A stretch of 53,950 bases of DNA, counting the filler, from Perkinsus olseni (Eukaryota): the NCBI GenBank assembly GCA_013115125.1. It is 3 parts of 3 records of this genome, joined end to end, with 100 filler letters (N's around TTAATTAATTAA, not from the genome) between each part and the next. Parts side by side here need not be neighbours in the genome. Positions count along the whole stretch, not along the records: positions 1 to 17,941 come from JABANN010000627.1; 2 more parts are not named here. The stretch is one strand, 5' to 3'. The notes beneath the pieces were generated by a model. It saw only the letters and a list, made by a program, of their open reading frames with translations, did not search any database and was not told the origin of the DNA. A program made the translations under genes and the position numbers. This document shows positions 1 through 53,950 of this stretch, piece by piece (position 1 is the stretch's first letter; the number at the start of each line of letters is the position of its first letter).

Positions 1-212
1 TCAGTAGAAGGTATCTGCATCAGATCCGGGAGTGTTACGTTATTGAGTCATCATGGTTGCCAACAACAGTACAACCCGTAAACTTTCCATCACGGGACCT
101 CTCTTCCTCTTGTACCCTATGCCGCGCACTGTGTGGCGTACAGTAGTGTTGGCGGTGCCTCATACAGAAGATGCGCTTGAGCAGTTCATTTTTTGAAGAT
201 CGAATCAGCAAA

Positions 213-1063
213 ATGTTGGGAAAGCAGCTCCTCATTGCCGCGTATGTCCCCTATGCCCTCGCTAGAGTAAGCACAACCCCCCTGCGGTGATTCACCTCGA
301 CACGTATCTGTGATTGAATCACCCAGGAGTAGTCAGACTTCTGTCCAAATTCGCGCCGGTTGACCCTGAAGGGTCATATCCCGTTATTCCCTCTTTCAGG
401 ATTTCCCCGATAGACGCGGCCTAAAACTGGCCCCCAAGCGCGACGGCGTTTACTGCTTCTTCGAGGACAGCAATTTTTTCAGTCCCTGGCCCGTAAGAGC
501 ATTGGACTTTGTAGTTAACGAGTCGGCACCCATATATACCGACGAAATCAAGTGTCGCAGGACTTCGTTCCGGGGGGAGTTGACCAGCAATTTGTAAGTT
601 AACGTTATCGATCGTATCACTTTATTCAAATTGCTGTTGCTCTCTCCCCTGTAGTCACACACCAAGAGGTCTTCTAAGGGCCTATGATGTCCCGGGAATG
701 TGCTACTGGTTTGATGCCCCTCCTCCGGATAACACCGGTTTAGACCCGCTCTCAGTAATTCCAAGGGCCGATTATTCCGACAAACTGAGTTCCCTGCTGT
801 CGGACGCCCGTAAGTTGGAAATCCCGCCAACGGATAAGCCGATTCATGAGGACTGGTTTATTTGGAATAACCACGATGATGTACTTCACAAGATGGAAGA
901 TGTATGCGAGGCCGTGGCAGTAGCCATACTAAAAAAATACAACTCGTTCGAAGCTTTATGTCACGTCACTCACACAATCTCCGAGGAAGCAAAGGCAGCG
1001 GCCGAGAGGAATGATTGGAATATCACAAAGATGGAATACCTGACAGTTTTACAGCCGAAATGA
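213..1063 (+). CDS. Unknown secreted-type family protein, copy A (3 exons: ~213-266, 400-594, 655-1063)
   Basis: The ATG MLGKQLLIAAYVPYALAR exon ends at a gtaag donor. GT-AG introns keep the frame (DFPDRRGLK...; HTPRGLLRAYDVPGMCYWFDAPPPDNTGLDPL...). The PPxNTGLDPL and C-terminal LC motifs are shared with the copies at 24-35 kb. Confidence 0.7.
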
Positions 1064-3388
1064 GGTTGTGGGTGGATTATGCACACAGCCCTCTGCGAGA
1101 AAAGGGCTGGTCGTTTATATTTCTGTGTGCCCGAAAAGACACTTTTTCATCTTTTCGTGTGAAAACGAGAAAATGATTGTTTATCTTTATCTTCGTGTGT
1201 GTGCAAAAGAAGAAAGACTTCTTCTTGACTTATGCTGTTGAATTCTCATTTTTGTGTGTGCAAGACCAGTTAAGTGATGTATCTGTTGTGTCTACGAGAT
1301 GCAGTGGTGTTTGCATTCCAGTATCTAGCGACTGAGCCGCCCTGATTTATAGCCTAGTTGCGGGTCGATTCCGTTCAGGCCTACAGAATGGTAGCACATT
1401 TTTCGGCAAAGTTGATGACTCGAACTTCAAGTCATCAATTCTGTGGGCGACGCGCACGAAGGTGCTCGTGCGTGTGTCCTCCGCACTCTGGGATGGACTT
1501 TGCCGTTGTTTACAGTAGATCTTCGTATCCTCTTTTACTCAAAATCACCCATACCTAGATGTACGCGTGCGGCACGCGGCGTGCCCTATCATCCATCAGC
1601 ACGTGCAATTGCAGATCCACGAGTGTCCAAGTTGGATTCGATAGTTAACGAAGCTGTCATCAGGATACGACTCGTATGCTGATGACAGCTTGAATCCGGG
1701 AAAAGTGGTCAATCTGTTAACTGGAACGAGCTGTAGCTATAACATTCTGGTCTTCACCTTTCTCGGCAGGGAAAAGGAAATGGAACATTTGGAAAACTTA
1801 ATAGCGTGCGTCAAACTGTGTATAGCGTGCAAAGGATGACCTCGCAGAGGTCCGTCGGAGGTGCTAGTCTAACGAAGCCGTACTGTCGGTGTGGGACTTT
1901 GAGCTCAGACACACAAGCCCAAAGGCTGTAAGCTACAGCCTGTAGCGAACTGAAGCTAATTCACGCTCGGCCACTCCATATCGACTGAAAGATCCCAGCC
2001 AGACTCTCAGTCATTACACCCTCGTGTAGCGCTCACTGGTAGCCCACGAAAGCTCGGAGTCTACGAGCCTGACTGTCGGAGGCATGCGACGAGCTAGGTC
2101 TCCTCACGGAAAGGTGCGGCTCTTGGCCTCTGCTCCGAGAGGCCTTGGCAAGGGCCGTACACAGCCAGTGGCAGTCTGCCACAGAGCCACTGTTTATTAC
2201 GCAGTGTGTAAGGTGCGGTTATACAGGATCTACGGGAGGAGAGGTTTAGTTTAACCCGTGAGCAAAAGGATCATCTAACCCGCTTAGATGAGTCTTTCTC
2301 TCGCGAGCGGTGATGAGGTGCACATAAGGCTTCGAAAACCCAGTCACCAACCGCTCAGCGCGTCTTAGCCCATTCGACCCGAATGGTCTAAAAAAAAGAT
2401 TCCGTGTCCAACAGACGGAAATGCTGTCAGTTTTGTGTAACAAATGTACAATAGGGGTTGTTGCCTTCAGTATGTCACCTTCACAGGACCGATCATTGCA
2501 ACACAAAAGTGCATGCCGGTCTTCAGCAAGGCTCTGCAAAAATTGGCCTCGTAATGTTAGCCCGGTTGCACATGATTGAATCATGTGATTCAATAACCTC
2601 GAGTGCGAACAGTCTTCTGGCTCAACCCAATGACTCAATGTGATTCTCGCATGCCACTTGACTGCCTCTCGGAGAGTGAGAGATGTCTGGCCGTCTTTTG
2701 GAGTCCCCGAGAGTCTCGGGCCGAGACAGGTTAGGGAACCTCCGCAAGCCGAATCCAGTTGTCGAGGATCTCAAGTCGGATCCTTGATTCGTGTCGTCTA
2801 GGTGCATACTACTATAATGCTTGGTGCAACGCGAACTCAACCACGAATACAGATGTGTCATTATTTCGTGCTAGAGTCGAACCTGCGCCCTATATCCGCT
2901 TCTCCATGGATGCTAACGAGCTAGACTGAACTCGACAACAAAACACACCGATCTACAGCTTACTGCGGTCTTCATAACCACCACAATGCAAGCCGGATGC
3001 TCCACTGTTGTTCGTTCTAGTGAGATGTCATTGAGCGATGTAACAGTTGTATCTTCAATAGCTGTTAGTCGAGGGTCCACCGCTAGCGTAATCGCAGTAT
3101 GACCGAGTCGTTCTTTCCACAGGCAGTCTCTTGCTTTACCGAGTTTCCAGCGAAACTATGGCAAACACAATACGCTGTTCAACCTTAACACTTCATGGTC
3201 TAAATACGTGCACTCGCATGCAAGGCAACTTTGGAATGAAGCATGCGAGGTACTCTGAACAAGGACAGTGAACAAAGTGACCATCCGGCTGAAGAACGGA
3301 CAGCCAAAATAAGCCGCGCCTGATTACGGCAACGGAAAATGCGCCCGGACATTGCGGTAGTGGCGTGAGAACTTGATGATGGCCTCCG

Positions 3389-6300
3389 TCAGACCGTAAC
3401 GGCGCCCATCGCAAAGGCATTGAATATCCTCTCCAGAGTGGTCTGGGATACCTGAGATCGGCGAGGAGAGAAGGGAAAAGCTCTTGTGCGGCACAGGTTC
3501 CTAATGCGACTCGACTCTTTCAAAAGTCTAAGCCGGGGATCTCCAGGAGCCCGCGGTAACAGTCTAGTGCGGGACTTGTCAAAAAAGGGATATCTATCCG
3601 TCCTCTTGACAAGTGGAGATATATTCCTTGCGGTCCCTTTCCCCACGAACCTGGAAATCGCTGAACTGAAGCTGCTCTTGCGCGTCGAGGAAAATGCCGA
3701 AAATCTCGCCTGAAAAATAACCTTTAAGACTCAAGTGACGGCTGAACCTTAGCTCACCAATCTTCTTCGGGGCATTCTCTTCGCCACCACTACCGCCAAC
3801 CCCCTCCGGCACTATAGCGTACTTCACATTCGTACCTGAGATTAGATCAACTCTGTCTACATCACCAAGGCGTATCATCGAAGCTCACCATGACGCTCGA
3901 GCAGGACGGCAGAGTTGATCCCGGAGGCTGTAAGGAACGCTTCCAGCTTCATCAACTTCTCATCAAGATCGACCCAGGCAATGAGGTCCGAGATAAGAAT
4001 AGCCGTACTAAAACGTGGAGGACCTTGAACACTTGTAATTCCTCAACGCTCACCTCCCCTGCTCGTCAGCTGCCCTGAGTACTGCCCCGGGCAGGCAGCT
4101 TGCTCGGTTCAGACGATCAGGGACCTGCCCAAGCATCGCACAAGCATTCAGTCCAGCCCGCATTCATCCATACTAGGACGGAAGACCACAACTTCTAGGC
4201 TCTTGAGAGCAGCGGCCTCGAATCAACAGTAACGTTCGTGACCTCCAGGCAGGAGTGCCTCCCCTGTGCCATTCCCAAGGTTGAGCTTATGCGCGCACGG
4301 TAGACCGGCACATTGTATTTCACTCAGACATACGGGAAGTGCGAGCGCTGCAACCGCGCCACAGCCTACCTTATCGAGTATCGCCTTGGCATCCTCTAAA
4401 GTAAGGCAGAGCTGAGCCGAGCCCGCACTGGCAGGTCCGATGCCCATAGTATCTGAGTAAAGGTCGCTGCAGCCAACGAATGAGAATTAACAGCGATTTT
4501 TCGTTCAACTGTAGTGACTATGAGGCAAAGATACTTGCAAAAACACCACTCCAACCATCAGCTAGCATTTCCCTGACTCTCCTAGATCTCGACATCGACC
4601 AGTACCACCAATATTAGCAAGATCTCTATGCCTTGTTGTGTGACAAGTTACGCCATTTCACCTCAGTCGGGCAAACATCTGCTATGAATCACCAGCATTT
4701 TGACCATTCCCGCAAGAAAATCCTGGCAAGCGATCGCTATCCGCGGGTTCTACGAGAGATCACGTCGCCCTCCCCCAAACCAATTAGCGACAGAAACAAC
4801 GAGTCGCCTGGCATGAACTTTTCGCTGTACCATTGACTTGGAAACTTGCGAAGACTTGTAGCAGAATGCCAGTCGTGGGCTGAGCTGCACTAGACATTCC
4901 CAGGGTTCGCTCTATTACTAAGTTGGTGTGGGACACTTGGCCGCCGCCGCCGCCGCAAGCGACTCGATTCCCCAGACTCACTTAGCAGCTCCTCAGCCGC
5001 GTGCTCCGTCACAGGGTCGTACCTCAAGCTGACCTCGTAACCCCTGCCGAATCGACTCTTCAGTCGCTGAGGTGACCCAAGACACCTAAATTGCCCATCG
5101 ACCTGACAAGTGGAAGTCCTGTGGCTTGCCCAAATCCCGGAGGCACGCGCATGCCTAGTACAAAGACTGAGAAAAGTAGCGACAGAGCTCACTTGAATGG
5201 CAATCCGGGAGCACAGAGCCTCTGCTTCCTCCATAGAATGCGTGGTCAGTACGACGACACTTCGCCGACTGACAGCCAGCTGCTGTATCACGCCCCAAAG
5301 GAATCTTCGGGACACGGGATCCATGCCGGTGCTCGGTTCATCGAGAAAGACAATACGAGGACGACCGATCTGAGTTAGGATGAGGATGGTAAGCTGATCA
5401 TACAACTTCCATCCTGAACGACCGCGAGGCTTCCCTAACATTAAAGTGGCCGAGTCGGTCACCAAGTTCGGGTACAGTACGAGCAACCTAAAGGTTGCGC
5501 AACAGGCCAGTGAGTTAACTTCTTTAATTTGAGGCCCAAATTATGAAAGAAGTCTCGCAGTATTTCCTCCGGGCGCGCGCTTAAAACTTGATCCATTTTC
5601 ACCAGACTACATTTCGCATGTGCCAGACTGCACAGTATGTTACACTCGAGTCCTCCAAGAGCAACGCAATCGAGGCTAGATCAGGTACGAGGGCGCAAAA
5701 TAGAACATCACGAAACAGTGACTTCAATTAAGATCGGTAGACGAGGCTTACGGTGGCCATTCCGACGGACAGTTTCCTCTTATTGCCACCACTGAGGCTC
5801 CCAGCCCGCTTGTCCTTATATCTGTGATAAAAACGCTGCCCGTGGGATTCGAACCTGTGCCTCCCACGGTTCCAATGAGAGCTGCTTCAAAGTGCTCTCC
5901 ACCGAAGCGTCAAGTAGGTGGCCCTTCAAACCCTTCAGACGGCCATAGAGCTCCAGATGCTCCTTCGTTGTCATTCGATCGAGAAGCGCATCGAACTGGG
6001 GACAGTAACCAAGATTCCTCCGGCACTTGGCCGTCTGAAAAGCAACCAAACCCTGCAGTATGGACAGCCCCATGGGTTATAGATAAGATCTCTCATCTTG
6101 CTGTGCGTTGATTACGCATTAGCCTTTTGTATTAGCTACACACACATAGTGAGACACTTGCCCGTACCATTCCTTTGGCGGTAGTGGTTACAAGACTAGG
6201 GCTTTGTCCACAGAAACCATACCCTCTTACATCAGCGGCAACAGTCGAGCCCGCCACCCAGACCTCGCCCTCTGTTGGCGCATATAGGCCGCACATCATC

Positions 6301-9300
6301 TTGAACCTGACGAATACTATTCAGTATAAGCATGCCTCACACCCTACTGGGATGGCCCAGCGTCCAGCCAGTTCTCGAAAATCTACTTCCACAATTCACT
6401 TTCAAGTAGTTCAGAATTTGGGATTAATTTTAGCACCTCGATCGCGTTAAGGTCGGCACCCGATGGCGAATTAGTATTCCGCCAGCGTCAATTTAGACGT
6501 CCGACCAACAACCACGAGCCAGTGCACGTCCATCACTTACGTCGTAGTCTTGCCTGCACCGTTGATCCCCAACAGTCCGAATACTTGACCAGAATCAGCA
6601 GCGAACGAGACGCCCTTCACTGCATGAACAGCTCTAGAAGGGTCGGCAGTCAGGGAGCCTCGGGGAAGGTAACTGCGCAAAAACTCGCGGTTAGCGCGGG
6701 ATACAAGAGCACCAAAATGCACGAAAGTCGCGAAATGCGTAGACAGTTGTGCTGGGCAAAGCTCCTAGGCGAGAGTAACTGCAGGCGATACTCATAGTCA
6801 ATCTACCGACCAGAACGGTCCCGGCCGCCAAGCAATGCAACCGCAGGCCGGCCGCAATACTTAACAGACTCAACTGTCTTCAGACCGGCAGATTCGATGG
6901 AGGTTCATACGAATCACCTGGTGAAGACAGCCGGTGGCCGACATCGAGAGGTGGGATATTACCGAGCAGAAAAAAAAGAGAAAAATCGGACTAGACTTTG
7001 GAAAAGTCAAAAACTTACCGCACTTACCATTTTCGAACGTTGTCAACGGCCAGAATTTGCTTGCGCTTGTCCAGCCCCGCGACTCTCTCTTTCTCTACCG
7101 TAACATCCGCATCTTCTGGCGCCAACTGGTCCTCAGGAATTGAACTGGAACGAGCAGGAACATCTCAGGTCCATTGAGGAAGAGCGAGATTGCAAGATGT
7201 TCATCAGACCACACCGCGTGAAATAAGAGCCTGATTCCAGCTGGTCTACGCTTACCACTGCCTTTCCAGTTTGACTTTATACGACAGCCAGTGGCCTGCG
7301 GTACCCAAATAATCAAACCAAATACAGAGTGCGAGGAATGCAACGCTGGCGAATGCGAGGTAGACCAGGTCGTCGGCTACTCCCCCATAGCACAGCTCTC
7401 GAGTGCCCAACACCTTTTCAGTGCATGTACCTAGAGCGAACCTGGACTTGCATGCAATGAACGCCTTAATGACGCCTTCCGTATCGCATGCAGAGGACAG
7501 GGTAATCTTCTAAATATTAACGATAATCGTCTTGAATATGACAGCTGGGTTTACGATCGTTTACGCTGGTACAGACGAACTGGAACTTACCGAAAATTTC
7601 CGAGCCCCAAGGATCCACGCCCAAGAAGGAGACGTAGATGGCCATCCGGTAGAAACCGAACCCGAGGGCGAATGACGGAACGAAGCGGAAGATCCACATG
7701 AGAATATTTCCAGCAACCTGAACAGAAGCTTTTCGCGAATAATCGAGATGCTGTGTCGTATAGCGTCCCGGTTCCTCGTATCAGAGACCTTTCCTGATAT
7801 ACGTTTGAGGTTTAGAGTCGGGTTGCGTTAGTTTGCCAGAACTGATGACACATTGTAGCGAATCTCTACGCTTAATTTGCCCATTTTCAGTAAGCCACTA
7901 TTTTCAAAGGAGGCGAACCCTACCACGGTCGACAATTATCGAGGAAGATAATCGTGTAGCGAAGAGTCCACATCTGAGTCGTCTCCCAGTTTGGGGCGGT
8001 TCTCTCTCACCAGGCAGTCTTCGCAGAATTCCTCGGGTATAGTCTGCAGCACCGATACGACTATGACGACGATCGTCCCGACGGCGATGTTCAGCACGAT
8101 GGTAACCGTCTGGGCCGAAAACTGCGTCTTGTACAGGAAGGAGATCAGATAGGCGTACCTGAACGAGCCATCGAGAGGTCCCGGGTTCGAATCCCGCTGG
8201 CAGCTTCTTACGTTGAGGCCGATGGGGCGAACAACAGCAGTAACATGATGGTTGGACCGATCTTATCAGACTCCGTAAATGCCTCCATATCAAAGGCATA
8301 GAGAACTGCTATTGCGACCGCTACGGTGAGGAGGTTGAATACCGTATCGAAGATGAAGTGGGCCAGCCAGTACGCGGTCATGGAGCACCTGAGAGAATCT
8401 CATTTCAGCCCCTGCACGCGAATAAAGTTCATTCTTGCAAGCTGGGATGGATGACGGAATTATCGTCTATATGCTTCCGTATTGACCAGTAGCCATGAGC
8501 TGTTCATGTGCGTTGTTCGTATAGTCTATTGCCATACCACACCACATTAGACAGTGTTCAGAATATCACACGAGCACAGTTGCCCCGCGTATTCCTATGC
8601 TATGAACAGCTGGATACTGCCATTGTGTCGTCGCGGAAGGATCCCAAGACGCGCCCTAGCCTACCCAGAGATTGCCAACTGTGCTTTCACGTCCTTCTCC
8701 TTCTCCATCACAATGTAACTGCATATACCAGCCGGAATGAAGGCGAAGGCCCAAATAACGGCCTGAGACGCGACACAAATGTTGTGACCAAATCGCTAAA
8801 AAATTCGAACTCAGAGGGTATATCCTGCGCAGATTATGAGCATATTCACTGGAGTCTCGTGGGAGAATAATATCGCGGAAAGACGAGAGGTTGGGAGAAA
8901 CCGATCTTCTGAGTACAGACCCCCATAAGATCCAATGATATCTCGTGATATCGTATAACCTTCGAAATATCGGAATGGTCGACGCTGGCCGGCTTGGCAG
9001 GTATCAAATACTCGGAATATGTCGAGATGTCGTTGACGATTTTAGAGCACTATACGCTGTACCAAGAATTTATGGCTCCGTGACTATACCATTAGGCTCT
9101 TCGGGCAATTCTGCTGCATTTTTTCGTACTGCAAATGAGCTGCAGAATAGAGAGTCCACCGCGCCACGAAAATAACGAGCAATAGCGAGGCTTACTATTG
9201 TGGAGAGTATGCCAGATACCACCACTGAGATGTTCTGCTCAAACAGAGTCTGAGGCAACGGGTGATTCACGACGGTAACCTGAGACAAGAAAATACTGCA

Positions 9301-12300
9301 CACTCAATTGCTCAATCTATACAATGACGAATGACGGGGACGACGCTCGCTCGACTTGACGTTGTTAAGGCAATGCTATTCGCTTTAAAATTTATTCAAG
9401 CAACCCGTGGGATTCGAACCCGCGACCTCCTCACCCTGACGTCCGTTCCGTGAGCAGCAAACCATGCGTTGACATACGTGTTCAACGCGATAGCCGAAGA
9501 CGCGGTTGCCGTGAGATTGTGCCAAAGCACCACTCGACTAGCTGGGTCGTCCGCCTCCCTTTGGAGCTCAGTAGCGTTATTTAGGTGCGAGAAAGCGATG
9601 TAGGATGACGCCTAACAAAACGACGAGGCATTGACATGACTAGCTGCCACAGAGCGGGCCGCGGCTCGAACTACCCGAACTACAGTATAACTACACTGTG
9701 CAAATTTTCTCAAAGTACTCTCCTGGTGACAGGACGTCTGTCGGAATCGAGAAGTGTATTCACAACACTTCCACGACGCTCATCCGAGGCCCATCAGAGA
9801 TCGGTAGCGAGAAGAGCGATCACTAGTCCAGCGTTATTGAAACGGGGAGGATGAGATAAGACTCCCCCATCATAGAGATATAAGCAGCAGTTAACAGTCT
9901 AACATGAAACGAGAGGCGCCAATACGCCGGAGGGCATTCTCGAAGGACACCCTCCACTACGGCAGCACGATGAATCAGCCTTATCGTTTCTGCTCCGCCT
10001 CACCTCATAGTCTTCCCGAGACTCTCGTAAGTGGGACTGCATAGCCAGCAGATCACTGCTCTGATTGGGTGGAGTCGCCACTGTCCGAAGCGTGTCGCAG
10101 TGATCGTCGGCATTGGCGCACAGAGGTGACCAGAAAGGACCTGCGAGCAGGCTCCTTGCAACCGGTCATTCCCTAGCGCAGCACACCGTCCGAGTCTCCG
10201 AGCCCCAGAATACTACCAACGTCCGTGTCGCCTCCCGCATGGGTGATATGCCAGGGACGAGGCGAGCCAGCTTTCTGAAGCGGCTCGTTAAGATCGGCGA
10301 TGCTTATCGCCAACGGTGGAGCCACCTGATGTGAGGGGCAAGCTTATAAGTTTTCATGTTTACAGATGCTCTCAAGAGCCGTCCTGCTCCACTTTGAGTG
10401 ACGACAATTCCGTGGAGAGTTCGATACTCGGACTGCCAGCGATTCATGGAAGATGCGTAAAATAGGAGACGAGTATTCATATTGTTTCTATTTAGCTTAC
10501 TCTTTCACTCGCTCCCTGCTTGACTAAAGCCAGGGCGCCCGCCAAGAGGATCAGTGGCAGAAGAAGCTGGCATATGAACATCTTCCTATCACGCAGGCCG
10601 AAGCGTATCCTGAGTACATGGATCATGAATGCACGTGCGAAGTCGGGACGATATGACCTTCTCTGAATCAAGGCCATCGTTTGCTCTCTTGTTGTCGCTG
10701 GTTCGATTATGGGCTCGTCCTTCTCCCCGATATGCACAACCGTCTCCGGTATCCTCGCGTCTTGGTCATCAGCCTGGTTAGCTGAATCATTATCGACCGA
10801 GTCCAGGGGAACTACGGCTCTGAGAGATGGATTCCTGAGGGACTCTAAATTGATAAATAAATTGCCAGAAGCTGAGGTGCATAAATTCCGATGCCGGAAC
10901 TCGAACCCGGGTCGTCTGGGTGAAAGCCAGATATCCTAACCAGCTAGACTACATCGGACGATGCCCGTGAAATTCTAGATCAGAGCCAAACACTCTCCGG
11001 TAATTCGTTACCCTGAACCGGCTGTAGCCCCCTCCGATCGTTCCTCTGCACCTGGATCTGCAACCCGTAGAAAGACTTCTTCCAGGTTAGTCACCGACAC
11101 GCCGTAGGCCACCAACTGAATGGAAAACACACTTCGCTGAAGCTGCACTGAAGCTCAGGAGATTCAGCGACTCCGGTTCGGCAGAGAGGCAAGCTGCACG
11201 AAAATATGCATGCCGCGAAAGAGTCTCGAAGACCTCGCGGCAAACTGCAGGACTGAGCAACATCAATAGTTTGCTAGCCGGAAGCCTCGCTTCAGTCGAT
11301 CCCCAATGAGCGACCCCCCGTTCAACAATTCTGAAATTCAGAATCGATACCGAAATTGATCTTCACACGTAAAATGCGGTTCAAGCATCGATTCGGAGCT
11401 CAAAATTGGGTCGTTGAACGACATCTCAGTCACACCCTAGCTCACCAGCCCCTTCAAGGTGTCGCTCTTGCCAGCAATCTCGGCGTCAAGATCGTCCATG
11501 AGAGCCGGGAAGTCCTTAGCAGCCGCAAATGGCACTTGCACCAGCAGCTCCTGTCCCGCAGATGAGAGAACCTTAACCTGAGGGGGTCCATTGCGATTCG
11601 GGCTCCACTTCCGCACTTGCACGATGGCGAAGCAGACTTTAGCGAGAATTGCGAGAATGGAGTCCTGTGGATCATGAGCACGCAATCAAAGCTACCCTCA
11701 GATTTCGATCTCGTCGAATTCATAAGAATCCGGAGCTGGCAAAGCGCCAGTGGCGCTTTTGGTGGCACCAACCGTACGGCATAAGATCGCACCGCCCCAC
11801 CTGTCCGATGAGGCTCTTATCGGTGATGCGGTCCTTGAGGAACTCGAGCACCGTAGCATCGCCGCGATCTACGTCCTGCTTTTTCACAAAACTCAGGACA
11901 TATCCGCATCCGTAACACTTCTTCAAAAAACTGGATGAGCCCAGGCACTTGAGCTCTCCCCGACCCATTATAGCTATCCTGTCTCCTAGCACATCAGCCT
12001 CGTCCATGTAGTGAGTGGTGAGGCAAATGATCCGCCCTGGACGCCGTGCCTTCAGGAGATCCCAGGTGGTTCGACGGGCGTAAGGATCCATGCCAGAAGT
12101 GGGTTCGTCGAGGATAACCAGTTTCGGGTCCCCGACGAAGGCGATTGCCACCGAAAGTTTCCTCTGCATGCCGCCACTGAGGCTGTCGGATCGGAACTCC
12201 TTCCTCCCGCCGAGACCAACTTCCAGCAGAAGGTGATCGCAAGATTCTCTGAACGTCTTCGAGCTTCGATTGAGACCCCGAATGCCTCCGAAACACTCGA

Positions 12301-14536
12301 GGTGTTCGAAAGCGGTGAGCTCGGGCCACAGGGCGTTATGCTGGAGACAGACACCGGTGATGCGCCTAATCGCTGCCATGTCCTTCGGCACTCTCAGCCC
12401 ATACACGCTCACCTTGCCCGACGAGGGAGCGAGGAAGCCAGTGATGGCGCCCATGGTAGTTGTCTTGCCGGCGCCGTTGTGCCCGAGGAGAGCAAAGATC
12501 TCTCCCTCATACATGGACATGCTCACGCCTTTCACAGCTGCTACAGTCTCTCCAGAAGGGCCTTTGAAGTTCTTGCAGAGCTTGAAGATCTCAACACACT
12601 TGCCAGCCTTCCTCAAAGCCTCCTTAGAAGCATCCACGGCCTCCCTGGGAACGGCGTTGCCCTCGCCACCATCGGAGTCTTCTTTCTCTTCATCGAGAAA
12701 ATCGGCGTCTCGGTCATCCCGAAAGCACTCGAGCCAGTAGGACTTTTGAAAGGGAAAATAATAGGGTCTACGGAACCCGACCTGGAATGGGTTCGTTTGA
12801 TCCACATAGTAGTACAGAATCCACCAGAGAAGGCTCGCCACAAAATTCATTGCCACTGCCTGAGCATAGGAATAGTTACGATAATCGACAGATGTGGTAT
12901 CAGAGGTCAGCCCGCCATAAGTCTCCTCCAGGTAGCCGACGACACCGAGGCCTTCGCGGAAGCCCACGATAGGTATCAAGGACATAAAGTTCTTAGTGGA
13001 CGCTGCGGCGTAGTCGGGCACCGAGATGAAGAGACCGGCTAGGTAGACGAAGAAGCCGATCACGGCTCCTACTCTCTCCCTCGTGAAGATGGCCGACATG
13101 AGGAAAGCGAAGGACATACTCGAGAGACCGAAGGATATGTTGAGCATGAAGATGAGGAACCAGGAGGAATGCTTGTACGTACCACCTCTCATAACCAGCG
13201 AAATCGCGAGGCAAATGATGAGCCACGTTAAGATTTGCGTGATGAGCCAGGATAGGTAGTAAGATACGTCCATAAGGCCCATCATTCTCATTATCTCACG
13301 GAGCCTCATCTCCTTCTCTCTGATCAGGCGGGAGATCTGAACGCTAACAGACGCTGAGAAGGCGAACACCACCAGCCAGGTAAGGTCGCTGATCAGGTCA
13401 ATGCCGTCAGACGACCAGTAGGGTTCCACCGGAAAAGGAACAGACCAAGTTTGCTTGAAAATTGTCTTCTCTTCGCTACTGATGTCGGCGCCAGGGACGT
13501 CCATAGTTCTCCTCGCCACCTCAGTCACAGCCTCGTGCCGTGACGCTATAAAGCGTTGAACGAACAACTGTATCGCTAGAAAGCCATTGCGAATGTAAAA
13601 GTGTCGAGCCGAGTCCTCATCGACGTGTCGTTCGATCCCCCTAGGATCGTCCTCCAGTGAAGTCCGTGTTATCCAACGACTAATACGACCGATCGTAGCG
13701 TTGAGGCGTATCTTGAACTCGGGGTTACCATCCCGAAGGATATCATTCTCAAGAACGACGGCACCGCACAGCCTATCCCAGGCTGCCGGATCGGACCCAC
13801 GCTCCTCGCCAGAAGTAGTTTCAATGGAGGACCCGTAGTCCTCGTCCTCGATGTAGTCCTTCAACGAATCCTCATCGTCGAACACCCTGAAGAGAGTTCT
13901 GGTGTTCCACGATCCGCACTGGGCCCAGTTCGTGAGGAATATCTCTCGAGCATCGCTGTCACCATATCCACCCTGAACGAAGCCTGGTTCGTAACGGTCG
14001 CCAAGATCCCAATGATAGGTGAAGTTGTGACCGGTGGCGTTCACGACTTCCTCCTCGAGTCTTTGGTATTCTCGCTCGAAGTATCCCTTCAACCCATTGG
14101 CAAGCTCTTCCCTTCTGACACCCTTCGCCACAATCGCCAGAGTCTTGCACCAGCACGACTGACCCGAGTCGGCCATCGGCTGCCGCCTGAAAATTCCCCA
14201 GCGCCTAGTGTCGTCCAGGAAGTCGACGTCGAAGGCCTGCGCCCGAGGGTAGCCGTCCTGGCTGACCGGATCGGACTCGACGACCATTCTCCGCTCGAAG
14301 TCCAGACCGAGCAGGCCAGGAAGTTGAAAGATGAGCCAGGAGAGTATAATGGGCAAGAGTATCTCGCAACAGCTGCACTTCCAACTTCGTATCTTGAGAA
14401 TTGCGTTCTTCCTGAGTAAAGCTCCAACCTGACGATGGACCATCCTCTTGGGGGCTTCCGATTGGGCCCCGGCCATTTCTATCAGCTCAGACGGTCTTGC
14501 CTCGCTGGCAGGCCGTAGCGCAGTTCCGTCTTCCAT
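3389..14536 (-). CDS. Full-length ABC transporter subfamily A (TMD-NBD-TMD-NBD), multi-exon
   Basis: Exon 1 (~14536-11778) has ALLRKN, [15 protein letters not shown], [30 protein letters not shown] and TTHYMDEAD. Later exons carry the second NBD ([10 protein letters not shown] ~6540, GYCPQFDAL ~6000, [10 protein letters not shown] ~5780, [10 protein letters not shown] ~5330, TTHSMEEAE). The last exon is [20 protein letters not shown] at 3389. Confidence 0.93.
10886..10958 (-). tRNA. tRNA-Glu(TTC), inside an ABCA intron
   Basis: TCCGATGTAGTCTAGCTGGTTAGGATATCTGGCTTTCACCCAGACGACCCGGGTTCGAGTTCCGGCATCGGAA. It has a perfect 7-bp acceptor stem, an anticodon arm TCTGG/CCAGA with loop CTTTCAC, and a T-loop TTCGAGT (G53-T61 wobble). 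Confidence 0.92.
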
Positions 14537-14625
14537 TAAAAGTTAGACTGAACTGAGCCCGTCCAAACATCAGTGTGAACAACGCAAGGAACCTGTCAGT
14601 TTTTGCACGGGTTGTAAACACGCTG

Positions 14626-14652
14626 CTCCTGACTCAGGAGTCCTGAGTCAGG
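14626..14652. repeat. Overlapping perfect palindromes with a 1-nt centre, upstream of the ABCA start
   Basis: CTCCTGA-C-TCAGGAG (14626-14640) overlaps CCTGACTCAGGA-G-TCCTGAGTCAGG (14628-14652). Confidence 0.85.
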
Positions 14653-15340
14653 GAAGATCGATCGTGCCCCCTGGGAAAGACACTAGGGTTTTAGGAAGAA
14701 TGTTGTGTAATAGAGTAGAGCTAGTAACGGATATCGACGTTGTACTGGTTGTCGGAAGAGAGGACAGGCGAGACATCCCCAAAGGGGCTCCCAGCCGGTC
14801 GAGGGTTGATTTTTGAACAGGCAAGCTCACTTCAGCACCGCATCGAAGAGTACTGACGCAGTACGACTGAAGGATACGCTAACGAATGAGAGGGTATATG
14901 AAGTGTTGATCGGGTGCCGTAAAAGAGGTTACCAGAAAGAGACGACCCACTCGTTCCAAAGACATCCTGGGCGAGCGCTAAAAATCGTGCGCGGTTCTCA
15001 GGCCGCCTGAGTCAGGCGACTTTGCTGTGGTAACACAGTAGCCAGGACATTGAAGAGGTAAATCTTAACTATGTATCAACAGTTCACTGGAATCTTCATA
15101 TCCGCCACTTAAGCGTAGCAGTATCCAACGTCACGGGATTTTGCTTGGCGAGCGACAGCCGACACGACAATGGCCTGTGATATACTGTTGCTTCTCCGTT
15201 GTTGCTCATAGTCAACGCAAGACGGGAAGGTTATCTACCTTTCCTTCTAAGCTTACTCTCTCGAGGGGAATAGTACGGCTATGCACGCATGCACGAGACG
15301 ATCGGCGCATAATGCGTAACAGGTGGACAGATTAAAATCA

Positions 15341-15597
15341 TTTTCCTAAGGAGAATGTTATTTTCCTAAGGAAGAAATCTCGCTCGCCCTTTACATTTTT
15401 CTAAGGAGACTTTGCGCTTTTCTAAGGAGTCTTTGCACTTTTCTAAGGAGTCTTTGCACTTTTCTAAGGAGACTTTGTACTTCTCTAAGGAGACTTTGTA
15501 CTTTTCTAAGGAGACTTTGCACTTTTCTAAGGAGACTTTGTACTTCTCTAAGGAGACTTTGCACTTTTCTAAGGAGCCCTTGCGTTTTCCTGAGGAC
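15341..15597. repeat. 21-bp tandem minisatellite (~9 good copies plus degenerate flanks)
   Basis: Unit TTTTCTAAGGAGACTTTGCAC with point variants. It reads as the heptad EKCKVSL on the minus strand and FSKETLH on the plus strand. Confidence 0.9.
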
Positions 15598-15676
15598 GCT
15601 CCTGGGGCACTACTCCTACCTCTTAAACCCAGTAGCCTTCGGGTTTTAGGTGAAGGTCGCCCGGAGGGCGACCAGA

Positions 15677-15722
15677 TTTCGGTTTCGGGTTTGCGAGGTT
15701 TCGGGTTTCGGGTTTCGGGTTT
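15677..15722. repeat. Short TTTCGGG repeat
   Basis: ggtttcgggtttgcgaggtttcgggtttcgggtttcgggttt. Confidence 0.7.
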
Positions 15723-16376
15723 GCCTAGCAATCGACGGTTTTTTTTGTTGGAACCTGTTCTACGGCTTTGCCTTGTGGAACTGCCAAGCCTTGTGTTTCT
15801 GCCTTGTGGTACTGCCACGGCTCGGCAGACAGCCTTCACTCAAGATCTCGCTTCTCGCTCAGGTCGGGATTTTCCCTTGGAGTGTAATTTTCCCGCCGCT
15901 GATTCTTGCGTGCTCCGATAAGAAGCTACGCTGAGGCTGATATACGTGCCGACTGATCAGGAGATAGCAGCTGAGAGATCTAATTCCGGATGGCTAAACC
16001 CAAGTCTTGTGTTGTCAATAAGCTAGTCTATCCATACTGATGATGTGGGTTCGCTGTTCTGCTGCTATCTTTGTAGAGGTCAACTAACTTACGACAACAC
16101 AACCTTACTCAAACTTGAAATGGGCTCGTTGCATCCTCCGATAAGGAGGTTGCCTGAGTCTACAGTAGTTGAGTAGGCTTATGCCTTCTCTCCTCCCTAT
16201 TGGTTAATAAATCATGGTAAATTACTTGTCACAGGCTAAGCCTGAGACGCTTCTTCGTCTCATTCATTCATGGCTTCACGAAATCCTTCCATCTGGATGG
16301 CGGGAGCCTGTATTAACGGCAGGTGTTCCGCTCCCTTGAGGGTTGTCAGACATTGACTGAACCCAACAGTTCAGAA

Positions 16377-16398
16377 CTTGAGCCAAGATGGCTACGGA
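16377..16398 (-). other. Genome-encoded spliced leader (Perkinsus/DinoSL type)
   Basis: The minus strand reads TCCGTAGCCATCTTGGCTCAAG. This matches the known Perkinsus SL ACCGTAGCCATCTTGGCTCAAG at 21/22 and fits the D at position 1 of DinoSL (DCCGTAGCCATTTTGGCTCAAG). It is followed by TTC, not a splice donor, and an ATG lies 23 nt downstream. Confidence 0.9.
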
Positions 16399-16446
16399 CT
16401 GACTTATACCAATCTCATCAATACTGATCGCACAACAACCAACCAG

Positions 16447-17941
16447 TGTTACCATAGCTAAAAGGGTGCACGCATGCACACTGAGATTGGGAGATAGACA
16501 CAATAAGACATTCCTCTAACACGCCCCCCTGCCGAGCATACATTGCTCGGCACTATGCACCGTCGCTGGAACGACATTAACATGAGACTCCTCGCTGCAG
16601 GTGCCAGATAGAAATCGCACCTTGTAGCGTCTCGCAAATCCATCACGAGAAGGACTGACGACATCGACAATATGACCAACACGAACTCCAACGTCAAGTT
16701 TGTTACGTTGGGCAACTCGGACTAGGACTGTTGTACCCTGAGCAAGTGGAGGAGTATCAACACCTCGCTTTTTGCCCATGGCCTTGGAGCATCGGTCACG
16801 CAGTAATTGCCAATGATGCTGAAGAAAAGTTTGACGGATACATTTAAGAGCACGGGGGCGGTCAATATGGACATTAGCTACAGAATCGGACTCAACCATA
16901 GGTAGAAGAATACCGGTTGAGCGAGTATATCCTAGAGCTAACCGATCTGCAGTAATGACATCATGATCGTCAGAACCCGTTGAATGAATACACATAGGGA
17001 TACTATTCATCAAAAGGGATACATGATCATAAACTCTATTCAAATCCTGATCTGACGATCTAGCAAGCTGTTGGGGAGTATAATTAAGCCTCAAAATACG
17101 CAAACCAACAGCATGCGAACGTTCAACAGGAGTCTCCCACGGCGCTCTAGCGGCGTGGTACCTAAGCTCAACTCCCTCCTCACGAAGGGTGTCAGCAAAT
17201 TCGGAAGATGTAAATGCAGAGCCCCGATCCAGGTAAGCTACCCGAATCTTCCCCCAACGGGACATCAAATTCTTCACACCTTCAACTGCTGCCGCTGCAC
17301 ACTCCTCAGAATGTGAAGAGCGAAACCACGACACGTGGGATGTAGCAATACACCTCGCCGCGAACACTAGCTCGCCAGGAAAGAGGTGTAAGAAATCAAG
17401 GCATACCACCGAGTAGGGGTTACCCGTCCTCAATAGTTCATCAATGTCCCAGTGACTGCCAGCTAAAGGTGCATTCCACTTGAGAGAGGTCATGCGCAAG
17501 CGCAGCTTAGCGCACGGAAGACAACGCCGACAGACGTCTTTGGCACTAGTGGAAGCCCCAATAACATGAATATCCTCTTGCATCGCCGTGACAGTTGGCG
17601 TAGCTCCGCCATGGCCCGCTCGGGCATGAGCGTCCAGGGCCAAGAGGAACCTGAATCTTTTCGCAGTTCTGGGAATGCAAGGGCGACGGAAGGTACTGCC
17701 GGTGATCGTACCTGACCGGAAGTACCAAAGGTCAGTGGACTCGTCGTAGACGAAAGCTCGGCCTTTCTTAGTGAAGTCGTCCAGACGCTGACACAATCTA
17801 ACGACGGTGAGAACGTCGTTGATCTCATAACCTGAGCTCTGTAGCCCGATAGGCAGCCGGGCAGGCATCAAGAGCTGTGGCTGAGCGAGATCATCATCAC
17901 GAGCACGTCGTTGTGCCGTTTGGCGGAAAGGGTAGCGCTTC
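16447..17941 (-). mobile_element. Ty3/Gypsy-like LTR retrotransposon, 3' part (pol/integrase, PPT, start of 3' LTR), truncated by an assembly gap
   Basis: The integrase ORF ends in a polypurine tract GGCAGGGGGG. This is followed by CG and then TGTTAG, the LTR start at 16521. The far end of the LTR is not resolved. Confidence 0.8.
16516..17941 (-). CDS. Retrotransposon integrase (C-terminal part of pol)
   Basis: HHCC zinc finger (AHARAGH...CRRCLPC) and DDE core (LDFLHL, YLDRGSAFTS, PVERSH). The ORF is intronless and the frame stays open into the gap at 17942. Confidence 0.88.
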
Positions 17942-18041
17942 NNNNNNNNNNNNNNNNNNNNNNNNNNNNNNNNNNNNNNNNNNNNTTAATTAATTAANNN
18001 NNNNNNNNNNNNNNNNNNNNNNNNNNNNNNNNNNNNNNNNN

Positions 18042-18530
18042 AACTCCCGTAACACTCACTGTGAGACCATTCTCGCTCGCCCGACCGAATCACTTCCGCT
18101 GTAGTTGACCCTAGTCTCTGTCGAGACTCTCCAGGAAATTAATGCGGCGGAGCGAAGCTGATTTTTTTCCTCGACTTGTGATGATGTTGTTTTCAGGTAC
18201 GGCGTGGAGCAGATCCCGGACGAGTGGATCGCCACGTGTGAAGGAGCCAAAGAAGCCCGTAACGTCGCCGATAGAGTGTTCAATGAGGTCTACCTTGCCA
18301 ACCCCAAGTTGGCCGAATCGATCGCGCGATCGATTACGCTTCCTACCAGACAACTCGCTACTGCCCAATAAATAGTGACATACCCGAATGAGTTCAATTG
18401 TCAAGTATTGTTCAATTTTCCTAGTCTCCGCGTTAACGTCTACGATGTCCGCAAAATCTTCGCTGTGCGCAAAGATATCATCGTGCGTAACTTCAAATGG
18501 AGGATCAGCATATCTTTCTAGATGTACGAA
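18042..18530 (-). CDS. Partial hypothetical multi-exon gene, divergent from the dynein gene and running into the gap
   Basis: Open exon-like segments (ERYADPPFEVTHDDIFAHSEDFADIVDV...IELIR followed by gtatgt; VGKVDLIEHSIGDVTGFFGSF...). No family recognised and the start was not found. Confidence 0.35.
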
Positions 18531-18672
18531 TTTCGTGGCGCGGCGGGTTTCGCTGTGAGCGTGTCCAATTCTTCATCGGTGGTAAATTTTCTGTACAGTC
18601 TCGATTTTAGTGTTGTCAATTTAAAACGGCTTAGCGGAGCGAAGTTTTCTGTAGTATTTTTCTCCCGTTTTG

Positions 18673-21600
18673 ATGAACGAGTACGATTTCATCTACACGA
18701 AGCTTCGCAAGGAATTTGGAAAGTGGGTTGGCGGAGCGAAGCGATTCATGTTTTGCATTTTTTGTTGCTTGGCTCAGGTATTGCGCTTTTGGCGATACTG
18801 ACCCGAAGGTGCTGGCAACGATAGAGGCAAAACCGGAGTCCATGGAACAGTACAGGTGAGATCTTGCAATCTTGTACAATCTTGTACTTCCTCCACGGAG
18901 TATCTGTTGTCATGCGTGCAAGATACGAATTAGGTTGACATTTTCAGATATAAGAATCCTTGCACGCTGACCTTCGATAACACCCCGATGATGTCCGAGC
19001 ACTCAGTCAATACTGATACCGTAAAAACCGGAAATAAGGGGCAGGTGAGCGGTGATCATAATTTCGTGGCGCGTGACGATTTTTCGATAACCGTAAGAAT
19101 CTCCGAAATGGAGAATCTCACGAGGTTGCCCTTCGCGGCTATTCTCACTCTCGTTCCGGTCGCGAATCTGAGGTTGACTCTTGCCGAATACGGAATGTAA
19201 GATATTTCCTCTGTGACCGTAGGGAGAGACTCGAACCCTCGCTCAACGTCCCTGAGGATAGTGTCGTATCTTTCATCCGCCTATGTTGCACTGGCAAGTA
19301 AAAAATCCCGTTTTTTTTCGTCTACTGATTTGCTCAACATAAAAATATCCTACCTAATTTCGCAGTGATCAGAGCCTCTACTGTGAGGGTATCTTCGGAT
19401 CGCGACGCCACACTATACGGACGGAAAAAAGATATGGGAAAATAAGGAAAAATTTGGGGTTTTCCTGGAAGCCTTGTACTCACTTTGGCAAGGTTCATGT
19501 GGAAGGTGGATGGCCGAAGGAAGTCGACTACAGTGAAGCCCAAGATACCGCAAAGTGAGTTGCTCACGCGCGCTCCAGAACAGCTCGACCTCATCCGACC
19601 TCAGGTGGAGGAAAAGACTCGATAAAGATCCCCAGTTCGGGGCTGCGGTGAAGTCTCTGTGTGGCGAAGTGGAGCATTATATTTCTCAGAATTGTGAGTG
19701 GCAATCTCGCTCGCCCGAAATTGTTCATTCGAGAAAGCAGGTGTGAACTCATTCTCTATGCACTTTCTGTTTTTCACTTTCTTAACGAAATTTTCAGTAT
19801 TTTTTCTTTGTTCGAATTTGCGATTTTTCCCGTTCGCTTTCGCATTGGATTTGTGTGAAATGACAATCTGCTCGCTTGGTGTTAGCGTACTGAAGTAGGG
19901 GAGGTCGTCGAGAAAATTTTATCGAAAAAATTTTCCCGAGTTTTACGTTTTTTTGGGAAATTTTCCGTCTCAGGTACGGTGGATCTTTTCGAGGATTATT
20001 TTTCTGGAGAGGAGGTTCAATATCAAATGGAAACGATGTCAGCGAATACGGTAGCGGTGTTTAGAGATCAAAGTGAGCGGAGCGAAGCGGCAAATCGATC
20101 ACCCGATCGATTTTGGGTGGTGCTCAGATGAAGAGGAGTACGGTAGATCAGTGTCGAGAATATCTTGGCATCCCGAGGGAGGTCACAAATTCGTGGCGAG
20201 CTACTCCGTGAGGAAATGCTTTTAAATGTGTCCATACCAACTTTTTTGCAACTCATAGGTCATGCAGTTCCAAAAGCTCGAAGACTCACTGCCGAAGTCT
20301 TCCTTCATCTGGGACGTAAGTTGATCGATTTCGACCTCAGAAAGTATCTTTCCCCGCCAGGTGGAAAACCCCAACCTGCCTGTCGGCGAGCTGCTCCCAC
20401 CAGCGCCCCTCATCTGCACTCAGGTGAGGCAATTTCGTGTCGCGCGAAATTTTCTCACTTCTCTTTTAGAGTATCATCGCAATACTTCCTTTGAATCAAA
20501 ATTCTGGTACAACCGAGTGGGACTGAGCGCGAATAGTATTTATTCAAACAAGTGCGGAAAAAAATTTTCCCGGAATAGTTTTCCGGTGGCGAACGCGCAC
20601 TTGCAAGATAACAGGATATGACGGACGTGATCTTTTTTTATCAGTTTGTATTGTCTCAATTCGATTGCGAACAACTGCCCTCTTTTCTCTCGTGGATTTT
20701 TTTCATTTTCGATCAGAACAAATCTAGATTTTATGTAGCGTTGTTTTCGGGGAGTACTCGGCAGCTTGAAGTTTACTCTCGAAATTTTTTCTCGAAAATT
20801 TCACTAATTTATGGTTTTTTGCCCAACATTTTAACGGCTGTTGCTGTCTTTGCAGTACCAAACCCGGAATCCCGACACGCTGGCCGGCGGAGCTTACAAT
20901 GGCCTGGTTTTCTTCTTCGATGTTCGACAGGTGAGTTGGACAGCAGGTTGTTTGCGTGTGGATTTGGTAACCCTGCGGAGTTCTGAGTTCAATAAGGTGG
21001 AGTTGCGAATTCATTAATTTAGCGCGCGCCCATGCGATCGATTCGGGTTGTATAATTATTTGCTCACGTTGGTGAGAAAGATATTTTATCGATCGTTTCG
21101 TCGCAATTTTCTTCGGGCGGCCGGAGGGCCTTATAGTGCGTTGATAGAGGTTGGAGGAGATAGGAATCTTAGGTTGACCCTGGGAAGATATGAAATTGGA
21201 TGATAGTGCTTGATATAGTCGAGAAAGCGGGGCGAGAAACTTCCTTGAAAATAGAGCAGCTCCAATTGAATCCATTTCAGGGGTCCAAGCCAGTTGGGAA
21301 GTCGTCGTTCGAGCAGTCGCATCACGACCCGGTCTACGACTTCGTTTGGCTGCAGTCGAAAACCAACAGTAAATCCGGCCCAGTCGTTAGCGTTCAATCT
21401 TTTCATGTGGAAGGTGGTTAGTTCGACCCATTTACTTGTCGTTTTTCAGGCGAGTGTGCCACTACTTCGACTGACGGCAGAGTTCTTTGGTGGGACACGC
21501 GTAATTTATCCGAACCGACCGATGAGGTTGTCTTAACCGACGGGAACCGGGAGAACCCGAAGCAGCTCGGTAGGTGGGAGGAGACCGCACTTGCCCTTCT

Positions 21601-23222
21601 GCTGGTGTTGCTCTCAAAGACTAGACGGTTGGTGGATTGCGTGGTTGGTGGATCAGGGTCATCGTGGAGTATTGCGAAAAAAACGACGGACAAATCCCGA
21701 TCAAATTACTGAAAAATCACAGAAGAATCACGCGGAAAATCGCAGAGAAATGGCTGGAAAAGTACAGAAAGTATAATTCGGGAAATTATGGGTGAATCTC
21801 GAAAAATTTCGTCCGAGTTCATCGCGGTGCACAACTTTCCCATTTGAGTGTGTTGCTGTGCCACAGCAGCTGCTGATCAGGTGGATGCTGTCTCGAGTGG
21901 CAGCAAGAGGCCGGCCCGACTAAGTATTTGGTCGGCACTGAGCAGGGCGCTTGCATGGCGTTGAATAAGAAACCGAAGAAGCCAGTGGAGATTGGTGAGC
22001 TTAATTTCGTGGCGTGGTGAAGAAGTGTCTGGCATCTTAGCGGAGCGAAGCACGAATTTTTAGGGACTTGGTTCGGGATTGAAGAGAAGGGCGGCCACTC
22101 GAAGCACGCCGGGCCAGTGTATGCCCTCCATCGTAACCCTCAACACGTCAAGTACTTTATGACAGTTGGCGACTGGAGTGTTAGGATATGGTTAGAGGTT
22201 AGCAGGGACAGCGGAGCGAAGCGATTTTTATTCTCTGTTTTTGTGAAGGAACTAAAGGCGCCCCTGATGCAAACGAAGCCCTCACCGTCATTTCTCACTA
22301 CTGGTGGTTGGAGCCCTACGAGAGCTGGTTTGTTCATGGCGGGACGCTACGATGGGTAGGATTTGCGAAAGGAGCGGTACGAATTATTTGCACGCATGTA
22401 CATTAAGATACGTTGACTTCTGGGATTACTTCTACAGGATGAACGAAGTGTGCTATTCTCACAGAGTGAGTTTTTCTTAGCGGAGCGAAGCAGTTTTTTT
22501 TTGCATTTTTGTTGGTTTTAGGTGAGTAAGATGCCGATATCCACGACATCGTTCCAATCTCATGGGCGACTCCTCGCTGTCGGTGATGCTGACGGAACGG
22601 TGTCGCTGCTCCAGCTGTGTGATGAGCTCGTCAATCCTGGCCCTAATGAGAAGAATGTAAGTATCCACGGTCCTTGCGAGCAAGATACAGAATAGGTCGG
22701 CTTCAGGCTGTTGGAATGATATTTGAGCGCGAGATGAGAAGAGAAAAGAATCTCGAGGCCATCAAGAAGGCACAGGCCGGCAAAGGTAAACGGCATCATT
22801 CCTTCTGGGATCGAGGGAAGCCTTTTGACGAACTATCTGATAACCACATTACATTGGTTTGGTCATAACGAGCACGATACCGGCGTTGGACCATGAACTT
22901 AGACAAGTACCGCTTTACTTTAAAGCCGGTCATCCTCTCCCGTAGCCTCTCGCTAGCCCATTGTGTGTCTTATTTCAGCTGCGAAAACGGAAGGAACCTC
23001 AGGGGAGGGAAAAGGTGAGGGAAGCCTTCAACAGGCAGCTCGCTCACGACTAGTTATTTTAGATGCCGCGGACGATTTCCCCAGCATCGATCAACAAGCG
23101 TGAGAGGCCCAGTTTGCTCCACTACGTTGGGAAGTGGCCGCAGGTACGTCGAGAGAGAGAAGGCCTGGCTGGAGGAGGTCGGCCTCCCGACTGACTCCTT
23201 GACGATTAAACCCAGTGTGTGA
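18673..23222 (+). CDS. DNAI2: Axonemal dynein intermediate chain 2 (IC69/ODA6-like WD40 protein), multi-exon
   Basis: Exons read MNEYDFIYTKLRKEFGK, SEHSVNT, HVEGGWPKEVD, SWHPEG, SHHDPVYDFVWLQSKT, STDGRVLWWDTR, GPTKYLVGTEQG, HAGPVYALHRNP, MTVGDWSVRIW and WSPTRAGLF. These are characteristic DNAI2 motifs. Confidence 0.9.
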
Positions 23223-23567
23223 GGGTATATCCGTGCTGTTGCATGAGATGTGTTGATGGTGGTTGAATCAGTGTTCTTGTGGTGTTGCAAGTGAACGGGG
23301 GATGAACAACCTGATTCGTTCCGCCCAGGCTTGGTAACACAACAGACGCGGAAATGAGCGCAGATAGGGCCTTTACGGCCGGCGTCTTCCCGCGAGGAAG
23401 TTGGGTGAGATCGCGCCTATCATGGTGTGACCCTGAAGGCTGGTGGCATAGGTAGCTCGGCTACCAGGTCCCTTAGGACCATGCACTACCAGCCTTCCCC
23501 GCAGGAGGAAAAAGAAAAAAAATTGGGGGGGGGAGAGAGTTAAAGAGACGTATACCGTCAACTGATA

Positions 23568-23584
23568 CTTGAGCCAACATGGCT
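23568..23584 (-). other. Degenerate spliced-leader relic
   Basis: The minus strand reads AGCCATGTTGGCTCAAG, a 16/17 match to the 3' part of the SL. Confidence 0.6.
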
Positions 23585-23821
23585 TTAGACGTGAAGATAC
23601 TGCACTTTGATGCTAACCAGCTTCTCATTAGCTACGTTGGACTACTCGCACTTCCTCATAGCGTCAGCGAAACACAGGGAGACAGAAAAAGTTGTGCCAC
23701 ATTTGTGGTTCGCACTCCCACGACGATTCGGGGCTGCACTTGGACGCATTTTGCGTCTGTTAATGAGTTAGCTCCAGTTTGAGTGGTGATGATACCATGG
23801 CGCAGAACCGTTGATGAGGTT

Positions 23822-23879
23822 CAGCGGAAGGTCAGGACTCCTGACCTTCCGCTGGAGGGGAGGACTCCTGACTCAGGAG
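23822..23879. repeat. Two adjacent perfect palindromes with a 1-nt centre
   Basis: CAGCGGAAGGTCAGGA-C-TCCTGACCTTCCGCTG (23822-23854) and CTCCTGA-C-TCAGGAG (23865-23879). Confidence 0.9.
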
Positions 23880-24429
23880 GGGAGGACCCGATGAGTGGAT
23901 GGGGGACCGAAGCCGGAACCCAGGGCGGCAGTCTAGAAGCAGGGTTCATTTGGGTCTGGAACTGGAGTTGGCTTGGTGAGCCGTAAAGCGCCCAGCTGTT
24001 TGCCTGCCGAGGACCGACTCAAGCGAGTAGAGTGGCGGCCAGCTGATGAAGTCTGACCGCTCAGTTCTTGACCCAGTTCGCCGGATAAGACAGATTAAGA
24101 TGATTTGTTGTTTGGCATGACTGGGTGTATCATGTTTTTGTGATAAACTTCACGATAATTTCAAAAAAACTATCTGTATGGGGTACTCCATGCCGTGTCT
24201 TATGGCAACATATAGACCGCACTGACGCACAGATAACAAGGAAAAATCAGTCAGACGACGGCAGCCGTGCGGGAGAGATCAGCGTGCGTATGGACACCCT
24301 CAGAGCGAAGGCTCGCTGCAGGAACACTTCTGTTACGAAGTCCAGACAACCGCCTTAGACTTGGTAAAACGCGACACCTCTGCAGATTCGTTACAACATC
24401 AACAGCACAGGGTTATCATGTCTTTATCA

Positions 24430-25432
24430 TTCGTCAATTCGCGAGCAAATAACAGTGGAAGAGATTGATAAGTAGATAGCGTAAGACACTACTCGATGCG
24501 ACCAAGACCTCACCTGAACCGCGTCTCCACACGTTTCCCACCAGCACGCTTGGCCTCCTCAGCGATGTTGTAATACTTGGTGCATAAGTCATGATAAGTG
24601 GGGAATATCTTCTGGAGAGTCGCGAGCCCATTAGCGCATATCTTCCCAGTGATCTCTTTAGCCTTCGGAAGGTTGGAATAGAGCCGATCGATAGCGTCCT
24701 TAGCATCCCATTGTATGGCTGCGACAGGATCTTGCGTGCGATTATATTTCCACCAAGGCGTAAAGACGTTAATGAAGTCGTATGAAAGGGGAATACTGCG
24801 ATGATACACATTATACCACCAAATTCTACAGAAAGAGTATCTGACAATGCAAACAAGTCGAACACGTAGTGTACTGAACGGACCCTTCCCGAGGAACAAA
24901 CCATCTGATGATCACTTCATAACGATCTGTGCAGAGAACCGATCGAGCGCGTCGGTGATGGTTTAATTGAGCTGGTCCGGCACCCGACTATATACTCACA
25001 CACAGGCTGTATACATATCTTCTCACCCTATCTCGAAGCTAGGCCTGTTCTCAGTTTCAGGGCAGCGCACGTTCCCGGTTGATATGAGATTCTCCTCGAC
25101 ATTGATCTTCAACAGGGAGGCCTGCCTTCCCTTCAGCGTTTTATTGCCGAATGTGCATATGACTGCTTTGTCGCCCAAATCGGGGTACAAATACGAGTGT
25201 CCAGGCAATGAGGGGTATCCCTGATAGCGAAAAATGGGTGATCACCCGTGGCCTCTACTGTGAGAGCAATGACAGTCGAAGGACTTCACAATTGATAGTC
25301 CAGTGCAGCCGTTACCGCCCTCCTTACATCGTGAGATGCGGCCGCGCCGATGGCATCCCCAGTGGGCAGGTTTGACGATATCAATGCAATAGCGATAGCC
25401 GAAACTCCGATGATGAACTGTTTATTCGACAT
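24430..25432 (-). CDS. Unknown secreted-type family protein, copy B (3' end approximate)
   Basis: Exon 1 MSNKQFIIGVSAIAIALISSNLPTGDAIGAAASHD ends at gtaag. Exon 2 is GYPSLPGH...CPETENRPSFEIG. A later exon reads QDPVAAIQW...ICANGL...TYHDLC. Confidence 0.65.
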
Positions 25433-26276
25433 TGAGTGATCAACTTTAACGCTGCAGGGCACGGAAGGTGTGCACTATTGCCGTCCTTGCCGTTGATAAG
25501 GATGACTGTGCCCTTCACGCTGTTAAGGACATTTCCCCACGGTCGTGATCACAATCAAGACGTTAGAGGGGCCCTCACAGTTCTTGAATGTCTGGAAAAG
25601 GTAATACCGCACGAAAGTTCGGCGTCGCTCGCCTAGTCAGCCCGGAATTGAGCATGTGTAGGGTACAGTTCTGTTGACGATTCTTTCCCTCTTCGGTTGA
25701 GGGTGAGTCACGGGCCGGTCTCAACGAGCCCCCCCCCCAGTCCACAGACACTCGGTGATGCTCACAAAGAGTACCGCGTCCCCAACGGGTGAAGTTGCGT
25801 ACCAGTTCTTATCAACCATTGGGGGCCTCAAGTCAATGAGTCTGATATTCTGTTACTCAATTGCACTAGCGAAGTCATCAACTAGCGTCAAGCTAAGCTC
25901 AGGCTTCATCGTTGTACACCCGCACAACCTTGCCCTTGCTCAGCAAGCTCTATTGCGCGCCAACATGAATCTCTCCAATATCCCGGCGTTACCAGGGATT
26001 ACACTTTGACTCCTACCGATGTGCTCAGTTAGGGGCTCTCTGTGGCGTTGATACGTAGCGCAGTGGGTATGATAGCAGGGACGTACTAATAATCCATTTT
26101 AACTCGGACAACGCGAAGATGAGTAGTCACACGCAAACAACAACATCGTCATCATGGTTTTGGTACTGATCCACCGGCAACAAAGTGAAGCGCTGATAGA
26201 TAAAGACGATCGACTTAGCAACAACTCCTCCAAACTTGGCCAACGGATCAACTCAGAATCTTATTCACTTTGATGA

Positions 26277-27015
26277 TCAAAGCTCGATTCCACCAGCACG
26301 AAGGACTTCTTTGCCGATAGCGTAGTTCTTGGCGCACAGATCTTTATAGGTGAGAAACTTCTTTTTCAGAGCTGTGATGCCGGTCATGCAGATTTTCTCA
26401 GTCTCTTCATTGCTCGGCGAAGCACTAGATTTAAGGATAGCTGATAGCACCCCCGGCACTCCAACGCACGCTCGCGAGAGGGTCCTTGACCGGGCCATCA
26501 CCCTTGAACTCATACGACGGTCCATAGCCACCGCCCGGGGCGTCTAGATTAAACCACATAATACTGCCCCATAGGTACCTGCGTAAACATGACGGAATGA
26601 GATGAAGGGGCCGTAGCGTGTATCCCCCATCACCCCATATCGAAGCCGGTTCTGCCACCAGCCGCGGGGCAATGCACTTTCCCTGTCGACATGTCGGTCT
26701 CGCCAAGGAGGATCTCGAGTCGTGTAACCTGTCTTCCATCATCGAGCTTTTCAATACCAAACTCGCATTTGACAGTTCTGCCGCCGTAAATGGGTTTATA
26801 ATGGCGGTGGCTCGACAAGGAGGGGTATCCCTGAGAGGGAAGTTGCAGCCGAATAGAGTGGCATCTCAGAATCCGTGCTGTTGCAATGGAGTTGTTACCG
26901 CCCTTACTCCGCTACGTGCCGCTGCGCCGATAGCATCCCCGAGGGGTAGTAAGCTCGCCACAATAGCGGCAACTACAGTCGAAACTCCCAGGATTAACTG
27001 CTGTTTGCACGACGT
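26277..27015 (-). pseudogene. Secreted-type family copy C, pseudogene
   Basis: Aligns to copy D, but the start codon is ACG (27013-27015). There is also a +1 frameshift near 26435 (GAISYP* versus GAFRRLKS in copy D). Confidence 0.75.
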
Positions 27016-28208
27016 TCGAAGAATTACGTGTAAGGCTGCATGAAGGCGTCCTTGAGGGAGTATCTACAGTACTACTACTACTACTGCAGGAGGCGCTGAG
27101 GCCAGTGCCTTGTGCTAGTGGCGGCTCGAGTGTGAGGGGGGAAACTGGTAGCGCACGGAAGGAGTGAGGTATCGCTCGCCTCGTCGAGTGAGGCTGAGTT
27201 TGTTGGCGTCACGCGGTCTCAGGCCTGATCGTAGCTTCACGCCTAACTCGTGAACACCGGACCGACCGACTGCCATTGGTAAAGGGCGGAAAAGGCACGT
27301 CCAAGATGCAGAACAGAAACACTTCGGGTGGCCGAGAAGGGCTTAGCGAAGGAACAAAAAGACGAGGTCACATTTTACATCAGAATCCACGCGCTGCTTG
27401 CTGCAGATAACATCTACCTGAGGGCCTCTACCAGAAGCAGTAATGCAATATCTAACACCGATCGAAGATCTCGGTTCAGAGGATCAACTTCAGACTCGGC
27501 AGGGCTCACGCCCGGGCGGGAGCCCAATCTGAGAAGTGTACTTGTGCAAGTGCGCAACTAGGGAACCTTCTGCTGATGCTAGTAGGAGATTATTACTTCG
27601 ACTAGAGTCTAGATTGGACACAATGATTCTGAGATTATCTCGGGGTCTCCCTCTCTACATATTCCTGTCGCGTTCCCAATGGATAACACATTTGCAACTC
27701 CGTTAGCGAAGAACAGCCCAAATCTCAACCACAACCGAAGCCGCGGAACCATGGTGGCGGACGAACACGCCGTCCTCCAAACGGCGGACCTGGAGAAGGG
27801 AATTACCCTTGAGGATTGTAGATTGTGCGGAGACTACAACTGTTAAGGAGGTTTCGACGGGACACGCTTCAAGCCTCAACACCAGCAGGATCGTGTGTGC
27901 GAGTTCATAGTCCAACGCTTACGGTTCCGGCTCAGACTCTTGTCGATGGGTTCAGTTGGGGGCTCTCTGTAGCGTTGATATGCTTTGCAGTGCTTATGAT
28001 GGCGTGGACGTACTGATAATCCATTCTAACTTGTAAAACACGAAAGATGAGTAGTCACACACAAAGAACAACATCTTTATCATGGTACAGATCTATCTGG
28101 GTAGATGTAACCACAGGTGATGGAACAAAAGGGTACCAGCTGATAGATGGATATGGTCGATTAAAGAGCTTCTCTGGATTTGGTGACCTCGGAGGCCAGG
28201 CCTCCTGA

Positions 28209-28994
28209 TCAACTGAAGACCTTCACTTTGCTCCCACCACCAGCAGCAGCACGGAGGGCTCTCATGGCGGTCTGGTAGTTCTCGGCGCATAAATCCGTGT
28301 AAGTGAGAATCTTCTTTTTGAGAGCCGCGATTCCGGCCAGACAGATTATCTTAGTCTCCTCATTACTTGCCGAAGAGATAGACTTGAGTCTTCTGAAAGC
28401 ACCCCCATCACTCCAACGAAGGGTTGCGAGGGGGTCCTCATCATATTCGGGAAGTGGAACATTCCTGAAGCTATGCAACGGTCCTTCGGCGCCGCCAGGA
28501 GCATCAGGGGTATACCGAGAAACTGGTCCCCATAGGTACCTGCGTGAAAGTGAAAGAAGGGGAAGGTGTAGTGCAAGAGCCCGTATCGCTCATCACCCTA
28601 TCTCAAAGTCTGGCCTATCATCAGCTTCGGGACAACGCACTTTGCTTGTCGACATATCGTTCTCGCGGAAGTTGACCTCGAACAGTGTAACCCGTTTTCC
28701 ACCACCGAGGATCTCATGGCCAAACTCGCATTTGACAGTTGTGTCGCCATTGATGGGTTTAAATTGGCGGTGGCTCGACAGTTGGGGGTATCCCTGAGAG
28801 GGAAGCTGCAGCTTTTCTGTGGTAAAGCCGAATAGAGTAGCATCTCAGAATCCGTGCTGCTGCAGTGCGGTTGTTACCCCTCTTACATCGCCTTTGGCTG
28901 CTGCGCCGATGGCACCCCTGAGGGGTAGTAGGCTCGCCACGACAGCAGCAACCATAGCCGAAACTTCGATGATGAAATGGTGCTTGGGCGACAT
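28209..28994 (-). CDS. Unknown secreted-type family protein, copy D (3 exons)
   Basis: Exon 1 MSPKHHFIIEVSAMVAAVVASLLPLRGAIGAAAKGD ends at gtaag. Exon 2 is GYPQLSSHRQF...CEFG...RCPEA. Exon 3 is YLWGP...DPLATLRW...IICLAG...TYTDLC...KVFS*. Confidence 0.75.
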
Positions 28995-29705
28995 TCGGGG
29001 GATTACGTGTAGTACTGCGGGGAAGCAACCTCGAGGGGAATGTCTACTACTACTGCAGGAGGCGCCGAGGTCATGGCCTGGTGTTAGTGGCGGCCCGAGT
29101 GTGAGGGGGAAACAGGTAGCGCACGAAAGAAATGAGGTATCGCTCGCCTCGTCAAGCGAGGCTGAGTCGACTGGCGTCACGAAGTCTCGGTCCTGAGCGC
29201 AGCTTCTCGTCCAATACTCGTGAACACCGGAGTCACCGGGCTGGCAAGAGGTGAAGATTGCACCTCCAAAAGGGAGAACAGAAACATTCCTTATGGCCGA
29301 GGAGAGACAGAAAGACATCAGATTTCATGCCCTTTCCATGTCGATGATTGGAGCTTTCGACGACTCGTCGTAACCCAACCGACCCAGCTATCCCATAGTC
29401 AGCCAGTCCACTTCATAGCGAGTGCATCTTCATCCACTACAATTTGATCCACCCTATCTCACCAATCACAATCACCTTGGAATGATCTCCCCTTTCGCCC
29501 AGTCTGTCTTCCTTCGTGTAACAGTCGGATTACGTCCAATCTCGGTCTCATCTTGTCCACCGAGCTCCCCGAGTGAAGAGCGTCCGAGTGTTCGTTGGTG
29601 TCTCTGTTACTGTAAACACTGCCCTTCGTTAATTTACCGGCCAAAGCATTTGGTAGCATGCTACATTACTAATATCATCGCAATAACAGTGAGTCATTCC
29701 AACTA

Positions 29706-31984
29706 CTATCGCCTATCACGACGAGGACGCTTAGCAGGAGGCGAAGCTTTCTGGCCGGCTGGAGCGGCCTCCACCGGCTTCGGCGTCAACAGCGTGCATT
29801 TACCTGAGACGATTAAGATCCCGAAAACGATGACAACCGACTAATACTCACTTTGAGGGCGACCCTCAAGAATATCAGAGAACTGAACCATGAATAGATG
29901 GTTATCTCGATCGTGGAAGTGAGAAATTCCGCGGTCCCAGACATCCACCAGGCCCACAGAGAACTCCTCGTTAACGACCTGATGCCAGTAGCCCGGGGGT
30001 ATCACAATCATCTGAGAACGGGCGAGCCTCATGATCAACAGATAGCGGCTATGCTCACATCTCCTGGCATCATCGTGCTCAGGCTGAAAGAAGTCGGTAA
30101 ACCTTTCATTGACTTCCAATTCGCGAAGTGCCTGAGGAGAATTTGAGGGGGCTGCAATGACGAAGCCGCCCGAGAGGGATTACGCTGTATCCAGAACCAT
30201 GTCCTGCCCATTAGTGAGAGGTATTTCCCGCTTGGCAGAGCCAGTCTGAGCCTTGTCTGAATACATGATGATAGGCATCATCGGGACCCCCGTTCTCAGT
30301 TGCGCAAAATCGCATCGGCTGTGTGGTCTAGTGGTATGATTCGCGCTTCGGGTGCGCGAGGTCCCGGGTTCGATTCTCGGCTCAGCCCATTTTATGCATT
30401 TCCAACCTACTGATGAAGACTTCCATCCTCCCCCTATCATCATCACTGAAGGCTATGACGGACTTCCTTCCCTCGATACAATACCTGCCAGCCGACTCGC
30501 GACACCCTGGAACTCTCTTCGCAAACTCGGTTGCCTACAGCGTGGCAAAGCCGTTGTCCTCCCGATCGATGTGAATAACCGAGTAGCTGCCAGGCTCGCC
30601 GACCAGCAGGCTCGGCCCCTGCCCCCTCTCATGCAATGGACACATTTCGAAAGGGTAGATCTTGTCCACCACTTCCACCTGAAGTGGTCACAAGGTTTCA
30701 CTAATCGGGCGCCAGCAGGTACTACTGTGTCACGCTGATACGCGCATTGCCCATAGGCCACCCACTTCCTCGGAGGTCCTATGCCCATGACCTGATACAC
30801 CTGGCAGTGGCCCTAGAATAATTCACACACAGCAGCCCACCTCGCTAACTTTCCCCTGCATGACTTTTTTTCCACCACCGCCCCCGAGTTCCACGTAACT
30901 ACCCATCCACCCGTACTACCGTCTAATCAAGATCGTTACGACTCACCCCGGCATCTCCCTTTCCAGCACTTCTTCTAGTTTAAGAATCTACCAGCAATCT
31001 CGCTGTCCCCTATTCAACGCCCACCAGACCGTCGTGCATTACCACTGAGCCCGCATGGCCTGCTTTGCTCGCGACAGTCGATACAGATTCTGATGAGCCT
31101 GACTCCGCCTGCGCCCGCAGGGTATCTAGGACAGATTCCGATCCAAGCTTACACAGTTGGAGAGCTTCCAACCTATGGGGATAAGCTTTGAGTATCGCAA
31201 CGTGAGATCATCTAGCATGCTTCGGTTGTATTCCTTCGGTACGGGTTCATGCATCACGACCAGCTCGTTTAACTGACCACCATGGCTGCAGACGGGAAGG
31301 GAACCCTGCGCCTCTCGCTCACATCTGGGATACACCGGAAGAGGCAGCAAATGTCGTACATCGACCGCCGCTTGCCATTTGGCCGCAGCGTCAGGAGATC
31401 CTGAAGGCCCAGCGCAGCAGCGTAGCCGGCAAGCGTGACTGATATGTTTCTACCTGCACATTCACGCGGGGCAGCAGGGTGCATTTCTCCACGAACACCC
31501 CCTCCGGAATCGTTTCCCGAGGGTCCTCATCATCCCATCTTATCTACCAACGACCCGGGTTCGATCCCTTGTAACGTCCACCAAATATTACCCTGTATGT
31601 TTTCGACTTCGGTCGCCAGGAGCAGATCGTACCGGTGTAGTATCTTACACCCATTCTGTGCTGTTGGGACGGACGACACTCCCCCGGCTTCATATTTTAC
31701 GCGGTAGGAAACGAGCAAGAGCGAAAACATGACGTTTATTGCTAGATAGTAAATTTCGGACGAGTCCATGTAGGCTTACTGCTGTCCAGCATCATCGAAT
31801 ACCATCTCGAACCTCCTCCCGATGATCTCCTCACGGCTACCCCCTTGACCGACAGCTGACGATGACGACGAGTCTGAGACACTTGCAAGATGTTTGCTCG
31901 GTTAATGACTTATCACCGACCCTTCCTCTTGTCGCCTAGCGCGAACTCCTTGAGGGCGGGCTGATCCGCCGCGGCCGTATACAT
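29706..31984 (-). CDS. JmjC-domain (cupin 2OG/Fe(II) oxygenase) protein, multi-exon
   Basis: Exons carry VIHIDREDNG (HxD), CIEGRKSVIAF and IVIPPGYWHQVVN (distal His). The C-terminus is basic and NLS-like (PAKRPRRDRR*). The start MYTAAADQP at 31984 is inferred. Confidence 0.75.
30317..30388 (+). tRNA. tRNA-Pro(CGG), antisense within a JmjC-gene intron
   Basis: GGCTGTGTGGTCTAGTGGTATGATTCGCGCTTCGGGTGCGCGAGGTCCCGGGTTCGATTCTCGGCTCAGCCC forms a typical Pro cloverleaf with loop TTCGGGT, followed by ATTTT. Confidence 0.93.
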
Positions 31985-32887
31985 GCGTAGCAGACAATGA
32001 CGCAGGGACGAGCCGATTTACTTACTACCACAACTCAACAAAAACGGGCACAAGAAGACGCAATGACGTTAAAGACGATAGTAAGGCACTCAAGCAGGAG
32101 TACCGCACTCTCCCCTCCTCCTCCACGGTCGACTACACCCAAGCGGAGGGCCTCGCGATAGCTCACTCTGATGGCAGACGAACACGAAATGACGGGGTAA
32201 CTGCTGTTGTGAGATGGATGGAATATAGGTGCGAGATGGCGTCTGCGGGAGTACTGGAACGAAGGCAGTCGAGAGAGTGTCCTCGGAGTAACGTCCTACA
32301 CGGGTGCTCCTGACGGTGAGGAACGACTCCGTTACCCCCTCCTCTACCGGGCTGAAGGTCATTGGCACAAACGCAGAGGCCGGGCTGGTAATACAACAGA
32401 ACTACTCAGGTAGGCGGTGTGGCCGGGCGAGGGGCGTTACTCGCAGCCACTCCGATTACCCTAGAGGCAATTCCCTTGCAGCGCCCACCGTCATATCGCC
32501 CGAATCCCGATACCGCCCTTCCTGTACGCAGGCACAAGAGGGGACTCTAAGCTAAGCAGCGTTAACCGAGAGACATCTGAGCTGGCTCGCCGGTCATACG
32601 ATGATACCGAGTTGTCGATGCCGGGAATCGAACCCCGGACCTTCCGCACCACCCTTCACCCCACCACGCCCCGAGGACAGTCCATCACACCTCTGAGCTA
32701 AGGTTAGTTTATCACCTCCACACAACACATGCCTCTCTCCTTCCTTCCTCCGACTTGCCTGCAAAACCAAAGGGCCATATCCGAGCTTTGGAGGGAGTCA
32801 ACCGTTTACACTAACGCTGAGTTAGTTGGCTCCGTGAAGTGCTGGAGGTAGGTTATTGATGAGGGGGTTGCCATCGCGTCCACTGAG

Positions 32888-32889
<2 letters not shown>

Positions 32890-32950
<61 letters not shown>
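32890..32950. repeat. (CTA)n microsatellite, ~20 units
   Basis: Uninterrupted ctactacta... run. Confidence 0.95.
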
Positions 32951-33221
32951 CGTCCATTGATCGTGCAACGGCCACAATACAACCAGACAGAATCTGGTTG
33001 ATCTGAAGGCACATGGGAAGCTGACCTATAGTGCATCGAGTATCTGTGTGAAGCCAGCTTCAACTTATAATACCAATAATAACCTCCAAGTCTCGACTGA
33101 ACGCAAGAAGGCCTCATCATTAGACACAACAACCACAATGCCATGCTAGCGTTCCGAGAGGAAGAACAACAACAATGGCTACTCGATGAATGAAGACAAA
33201 AAAAGTTACCCGTCCTCGAAC

Positions 33222-34143
33222 TCATTTGGGGTGGTACACCTTCTTGCCCTCTTCCACTACCCAGCCATCCTCTCCAACAGCCCCAACAGCCCCAACAGCT
33301 TCCTCAGCAATTCCGTGGTACTCAGCGCACAGCTCCTCGTACGAAGGGTATTCCCCTCTAACAGCCTTCACGGCAGCATTACAGATACCTTCCAGAATCT
33401 CAGAAGCGAACAGCATATCTTTATCTCCATCAGCCATGTGGTCGTTTACGAACACAAGTGGAACCCCTCCGTGCTGCCGAATTCTTTGAGCCGCCGCGGC
33501 GAGGCTACCCATAGCACGCTCATCGGCCCATGGTAGCTCCCTGAGTGGATCCAAACCTGTACTGTGAGGAGGAGCATTCCGCCGAAAGAAGTAGGGCAGT
33601 TTTCCTGTCTGATAGGTGCTGGGGGAATACGAGTAGATGGTCCGGCAGCCGGAGTAACTGTCGAGAAGAGAGCACAAACTACGATGAAGGTCCGACAAAC
33701 ACGCATTTTCTTATTGCCATGCGAACGCGCTTAGCCGAATCGTTCTTCACCCCGATTTCTCATTCATATCGTGCGAAAAGCATATGACTTACTCAACGTC
33801 GAAAGCAGCCCAATGTTGAGTCTCGGGGCAATGCACCATGCCGGTTCGAATGCCGTTCTTCAAGACTCGGAGGTGGAATGACGAACCTGGCTCCCCGTAG
33901 TAGTCGCCATAGAAGCATTGTGCTCGGCGGAATACGCTTTCATAGAGTGTCATGTTGGACAATAGAGGGTATCCCTGAGAGGAAGAAGAGAAAATTCTGT
34001 GCGATGATGAGCATCGAACAGTAGAGCCGTCTTACATCGTGAGAGGCTATCGTGCCGAGGGCGGCGTTACCGAGGGGCAAGTTCGACAGGAGGGCTACGG
34101 CAGTAGATGAGACCAAGATGATGGTATGCTGCTTGGTCAACAT
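33222..34143 (-). CDS. Unknown secreted-type family protein, copy E (3 exons)
   Basis: Exon 1 MLTKQHTIILVSSTAVALLSNLPLGNAALGTIASHD ends at gtaag. Exon 2 is GYPLLSNM...VHCPET. Exon 3 is YSGCR...PPHSTGLDPLRELPW...ICNAAV...SYEELC...YHPK*. Confidence 0.75.
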
Positions 34144-34473
34144 CCGAGTTATCAACGTCAAGACTGCATCAGGGCGTCCTTGAGGGCAGCCACCTCAGCT
34201 CCCCCACCTGCTGCTGCATCATGGCAATTCACCCACAATTCTCAGCACTGAAGTCAGAAGAAGAAACCGCCCGAACGAAGACACCATCCAGCTATTTATC
34301 GGAATGTCTACGATGGCCTACGAGGAGAATGCATCAGCTAATAACAGCTCGTGAATTAATATCGCAACAAAGACTGAGCAGTACACAACAGCCACAACAT
34401 CTTCATCAGCGATCACCCCGTGGTTGATCGATTTTTGGGAACGAGAATTCAAATTAAGGCAATTGTCTCACTG

Positions 34474-35300
34474 TCACCCTACCATTGGGTCGTAGAGAAC
34501 GGTATCATCCCTCCGATACAGCAATTTGCACTCAGCAGCGCGGACTGCCTCCTGAACACCTCCATGAAACGCAGTACACAAGTTTCTGCAAGTTGGGAAT
34601 CGCCCCTTGATGGCCGCGAGTGCAGCCGCGCAGATTTCACGTATACGATTCGCCGCCTCCAGTGCACTCTGATCGGCGACTTCCTTCATTCAAGGTGTTA
34701 AAAGAGAAAATCTTCCGACGGTTATTCCCGCGGATATTCCTCATAGCCGAGTGAAGGTCACTGAGAGCATCGCCCAGAGAACATCTGAGGCCTCTGAGGG
34801 GATCCAGCCCGGTGTTGTTTGGTGGTGGATGATCGACGAAAAGATACCAAGGTCGGCAAGGGGCAGGGTAGTTCATCATGTACCGTCTAATGGCGGCACG
34901 TCCGGAGTAACTGTGGTACGAAAAATACCAAAGCTGCTGTGTAACACGGAGAATTACTCGACGTTGAAAGCGTTCCAGAAGGGGGACTTGGGGCAGGTTG
35001 CTGAGGCCGTTGTGATGGCGTCCTCTGTGATGTAAAATTAAAGTGAGGAATGGCCTTGCCCTTCGGCTACGGAATTCCTGTAGTCACAGTAAGTGGGGTT
35101 GAACTCAGTCTCGAAGTAGGTAAGGTTAGACGGTAGAGGGTAACCCTAAAGGCACGATATGCAATACAACAATGAACTCTCACAGTCTTCTTAGATCATG
35201 AAAGATTATCAAACCGGTGGCGCTACTGCAGGGAAGGTTTGAGAGGAGAGCAACAGCGAGAGTTGAAGCTATTTCCAGTCGGTATTTGGGCAAGTAGTTC
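34474..35300 (-). pseudogene. Secreted-type family copy F, pseudogene
   Basis: Homologous exons are present (GYPLPSNL..., PPPNNTGLDPLRGL..., ICAAAL...RNLC). The intron-1 donor is CT instead of GT (35193-35194), there is an in-frame TAA at 35038-35040 and a frameshift near 34690-34720, and no ATG was found. Confidence 0.75.
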
Positions 35301-35780
35301 TGAATTCCAACAGAAAGCACTCCTCCAGTTGGGATAAGAGAGTAGGCAATGAAACCAAAAAAGACGAGACTCGACCAGTGGCAACCGATCTCTCGTTGCG
35401 GGTCTCTGGGGCGTTCAATAGACCTCTCCCGAACTCAGGGAGCGCTTCCTGCATTTGAGGTGTCGTCTGAGAAGCAATTCTGGGAGTGCTCTCTAAACCC
35501 AGGGGAGGACTACTCAACACGTGGTCAGATACCAGATAATCCGGGCCGTTTAATATAGTAATGCCGAAACTCAGTCGAGTCGATTCTGGAATCGCATTCT
35601 ACGAGGGAAAATCAGTCCCAGAAACGATCACGAGTTTCAGGCTTAGTTTGTTAGTCAGGGAGTTAATCTCTAGTCGTATGAAATCGATCATGCATTGGTT
35701 TATTGATCACCCCCAATGAGCCAATGCATCTAACATCTTGCGCACTAACAAATCCTCTATCAAGCATCGATCAAGACTAA

Positions 35781-36220
35781 ACTACATTCCCTCTGCGCCG
35801 CAACCCCACTTGACCACCCGCACCACGGTGAAGTCGCCAGGCTGCAAAATGCTCGCAAAGCGAGTGGAAAAACCGTATGACGTTATGGGGACCCGACGAG
35901 AGTTGGCCCGTACCTCACTATCAACAGGGACTCCTCCGTGGCTGGTGTAGCNNNNNNNNNNNNNNNNNNNNNNNNNNNNNNNNNNNNNNNNNNNNTTAAT
36001 TAATTAANNNNNNNNNNNNNNNNNNNNNNNNNNNNNNNNNNNNNNNNNNNNAGGAGCACGGGGCATCCGAGCCAAAGCAAGTGCTGGGCGTCTTCCAGTA
36101 TTTACAATATGACCCGGGATAAGTGGCAGCACAGTCGGCGTCGCACTCAGTGGTAGAACCCATCACGTATGTGATGCCTTGGAGGACACTGATAGCAAAG
36201 GAGAGGGCGAGGAGCGACAT
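35781..36220 (-). CDS. Small secreted Cys-rich protein spanning an assembly gap
   Basis: Signal peptide MSLLALSFAISVLQG followed by CDADCAATYPGSYCKYWKTPSTCFGSDAPC. Exon-like pieces on the other side of the gap (...PGDFTVVRVVKWGCGAEGM*) may or may not belong to the same gene. Confidence 0.55.
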
Positions 36221-36832
36221 TCGAAGAAGATGAGAGATTCTGCCGGAAATAAGCAGTCAATAAAGTGCAGCATTGACCCGTATGGCTGTCGGGCATCCCG
36301 CAACGTTCGATTTAATTGACCGACCACATCAATCACTTTACGACCGGCGGATACTCACCACGCCCGAGCGTTTCACAAGATGCTCTCTGTAGTGCGGTGG
36401 CGAGGCGGGCCATCCCAACGCTCCGTCGAACGAGCAACGTCGGACGATCATCGCTCTGGCGTGTTTGAAACCAAACGCAGGGTTCCCCGCTGGGCGGGGC
36501 CAGCCGTCGCTGACCAGTGGTTCACTAGTCAGACCGCTGGGTTTACTCTCCCACACCGTTGGGGCCGTGGCCCGTGAATCAAGAGGTTCCAGGAGCCTGG
36601 TTTCCCTGTCTTATCTCAATGCACGTGAGCCGATTCACGTCATCGTCCTCGCGTCAGCTGCGTGCACTGTAGAACAGATGCTCACGCCTTTGAGAAGATG
36701 GCTTGGGCTGCCCAGGTTGGGCCCGTCCCATCGTCCTTCAATCACATGAGCGAAGGGGTTTTGCGAGATGTTTCCGTCCTGATGTTCCTCTGAGCGCCTT
36801 ATTCGCGAAGTAATTTCAGTACTCGCCGTTTA

Positions 36833-36909
36833 CCAATAGCTCACTCATTTGCTGTTATCTCAGATAACAGCAAATGAGTGAGCTATTGGGGAACAGATAA
36901 CTTATCTGT
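36833..36909. repeat. 28-bp perfect palindrome followed by an 8-bp palindrome, both with a single central C
   Basis: CCAATAGCTCACTCATTTGCTGTTATCT-C-AGATAACAGCAAATGAGTGAGCTATTGG (36833-36889) and ACAGATAA-C-TTATCTGT (36893-36909). Confidence 0.95.
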
Positions 36910-37398
36910 AGCCGCATTTACACCCTGCGACCTCTCCGCCGAGCTTTTCACGTTAATGGTTTGGCCTCGAGAATAGGGAAAGGACTACACACGTCGCATA
37001 GACTTCTCAACAGTCTAAACTCCTGATGATGCTGCGTGGTGGTCTTCACTTCAAGAACAGTTTCTCATCTGATGGTTCTCAAAGTTTCCGCTGCTCGCGG
37101 TGTCTGCCATATTCTCGTTTATACCATTGGGGAGGTGTGAGGACAACATTGAGTGCTGAGCGCTGCCTACTGAGCTGAGCTGTGATAAGCTAGTTCTAAG
37201 ATAGCACAGGTCATGAAAGTAGTTTAGTTACGTCAAGCCCTATTCTTTCCTAGGACTTGGTGTAGTATTGCAATCACCTCAGTTGGCTTTCAACGTGGTA
37301 GCAGCTCCTTCAGCCAACTTCACCCAACGCAACAACGAATCCTAGCTCGAAGGAACAGTTAAATGTATTGAACAATTCTCGTCAATCTTCCTTCTTCT

Positions 37399-38831
37399 TC
37401 AAAAGTCCGACCCGTAGGCTCCCTTCACCACAGGCCTCTCCTCCACTTTTTGCATCTGATACCACCATCATCACCGCAGCCCTTGAGAACCGATCTTACG
37501 ATTTTCTCTGAGATCTCCTTGACGGCCTGAGCAGGCTTAGAGTCCGGGCCAAGTCCGATGATCGGCAGTCCCTTCTCGCAGGCTGCCTGAAGCTCGTTAT
37601 TTAACGGAATCGATCCGAGGAAGGGGACCTTGAAATCATGCTCATTCACACGTCAACAAAGAGTCGTTCTCACGTCCATGTCCTTGCACATCTGCTTCGC
37701 TCCGCCGGTATTTGGCATGAAGATTTCGCTGACCTTGCCGCAACAAGGGCATTCAAAGCCGCTCATATTCTCAATAACGCCGATAATCGGAAGCCCGACT
37801 CCTCGGCAGAAGTTGATTTCTTTCCGGACCTGAGCTCGAGCGAAATAGCCGACGACGATTCAGGCTGGAAACTCACGTCCTGCAGAGCCACTTCTTGCGG
37901 CGTCGTGACGAGAACCGCGCCGTCTGGTTGACAGTCCTTCAAGTAGTTGACCATCGACAAATGCTCATCAGAGGTTCCTGAGTCCGCAGCTGCTGTACTG
38001 AGCAGTGGAGACTAAACTGCCCCTCACCTGGAGGAGTATCGACCAGCAGGACGTCCAAATGGCCCCAAGTAACATCTGTGAGGAACTGACGGATCAGGCC
38101 ATGCTTGCGAGGGCCACGCCATACAATGGCATCATCCTGATCGAACCTCTTTGTATCTTACCATGGTCGACCTAAGATACTCACCTTATTGGTGAGCATG
38201 AATCCGATGCTCATAACAGCCAGTCTGTCATCAACGTAAACAGGCTGCCACCCCTCAGCTGATTGATGCACTTCGCCATCGTTAATGCCCAACATCCTAG
38301 GGATACTCGGGCCGCAGATATCCACATCCAGCAGACCGACGTCCCTGTCTGAACTGGCCAGAGTGAAGGCCAGCTGGGACGAAACGGTCGACTTCCCCAC
38401 GCCACCCTTGCCGGAGAGAATGAGGATTTTCCTTTTCACCTAAGCAGTCGAGCTCTTCACAAATACCCCCTCCCTCAGTACCATACATTCCGCAACTTAT
38501 ATGCCACTTCGTTGACCATCGGATCCTCCTCCTTGCCAGCACCGCTGGAGCAAGCCTTTTGATTGGGGCATCCAGCGCAACCATCAGCCTTCCCAGCCGC
38601 ATCACTACCGACACCGGGGCAAGATTCCGGAGCATTCTCAGGAACCTCGGGGCTCGGGGACTGGCCAGCGCTGGCCGCAGCTTTTTGCTGTCGGCGACGT
38701 AGCTGGTACAGTTGGTACCGATCCCGAACAGCCGGGAGGAAGTCGCTGGAGGCCCACAGGGCCACTCCAGCTCCCACGGCCGCTCCAAGCACTAATGCTC
38801 GGGAATCCAAGCTTGAGGTAGAGTCGGACAT
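37399..38831 (-). CDS. NBP35: Cytosolic Fe-S cluster assembly factor NBP35/NUBP1, multi-exon
   Basis: N-terminal Cys motif CPG...[10 protein letters not shown], then [52 protein letters not shown] and [11 protein letters not shown]. Confidence 0.93.
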
Positions 38832-38973
38832 AAGGGACAAAGATACTCTCTGCGCACGCGGAAGATTCCTTTCCGGTCAACTCAGCTGCCGTGATCCTGC
38901 GTAGAAACGTTGGAAGAGTAAAGGGTTACTGGTACAAGTAAAGACGTTATGACTCGCACCGTGACGGTCACCA

Positions 38974-41900
38974 TCAACGGCGCCTCTTGCCACGGTTGTT
39001 ACTCTTCGAGATGCTCAACTTGGATTTCTTCGACACTATCCGAGCCTTCTTCTTCTCCTCCTCGCCGGCCTTCACAACTCGATCGATGCTCCGGATGGAC
39101 TCCGACTTAAACCTGATCACGACATCACCAAGGGACGAACGAGTGCGCAGGTGAGAAGACTTTTTTTTCTTAATATTCTTCAGACGCCGCTCGGCCATAC
39201 AGTCTGTATGACGCAGACCCTATAGTCGCCAATTTAGCCACCAAGAGGGGCTTCAAAATAGACTGGTACGAGCATCCGCGGAATGCCAGGAGAAAGTGAA
39301 AACAAGGGACTCGAACAAGCCCCTCGATCCGAAGCTTACTTCTCCTTGACGAGCTTCGGGTTGAGCCGGACGTAAGCGTAAGGCTGCAGCACAGCCGCTT
39401 GCCTTTGGGCATCACCAGACCCGCGATTCTTGGCACCTGACGAGTTGCCAAAGGAGTGGTATGGCAGATGTATCTGCCTGACCTACCTGGAGCGCACTGG
39501 TCTAGTCCCTTGACATCGTGCTGGAGCCTCGCCCGACGAGCTCCCTTCTTCGCCGCCCGTATCTACTCAGACGCGATAGATCCGCAGGACGCCACACCTT
39601 TCCGCGACAGAAGCACTGCAAGCGTCCCAAGGACCTATTCTACAGATCCTAACACGGAGGGGGCTTCCTCCTGTCCCCTATCTGGTATTATTCTAGTAGA
39701 GTTGGAAAATAATAAACATAGGGATAGCATGAACATTCTTACTTCTGCCAAACGGCCGAGGCCCTTCTTCTTCGGAGCCGTCTCCTCCAACTTCTCAGAT
39801 GACTTCTTCTGCCCTGCTGCTTCCTCAGGTACCTGAATCTTACCTCTAAGCTTGCAAGATACAAAAAAAGTCAGGAACTACCTCAACAATGATCTTTCCA
39901 CTCTCTTCCTTCAGCATTTCGCTGCCCAAAGCCGACTTCCTTCGCTTGCCATCAGACTCCCTCACGCCCTTCTGACCGCCGTGGCCCAGCAGATCCAAGG
40001 GCTCATCGCCGGCCTCATCGATGATGAAGTTGGCCTTGCCCGTCGATCTCTTCGTTACACGACGACGCTCATCCCCTTCATCCTCCGACGACTCGTCCGA
40101 CGTAGACTGACCCTGAAGGAACCCTTTGATGATTATTCAGCAAATCTCTACAGAGCCAGCTCATTTCAAGGCATGCCGATTCCAGTCAGAACTGCCCGAG
40201 AGAAAGCTTCTTTGAATCCGACTGAAGACCTCGAGCTGGTACGGCGACCGCGACTTCACGAGGTCAACCATCACCAGCCAGGGAACCTTCTTGGGACCAC
40301 TCTTCGCAATAAGTGTACACTGTCGGAATCATGATGCTTGATCGTGCATAGAGACTCGTCCGTTGTACGATGATCTCCATTGAACGGGATTGGTGGGCAC
40401 TCACTACCTAGCCTTACCTCGGCGGTGCTGCCGTTAGCCTTCCTCTCATCACCAGCTGCTGCTGCTGCAGACCGCTCCATGATACGACGACGACGTTCAC
40501 GCTCAAGCTGCTTCTGGACCTGTCACCGATGACAATCCTCCATCACTGGGGACTCCCTGGGATATGAGTATTACATGCTTCACTAAAGGCCGATGCTCCT
40601 CCGGTGTTGCCGCCGCCAACTCTGCCCAACCAACTCGCTTCCCCAACTTCTCCATGAGCCTCCTCATGCCCATCTTCAGCTGCATCTGATTCCTTCCCTC
40701 CGCACTCAGAGTTAGTTTGTGGTACATCTGCAGGCACTCGGCGTTCTGACCATCTCCAACACGCAAACACGACCGAGTCTGAAAGGGAAAGACCGTCATC
40801 ACGCAGCTCCCTCTCAGCCACCTATGGGGGGGTCCGACCCAGCTCCTTCCGTGCCCGACTTATTACGAAAAGCAGCAAGCTCTTGAACAGGGGTTTCTCG
40901 ATCGCCCTGCCGTCAGCTCGGACCAACATCACAGTCTTCACCACTTCCCGGAGGAGAGAGGCTCGCTGGGTCGACTCCGAAGGCGCAGCAGAAGCCGCAA
41001 AGGGATTGCTGGCAGTAGCGGTGGATACATCGCCATCCATGGGCCAGCACTGCTCCACCACGAGACCTGTACGTTGAAAAAATGCAAGATTGCAAGTGAG
41101 CTCACGTGACTCTACCAAGCGTCTCCACCGAGGCACAGACCATGTCCACTGAGGTACCAGCGAGGCCAGCGCAGACGATGTTAATGAGGGCCAGCAGGGA
41201 GTCGCCGGATGCCGCACAACGCCGACAAGCGTCGGTGAGGAGAGTCCATCCGAGAATGCGCACCTGCAGCGACAGAGGCCCACTTGCATCGCGGAGCCAA
41301 TCTAAGATTTTAGCTTCCCGCCAACCGTAATAACAGTAACATGAAGCAATCTTGCTTGTCTTGCCCACTCTTGCATTTTCTCAATACTCGCCCTACCTGA
41401 GCCCCGGGGTCCCTCGTGGCCACCATAGCCTCCGGGATGAGTGCCGCCAAGACAGGCTTCTCCTGCTCACCCTCAACGGACTGCAGCAGCGACCTCGCCA
41501 GCAGCAGTCGATGCTTGATCGTCTGGGCTGATGATGGTACTGTACTGAGCAGCTCTAGGAGGGCCTGGGAATCACTCGCTGAATGGTTTAGTGGCCTCCG
41601 CCCGACGCCCACCTCCACAGTATTGGAGAAGTCCCCGGCCTCCACGGCAATGCGAGTGGCTCGATATGCTGCCTTCTGCAGCCTCGCAGCTCGGGCGGAG
41701 GAATTCCTGGAAGAGACGTACGGAGATGACCCATGGGCGGATGCAGCCATGCTTACTTCATCATCAGGGGTGTGAACACCTTCCCGACCACCAGCTGTCT
41801 GCCTGAGGCCGGTACGGCTGGCAGGAGGGCTAAGCAGAGCTCACTCAGGTCCGACACAACCTAGGGGGAAGCGGTGATGGTACAAGGAAGGGACTGATCG

Positions 41901-43852
41901 CTACTACGTCAGTCGAGTCCTTCTGGCTCTCCTGTACTAGCTGCTTAGTGACGTTGGTGAAGACTGTTTGGAGAACTTGGAGGGTACAGCAACTGCGGAA
42001 AAACGAGCAGTCGGAGGGTATCGATCCAAAGACCTCCAGGATGGCAAGTCTAACCCTTAACTGTTGTACCACTTCTCCTACCTCTTAGCAACCGCAGTGA
42101 TTGCCTCGACAAGCAGGTCCCTCAACTTCACACTCGACTCTCCCATATACATCGCACCTACACTCGCTTTCTCCCCATCGCGCACAGCAAAGAATATCCT
42201 ACATAACGGGTTGATGAATTTATCGCCGACCGCCAGGACTTCCCTCGGGGCGCTCTGGTCCCGATCTGGCCACCGCCGAGAACACTCCTCCCCGAGCACC
42301 CTCATGGCCCGCAAGGCTGACTCCTGTACCTGAGCCACGACTAATGCGACCCCCCACAATGATGAGGGGGCCTCCCGTTCGACGCAGCAGTACCTCCGGG
42401 GTTCGCTGGTTGCGAGTCGTCGCTGCTCCTAATACGGTTTTGCCAAGAACGCTATTCTGCATCGTGAGGGCTTGCGGCAGATCGACACCTGATATATCGA
42501 GGAAAATCTGTTAGCAAAAGCGTAAAAAGTCCATCTCCGAGTATTACATCCATCAATCATGGAAGGCAAAATCTCCCAAAGCTGCTCTACCACAGTGAAG
42601 AGCTTCCGCGCTCTTGTCGGGTCCACAGACTCATCTGAGCAAGCCACCCTTCCCTCAACGCCACCCTCAGAAAACCAGAGACCCCCCCTCGGGAACCCAC
42701 GCCCCATTGGGCGGGAGCAAAGGGCGAGCGACACTTACTGCTTTTGGCCACATTATTCACAAAGACCGCTGCTGGGAGCATTATGGTAACCCAATCGGAC
42801 AACTGGCAGCCGCAGCCTCCAGTGGTTCTTATCAAAGGCAACAACCACAGTCGAGTCTCAACCGAGAACTCGCTGGTATCTTTTGCACCCAAAAGTCGCC
42901 AGAGTCGAGCTGCTGGATCCTCCGAGCTTCCTGATGATACTATCCTCAACGGTGCAGCTCGGAGTACTGCAGAGGCCGAGAAGGTTAGGAGCAGTTCCAC
43001 GCCTGAAAAGAACTTATCTGGACGCAACTGCCGCGTTCTGCTAGAAGGTTTTTTGAGTCTTGCTAGTCAGTCTCGATCTTCCCTTCGACGTGACACGTGA
43101 TGATAACGATACTTATCCGATACAAATGGTCACCCACCCAATGCTTTCCCGTGGAGGAAGTACTTACCAACAGATGGATTCATTACAATTGGAGCACCGA
43201 GTCGACAGCACGACAGAATACTCTCAAGTTTCCATGGCCAGGCGAGGTGTGTCCCCCAGCACGCTCGTGTCCCCTCCCAAAGTACTACCAGCGTCCACAG
43301 CAGCTCTGGTCGTATTGACCTTCTTGGGTGTTCCTTTACGATAGGCAGCACTGGCCGAGAGGAGATCATTAGGGGTACCACTCAGTACTGCTGTGTTGAA
43401 AACGAAGTCTATGAGGGCACCCCAGACCGGATGGGAGCTCAGCAGAGCCACCTGCACCATCATACAGTGAGCCATCACCTCAGGCCAGGCCCCGATACTA
43501 CCCTCTCCGGAGCCTCCATCTCTTTCCGCAAGCCTTGCAAGAGATCTCCCAACACTGGGAAGAGCAGGGTCGCCCATTGGGGCTTCACAGTAGCGTTATT
43601 CAGGGATTCAATACTGAAAAATGAGAGCGCCATCACTATCACAATACCACATTTTCCCCGCATCTTACAGAGACATAGCCCGGTCCGCCGGTACTTTAGC
43701 GTCATCACCCTTAATGGAAGCCGTCGCTGCCTCCGCCAAGGCCCCAAGAAAGCCGTGCACGACTGCAACGAAGCCCTCACAACCACGGCGATATACGACG
43801 AGAACGCATTACCATTAGGAGTATCCGAGGTTGATGCTGTCGGTGCGGACAT
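38974..43852 (-). CDS. RRP12: RRP12-like HEAT-repeat ribosome biogenesis protein, multi-exon (boundaries approximate)
   Basis: Many helical exons, including LMEKLGKRVGWAEL...PEEHRPLVK. There is an acidic/basic tail and a C-terminal GDAQRQAAVLQPYAYVRLNP resembling the RRP12 GDVK...PYAY motif. Confidence 0.65.
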
Positions 43853-44063
43853 CACCACCGGCGACTGCTGCGATAACAACTACACAAGAAAGCAGCTCGA
43901 GCTCTCTCTGCCCACTTCAACGCGATAGTAATGTCATCAAGCATGATATGAAACGGGCATATAAAAATCGACGGATAGCCCTGTTATTGTGAGAGGCATA
44001 TTACGATCAAAACAAAATAACGATGCTCAAGCATCAACTGGAGGTGAGGATGGTGACACGGTC

Positions 44064-46574
44064 TCACAGGATACATAAGGAGAACATGACCGTGATGAGT
44101 ATAATAGCACCACAGGTTGCCGAATACTGCAGTATTGAGTTAGACGATGGCGATGCAGTAGTGGGAGGAGGTCGAGTAGATGTCGACTGAACTTGGCACG
44201 GCAACACTCTGACAGAGGAGTTCCTGCTCGGCGGGTCCACGCGGAAGTCAGTGACCACACCACCAACCATCTCTGCATGAATCACGGTTCGTCGAGGACC
44301 CCACAGCTTCACGCTCACGTCCCAATCACAGGGCCAGGCCGGGAAGAGCAACATGTCCCCCTCAGAGTTGTCGACAGGCTGCAGGAGCATGTAGGTGAGG
44401 GCGTTCCGCATGACTGAGTAGTGGTCCAAGGAGGGATGCCAATCCTGCAGCTGCTGACCGAAAGCAGAAAAACGGTAACCCTTCGGTGGACCATAGGCGG
44501 CTCGAGCGATGAGCATTTCCTTGGCTTCCATGGCCAACCCGAGCAGGGCAGCATCCATTACGTTCTGATTCCACCCCTCATCACTGGTGAATCTTCTCTC
44601 TCTGTATGCTGCACGGGCGACCTCAAGATTCTCCCCGCCATCCTTAGCCGTTATACACCTGTATGGATGCACAGCATAAAGATCGGCATTTTCGAAGTTA
44701 CTCGGCCCTTCACCACACGCCTCGCACGGCGCCAGCTTCCGACCTCCCGACCTCGCCTGAGTCAACGGTAAGGGCGGCAACACCTCCCTCAATGCATGCC
44801 AACGCCGTCGCTGCTCTGCCGTAGTATGCTCACTCGGCAAGGCCTCCAGTCGGGCCACGACAGCCCGCAGCCCCGCCACGGTCGGCATATCATTTAGCGT
44901 GCAGTTCACCCCCGCCTTCATGTTCTCATAGCCAAAGCAAATCCAAGTCTCCAAGGCTTGGGAAGGAAAGAGGACCATCTTGCCATTATCATCACGCTCC
45001 GGCCGCCATTGGGCGTAGAAGTTGACAACAGCATCAACCACCGGGAGGTTCCTCGCCAAGGCGGCAGCATCACCCGTCCAAGCAAAGTGGTCCAAAATGA
45101 GCATCCCCAGATCAAGACCGCCTTGCAGGTTGTAATGGTTAGGGGGGTCGAGAGAGTACCACACCGGCAGGCCCAGAGCCCTGCCCTCCCTCCCACAGCC
45201 ATAGCTCATCGGGTGCGTGCTGCCTAGCAACGGGTGATTGTATTCATCCCAATACGCCACAGGACCGGTCATATTCGGGTAGTAGACCTGGGTCTTCATC
45301 TTAGCGTACTCAAAGGTACTCCGGAACGCTTGGAACAACGCTGCATCGACCATGTCCGAGTCGCCACTGGCAAACATACTGTAGTAGGGCATTCGAGCGT
45401 TCTGCCACCAATTCAAGCCGCCCCACTTGTTGTAGTCCGGCCGGTCTCTCTGCGCCGTGAAGAGCATACCGTTGAATTTGATAGGGAAGGGCTGACGAGC
45501 TTGAATACCCTGCAAGTAGCGCTGTAGGGCACTTTTCTCATTATTAACTTCGGAGGCATTAGGGCCAGTGACTTCGCCGATCCAACTCCGGTTGATCCAA
45601 AACTCGCTCCACTCGCTCCACCACCCTTTATGCTTGCTCATCGCAGTAGTAGAAGTATTATTATATTCATTCGAGGCGAGTTGCCGGCCTTATTGGAAGG
45701 CCGGTCCGAATCCTTGCTCGGAGGTGGCAACACCGGCAATGACCATAGAGAAATTACGGGCAGCTTCAACGGTCCTCAAGGCGCCACTCGAACCTGCCGG
45801 TACCATAAATCTCCCGAATCGCCAGATAGCCACCGTCGATCTATTTGCCACGCGGTCCTCAATAACGCCTTCGAGGGACTCCAAGTTAAGTGCCCTCAAT
45901 ACCGAAGTGATGTAGTCACTCTGAGTGTTGGCGTGGGCCCAACCGAGGAGATCTCCGGTCGCTGAATCGTTGACGTAAAAATCGGCACTGACGTTATACG
46001 GCCGGCAGTGGAACAAGGGCCGCACTTGAAACGGCTTTGGCCGGAGCAGCTCCGTTGTTACAGTGACATTGATGGCTGTAGGTGATGCTATGTTGAGCAC
46101 TATGACGTCCTTAAGCGCATCGACGAAGGCCACAACGGTTGTCATAGAAGAGCCATTGCCGATGTCAAGACGGACAGTCCCCGTACCAGCGTCAAGGACC
46201 TAGGGCAAGATATCACTAGGGATGCCACTCACGCCCAGAGCTACCTGTTTGAAGGGAGTGTTCGGTCCTGACGCCCAAGGGCTTGGGGTGAGGTCTACGG
46301 TGACCTTGCCAACTTTGACGAACTCACCAGCTTCGTTCCACGACCTCTGATCGGCTATGAGCAGCCCGATTAGCACGGAGCCGGAGATATTCTTATTGTC
46401 GACGAAGACATTGGCGGCCAAACCACCGTTACCGATGGGCATGGAATTCACGTACGTGGTGGCGTTGTCTTCAGGTGAGAGGCCTTCCCACGTCACAGTT
46501 GGTGGGGGAATGCTGATAGTGGACAGGAGGATGGACGAGGAGAGGATAGCAGCAGCGAGGACGACGACGCTCAT
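44064..46574 (-). CDS. GH95/DUF5703-like glycoside hydrolase with signal peptide and C-terminal hydrophobic anchor; one in-frame TAA at 45690-45692
   Basis: SMPIGNG, PIKFNGMLFT, WGGLNWWQNAR, LFPSQALETW, ENADLYAVHPY, GWNQ and LLFPAWP motifs. There is a single short intron at ~46199-46253. The ORFs on either side of the TAA are in the same frame. Confidence 0.7.
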
Positions 46575-46836
46575 TGACAGGGGACTAGGTTACTACAGGA
46601 TCCCTGCACATAGTGGATTAAAGACCTTGGAACTCCCTGTGTACTACCGTGTTTAGAGTTTCGTGGCGCGCGACAGGATGCCCGCTTGTAGAGATCCCTG
46701 GTTCGAGTCCCGCACCACGCATTTTTCCGTTGCAGCACACTCCCGGTTTGATCATTCCAATGCTTCAATCGCGTGTCCCTTCATACCATAACGAAGCCCT
46801 TATCTCAGTTTTTTCTACCGTTTCTCATCACAGCCG

Positions 46837-48171
46837 ATGTCGCCTCCTCAACACGGCTCTCAGTCGGGCAATAAAACCTACGCCAGAGTGGTTGGATCCG
46901 GGGTGGCCGGCATGTAGGTCTTCGGTTCCCCCCGTGCTGCTAGATTAACTTTTTCAGGGCCGAGTTGTGCATTTTCTACCCGGTGGACACTCTGGCGAAG
47001 CGGCTGATGAACTCGAGCGTGGCGTTGAATGCGAATAACTGGCAAACGGTGAGACAAAAGATTCTTTTGGCAAGATTCCATTTGACGAAACGGAAAGATA
47101 CTTTTTTCTCGTTAGAGATACGTTGTAGGTTAGACGACAGCACTTCTTCTCGATCAAAGTTCCAGCGGCCAAAGAGGGTCCTCTTATTTGCTTTCTCATG
47201 CTCAGGTTGTTTTCCAGCAGGAGGCAGGCTCAGCTGCTATTGGTGGCGTCCGTGGCTTCGTCGGCAAATGGGCTGCATTATTCCCTGGCTTTGGTTACGG
47301 CGCCCTCTACAAAATCTCCCAACGAATTTACAAGTTTGGTGGCCAGCCAGTCTTGAAGGAGACCCTTGACAAGTACGTTTTTCCTGCTGAAAGGAGCCCG
47401 ACTCAGCAATTCTGGTGTAAGTCAGTTCTTGTCATGATGCTGCTCATTTTGGTTACATCAGGCAACGGCATCAGTGGCTCCCTAATAGGAGCTGGCGAGG
47501 TCGTCCTTCTTCCTTTTGATGTGAGCCAACATCCCCTTCAGCGCCATTGCCGAACGTCGTTTTCCTAGGTGTTGAAAATTAAGTATCAAACTAACCCTGA
47601 GTATCGCAAACTCAACTTTGCTCAAATCTGCCAGCAAGAGGGCCTCTCGTCCCTTTACGCGGGAGCAGGCGTGACAGCAGCAAGTAGGCGAGGGATGCAC
47701 GATGGCGTCGTATGTGGCCTTTCAGGAAACATCGCTGGCTCCTTCATGCTCTTCGGCGTCAACTACGCCGTCAAGCACAGTCTTACTGATGGCCGCACTG
47801 GCAAGCCTGGATTCATTCACTTTGCGTTATCGAGTAACATTGCTTCCCCGGTCGAAGAGTATCCAAGGTTGAACCTTGTCAGGCACGGCTGGCTCAGTGG
47901 CGAGCATTCTCGTTGCCTGCCCGCTGGACGTGGTCAAGACTCGCCTCCAGTCGGGCAACTATGCAGGTTCCTCAGCGTTCCGGATCATGGCCGACATCGC
48001 CGCTAAGGAAGGCATCGGTGCCTTCTTCAAAGGAAGCGTACGCTCGAAATTTTTACCACGCTCGCTCAGCCCAATTTTCAGATACCGAAAGTCCTGTCTG
48101 TTGGTCCTAAGCTGACGTTCTCATTCACTTTGGCCCAGTATCTGATTGACACTATGGAGAGGCTCTCCTGA
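46837..48171 (+). CDS. GGC1: Mitochondrial carrier, GTP/GDP carrier (Ggc1/Yhm1)-like, multi-exon
   Basis: ARVVGSGVAG, FYPVDTLAKRLM, LFPGFGYGALYKISQRIYKFGGQP, GEVVLLPFDVLKIK, PLDVVKTRLQ and VGPKLTFSF closely follow fungal Ggc1 motifs. Confidence 0.82.
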
Positions 48172-48923
48172 CTCGAAGCCTTCACCGAGCATAGTTTTAG
48201 GTATAATTCACCGTAGAAGATCTCTTAGGCGTTTCCGATGGATACATCATGTTTCGGTTTTATTTGATGTTGTTGAGTTCATGTGTAAATATAGAATACA
48301 ATTCCGCTGGTAATTTCTGATTTGAATATCGGCTTGTTACTCGCTTCCGTAGGCTACTAGGCGGAGGAGCTTCTACCGCGTGTCGATGGTGCTGCGACAC
48401 CGTGACACTAGCCGTCGCTGAATCGTCTTCGATATCTTGCCCGTCGCGTCTCCTGTTCACCCGCGTTGTGCGTCTACTTGAGTAGTAATCCCTCACAATA
48501 GCACGTTGCTGGATATTCCCGAGTTCGCCTGGACTCTTGTGAAGGCTGCACCATTTGCGCTAGATGTTTTGAAGCACACTAGGGGCGCAGAAGTGCTGCA
48601 CAGTTCACGCTAGTAGACGGCCGACGCTAGGCTGATGGCTAGTCTCATTGCTCGTGCCTCCAGGACTCAAAGACTTTCGACGAGAACTGATGATTAAACT
48701 ATTCTGTTACTGTCAATAACTTGGCGTTTGGGTTCATTGATTGACGGTGCTGTGTCGCATGAGACGGCGCTGTAGGAACTTGTGCGTGAATTGGTCTATT
48801 CAGTCTCTGTTGTCTTTTCCTTCTTGCCATTAATAGTTTCAGGGGAGTTGGTTTTCTATTTTTTTGATCAACCACAGCTGATTTTCTTCCTTTAGGTTAT
48901 TTTCCCTTCCCCGCAAAACTCTA

Positions 48924-49697
48924 ATGGGCTTTTGTTCTGGTCTGTCGAAGTTTGTTCACTACATCTTCGACACCATCATCTTTATCATCGGTGCCGTGAT
49001 GATGTCCCTCAGCATCTACCTTCTAGCCTCCAACTACGAGGGTTTCGTCGAGGAATGGTGGGTCTGGGTAGCCGTCTTCGCCGGAGCCTTCCTCATGGTC
49101 GCCGCCATCATCGGTTGCATCGCCGCCAATTCTAAGAACAAGCTGATCCTCTGGTTATACGGTATCATCCCGGCCCTAGTTCTCATCTTGTTCCTCATTG
49201 CTGCCATCGGAGCCTCGGTCTACTTTTCCTATACTGATCGTCTGGCCGACAAGAGTGCTAGTGAGCTCAACACCCTCGATACCGACTCCAATACGTATGA
49301 CGTTTATGATGACATTCGCGAGGTCTACGGTAAACTGTGGGATGATCAGAGCTGCAATGTCACCTGCAGCGTCAATAGCATCTCTACTGTCGATTGTGGT
49401 GAGGCGACTTGTGACGATGGTAAGGTCGAGGACTGGATGAACGACTGGATTGAGGACGCTTCTTCCGGTATCTCTGGTTCTTCATTTGAGCTCTGTCGTG
49501 AGCTGTCCATCGACGCTAAGGGTATCGACGGCAGCGTGTCGGCGGCTACTGGCTGGTGTGCCAGTAACACAGCCGTAATTAGTGATGCTAATGACTGGAC
49601 TTTGGGCTTCATGATAGCCTTCTGGATCATTTGTGGCTTACTGGTCATCGTTCTGATCGCTAACTGCATCCTCATTAGGCGCAGGAGCAAGGACTAG
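48924..49697 (+). CDS. Tetraspanin-like 4-TM protein 1 (intronless)
   Basis: Three N-terminal TMs with IGCIAA, a Cys-rich acidic loop (C-x3-C...WCASNT), TM4 and a basic tail. Confidence 0.8.
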   Translation: MGFCSGLSKFVHYIFDTIIFIIGAVMMSLSIYLLASNYEGFVEEWWVWVAVFAGAFLMVAAIIGCIAANSKNKLILWLYGIIPALVLILFLIAAIGASVYFSYTDRLADKSASELNTLDTDSNTYDVYDDIREVYGKLWDDQSCNVTCSVNSISTVDCGEATCDDGKVEDWMNDWIEDASSGISGSSFELCRELSIDAKGIDGSVSAATGWCASNTAVISDANDWTLGFMIAFWIICGLLVIVLIANCILIRRRSKD

Positions 49698-50015
49698 TCT
49701 TGATGATGATCTCGGTCCGACTGCAATTGGTACCGCAGTCTCACCGGCTCGGGTGTCGAACTCGAGGGTTTACTTTAACTCAAGTTGATTCAACTTTACT
49801 TATCATCTACAACCACATCAAATGTCATATTCCCTCTGGACCACGTTCGGTCCTTTTAATGCATCTGGGAGTTTTATCATCAGTATCCTCTCTATCAAAT
49901 CTTTTAGAATGCGCAGCGTAGTTTCATAATCATCAGACATGAGTTTACGTGTAGCAGCGTCTCCTGTTGATCTCATCGTTTTCAGTTTAATTTCGATTTC
50001 CCCTGTCCCTCCTCC

Positions 50016-50900
50016 ATGGGTTGCTGCAACTTCTTCTCAAAGCTCGTCCACTACGTCATGGACACTATCATCTTCCTCATGGGCTGTGGTATCCTCGCTG
50101 TGTCCATCTACCTGTTGGCGTCTGATTTCGATGGCTTTGTCGACGAGTGGTGGGTTTGGGTAGCTCTGGCCGGTGGCATCGTTCTCATCGTCGGCGGTAT
50201 TCTGGGCTGCATCGGCACCAAGATGGGTGGGAAGTGCATACTCGCGGTGTATGGCATCCTGCCGGGAGTCATGTTCGTCCTCATCTTGGCTGGAGCCATT
50301 TCGGCCTCAGTCTACCTGTCATACACGAACGACTTGTCTGACAAGAGCCCGGCTGAGCTCAACGTTCTGGACAACGGCTCCAACGCGTTCGAGGTTTATG
50401 ATCACATTCGCGAAGCCTACGGTGATCTGTGGACCGATAAGAGCTGCGACGTCACTTGCACTGTGACCAGCTTGTCAACACTCGAGTGTGGTGAGGTCAC
50501 CTGCGATGATGGAACAGTTGAGGACTGGATGAACGACTGGATTGAAGATGGCGCTCCTCGTGTTTCGGCCCCGTCGTTCGAGACTTGCCGTGTCCTGGCT
50601 CTCGGCGCGGACGGTATTGGTCTGAGCGTTTCGGCGGCTACTGGGTGGTGCGCCAGCAATACTGCGGTGATCGATGATGTCAACGACTGGGCTCTTGGCG
50701 TTATGATTGCCCTGTGGGTCGTGGCTGGTGTTCTCATGCTTTTACTCATCGTCAACTGCGTATTGCTGAAGCAAAAGGAGAAGGAGAAGTCTCGTGGTGT
50801 TGTTATCGCCCCGACCAACGCCAACACTCCCGCGGATGCTGATGCCTTTGTGGGGACGCCCGAAAACGTAAATCGTGAGAACCCAGCAACCGCGGTGTAA
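50016..50900 (+). CDS. Tetraspanin-like 4-TM protein 2 (intronless)
   Basis: Close paralog of copy 1 (VEDWMNDWIED, SAATGWCASNT), with an MGCC N-terminus and LGCIG. Confidence 0.8.
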   Translation: MGCCNFFSKLVHYVMDTIIFLMGCGILAVSIYLLASDFDGFVDEWWVWVALAGGIVLIVGGILGCIGTKMGGKCILAVYGILPGVMFVLILAGAISASVYLSYTNDLSDKSPAELNVLDNGSNAFEVYDHIREAYGDLWTDKSCDVTCTVTSLSTLECGEVTCDDGTVEDWMNDWIEDGAPRVSAPSFETCRVLALGADGIGLSVSAATGWCASNTAVIDDVNDWALGVMIALWVVAGVLMLLLIVNCVLLKQKEKEKSRGVVIAPTNANTPADADAFVGTPENVNRENPATAV

Positions 50901-51253
50901 CGCAGGGTTGATCGAACTACGCGACTCAATTAGTTTTTTATGTGACACAATAACTGTCTCTCATCTCAACGACCAGGAAGTTACTTTTAATGCTGCATCT
51001 CCATCTGATCGTTTCTGCTGCAACCGTCGAGGAGTCAGCAGCCCTGATGAGAATGACGCGCTAGCTAGTTTCATTAACTCTAGTTTCCTATCACTTTACT
51101 CTACTCAGGATGTCTTGTGTTCGTCAATGGAGTATCGTCCGCATCATACTTCGGAACCACGTCTCTCCCAATAGCATCGCTGGCTGCTGCTGGTCAGCGC
51201 TTGAGTCTCTGCACTGAAGTGTCCTCAGTATTTGCTCTTCAACCTACTGTTCT

Positions 51254-52069
51254 ATGGCTGGCTGTTGCAACAAGTTCTCCAAGTGGGTCAACTATATTTT
51301 TGGTGGCCTAGTCTTCCTCTTGGGAGGCCTGGTCGTTGGCGTCAGCGTTTGGTATCTCTTCTCTGAGTTCAGCGATCTCATCGAGACTTGGTGGGTTTGG
51401 ATATCTCTCGCTGCCGGTGTACTGCTCATGATTCTCTCCCTTATTGGGTGCTGTGCAGCCCGCAAGCAGAAGCGGTGTATCTTATCTTGCTTCTGGGTCC
51501 TGGCGGTCATCCTATTCATAGCCTTCTTGGTAGGAGCCATCGGCTCGACTATCTTCTTCACTCTCACTGACAATTTGTCTAAGGAAAGCTATGGTGGGCT
51601 CAATGAGCTGGAATCACTCGAGTTGGATGCTTACAAGCTCATCCGCGAAGGCTTTGCCGAAATCTGGCGAGCCGACAACTGTCAAATCTCGTGCGACCAG
51701 GACTTGGACTCGACTGTAACCTGCGACCCTCCTGTGTGCGACACTGACGTGGTTGAAGACAAGATGGAAGACTGGCTCACAGAAGGGCTCACAAACGTCA
51801 ACACCGTCGATTACGATGGCTGCCTGGTTCTCACGGAAGATGCTGCTGGGTACGAAGAGAGCGAGAACGCTGCCGCATCCTGGTGCGCTAGCAACACAGC
51901 GGTTATCTCGGAGGTTAAAGAGTGGACACTCGGAGCGATGGTGGGCCTCTGGGTCGTGGCAGTGTTCACTTGCATGCTGGCAGTGGCCAACTGCGTCCTC
52001 GTGTGTAGCCGGAAGAACCGTCGGTACAACGGGCCCTTTGCTCAGTCTGTCAACGTATTGAAGGTATAA
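51254..52069 (+). CDS. Tetraspanin-like 4-TM protein 3 (intronless)
   Basis: Same topology and Cys spacing, with IGCCAA and WCASNT. Confidence 0.8.
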   Translation: MAGCCNKFSKWVNYIFGGLVFLLGGLVVGVSVWYLFSEFSDLIETWWVWISLAAGVLLMILSLIGCCAARKQKRCILSCFWVLAVILFIAFLVGAIGSTIFFTLTDNLSKESYGGLNELESLELDAYKLIREGFAEIWRADNCQISCDQDLDSTVTCDPPVCDTDVVEDKMEDWLTEGLTNVNTVDYDGCLVLTEDAAGYEESENAAASWCASNTAVISEVKEWTLGAMVGLWVVAVFTCMLAVANCVLVCSRKNRRYNGPFAQSVNVLKV

Positions 52070-52311
52070 CGGAGCCGACGATCGGCATCCCAGACGCATT
52101 TTCAACTCTTTCAATTTTTGGTAGGGTCGGCAACGAGTAGCCGATGCATCATGTGCTCGCATTAATGAAGTATTTCAGCCGTCTTTTTTGCGTGGTATCA
52201 GAGTGACGATACCATCAGAACCACCAGCGTCGCGTTCACCGCACACATACGGTTAATGCTGGGGGTCGGATTCCTTGCCTCAGATAACTGCTTCATCTCT
52301 CCCCATCAAAG

Positions 52312-53208
52312 ATGGCCTCCTGCTTCACTACGGTTCTGAAGATCATCAACTACATCCTGAGTGGTCTCCTCATTCTCCTCGGTCTCGGCATGGGCGTACT
52401 GTCAATCGTCGTACTGGCGACCAGTACCGGAACATCCTCTGCCGGTTTTAATGTCTTCAATCTTATCTTATGCATAATAATTATCATCATTGGCGCCCTT
52501 GGCATCTGGGCAACCACGAAGCAAATCAGAGTGGCCCACGGTGTGTTCTGCTGCGTGGGTGGTATCATATTTGTCATCTACCTGATTGCGGCACTCATGG
52601 CTTCTGCCGCGGTTGGCAGCACCACAGACTACCTGGCCAGTCTCGACAGCTCCGGTCTGAACAGGCTCTCCTCCAGCACTCCCAGCGGTGCCCTGTATAG
52701 CGTTCTGAGGGAAGCTTATCAGGAGTTGTATCAGGCCAACAGCTGCCAAGGCCCGGTCTGCACGTTCTCGAGTCTTAAGCCCAGCTGCTCGCCCATTACC
52801 TGCGCATCTAATACCATGTCCGATAACCTCAACGGGTACCTCACTGAAGGTGCCGATAACGGTGGTGTCACGGACATGTCTCTGAAGACGTGTTTGGAAC
52901 TAACTTTCTCCTCCTCCAGCTACCCTCGGGGAGCAGCTGTTAATACTGCCTGGTGCGTCAGTAACACGGCATTCATTGCTTTCGTCGACAGCTGGGCCGT
53001 TGGCATCCTTATTGGCATCTGGATCATCACCATCTTCGTTTTACTGGTATCAGTCACCAACGGTATTTTGGCTTGCACTGTGAGGAGGAAGCAGGTTCAA
53101 GGTGGCGTTGTTCTCGCACCCCCTCCTCAGACTTGTCAAGTGCCTTACGCCGGTACCGCGCCCGCCCAGCCAGGGATGGTTGCGGGGGTTGTCGATTCCA
53201 AAGTATAA
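52312..53208 (+). CDS. Tetraspanin-like 4-TM protein 4 (intronless, more divergent)
   Basis: Same topology, with WCVSNT and a Pro-rich tail ending DSKV. Confidence 0.75.
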   Translation: MASCFTTVLKIINYILSGLLILLGLGMGVLSIVVLATSTGTSSAGFNVFNLILCIIIIIIGALGIWATTKQIRVAHGVFCCVGGIIFVIYLIAALMASAAVGSTTDYLASLDSSGLNRLSSSTPSGALYSVLREAYQELYQANSCQGPVCTFSSLKPSCSPITCASNTMSDNLNGYLTEGADNGGVTDMSLKTCLELTFSSSSYPRGAAVNTAWCVSNTAFIAFVDSWAVGILIGIWIITIFVLLVSVTNGILACTVRRKQVQGGVVLAPPPQTCQVPYAGTAPAQPGMVAGVVDSKV

Positions 53209-53950
53209 CGGTCAATCCGGTTGATACCGTGAGCTTAGTGACCTGCCTTACATAGTAATTTGAACTTGCATTCTCCTTGAATACATATTGAAATACATAA
53301 ACACGTTTTTACCAGTTGACCCGCACCTGCCCTTCATAAACCTCCTCGATGAGCTTTACTATGATCGCTATTACGTCGGCTCGTAAAACGAGGGTAATCC
53401 GAGGTGCCGTTGTTGTGTTGTATGTGAGGGCGAAACCAGTCCGACCGAATGTGGTGCATTCCTTGCTCGGAAGGCTGCTGTCGTGAAGGTCTGCAAGCGG
53501 GAAATGCCAATGACGATGATACGGCCGTGCTCAACTGCCACCCCGACGCTCGTTGTGGGCTACTCGGCTCGAACCGTTTCCCGTCGTCGCATTTACTGCT
53601 ATCACCTTGCCACCTTTTGTGCTCTAGGGTCCACCTCGCGAGGCTCACTGGCCGTTTGGTCCTACACGTCCTTCCGAAAGTGCACATGTAGCGTGTGTGC
53701 CTCAGCAAATAAAAGGGGCTTTCTCAGTTCCCTGAACGACTACCAGCTTGCAGCTTGTTATTGGCAGACCCTATGCAGCACTCGTGCGTCCCTCGCCTGA
53801 TTGAGTCTCAAGTCTCAGGCTCAGAATGGAACTCCCAGGAGACGCACCCGAGTCACGTGACGCCCGCACAACCACCACGTGTTGTGGGTGCAGATTGCCT
53901 ACTACCGGTGCTCCTCTACTCGGTTGGTTGGTCCTGAGTATGTCCCGAGC

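Follow-up and report, generated by a model that had tools for sequence, protein, structure and literature searches.

Why should three introns of a single protein-coding gene each hold the 3' part of a tRNA gene, and are these pieces debris, functional sites, or the makings of the introns themselves? The gene is a minus-strand ABCA (lipid-transporter) gene of the shellfish parasite Perkinsus olseni, and its last exon ends at 3392. We analyzed it within one 54-kb window (the whole stretch of DNA under study, 53,950 bases). An initial annotation had described the pieces and proposed that they might be decayed intronic tRNAs, a tiny mobile unit, or retained TFIIIC B-box sites.

Each piece was found within 1 to 2 nt of the position first described, and an exact GGTTCGAATCC T-arm box is present at all three sites (5834-5859, minus strand; 8172-8204, plus strand; 9400-9430, minus strand). 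Fragment 1 (5829..5859, minus) contains a T-arm, the 3' acceptor strand GGGCAGC, and a discriminator G; the minus strand of 5834-5859 reads CACAGGTTCGAATCCCACGGGCAGCG, then TTTTT at 5829-5833, and two of the five T-stem pairs are left. Fragment 2 (8172..8204, plus strand CGAGAGGTCCCGGGTTCGAATCCCGCTGGCAGC) has the variable loop AGGTC, a T-arm with four of five stem pairs, and the 3' acceptor strand TGGCAGC. Fragment 3 (9400..9434, minus; the minus strand of 9400-9430 reads GGAGGTCGCGGGTTCGAATCCCACGGGTTGC) has AGGTC, a T-arm that also keeps four of five pairs, and the 3' acceptor strand GGGTTGC. As claimed, fragments 1 and 3 have exactly the 17-mer GGTTCGAATCCCACGGG in common. Outside the B-box, the three fragments agree at 12 to 15 of 20 positions, while most other pairs agree at 5 to 12 and the highest at 14. 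In tRNA numbering the fragments begin near position 38-44, and CCA is absent after the discriminator in all three, where fragment 1 has its T-run.

The description of these pieces as tRNA 3' parts only was also borne out. At default settings ARAGORN called just two tRNAs in the window, a tRNA-Glu at 10886-10958 and a tRNA-Pro at 30317-30388, and neither this search nor Rfam with lax filters found a complete cloverleaf (acceptor, D, anticodon, and T arms) at the three fragments. Run on each fragment under those lax filters, Rfam matched fragments 2 and 3 locally, over the T-arm only, and did not match fragment 1. No A-box or D-arm was found upstream of any of the three. The 5' halves are wholly missing and have not simply eroded through point mutation. 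An nhmmer profile of tRNA 3' parts, with the fragments themselves included, recovered fragments 1, 2, and 3 at E values of 7.4e-4, 5.3e-6, and 3.3e-5 and identified nine sites in the 53,950 bases, with nothing further below E=0.1. The window contains five copies of the motif GGTTCGANTCC, where 0.17 would be expected, and none of 100 shuffles reached that number; the B-box T-arms with their acceptor strands are therefore far above chance. At up to two mismatches, the B-box gave 21 matches against 15.5 expected. The A-box pattern was not enriched (9 versus 5.5 expected), and its matches in the window, tRNA-Pro aside, are not clearly recognizable as the 5' halves of tRNAs. A metagenome scan yielded a single relative, at 26% identity.

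We modeled the introns of the ABCA gene by protein-guided splicing against P0001, which gave 22 model introns. Nine of 10 CT..AC joints in the gene, taken from spliced RNA contigs (run X1), were identical to this model. The three fragments lie in GT-AG introns on the minus strand, whose removal preserves the reading frame, in agreement with the initial annotation, on the evidence of RNA contigs for 8159-8211 and 9280-9434 and of homology for 5822-5867. Model intron 12 (8159..8211; 53 nt, GTAAGAAG...GTTCAG) houses fragment 2 in antisense, which makes up 33 of its nucleotides, and is spliced out in an RNA contig (joint 8155->8209, CT..AC after a +3 shift). Model intron 9 (9280..9434; 155 nt), which begins GTGAGGAGGTCGCGGGTTCGAATCCCACGGGTTGC, is likewise spliced out of an RNA contig (joint 9277->9433, CT..AC after a +2 shift). 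Its 5' start reads GTGAGGAGGTCGCGGGTTCG, and fragment 3 begins at the splice donor or no more than 6 nt from it, directly after GTGAG, as had been noticed. Model intron 19 (5822..5867; 46 nt, donor GTGGGA; GTGGGAGG...ATCACAG) houses fragment 1; it is not among the RNA joints listed, and its boundary was set by protein homology. Fragment 1 with its TTTTT accounts for 31 of the 46 nt and is followed by ATCACAG, so that fragments 1 and 2 each fill about two thirds of a minimal-size intron. A GTG[A/G]GG start is common to two of the fragment-bearing introns and occurs in 4 of the 22 model introns overall, including introns 2 and 8, which are without any tRNA piece.

One detail of the initial annotation did not hold, namely, a 40-nt intron with the GT of GTTCGA in fragment 1 as its donor. 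The protein sequences annotated for P. olseni and P. chesapeaki demand the 46-nt intron with ends GTGGGA...CACAG, and LSLEPYKDKRAG is conserved in four Perkinsus proteins. Under the 46-nt model the CPQ-to-SGG spacing is 55, the same as in 107 of 116 ABCA homologues, whereas under the 40-nt model it is 57, a spacing seen in 0 of the 116.

The nine T-arm sites in the window comprise two intact tRNAs, two degenerate full-length copies, and five fragments. The intact tRNA-Glu(TTC) (10886-10958, minus, the gene's own strand; ARAGORN, and Rfam at 61.9 bits) occupies ABCA model intron 4 (10820..11011, minus; 192 nt, RNA joint 10819->11012), 1.4 kb upstream of the fragment region. The intact tRNA-Pro(CGG) (30317-30388, plus, antisense to its gene; ARAGORN and Rfam) lies in a predicted intron of about 154 nt in a JmjC gene (30257..30410, minus), placed by tblastn, BLASTP, and GT..AG ends in the sequence; the tblastn alignment of P0121 is broken between 30400 and 30266, at this intron. 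Both intact tRNA genes are intronic, one in sense and one in antisense, with intron flanks of 22 to 66 nt. A degenerate full-length copy resembling tRNA-Gly(GCC) (46648..46720, plus) is followed by TTTTT, lies between two divergent open reading frames, and is called by ARAGORN only at 90% thresholds. The second degenerate copy (2861..2945, minus), downstream of the ABCA stop, has a recognizable D-arm and T-arm and was found by ARAGORN at 80% thresholds and by nhmmer. Two more fragments consist of a 3' part only, one at 32615..32642 (minus; acceptor strand like that of tRNA-Glu; B-box motif and nhmmer) and one at 19218..19244 (minus; five of five T-stem pairs; nhmmer), so that the partial copies, five in total, all represent the 3' part. 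The intact tRNAs, degenerate copies, and fragments form a graded series of relics in the window.

Our preferred reading, to which we give a probability of about 0.58, is that the three elements are truncated, dead copies of one tRNA family that are removed by ordinary splicing. We infer both that the pieces are dead and how they arose. On this reading each is a 5'-truncated copy of the 3' part of a tRNA gene that retains a variable loop, a T-arm whose B-box is exact, and a 3' acceptor strand, with the RNA polymerase III T-run still present in fragment 1 alone; the source was probably one class-I tRNA family. The three would be part of a dense scatter of tRNA genes and relics in noncoding DNA, much of it intronic. 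Because they have no 5' half and no cloverleaf, they should be unable to give a tRNA product and leave with the intron by ordinary GT-AG splicing. Truncation follows from the lack of room for a 5' half in the 46- and 53-nt introns and by the conserved exon that fragment 3 abuts. The pieces may have arrived already truncated, as a 5'-truncated retro-copy or as repair filler from a tRNA locus; otherwise, a tRNA gene that was originally complete and intronic, as tRNA-Glu in its 192-nt intron still is, may have been cut down by one large deletion. The proposal of decayed intronic tRNAs thus survives in part: the intact intronic tRNAs and degenerate copies in the window are consistent with dead relics, but the absence of the 5' halves argues against gradual decay. 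For P. marinus, PMC3706591 reports over 500 copies belonging to only five tRNA types, and a very high tRNA gene copy number in the genus makes relics likely.

We compared the fragments with known kinds of tRNA-derived sequence. They are significantly similar to a portion of a tRNA gene and have no coding capacity, and they resemble tRNA pseudogenes and relics in having a B-box/T-arm and acceptor strand but no cloverleaf and in lying near intact tRNA genes within intronic and intergenic DNA. Unlike general tRNA relics, all five partial copies here are 3' parts, three of one apparent family lie in one gene, and two dominate introns of 46 to 53 nt. Mammalian tailless tRNA retropseudogenes are also truncated tRNA copies that stop where the tRNA itself does at its 3' end. 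They come from mature tRNA and include its CCA, whereas in the fragments the discriminator is not followed by CCA but, in fragment 1, by the T-run of a gene. tRNA-derived SINEs are dispersed tRNA-related copies with a Pol III B-box, often intronic and often 5' truncated. However, a SINE joins a 5' head resembling a tRNA, with both A and B boxes, to a body and tail unrelated to tRNA, while the fragments lack the A-box half, have the true 3' acceptor strand, and share no body or tail in the window. With neither A-box nor D-arm upstream and no enrichment of the A-box pattern, we rejected a SINE head. In the same genus, Dada DNA transposons target and break up tRNA genes of P. marinus, inserting at the A-box with duplication of the target TAGCTC, and the resulting 3' pieces, as described by Kojima and Jurka (2013; PMC3706591), begin near tRNA position 8-14 and adjoin an element of 4.7 to 11 kb. 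The start of our fragments near position 38-44 and their location inside introns of 46 to 155 nt rule out a Dada footprint.

A tiny mobile unit that makes or colonizes introns, as also suggested, may still exist, but nothing in the window speaks for a defined element. A self-BLAST of the window that covered the flanks found no similarity among the fragments beyond the tRNA part, and no target-site duplication was found at their introns, where boundary repeats are 0 to 3 nt, as in the other 19 model introns. The fragments resemble introners and captured-DNA introns in that short introns have a whole body of recognizable foreign DNA. Introner elements exist in large numbers of nearly identical copies that show defined ends, repeats, or duplications, and intronic elements have reportedly been described in Amoebophrya. 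By comparison, our fragments have no sequence in common outside the tRNA part and no duplication within the window, and with only such short boundary repeats an introner with a target-site duplication or terminal repeats was rejected.

Intron gain without such an element is possible but doubtful. Repair filler and organelle DNA are known routes of intron gain, and here part of a tRNA locus, from roughly tRNA position 38 past the 3' end into the 3' flank, might have been captured in coding sequence as break-repair filler or as a pre-tRNA retro-copy and become a new spliceosomal intron. Such an insert could have survived because it had a usable GT donor at its start and a T-rich tract and AG at its end. 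Two minimal introns dominated by a relic, and a relic at the first bases of a third, are unlike random lodging in older introns; this counts against dead copies and is explained no less well by intron creation. The tRNA similarity in intron 9 begins within the first 6 nt after the exon, and base 1 of the intron would correspond to tRNA position 38 if the numbering is carried back. Additionally, the T-run directly after the discriminator of fragment 1 is a feature of a gene or pre-tRNA, not of mature tRNA, and the three pieces, apparently of one tRNA family, lie inside 3.6 kb of one gene. However, the intron boundaries have no direct repeats or microhomology above what is typical of all 22 model introns. 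Donor-site preference alone may account for the 5' end that fragments 1 and 3 have in common, given that introns 2 and 8 start alike. Fragment 2 is antisense, so its intron takes its splice signals from non-tRNA bases on both sides. Finally, both intact tRNA genes sit in ordinary-looking introns, and thus tRNA genes can be intronic with no need for intron gain.

It is improbable that the B-box (GGTTCGANTCC) was kept by selection after death of the tRNA. The box would then be a putative extra TFIIIC (ETC) site in the ABCA gene that, by analogy with ETC sites of yeast and mammals, might affect chromatin or the passage of RNA polymerase II. The three boxes match the 11-nt consensus exactly while neighboring T-stem bases of fragment 1 are altered, they occur in both orientations, and more degenerate boxes show no clear excess in the window. 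Like an ETC site, each of the three is a lone consensus B-box with no transcribable Pol III gene. Exact boxes despite the loss of three of five T-stem pairs in fragment 1, with no tail of decayed copies, could reflect selection on the box; they could also come from young age plus discovery of the sites by the box. Sites found by searching for the box are expected to have perfect boxes, and the three exact boxes behind the initially suggested retention as TFIIIC sites were found by that very motif. The acceptor strands (and one terminator) are dispensable for TFIIIC binding yet no less well preserved than the box, which suggests youth and not selection. ETC sites are defined by TFIIIC occupancy and box conservation, whereas the fragments are known from sequence and retain this extra tRNA portion.

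We consider it very unlikely that a split tRNA-like fold brackets an exon of the gene. With introns allowed (-i), ARAGORN calls c[5834,6068], pairing the 3' end of model intron 18 (6032..6068, minus) as a 5' half with fragment 1 in a tRNA-Leu(CAG)-like structure, where most of the coding exon that separates the halves would form a 145-nt "intron". Such a fold could, in this model, affect splicing or circularization of the bracketed exon. The acceptor stem has seven of seven pairs and the anticodon stem five of five, and the AG of intron 18 closes the putative 5' half. When the upstream 3 kb was shuffled, only 2 of 300 and 6 of 300 runs gave a call ending in fragment 1, though these shuffles kept single-base composition only and the match is post hoc among three tested fragments. 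Against it, the D-arm and T-stem are poor, and the fold is without a class-II tRNA-Leu D-loop or A-box (judged by eye against the consensus). Fragments 2 and 3 have no equivalent call in the real sequence, and the bracketed exon is conserved coding sequence, older than any split arrangement. The call is probably a chance match.

That GC-rich intron sequence resembles a T-arm by chance is hardly credible: the short length of the elements is its only point, and it is contradicted by the motif count, by nhmmer E values of 5e-6 to 7e-4, and by the setting of each box, which has pairing T-stem bases and a 7-nt acceptor-like strand next to it and, in fragments 2 and 3, the variable loop AGGTC.

Beyond the dead copies that we favor, we entertain one broader idea, with slightly less confidence than intron gain at this locus. 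Position 38 or thereabouts is where pre-tRNA is cut or reverse transcription stalls. Pieces of Perkinsus tRNA loci that start in the anticodon loop near this position might have been captured repeatedly in coding exons, with the tRNA 3' half seeding minimal introns, and they may have been tolerated because the piece itself carried the GT start and the T-run/AG end. If true, this would represent a tRNA-based route of spliceosomal intron gain.

Three pieces of tRNA sequence lie at 5834-5859 (fragment 1, minus strand; CACAGGTTCGAATCCCACGGGCAGCG, then TTTTT), 8172-8204 (fragment 2, plus strand; CGAGAGGTCCCGGGTTCGAATCCCGCTGGCAGC), and 9400-9430 (fragment 3, minus strand; GGAGGTCGCGGGTTCGAATCCCACGGGTTGC), within 1 to 2 nt of where the initial annotation had placed them, and the 17-mer it had seen in both fragment 1 and fragment 3, GGTTCGAATCCCACGGG, is exact. 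In tRNA numbering, each fragment covers the variable loop, the T-arm, the 3' acceptor strand, and the discriminator. The variable loop is AGGTC in fragments 2 and 3; among the three, only fragment 1 is directly followed by a T-run. Two of the five T-stem pairs are present in fragment 1 and four of five in each of the others, and the folding z-scores of the three intron pieces (-1.3, -0.3, and -0.4) were unremarkable. The 53,950-base window contains 5 occurrences of the B-box pattern GGTTCGANTCC, where 0.17 would be expected, and 0 of 100 shuffles had as many. Outside the B-box, the three fragments agree with one another at 12 to 15 of 20 positions; most of the window's other pairs agree at 5 to 12, and the best of them, tRNA-Glu and the fragment at 32624, at 14. 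This sharing suggests that they may come from one parent tRNA family.

An open frame of the region matches ABCA transporters, with the best match from Perkinsus olseni. P0001, a P. olseni ABCA protein of 1,728 amino acids, aligns along the minus strand between 14536 and about 3392 and is 100% identical over many exons, which assigns the window to P. olseni or a near-identical source; a metagenome scan with the same protein yielded one locus, L001, at 26% identity. Threading P0001 through the minus strand gave a splice model that, as far as residue 1600, has 22 GT-AG introns. The sole public sequencing run covering the region (X1) has an RNA label that is a guess, and its contigs nevertheless show GT-AG joints. 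Among the joints listed, 10 CT..AC joints fall inside ABCA, and 9 of these are model introns. At the discordant joint, 76 nt (10141-10216) are missing from an RNA contig and 46 nt (10141-10186) are intron in the P0001 model; either the acceptor is an alternative one or the model is wrong. RNA joints define the 53-nt intron containing fragment 2 (8159-8211, minus strand, with the fragment antisense), the 155-nt intron containing fragment 3 (9280-9434, minus strand, beginning GTGAGGAGGTCGCGGGTTCG), and a 192-nt intron (10820-11011) containing an intact tRNA-Glu on the gene's strand. Fragments 2 and 3, proposed to be intronic from the sequence alone, are thus both removed by splicing in the X1 contigs.

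The intron around fragment 1 rests on homology, because none of the 15 X1 joints listed, out of 20, spans 5822-5867. Four predicted Perkinsus proteins (three P. olseni entries and one from P. chesapeaki) agree at this junction, and their sequence demands a 46-nt intron at 5822-5867 (GTGGGAGG...ATCACAG). The initial annotation had instead let the GT of GTTCGA serve as the donor of a 40-nt intron (ending at TATAAG), and both models keep the reading frame. With the 46-nt intron, the spacing from the Q-loop (CPQ) to the signature (SGG) is 55, a value shared by 107 of 116 homologues, whereas the 40-nt intron gives a spacing of 57, found in 0 of 116. The GTTCGA donor is therefore unsupported.

Several other features of ABCA were observed. 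RNA contig record 3 is unbroken over model intron 14 (7431-7590; contiguous over 7256-7715), so X1 also contains intron-retaining or unspliced molecules. Another contig jumps from 11115 to 8665 ("goes back 2451"), with both ends at model splice sites (the intron 11 donor side and the intron 3 acceptor side); the pattern resembles a back-splice (exons 4 to 11 as a circular RNA), a tandem exon duplication on another allele, or an assembly cycle. The 651-nt "intron 1" of P0001 (11876-12526) encodes the first nucleotide-binding domain, and RNA contig record 4 (11613-12479) spans most of it unbroken, with record 5 running from 12459; the public gene model probably skips true coding sequence here. 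The first 2 kb of coding sequence (12527-14536; P0001 residues 1 to 670, 100% identity) is a single exon, and the remainder (3392-12526) has at least 21 introns, several of merely 46 to 53 nt. Depth in the bin 8387-8985, which comprises an exon together with intron 11 and some of intron 10, is 2,707 against about 4 to 7 in neighboring bins. Rfam found no match in 8380-9200; the signal could come from a repeat or from a small RNA hosted in an intron.

A profile of tRNA 3' parts found nine sites in the window, with no further site below an E value of 0.1. Both the profile and ARAGORN detected the intact tRNA-Glu(TTC) (10886-10958, minus strand) and tRNA-Pro(CGG) (30317-30388, plus strand), the only tRNAs called by ARAGORN at default settings; Rfam on the whole window agreed. 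Both intact genes are intronic, with flanks of just 22 to 66 nt on each side. The tRNA-Pro is antisense within an inferred intron of about 154 nt (30257-30410) of a JmjC gene, where the tblastn alignment of the protein used for that gene (P0121) is interrupted from 30400 to 30266 and the sequence shows GT..AG ends. The profile also detected fragments with only the 3' part at 32615-32642 and 19218-19244 (both minus strand); a protein search at these sites (32624 and 19227) was empty, as was Pfam for the neighboring reading frame. A degenerate copy with a D-arm and a T-arm lies downstream of the ABCA stop (2861-2945, minus strand), and a degenerate full-length tRNA-Gly(GCC)-like copy with TTTTT (46648-46720, plus strand), called by ARAGORN at 90% thresholds only, lies between two divergent open frames. 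All partial copies detected are 3' parts, the B-box also being the easier half to detect. The A-box pattern was not enriched in the window (9 matches against 5.5 expected), and apart from tRNA-Pro its matches were no clear tRNA 5' halves.

Elsewhere in the window, summed contig depth at 16174-17941 is about 4e5, against 5 to 10 over ABCA. An open frame of 489 codons at 16516-17985 (minus strand), adjoining the N run at 17942-18041, has weak matches, below Pfam cutoffs, to an integrase zinc finger and an rve core, and is probably a retroelement that is multicopy or highly expressed. A 63-nt tandem repeat (15397-15576; copies about 94% identical) lies within open frames whose translations repeat SLEKCKV or FSKETLH units. 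A near-perfect 57-nt palindrome (36828-36894), about 800 nt from the N run at 35952-36051, has subthreshold matches to microRNA precursor families on both strands.

The fragments are not hidden whole tRNAs, which ARAGORN at default settings and Rfam rule out. With the laxest Rfam filters, fragment 1 alone gave no match and fragments 2 and 3 gave only local T-arm matches. The 46- and 53-nt introns leave no space for a 5' half of fragments 1 and 2, and a conserved exon occupies the place of the missing half of fragment 3; acceptor-strand complements upstream of fragment 3 (6 of 7 pairs, by eye) are within chance by our estimate. Because their 3' parts are well kept and their 5' halves are absent outright, we read the fragments, from sequence, as truncated copies and not point-mutated wrecks. 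The most economical account is that they are dead, 5'-truncated tRNA-gene copies lying in noncoding DNA among many tRNA genes and relics, and that ordinary splicing would remove them along with the intron. The truncation may have come from retro-copying, repair filler, or a single deletion in a tRNA-Glu-like intron. All four T-arm sites within ABCA are in introns, which make up about half of the gene's span (5,370 of 10,084 nt, summing model intron lengths), so this placement requires no special targeting; only selection against exon insertions is called for. Most likely, then, the fragments are tRNA-gene relics, ordinary as objects but unusual in where they lie.

A different possibility is that the captured tRNA piece itself created the intron. 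Two minimal introns consist mostly of the tRNA piece, and the third piece begins at its intron's first bases, a pattern that fits intron creation at least as well; we nonetheless consider this origin unlikely. Less probable still is retention of the B-boxes as candidate TFIIIC sites. The boxes are exact although the T-stem is damaged, and the window has no tail of more decayed boxes, but ascertainment by the box accounts for much of this pattern.

When introns were allowed, ARAGORN called a "tRNA-Leu(CAG)" composed of fragment 1 and the final 37 nt of the intron before it (6032-6068), with a 145-nt "intron" that is most of the intervening coding exon; no such call was made for fragments 2 and 3. 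The acceptor (7/7) and anticodon (5/5) stems would favor a genuine split tRNA-Leu(CAG)-like structure. The D-arm and T-stem, however, are poorly formed, and shuffling the 3 kb upstream produced such calls in 2 of 300 and 6 of 300 trials. Given that three fragments were tested, that the shuffles were single base, and that the fold was noticed post hoc, a genuine structure is improbable and the call is probably chance.

While tRNA-gene relics, one reading of the initial annotation, are supported, nothing in this window favors the mobile unit it also proposed, and neither common flanks nor a target site duplication was found there. Self-BLAST of the window found no repeat covering a fragment's flanks and no SINE body, and direct repeats at the three introns' boundaries are 0 to 3 nt, as at the other 19 model introns. 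Fragments 1 and 3 begin GTG(A)GGAGG, and introns 2 and 8 (GTGGGGCGG and GTGAGGCGG) do likewise without a tRNA piece; the common GTG[A/G]GG donor was accordingly rejected as a sign of homology and is best read as a donor-site preference. The available text of one study (PMC3706591) describes over 500 copies belonging to five tRNA types in Perkinsus marinus, together with tRNA-targeting Dada transposons, which by that text are a poor fit because they cut tRNA genes at the A-box, a break that fragments 1 to 3 do not match.

No account of Perkinsus introns carrying tRNA fragments came up in a search of titles and abstract openings. If the fragments are plain relics, they document dense tRNA genes and debris in Perkinsus introns, and one gene model detail is corrected, with a fragment 1 intron of 46 nt instead of 40 nt. 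If the three introns are young, they would be rare direct evidence of the source DNA for newly gained spliceosomal introns and would link tRNA gene proliferation in Perkinsus to intron evolution.

Follow-up and report, generated by a model that had tools for sequence, protein, structure and literature searches.

A spliced leader within the long terminal repeat of an element family of Perkinsus olseni

An element family in the shellfish parasite Perkinsus olseni carries a spliced leader (SL) within its long terminal repeat (LTR), a finding supported by repeat borders and contig depth. In Perkinsus and dinoflagellates, mRNAs are tagged by SL trans-splicing, a process whose function remains under debate. 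With a probability of about 0.6, we read the SL described here as an integral, inherited part of the 213-bp LTR of a multi-copy, transcribed RT-RNase H-integrase element in Perkinsus olseni or a very close relative, with the origin and function proposed below. The locus lies in a stretch of 53,950 bases, referred to as the window, and its contig stops at 17941, within the element; the readable part comprises the end of the integrase and the 3' LTR. An interpretation of the locus as a 5'-truncated copy was dropped because the N runs are contig-joining linkers. The features of the region are as follows.

17942..18041, no strand: contig-joining linker N44-TTAATTAATTAA-N44, the window being three contigs so joined
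16519..17940, minus strand: C-terminal part of pol, an integrase ORF without a stop between the contig end and TAG (16518-16516), from Pfam and protein comparison
16522..16533, minus strand: polypurine tract (PPT) GGCAGGGGGGCG, which overlaps the final codons of the integrase and adjoins the 5' side of the LTR, from sequence
16309..16521, minus strand: 3' LTR of 213 bp, TGTTAG...TTAATACA, with TGT...ACA ends, from loose ends of contigs and depth
16399..16521, minus strand: LTR segment 5' of the SL, from sequence, putatively assigned as candidate U3
16377..16398, minus strand: DNA-encoded spliced leader TCCGTAGCCATCTTGGCTCAAG, LTR positions 124-145, from sequence and contig depth
16354..16376, minus strand: 23-nt spacer with the inverted repeat CTGAAC (16374-16369)/GTTCAG (16362-16357), from sequence
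16276..16353, minus strand: ATG and short ORF, MSDNPQGSGTPAVNT followed by GSRHPDGRIS and a stop, from sequence and the LTR end

The first-pass annotation had reported a complete 22-nt SL at 16398-16377 on the minus strand. This location is confirmed by reading the sequence, but the identity to the published Perkinsus marinus leader PmaSL1, ACCGTAGCCATCTTGGCTCAAG, is 21/22, with T here and A in PmaSL1 at nucleotide 1 (Zhang et al. 2011, PMC3101222). A search of the 53,950-base window that tolerated up to 3 mismatches gave the 21-nt SL core once, and dinucleotide-preserving shuffles of the window contain no match (0/100). SL RNA genes of the Perkinsozoa type have a GT donor with a GGTA motif after the SL exon, then a ~60-nt intron, and end in poly-T (Zhang et al. 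2011, PMC3101222; Alacid et al. 2022). Here TTC lies directly 3' of the SL, the GT donor is absent, and TTCTGAAC follows in place of donor, intron and poly-T end; the earlier argument that TTC instead of GT speaks against an SL RNA gene is thus read directly in the sequence.

Borders and depth were derived from three sets of contigs aligned to the region, one from an RNA run (X18) and two from DNA runs belonging to different studies (X1 and X3). The contigs of these three libraries place the repeat borders at 16519-16521 and 16309-16311. At the high-coordinate side, loose ends fall at 16521 (two records in X3 and one in X18), 16519 (one in X18) and 16497 (two in X1), and at the low-coordinate side they fall at 16309/16311 (2+3 in X1, 2+2 in X3) and 16309/16310 (1+1 in X18). 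The 213-bp unit has sharp borders, is joined to other flanks on both sides in other contigs, and reaches a depth several times that of the internal region. Its border from the contigs of the other runs agrees with the LTR start, TGTTAG at 16521, proposed from the sequence. As in LTR retrotransposons, the PPT (16533-16522) abuts this LTR start; its overlap with the final integrase codons, also noted earlier, is borne out by the coordinates on the minus strand, and the integrase stop TAG lies inside TGTTAG (16521-16516). The SL sits 123 nt within the 5' border and 68 nt within the 3' border of the repeat.

Depth separates the repeat from its surroundings. The flank below 16309 is single-copy, with a depth of 88.1 in X1 and 178.5 in X3. 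Contig depths are not copy numbers, and the ratios to this flank, 13-30 for the SL and ~5 for the integrase, are copy equivalents: the integrase has a depth of 426.6 (X1) and 883.9 (X3), ~4.8-5 times the flank; unitigs with the exact SL, which match the window across SL and ATG, have depths of 1324 (X1, 113 nt) and 2310 (X3, 93 nt), 13-15 times the flank; and the total depth at SL position 20 (16379) is 2282 (X1) and 5411 (X3), ~26-30 times the flank. Per bin, LTR word depth is 2453-5274 in X1 and 3877-14699 in X3, compared with 88 and 178 in the flank. With the SL inside both borders and at this depth, the first-pass assignment of the SL to the LTR of the element, rather than to a flanking retrogene or an insertion target, holds.

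The integrase and the repeat are joined in a 1909-nt contig found in both DNA runs, which has ~5 times the flank depth and spans the integrase-LTR junction (16492-17940). In this collapsed contig, integrase copies (~5 copy equivalents) meet the LTR at one junction, with 1 difference in 1449 nt, and such near-identity of the integrase region suggests recent activity. The element is also seen in RNA. Metatranscriptome X18 contains a 5641-nt contig made of 16492-17940 plus 4192 nt more and a 149-nt contig equal to 16311-16459 with zero differences, and its depth over the flank is 0 in 8/8 bins. In run X7, taken as RNA by guess, the element has a depth of 2.3e5-9.4e5 versus 0-249 in the flank. Within the window, neither a second LTR nor further copies were found by a repeat search of 8000-30000, BLASTN of 15901-16600, tblastn of the integrase, or a self-BLAST.

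The class of the element was approached through its integrase. In Pfam, the integrase ORF matches Integrase_H2C2 (2.3e-5) and rve (3e-4), both below the curated cut-offs. It is 85-98% identical to partial Perkinsus olseni proteins and, over 89% of the query, 53% identical to a 1059-aa RT-RH-IN protein of P. chesapeaki. Twelve aligned relatives, the P. chesapeaki protein and 11 others, have RT (LFVDD), RNase H (DAS) and HHCC/DDE motifs; the order RT-RNase H-integrase is found via these relatives, and the window itself holds the integrase only. A profile of the 12 relatives matches PFV integrase (1.2e-17), caulimovirus-type RT (4.4e-17), Ty3 Gag-Pol (4.8e-11) and MMLV RT (3.5e-7), while Pfam is weak on them (Integrase_H2C2 in 9/12, rve in 3/12, RVT_1 in 2/12 and Peptidase_A17 in 1/12). 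For the P. chesapeaki relative, ESM Atlas leads are an RVT_1 cluster (0.91) and a Peptidase_A17 cluster (0.90). Judged by sequence, the element is probably a very divergent LTR retrotransposon, either Ty3/Metaviridae-like or Bel/Pao-like. Searches with the upstream pol parts of P0002-P0004 gave no match past the 17942..18041 linker, and a search of viral contigs with the pol alignment gave no relative. Among annotated polyproteins sought as starting at the LTR ATG, the P. olseni models found were all partial, none reaching the N-terminus, and the next ORF matched no Pfam family beyond weak coiled-coil-type matches.

The sequence around the SL contains several possible signals. The candidate U3 includes the palindrome-like GTGTGCATGCGTGCAC (16481-16466) with a stem-loop pattern, TATAAG at 16408-16403, only 6-11 nt before the SL, and AG at 16400-16399, immediately before the SL. 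On the other side, the first-pass annotation had described a hairpin in the spacer; its inverted repeat is indeed a perfect one of 6 bp, but the region from the SL to the LTR end (90 nt) folds no better than shuffles (-24.7 kcal/mol, z -1.17, with 26/200 shuffles folding at least as well). The ATG at 16353 opens the frame MSDNPQGSGTP as had been reported, and in the present copy the ORF extends over 25 codons to the stop TGA at 16278-16276. The first 15 codons are within the LTR, ending exactly at 16309, and the remaining 10 are flank. Two RNA loose ends continue past the LTR end, one open in the ATG frame for 10 codons and the other stopping after 9. With respect to a PBS, neither of these RNA loose ends (30 letters each, compared by eye) starts like a tRNA 3'-end complement, and the two tRNA genes of the window gave no lead to a PBS.

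How could a host leader become part of an LTR? In our main reading, element RNA would have been trans-spliced at the AG that now lies directly before the SL, and reverse transcription of this RNA would have copied the leader into the LTR, after which the leader would be re-copied at every round of transposition. A leader captured and copied in this manner would also account for many intron-less SL-like loci in Perkinsus genomes. The one sequence hint for capture is the AG adjoining the SL; an AG at this place has a chance expectation of 1/16 and is present in 4/50 distinct environmental SL contexts. In environmental SL copies, T is the commonest first letter (35/50). The T at nucleotide 1 here, against A in P. 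marinus SL RNA genes, argues against the leader being renewed from trans-spliced RNA at every cycle, unless SL RNAs of this species start with T. The functional part of the main reading is less certain. The SL may mark the start of R or lie near it, so that transcripts initiated in the LTR could be born with a host-like leader and an ATG 23 nt downstream; alternatively, trans-spliced genomic RNA could retain the terminal redundancy needed for first-strand transfer. Were TATAAG, 6-11 nt before the SL, to act as a TATA box with ordinary spacing, the start of transcription would fall close to the SL 3' end, leaving most of the SL in U3.

A more far-reaching version of this reading is possible, although we regard it as doubtful. 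The SL would be exactly the first 22 nt of R, the element would be adapted to a trans-splicing host by a leader it is born with or a 5' end it regains, and the LTRs of this and sister families would be the >100 intron-less SL-like loci. In the former case, RNAs from the LTR promoter would carry the host leader, including its exon-borne Sm-like site, and could receive host-like handling and translation without trans-splicing. In the latter, genomic RNA trans-spliced at the AG that ends the encoded SL would regain the same 5' end, and the redundancy for first-strand transfer would be kept. The loci in question were described in P. marinus, where >100 genomic sequences have a recognisable SL and no intron, most of them starting with T and with variable downstream sequence; in the portions of the paper available, they gave no clear 3' RACE or RNA-blot product and were left unexplained (Zhang et al. 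2011, PMC3101222). Numerous genome-encoded 22-nt SLs are also mentioned by Joseph et al. 2010. These 'SL RNA-like' sequences of P. marinus share with the SL in the LTR the Perkinsus-type leader, mostly with T at the start, and the lack of an intron, and they do not work as SL RNA genes. They differ in that the paper, as far as its available text goes, describes tandem arrays and no link to retrotransposons (PMC3101222).

Variation among copies bears on an alternative that we consider somewhat unlikely: a single entry of the SL into the LTR, whatever its route, followed by neutral copying without a role in transcription, translation or reverse transcription. Within the SL, A>G at position 20 is a variant found in 2-3 contigs with ~15% of the depth, the letter in the window (16379) accounting for 85% of the total depth; other variant sites of the LTR are 16346, 16407, 16421 and 16477. 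With one variant site, like its LTR neighbours, the SL has no extra conservation visible, as expected of a neutral passenger, and the leader region folding no better than shuffles points the same way. Furthermore, the depth of the SL segment is 20-30 times the flank, below the 42-77 times of other LTR positions, three single-depth joints bypass 44-121 nt around the SL, with 16369-16412 omitted in one joint (16368>16413), and the alignment of one diverged copy ends exactly at SL nucleotide 1 (16398). Taken together, these observations suggest that the SL may be missing or different in some of the related LTRs. The check on other copies and borders proposed in the first-pass annotation is passed as far as these contigs reach, the SL being within the LTR boundary; some diverged copies seem to be without the SL segment, and the SL may not be universal in all related LTRs. 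Against neutral copying, the SL-bearing form has the highest exact-match depth (13-15 times the flank) and goes with near-identical integrase copies, and diverged LTR relatives with the SL retain it while their similarity stops at the SL 3' end (16376 and 16378). The ATG at a leader-like distance of 23 nt, with a frame open to the LTR end, is likewise not what a passenger would lead one to expect.

The same diverged relatives would suit another origin, in which an ancestor of the element, inserted in or beside an SL RNA gene, acquired that gene's promoter and exon as DNA, because they share the upstream part of the LTR and the SL and then end at 16376/16378, as a promoter-plus-exon module would. 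TATAAG near the SL, the mutual resemblance of some SL RNA genes in their upstream regions (Zhang et al. 2011, PMC3101222) and a possible parallel with SLACS, CZAR and CRE of trypanosomatids also fit such a history. We nevertheless consider it improbable, since neither a GT donor nor intron-like sequence follows the SL, nucleotide 1 is T where P. marinus SL RNA genes have A, no insertion interrupts the complete SL, and the element has an LTR and a retroviral-type integrase, unlike the endonuclease type of SL-specific non-LTR elements. That the SL lies outside the element, being a leader relic from a retroposed host gene or belonging to an insertion target beside a retroelement fragment, is very improbable: retrogenes preceded by relic SLs are familiar from dinoflagellates, some P. 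marinus genes contain SL exons (PMC3101222), the window is without a second LTR and the ORF after the SL has just 25 codons, but the SL lies 68-123 nt within both repeat borders at 13-30 times the flank depth, the integrase copies share one junction to the repeat in a collapsed contig, and below 16309 the true flank has single-copy depth.

In the literature searched, no earlier case of an SL encoded inside an LTR was found, but several systems can be compared with it. Relic spliced leaders of retroposed genes in dinoflagellates were reportedly described by Slamovits and Keeling in 2008. Such relics have been reviewed since (PMC6050394; PMC12014239). The dinoflagellate relics, SL exons of P. 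marinus (PMC3101222) and the LTR-borne SL are all genomic SL copies without a donor, for which reverse transcription of an SL-bearing RNA is the likeliest route. Unlike the relics, the SL reported here is inside the LTR of a retroelement, internal to the repeat instead of at the 5' edge of an intron-less host-gene copy, and has no parent host gene; it is also re-copied at each transposition and so reaches tens of copies.

The trypanosomatid elements SLACS, CZAR and CRE and the nematode element NeSL-1 are non-LTR retrotransposons that insert at a fixed site in the exon of real SL RNA genes in arrays and split it, and the trypanosomatid ones are transcribed from the host SL promoter. As in these elements, a retroelement is physically tied to an SL, and transcripts may start with SL letters. 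The difference is that the Perkinsus element is an integrase-bearing LTR element with a complete SL of its own wherever it is integrated: its SL is unbroken and has no SL RNA intron close by, and the 54 kb contain a single SL. In addition, two LTR systems interact with trans-splicing in their hosts. Cer1, a Ty3/Gypsy-type element of C. elegans, receives SL1 on its spliced 2.4-kb mRNA but not on its 8-kb genomic RNA (Dennis et al. 2012, PMC3315495). Cer1 is thus also an LTR retrotransposon in an SL trans-splicing host, with trans-splicing acting on its RNA, but unlike the Perkinsus element it encodes no SL, according to the available text (PMC3315495). In Echinococcus, a host acceptor site is contested between the SL and a donor derived from ta-TRIM solo LTRs (Koziol et al. 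2015, PMC4558846). Transcripts initiated in the ta-TRIM LTR therefore interact with the host SL system as well, whereas that LTR, unlike the Perkinsus one, is without an SL in the available portions of the report (PMC4558846).

An SL-bearing LTR is a natural experiment on leader function: the tag is built into what would be the element's own promoter-leader region, the 22 nt are made by transcription and not by splicing, and the T/A difference at nucleotide 1 may separate the encoded from the trans-spliced leader in RNA reads. It may also reveal how the tagging of host RNA is dealt with, or mimicked, by a genomic parasite, and it raises the general question of how LTR elements, whose reverse transcription needs identical RNA ends, survive where hosts replace RNA 5' ends. 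The many intron-less SL-like loci described from P. marinus in 2010-2011 could be explained by an SL in an LTR. In practical terms, LTR copies can inflate the number of retrogenes counted from relic SLs, and LTR transcripts can inflate SL-primed cDNA libraries. This short and seemingly highly expressed LTR may serve as a promoter-leader for Perkinsus transfection.

Public collections contain further copies of the leader. The exact 21-nt SL has 0 matches in the viral-contig collection and 0 in the genome-contig collection, and it is present in 57 metagenome contigs. None of these 57 contigs resembles the LTR beyond the SL, and none contains a relative of the pol (0 by tblastn and 0 in a profile search of 1339 ORFs). 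As a separate lead, Zhang et al. 2011 (PMC3101222) print 'SL-like' primer sequences for P. marinus that, by eye, resemble the spacer and ATG of the LTR.

The evidence supports a Perkinsus LTR retroelement family that carries the host spliced leader (SL) in its LTR, amounts to tens of copy equivalents and is transcribed, and the contig data show that the SL is inherited in DNA as part of the LTR. All sequence features that the first-pass annotation had placed at 16351-16535, with an SL built into the LTR ahead of an ATG, lie there on the minus strand.

Features of the SL-bearing element and the contig joints
16519-17940, minus strand: integrase frame, open from the contig end to TAG 16518-16516 (ORF reading)
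16533-16522, minus strand: purine run GGCAGGGGGGCG, read from the sequence
16521-16516, minus strand: TGTTAG, directly after the purine run
16408-16403, minus strand: TATAAG, upstream of the SL
16400-16399, minus strand: AG, immediately upstream of the SL
16398-16377, minus strand: SL TCCGTAGCCATCTTGGCTCAAG, 123 nt past the T of TGTTAG
3' of the SL, minus strand: 23-nt spacer, beginning TTC, with the inverted repeat CTGAAC/GTTCAG
16353, minus strand: ATG, after the 23-nt spacer
17942-18041 and 35952-36051: N44-TTAATTAATTAA-N44 linkers at the contig joints

The supposedly complete 22-nt host SL is identical at 21 of 22 positions to PmaSL1, the Perkinsus marinus leader ACCGTAGCCATCTTGGCTCAAG (Zhang et al. 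2011, PMC3101222; quoted in Alacid et al. 2022, PMC9399869), but position 1 is T instead of A. Even with up to three mismatches allowed, its 21-nt core has a single match in the window, and none of 100 shuffles gave a match. Since TTC follows it, and not the GTA found after the exon in perkinsozoan SL RNA genes (Alacid et al. 2022, PMC9399869), it is not an SL RNA gene, in agreement with the first-pass annotation. The inverted repeat of the suggested spacer hairpin is present, but the leader fold is not unusually good (z -1.17 against shuffles). The ORF starting at ATG 16353 has 25 codons in the window copy. A 13-nt string, GTGCATGCGTGCA on the minus strand, belongs to a palindrome-like motif and lies both at 16467-16479 in the upstream LTR part and, 1.2 kb farther downstream in the single-copy flank, at 15282-15294; its recurrence may be coincidental or mark a regulatory motif.

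All or part of the stretch is contained in 20 of the 24 runs listed. Contigs from four runs were aligned to 15650-17940 at 80% likeness: two DNA runs of separate studies (X1, 52 records; X3, 76), a run guessed to be RNA (X7, 2527) and a metatranscriptome run (X18, 12).

Word depth in the two DNA runs
15650-16265: flank, X1 88.1, X3 178.5 (1x; two of eight bins higher, 131.7-547.8)
16574-17940: integrase, X1 426.6, X3 883.9 (about 4.8-5x flank)
16266-16496: three bins, X1 2453-5274, X3 3877-14699 (about 22-82x flank)

On the high-coordinate side, contigs diverge from the window at 16521 (X3 n=2, X18 n=1), 16519 (X18 n=1) and 16497 (X1 n=2); on the low-coordinate side they do so at 16309 or 16311 in the DNA runs (X1 2+3, X3 2+2 records) and at 16309 or 16310 in X18 (1+1 records). 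Because contigs leave the window sequence at these two places, the repeat can be delimited as a 213-bp unit, 16521-16309, reading TGTTAG...TTAATACA and directly adjoining the purine tract, and the proposed LTR start at TGTTAG coincides with its high-coordinate border. The integrase copies collapse into a 1909-nt contig, found in both X1 and X3 at integrase-level depth, that spans the integrase-LTR junction (16492-17940), so they join the unit at one place. At site 16565 nearly all depth in all four runs has T where the window has G, a single difference in 1449 sites between the window copy or assembly and the collapsed element sequence. Repeat search, BLASTN and self-comparison found no second LTR within the window, and the upstream pol parts of relatives have no match past 17940 in it, because the SL-bearing contig stops at 17941, inside pol. 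The window consists of three separate contigs (1-17941, 18042-35951 and 36052-53950) joined end to end, so adjacency across the two linkers is not genomic.

The SL occupies LTR positions 124-145, leaving 123 nt to one border and 68 nt to the other. Unitigs that match the window exactly (16337-16449 in X1, depth 1324; 16337-16429 in X3, depth 2310) include SL, spacer and ATG at 15x and 13x flank, respectively; total depth at SL position 20 (16379) is 2282 in X1 and 5411 in X3, or 26x and 30x flank, with G for A in about 15% of depth (2-3 contigs), and other LTR positions are deeper still (42-77x flank at 16346 and 16477), all of these being rough ratios of contig depths, which are not copy numbers. 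With the SL inside both borders and exact matches at 13-15x flank, the claim that the element family carries it in the LTR is supported. Three joints at single-copy depth leave out 121, 44 and 79 nt around the SL. The alignment of a diverged copy in a 27.5-kb contig is limited to 16398-16491, ending at SL nt 1, and those of two further diverged copies run through the SL and end at its 3' end (16376 and 16378); the upstream part is thus common to related LTRs, in most cases together with the SL, and the sequence downstream differs. Many copies hold the SL; some related, diverged LTRs may be without it.

The element is transcribed, as seen in assembled contigs, which do not reveal where RNAs begin or end. 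In X18, recorded as an RNA-Seq library, a 5641-nt contig spans 16492-17940 and continues for 4192 nt more, and a 149-nt contig spans 16311-16459 with zero differences from the window. Depth is 0 in 8/8 flank bins, which is not as expected of genomic DNA contamination, since that should cover the flank too. In X7, depth is 2.3e5-9.4e5 for the element and 0-249 for the flank. A 307-nt X18 contig begins with SL nt 2-22, becomes unlike the window after 12 more letters and looks like an ordinary SL-capped mRNA; its presence indicates that this sample makes use of the leader.

The SL was likely captured from trans-spliced element RNA. Element RNA trans-spliced at an AG within the 5' LTR would begin with the SL. 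Minus-strand strong-stop cDNA would copy this leader, and a rare resolved strand transfer could then fix its letters between the upstream part of the LTR and the post-acceptor sequence. The AG immediately before the SL fits capture at a trans-splice acceptor; it is weak evidence, since the chance expectation is 1 in 16 and 4 of 50 environmental contexts also have an AG before the SL. These contexts are the distinct ones among 57 environmental contigs (L001-L057) holding the exact Perkinsus-type 21-nt core, and T is the commonest first letter of their genomic SL copies (35/50). The T at nt 1 counts against ongoing renewal from trans-spliced RNA, because P. marinus SL RNA genes encode A there (Zhang et al. 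2011, PMC3101222); the frequency of T in the environmental copies tempers this argument. R may begin with the SL or right beside it. TATAAG lies only 6-11 nt upstream of the SL; as a TATA box with the usual spacing, it would make transcription start near the SL 3' end.

As to function, the SL may provide LTR-initiated RNAs with a leader like that of the host, 23 nt ahead of the ATG; alternatively, RNA trans-spliced at the AG ending the encoded SL would keep matching ends. It is also possible that the SL is a neutral passenger, copied along without a role, and the absence of extra conservation of the 22 nt in the contig data fits this. Capture of promoter plus exon from an SL RNA gene, paralleled by SLACS and CZAR of trypanosomatids, would suit the modular pattern of diverged copies but is disfavoured by the absence of donor and intron after the SL, by T as its first letter and by the LTR-integrase type of the element. 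An origin of the SL in a flanking retrogene or the insertion target site is contradicted by the LTR borders and depths.

In P. marinus, over 100 genomic sequences that contain a recognisable SL and lack an intron, mostly starting with T and variable downstream, have been reported (Zhang et al. 2011, PMC3101222). Many 22-nt SLs encoded in the genome, and ESTs similar to retroviruses or retrotransposons, are mentioned as well (Joseph et al. 2010, PMC2868825). These two papers draw no connection between SL copies and retroelements, and in the text of Alacid et al. 2022 (PMC9399869) transpos-, retro-, LTR and relic are all absent. Among the matches listed from openly searchable main-text literature, no SL encoded in an LTR is described. 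Of the cases compared, the nearest are Cer1 of C. elegans, in which SL1 is added to the subgenomic and not to the genomic RNA, and ta-TRIM solo LTRs of Echinococcus, which are competitors of the SL at an acceptor. The SL-carrying LTR is close to known kinds, namely relic SLs, LTR elements and SL-associated retroelements.

Judged from its pol, the element is a very divergent RT-RH-IN retroelement lineage, with Ty3-like and Bel/Pao-like as candidate superfamilies. Pfam matches of the integrase frame are weak and below curated cut-offs (Integrase_H2C2 2.3e-5, rve 3e-4). Two partial Perkinsus olseni proteins share 85-98% identity with the frame (of 8000 scored candidates, these 2 passed), and a P. 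chesapeaki protein of 1059 aa shares 53% identity with it over 89% of the frame's length. Among 1.84 billion representatives, 94 match at E<=1e-3, 37 at 1e-10 and 9 at 1e-30, many of the 94 being polyproteins of 1000-2000 aa at ~30% identity. An alignment of 12 relatives shows the motif order RT (including LFVDD), RNase H (DAS), integrase HHCC plus DDE, and its profile matches solved structures of PFV integrase (1.2e-17), caulimovirus-type RT (4.4e-17), Ty3 Gag-Pol (4.8e-11), MMLV RT (3.5e-7) and Ty3 RT (4.3e-6). Pfam alone scarcely detects the family (Integrase_H2C2 in 9/12, rve 3/12, RVT_1 2/12, Peptidase_A17 1/12); RVT_1 misses most members, and RT and integrase structures are recovered only by the family profile. 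The lineage, including the relatives P0004, P0009-P0013 and P0022, may be an undescribed clade of LTR elements.

None of the 57 SL-bearing environmental contigs holds pol of this family. Three (L002, L007, L044) have GT directly after the SL, which makes them candidate SL RNA genes from uncultured relatives; several (L040, L048, L055, L056) contain truncated tandem relic leaders. Elsewhere in the window, a 21-bp unit is repeated eight times head-to-tail at 15368-15617 (70-92% identity to the reference copy), within a minus-strand frame of 157 aa (15369-15839) whose translation reads as repeats of a heptad-like SLEK.K peptide and has weak coiled-coil-type Pfam matches only. An ABCA-like half transporter with the domains ABC2_membrane_3 and ABC_tran (7.5e-29) is encoded by a single minus-strand ORF of 938-940 aa at 11723-14542, which lies 1.8 kb downstream of the LTR. 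A ~1.96-kb tandem duplication links 26008-27340 and 27935-29304 (several blocks at 74-91% identity), and four adjacent plus-strand ORFs of 271-309 aa with similar starts form a tandem gene family at 48882-53205 (49212-49619 versus 50304-50711, 72.5% identical). Two tRNA genes are present, tRNA-Glu(TTC) at 10886-10958 on the minus strand and tRNA-Pro(CGG) at 30317-30388 on the plus strand.
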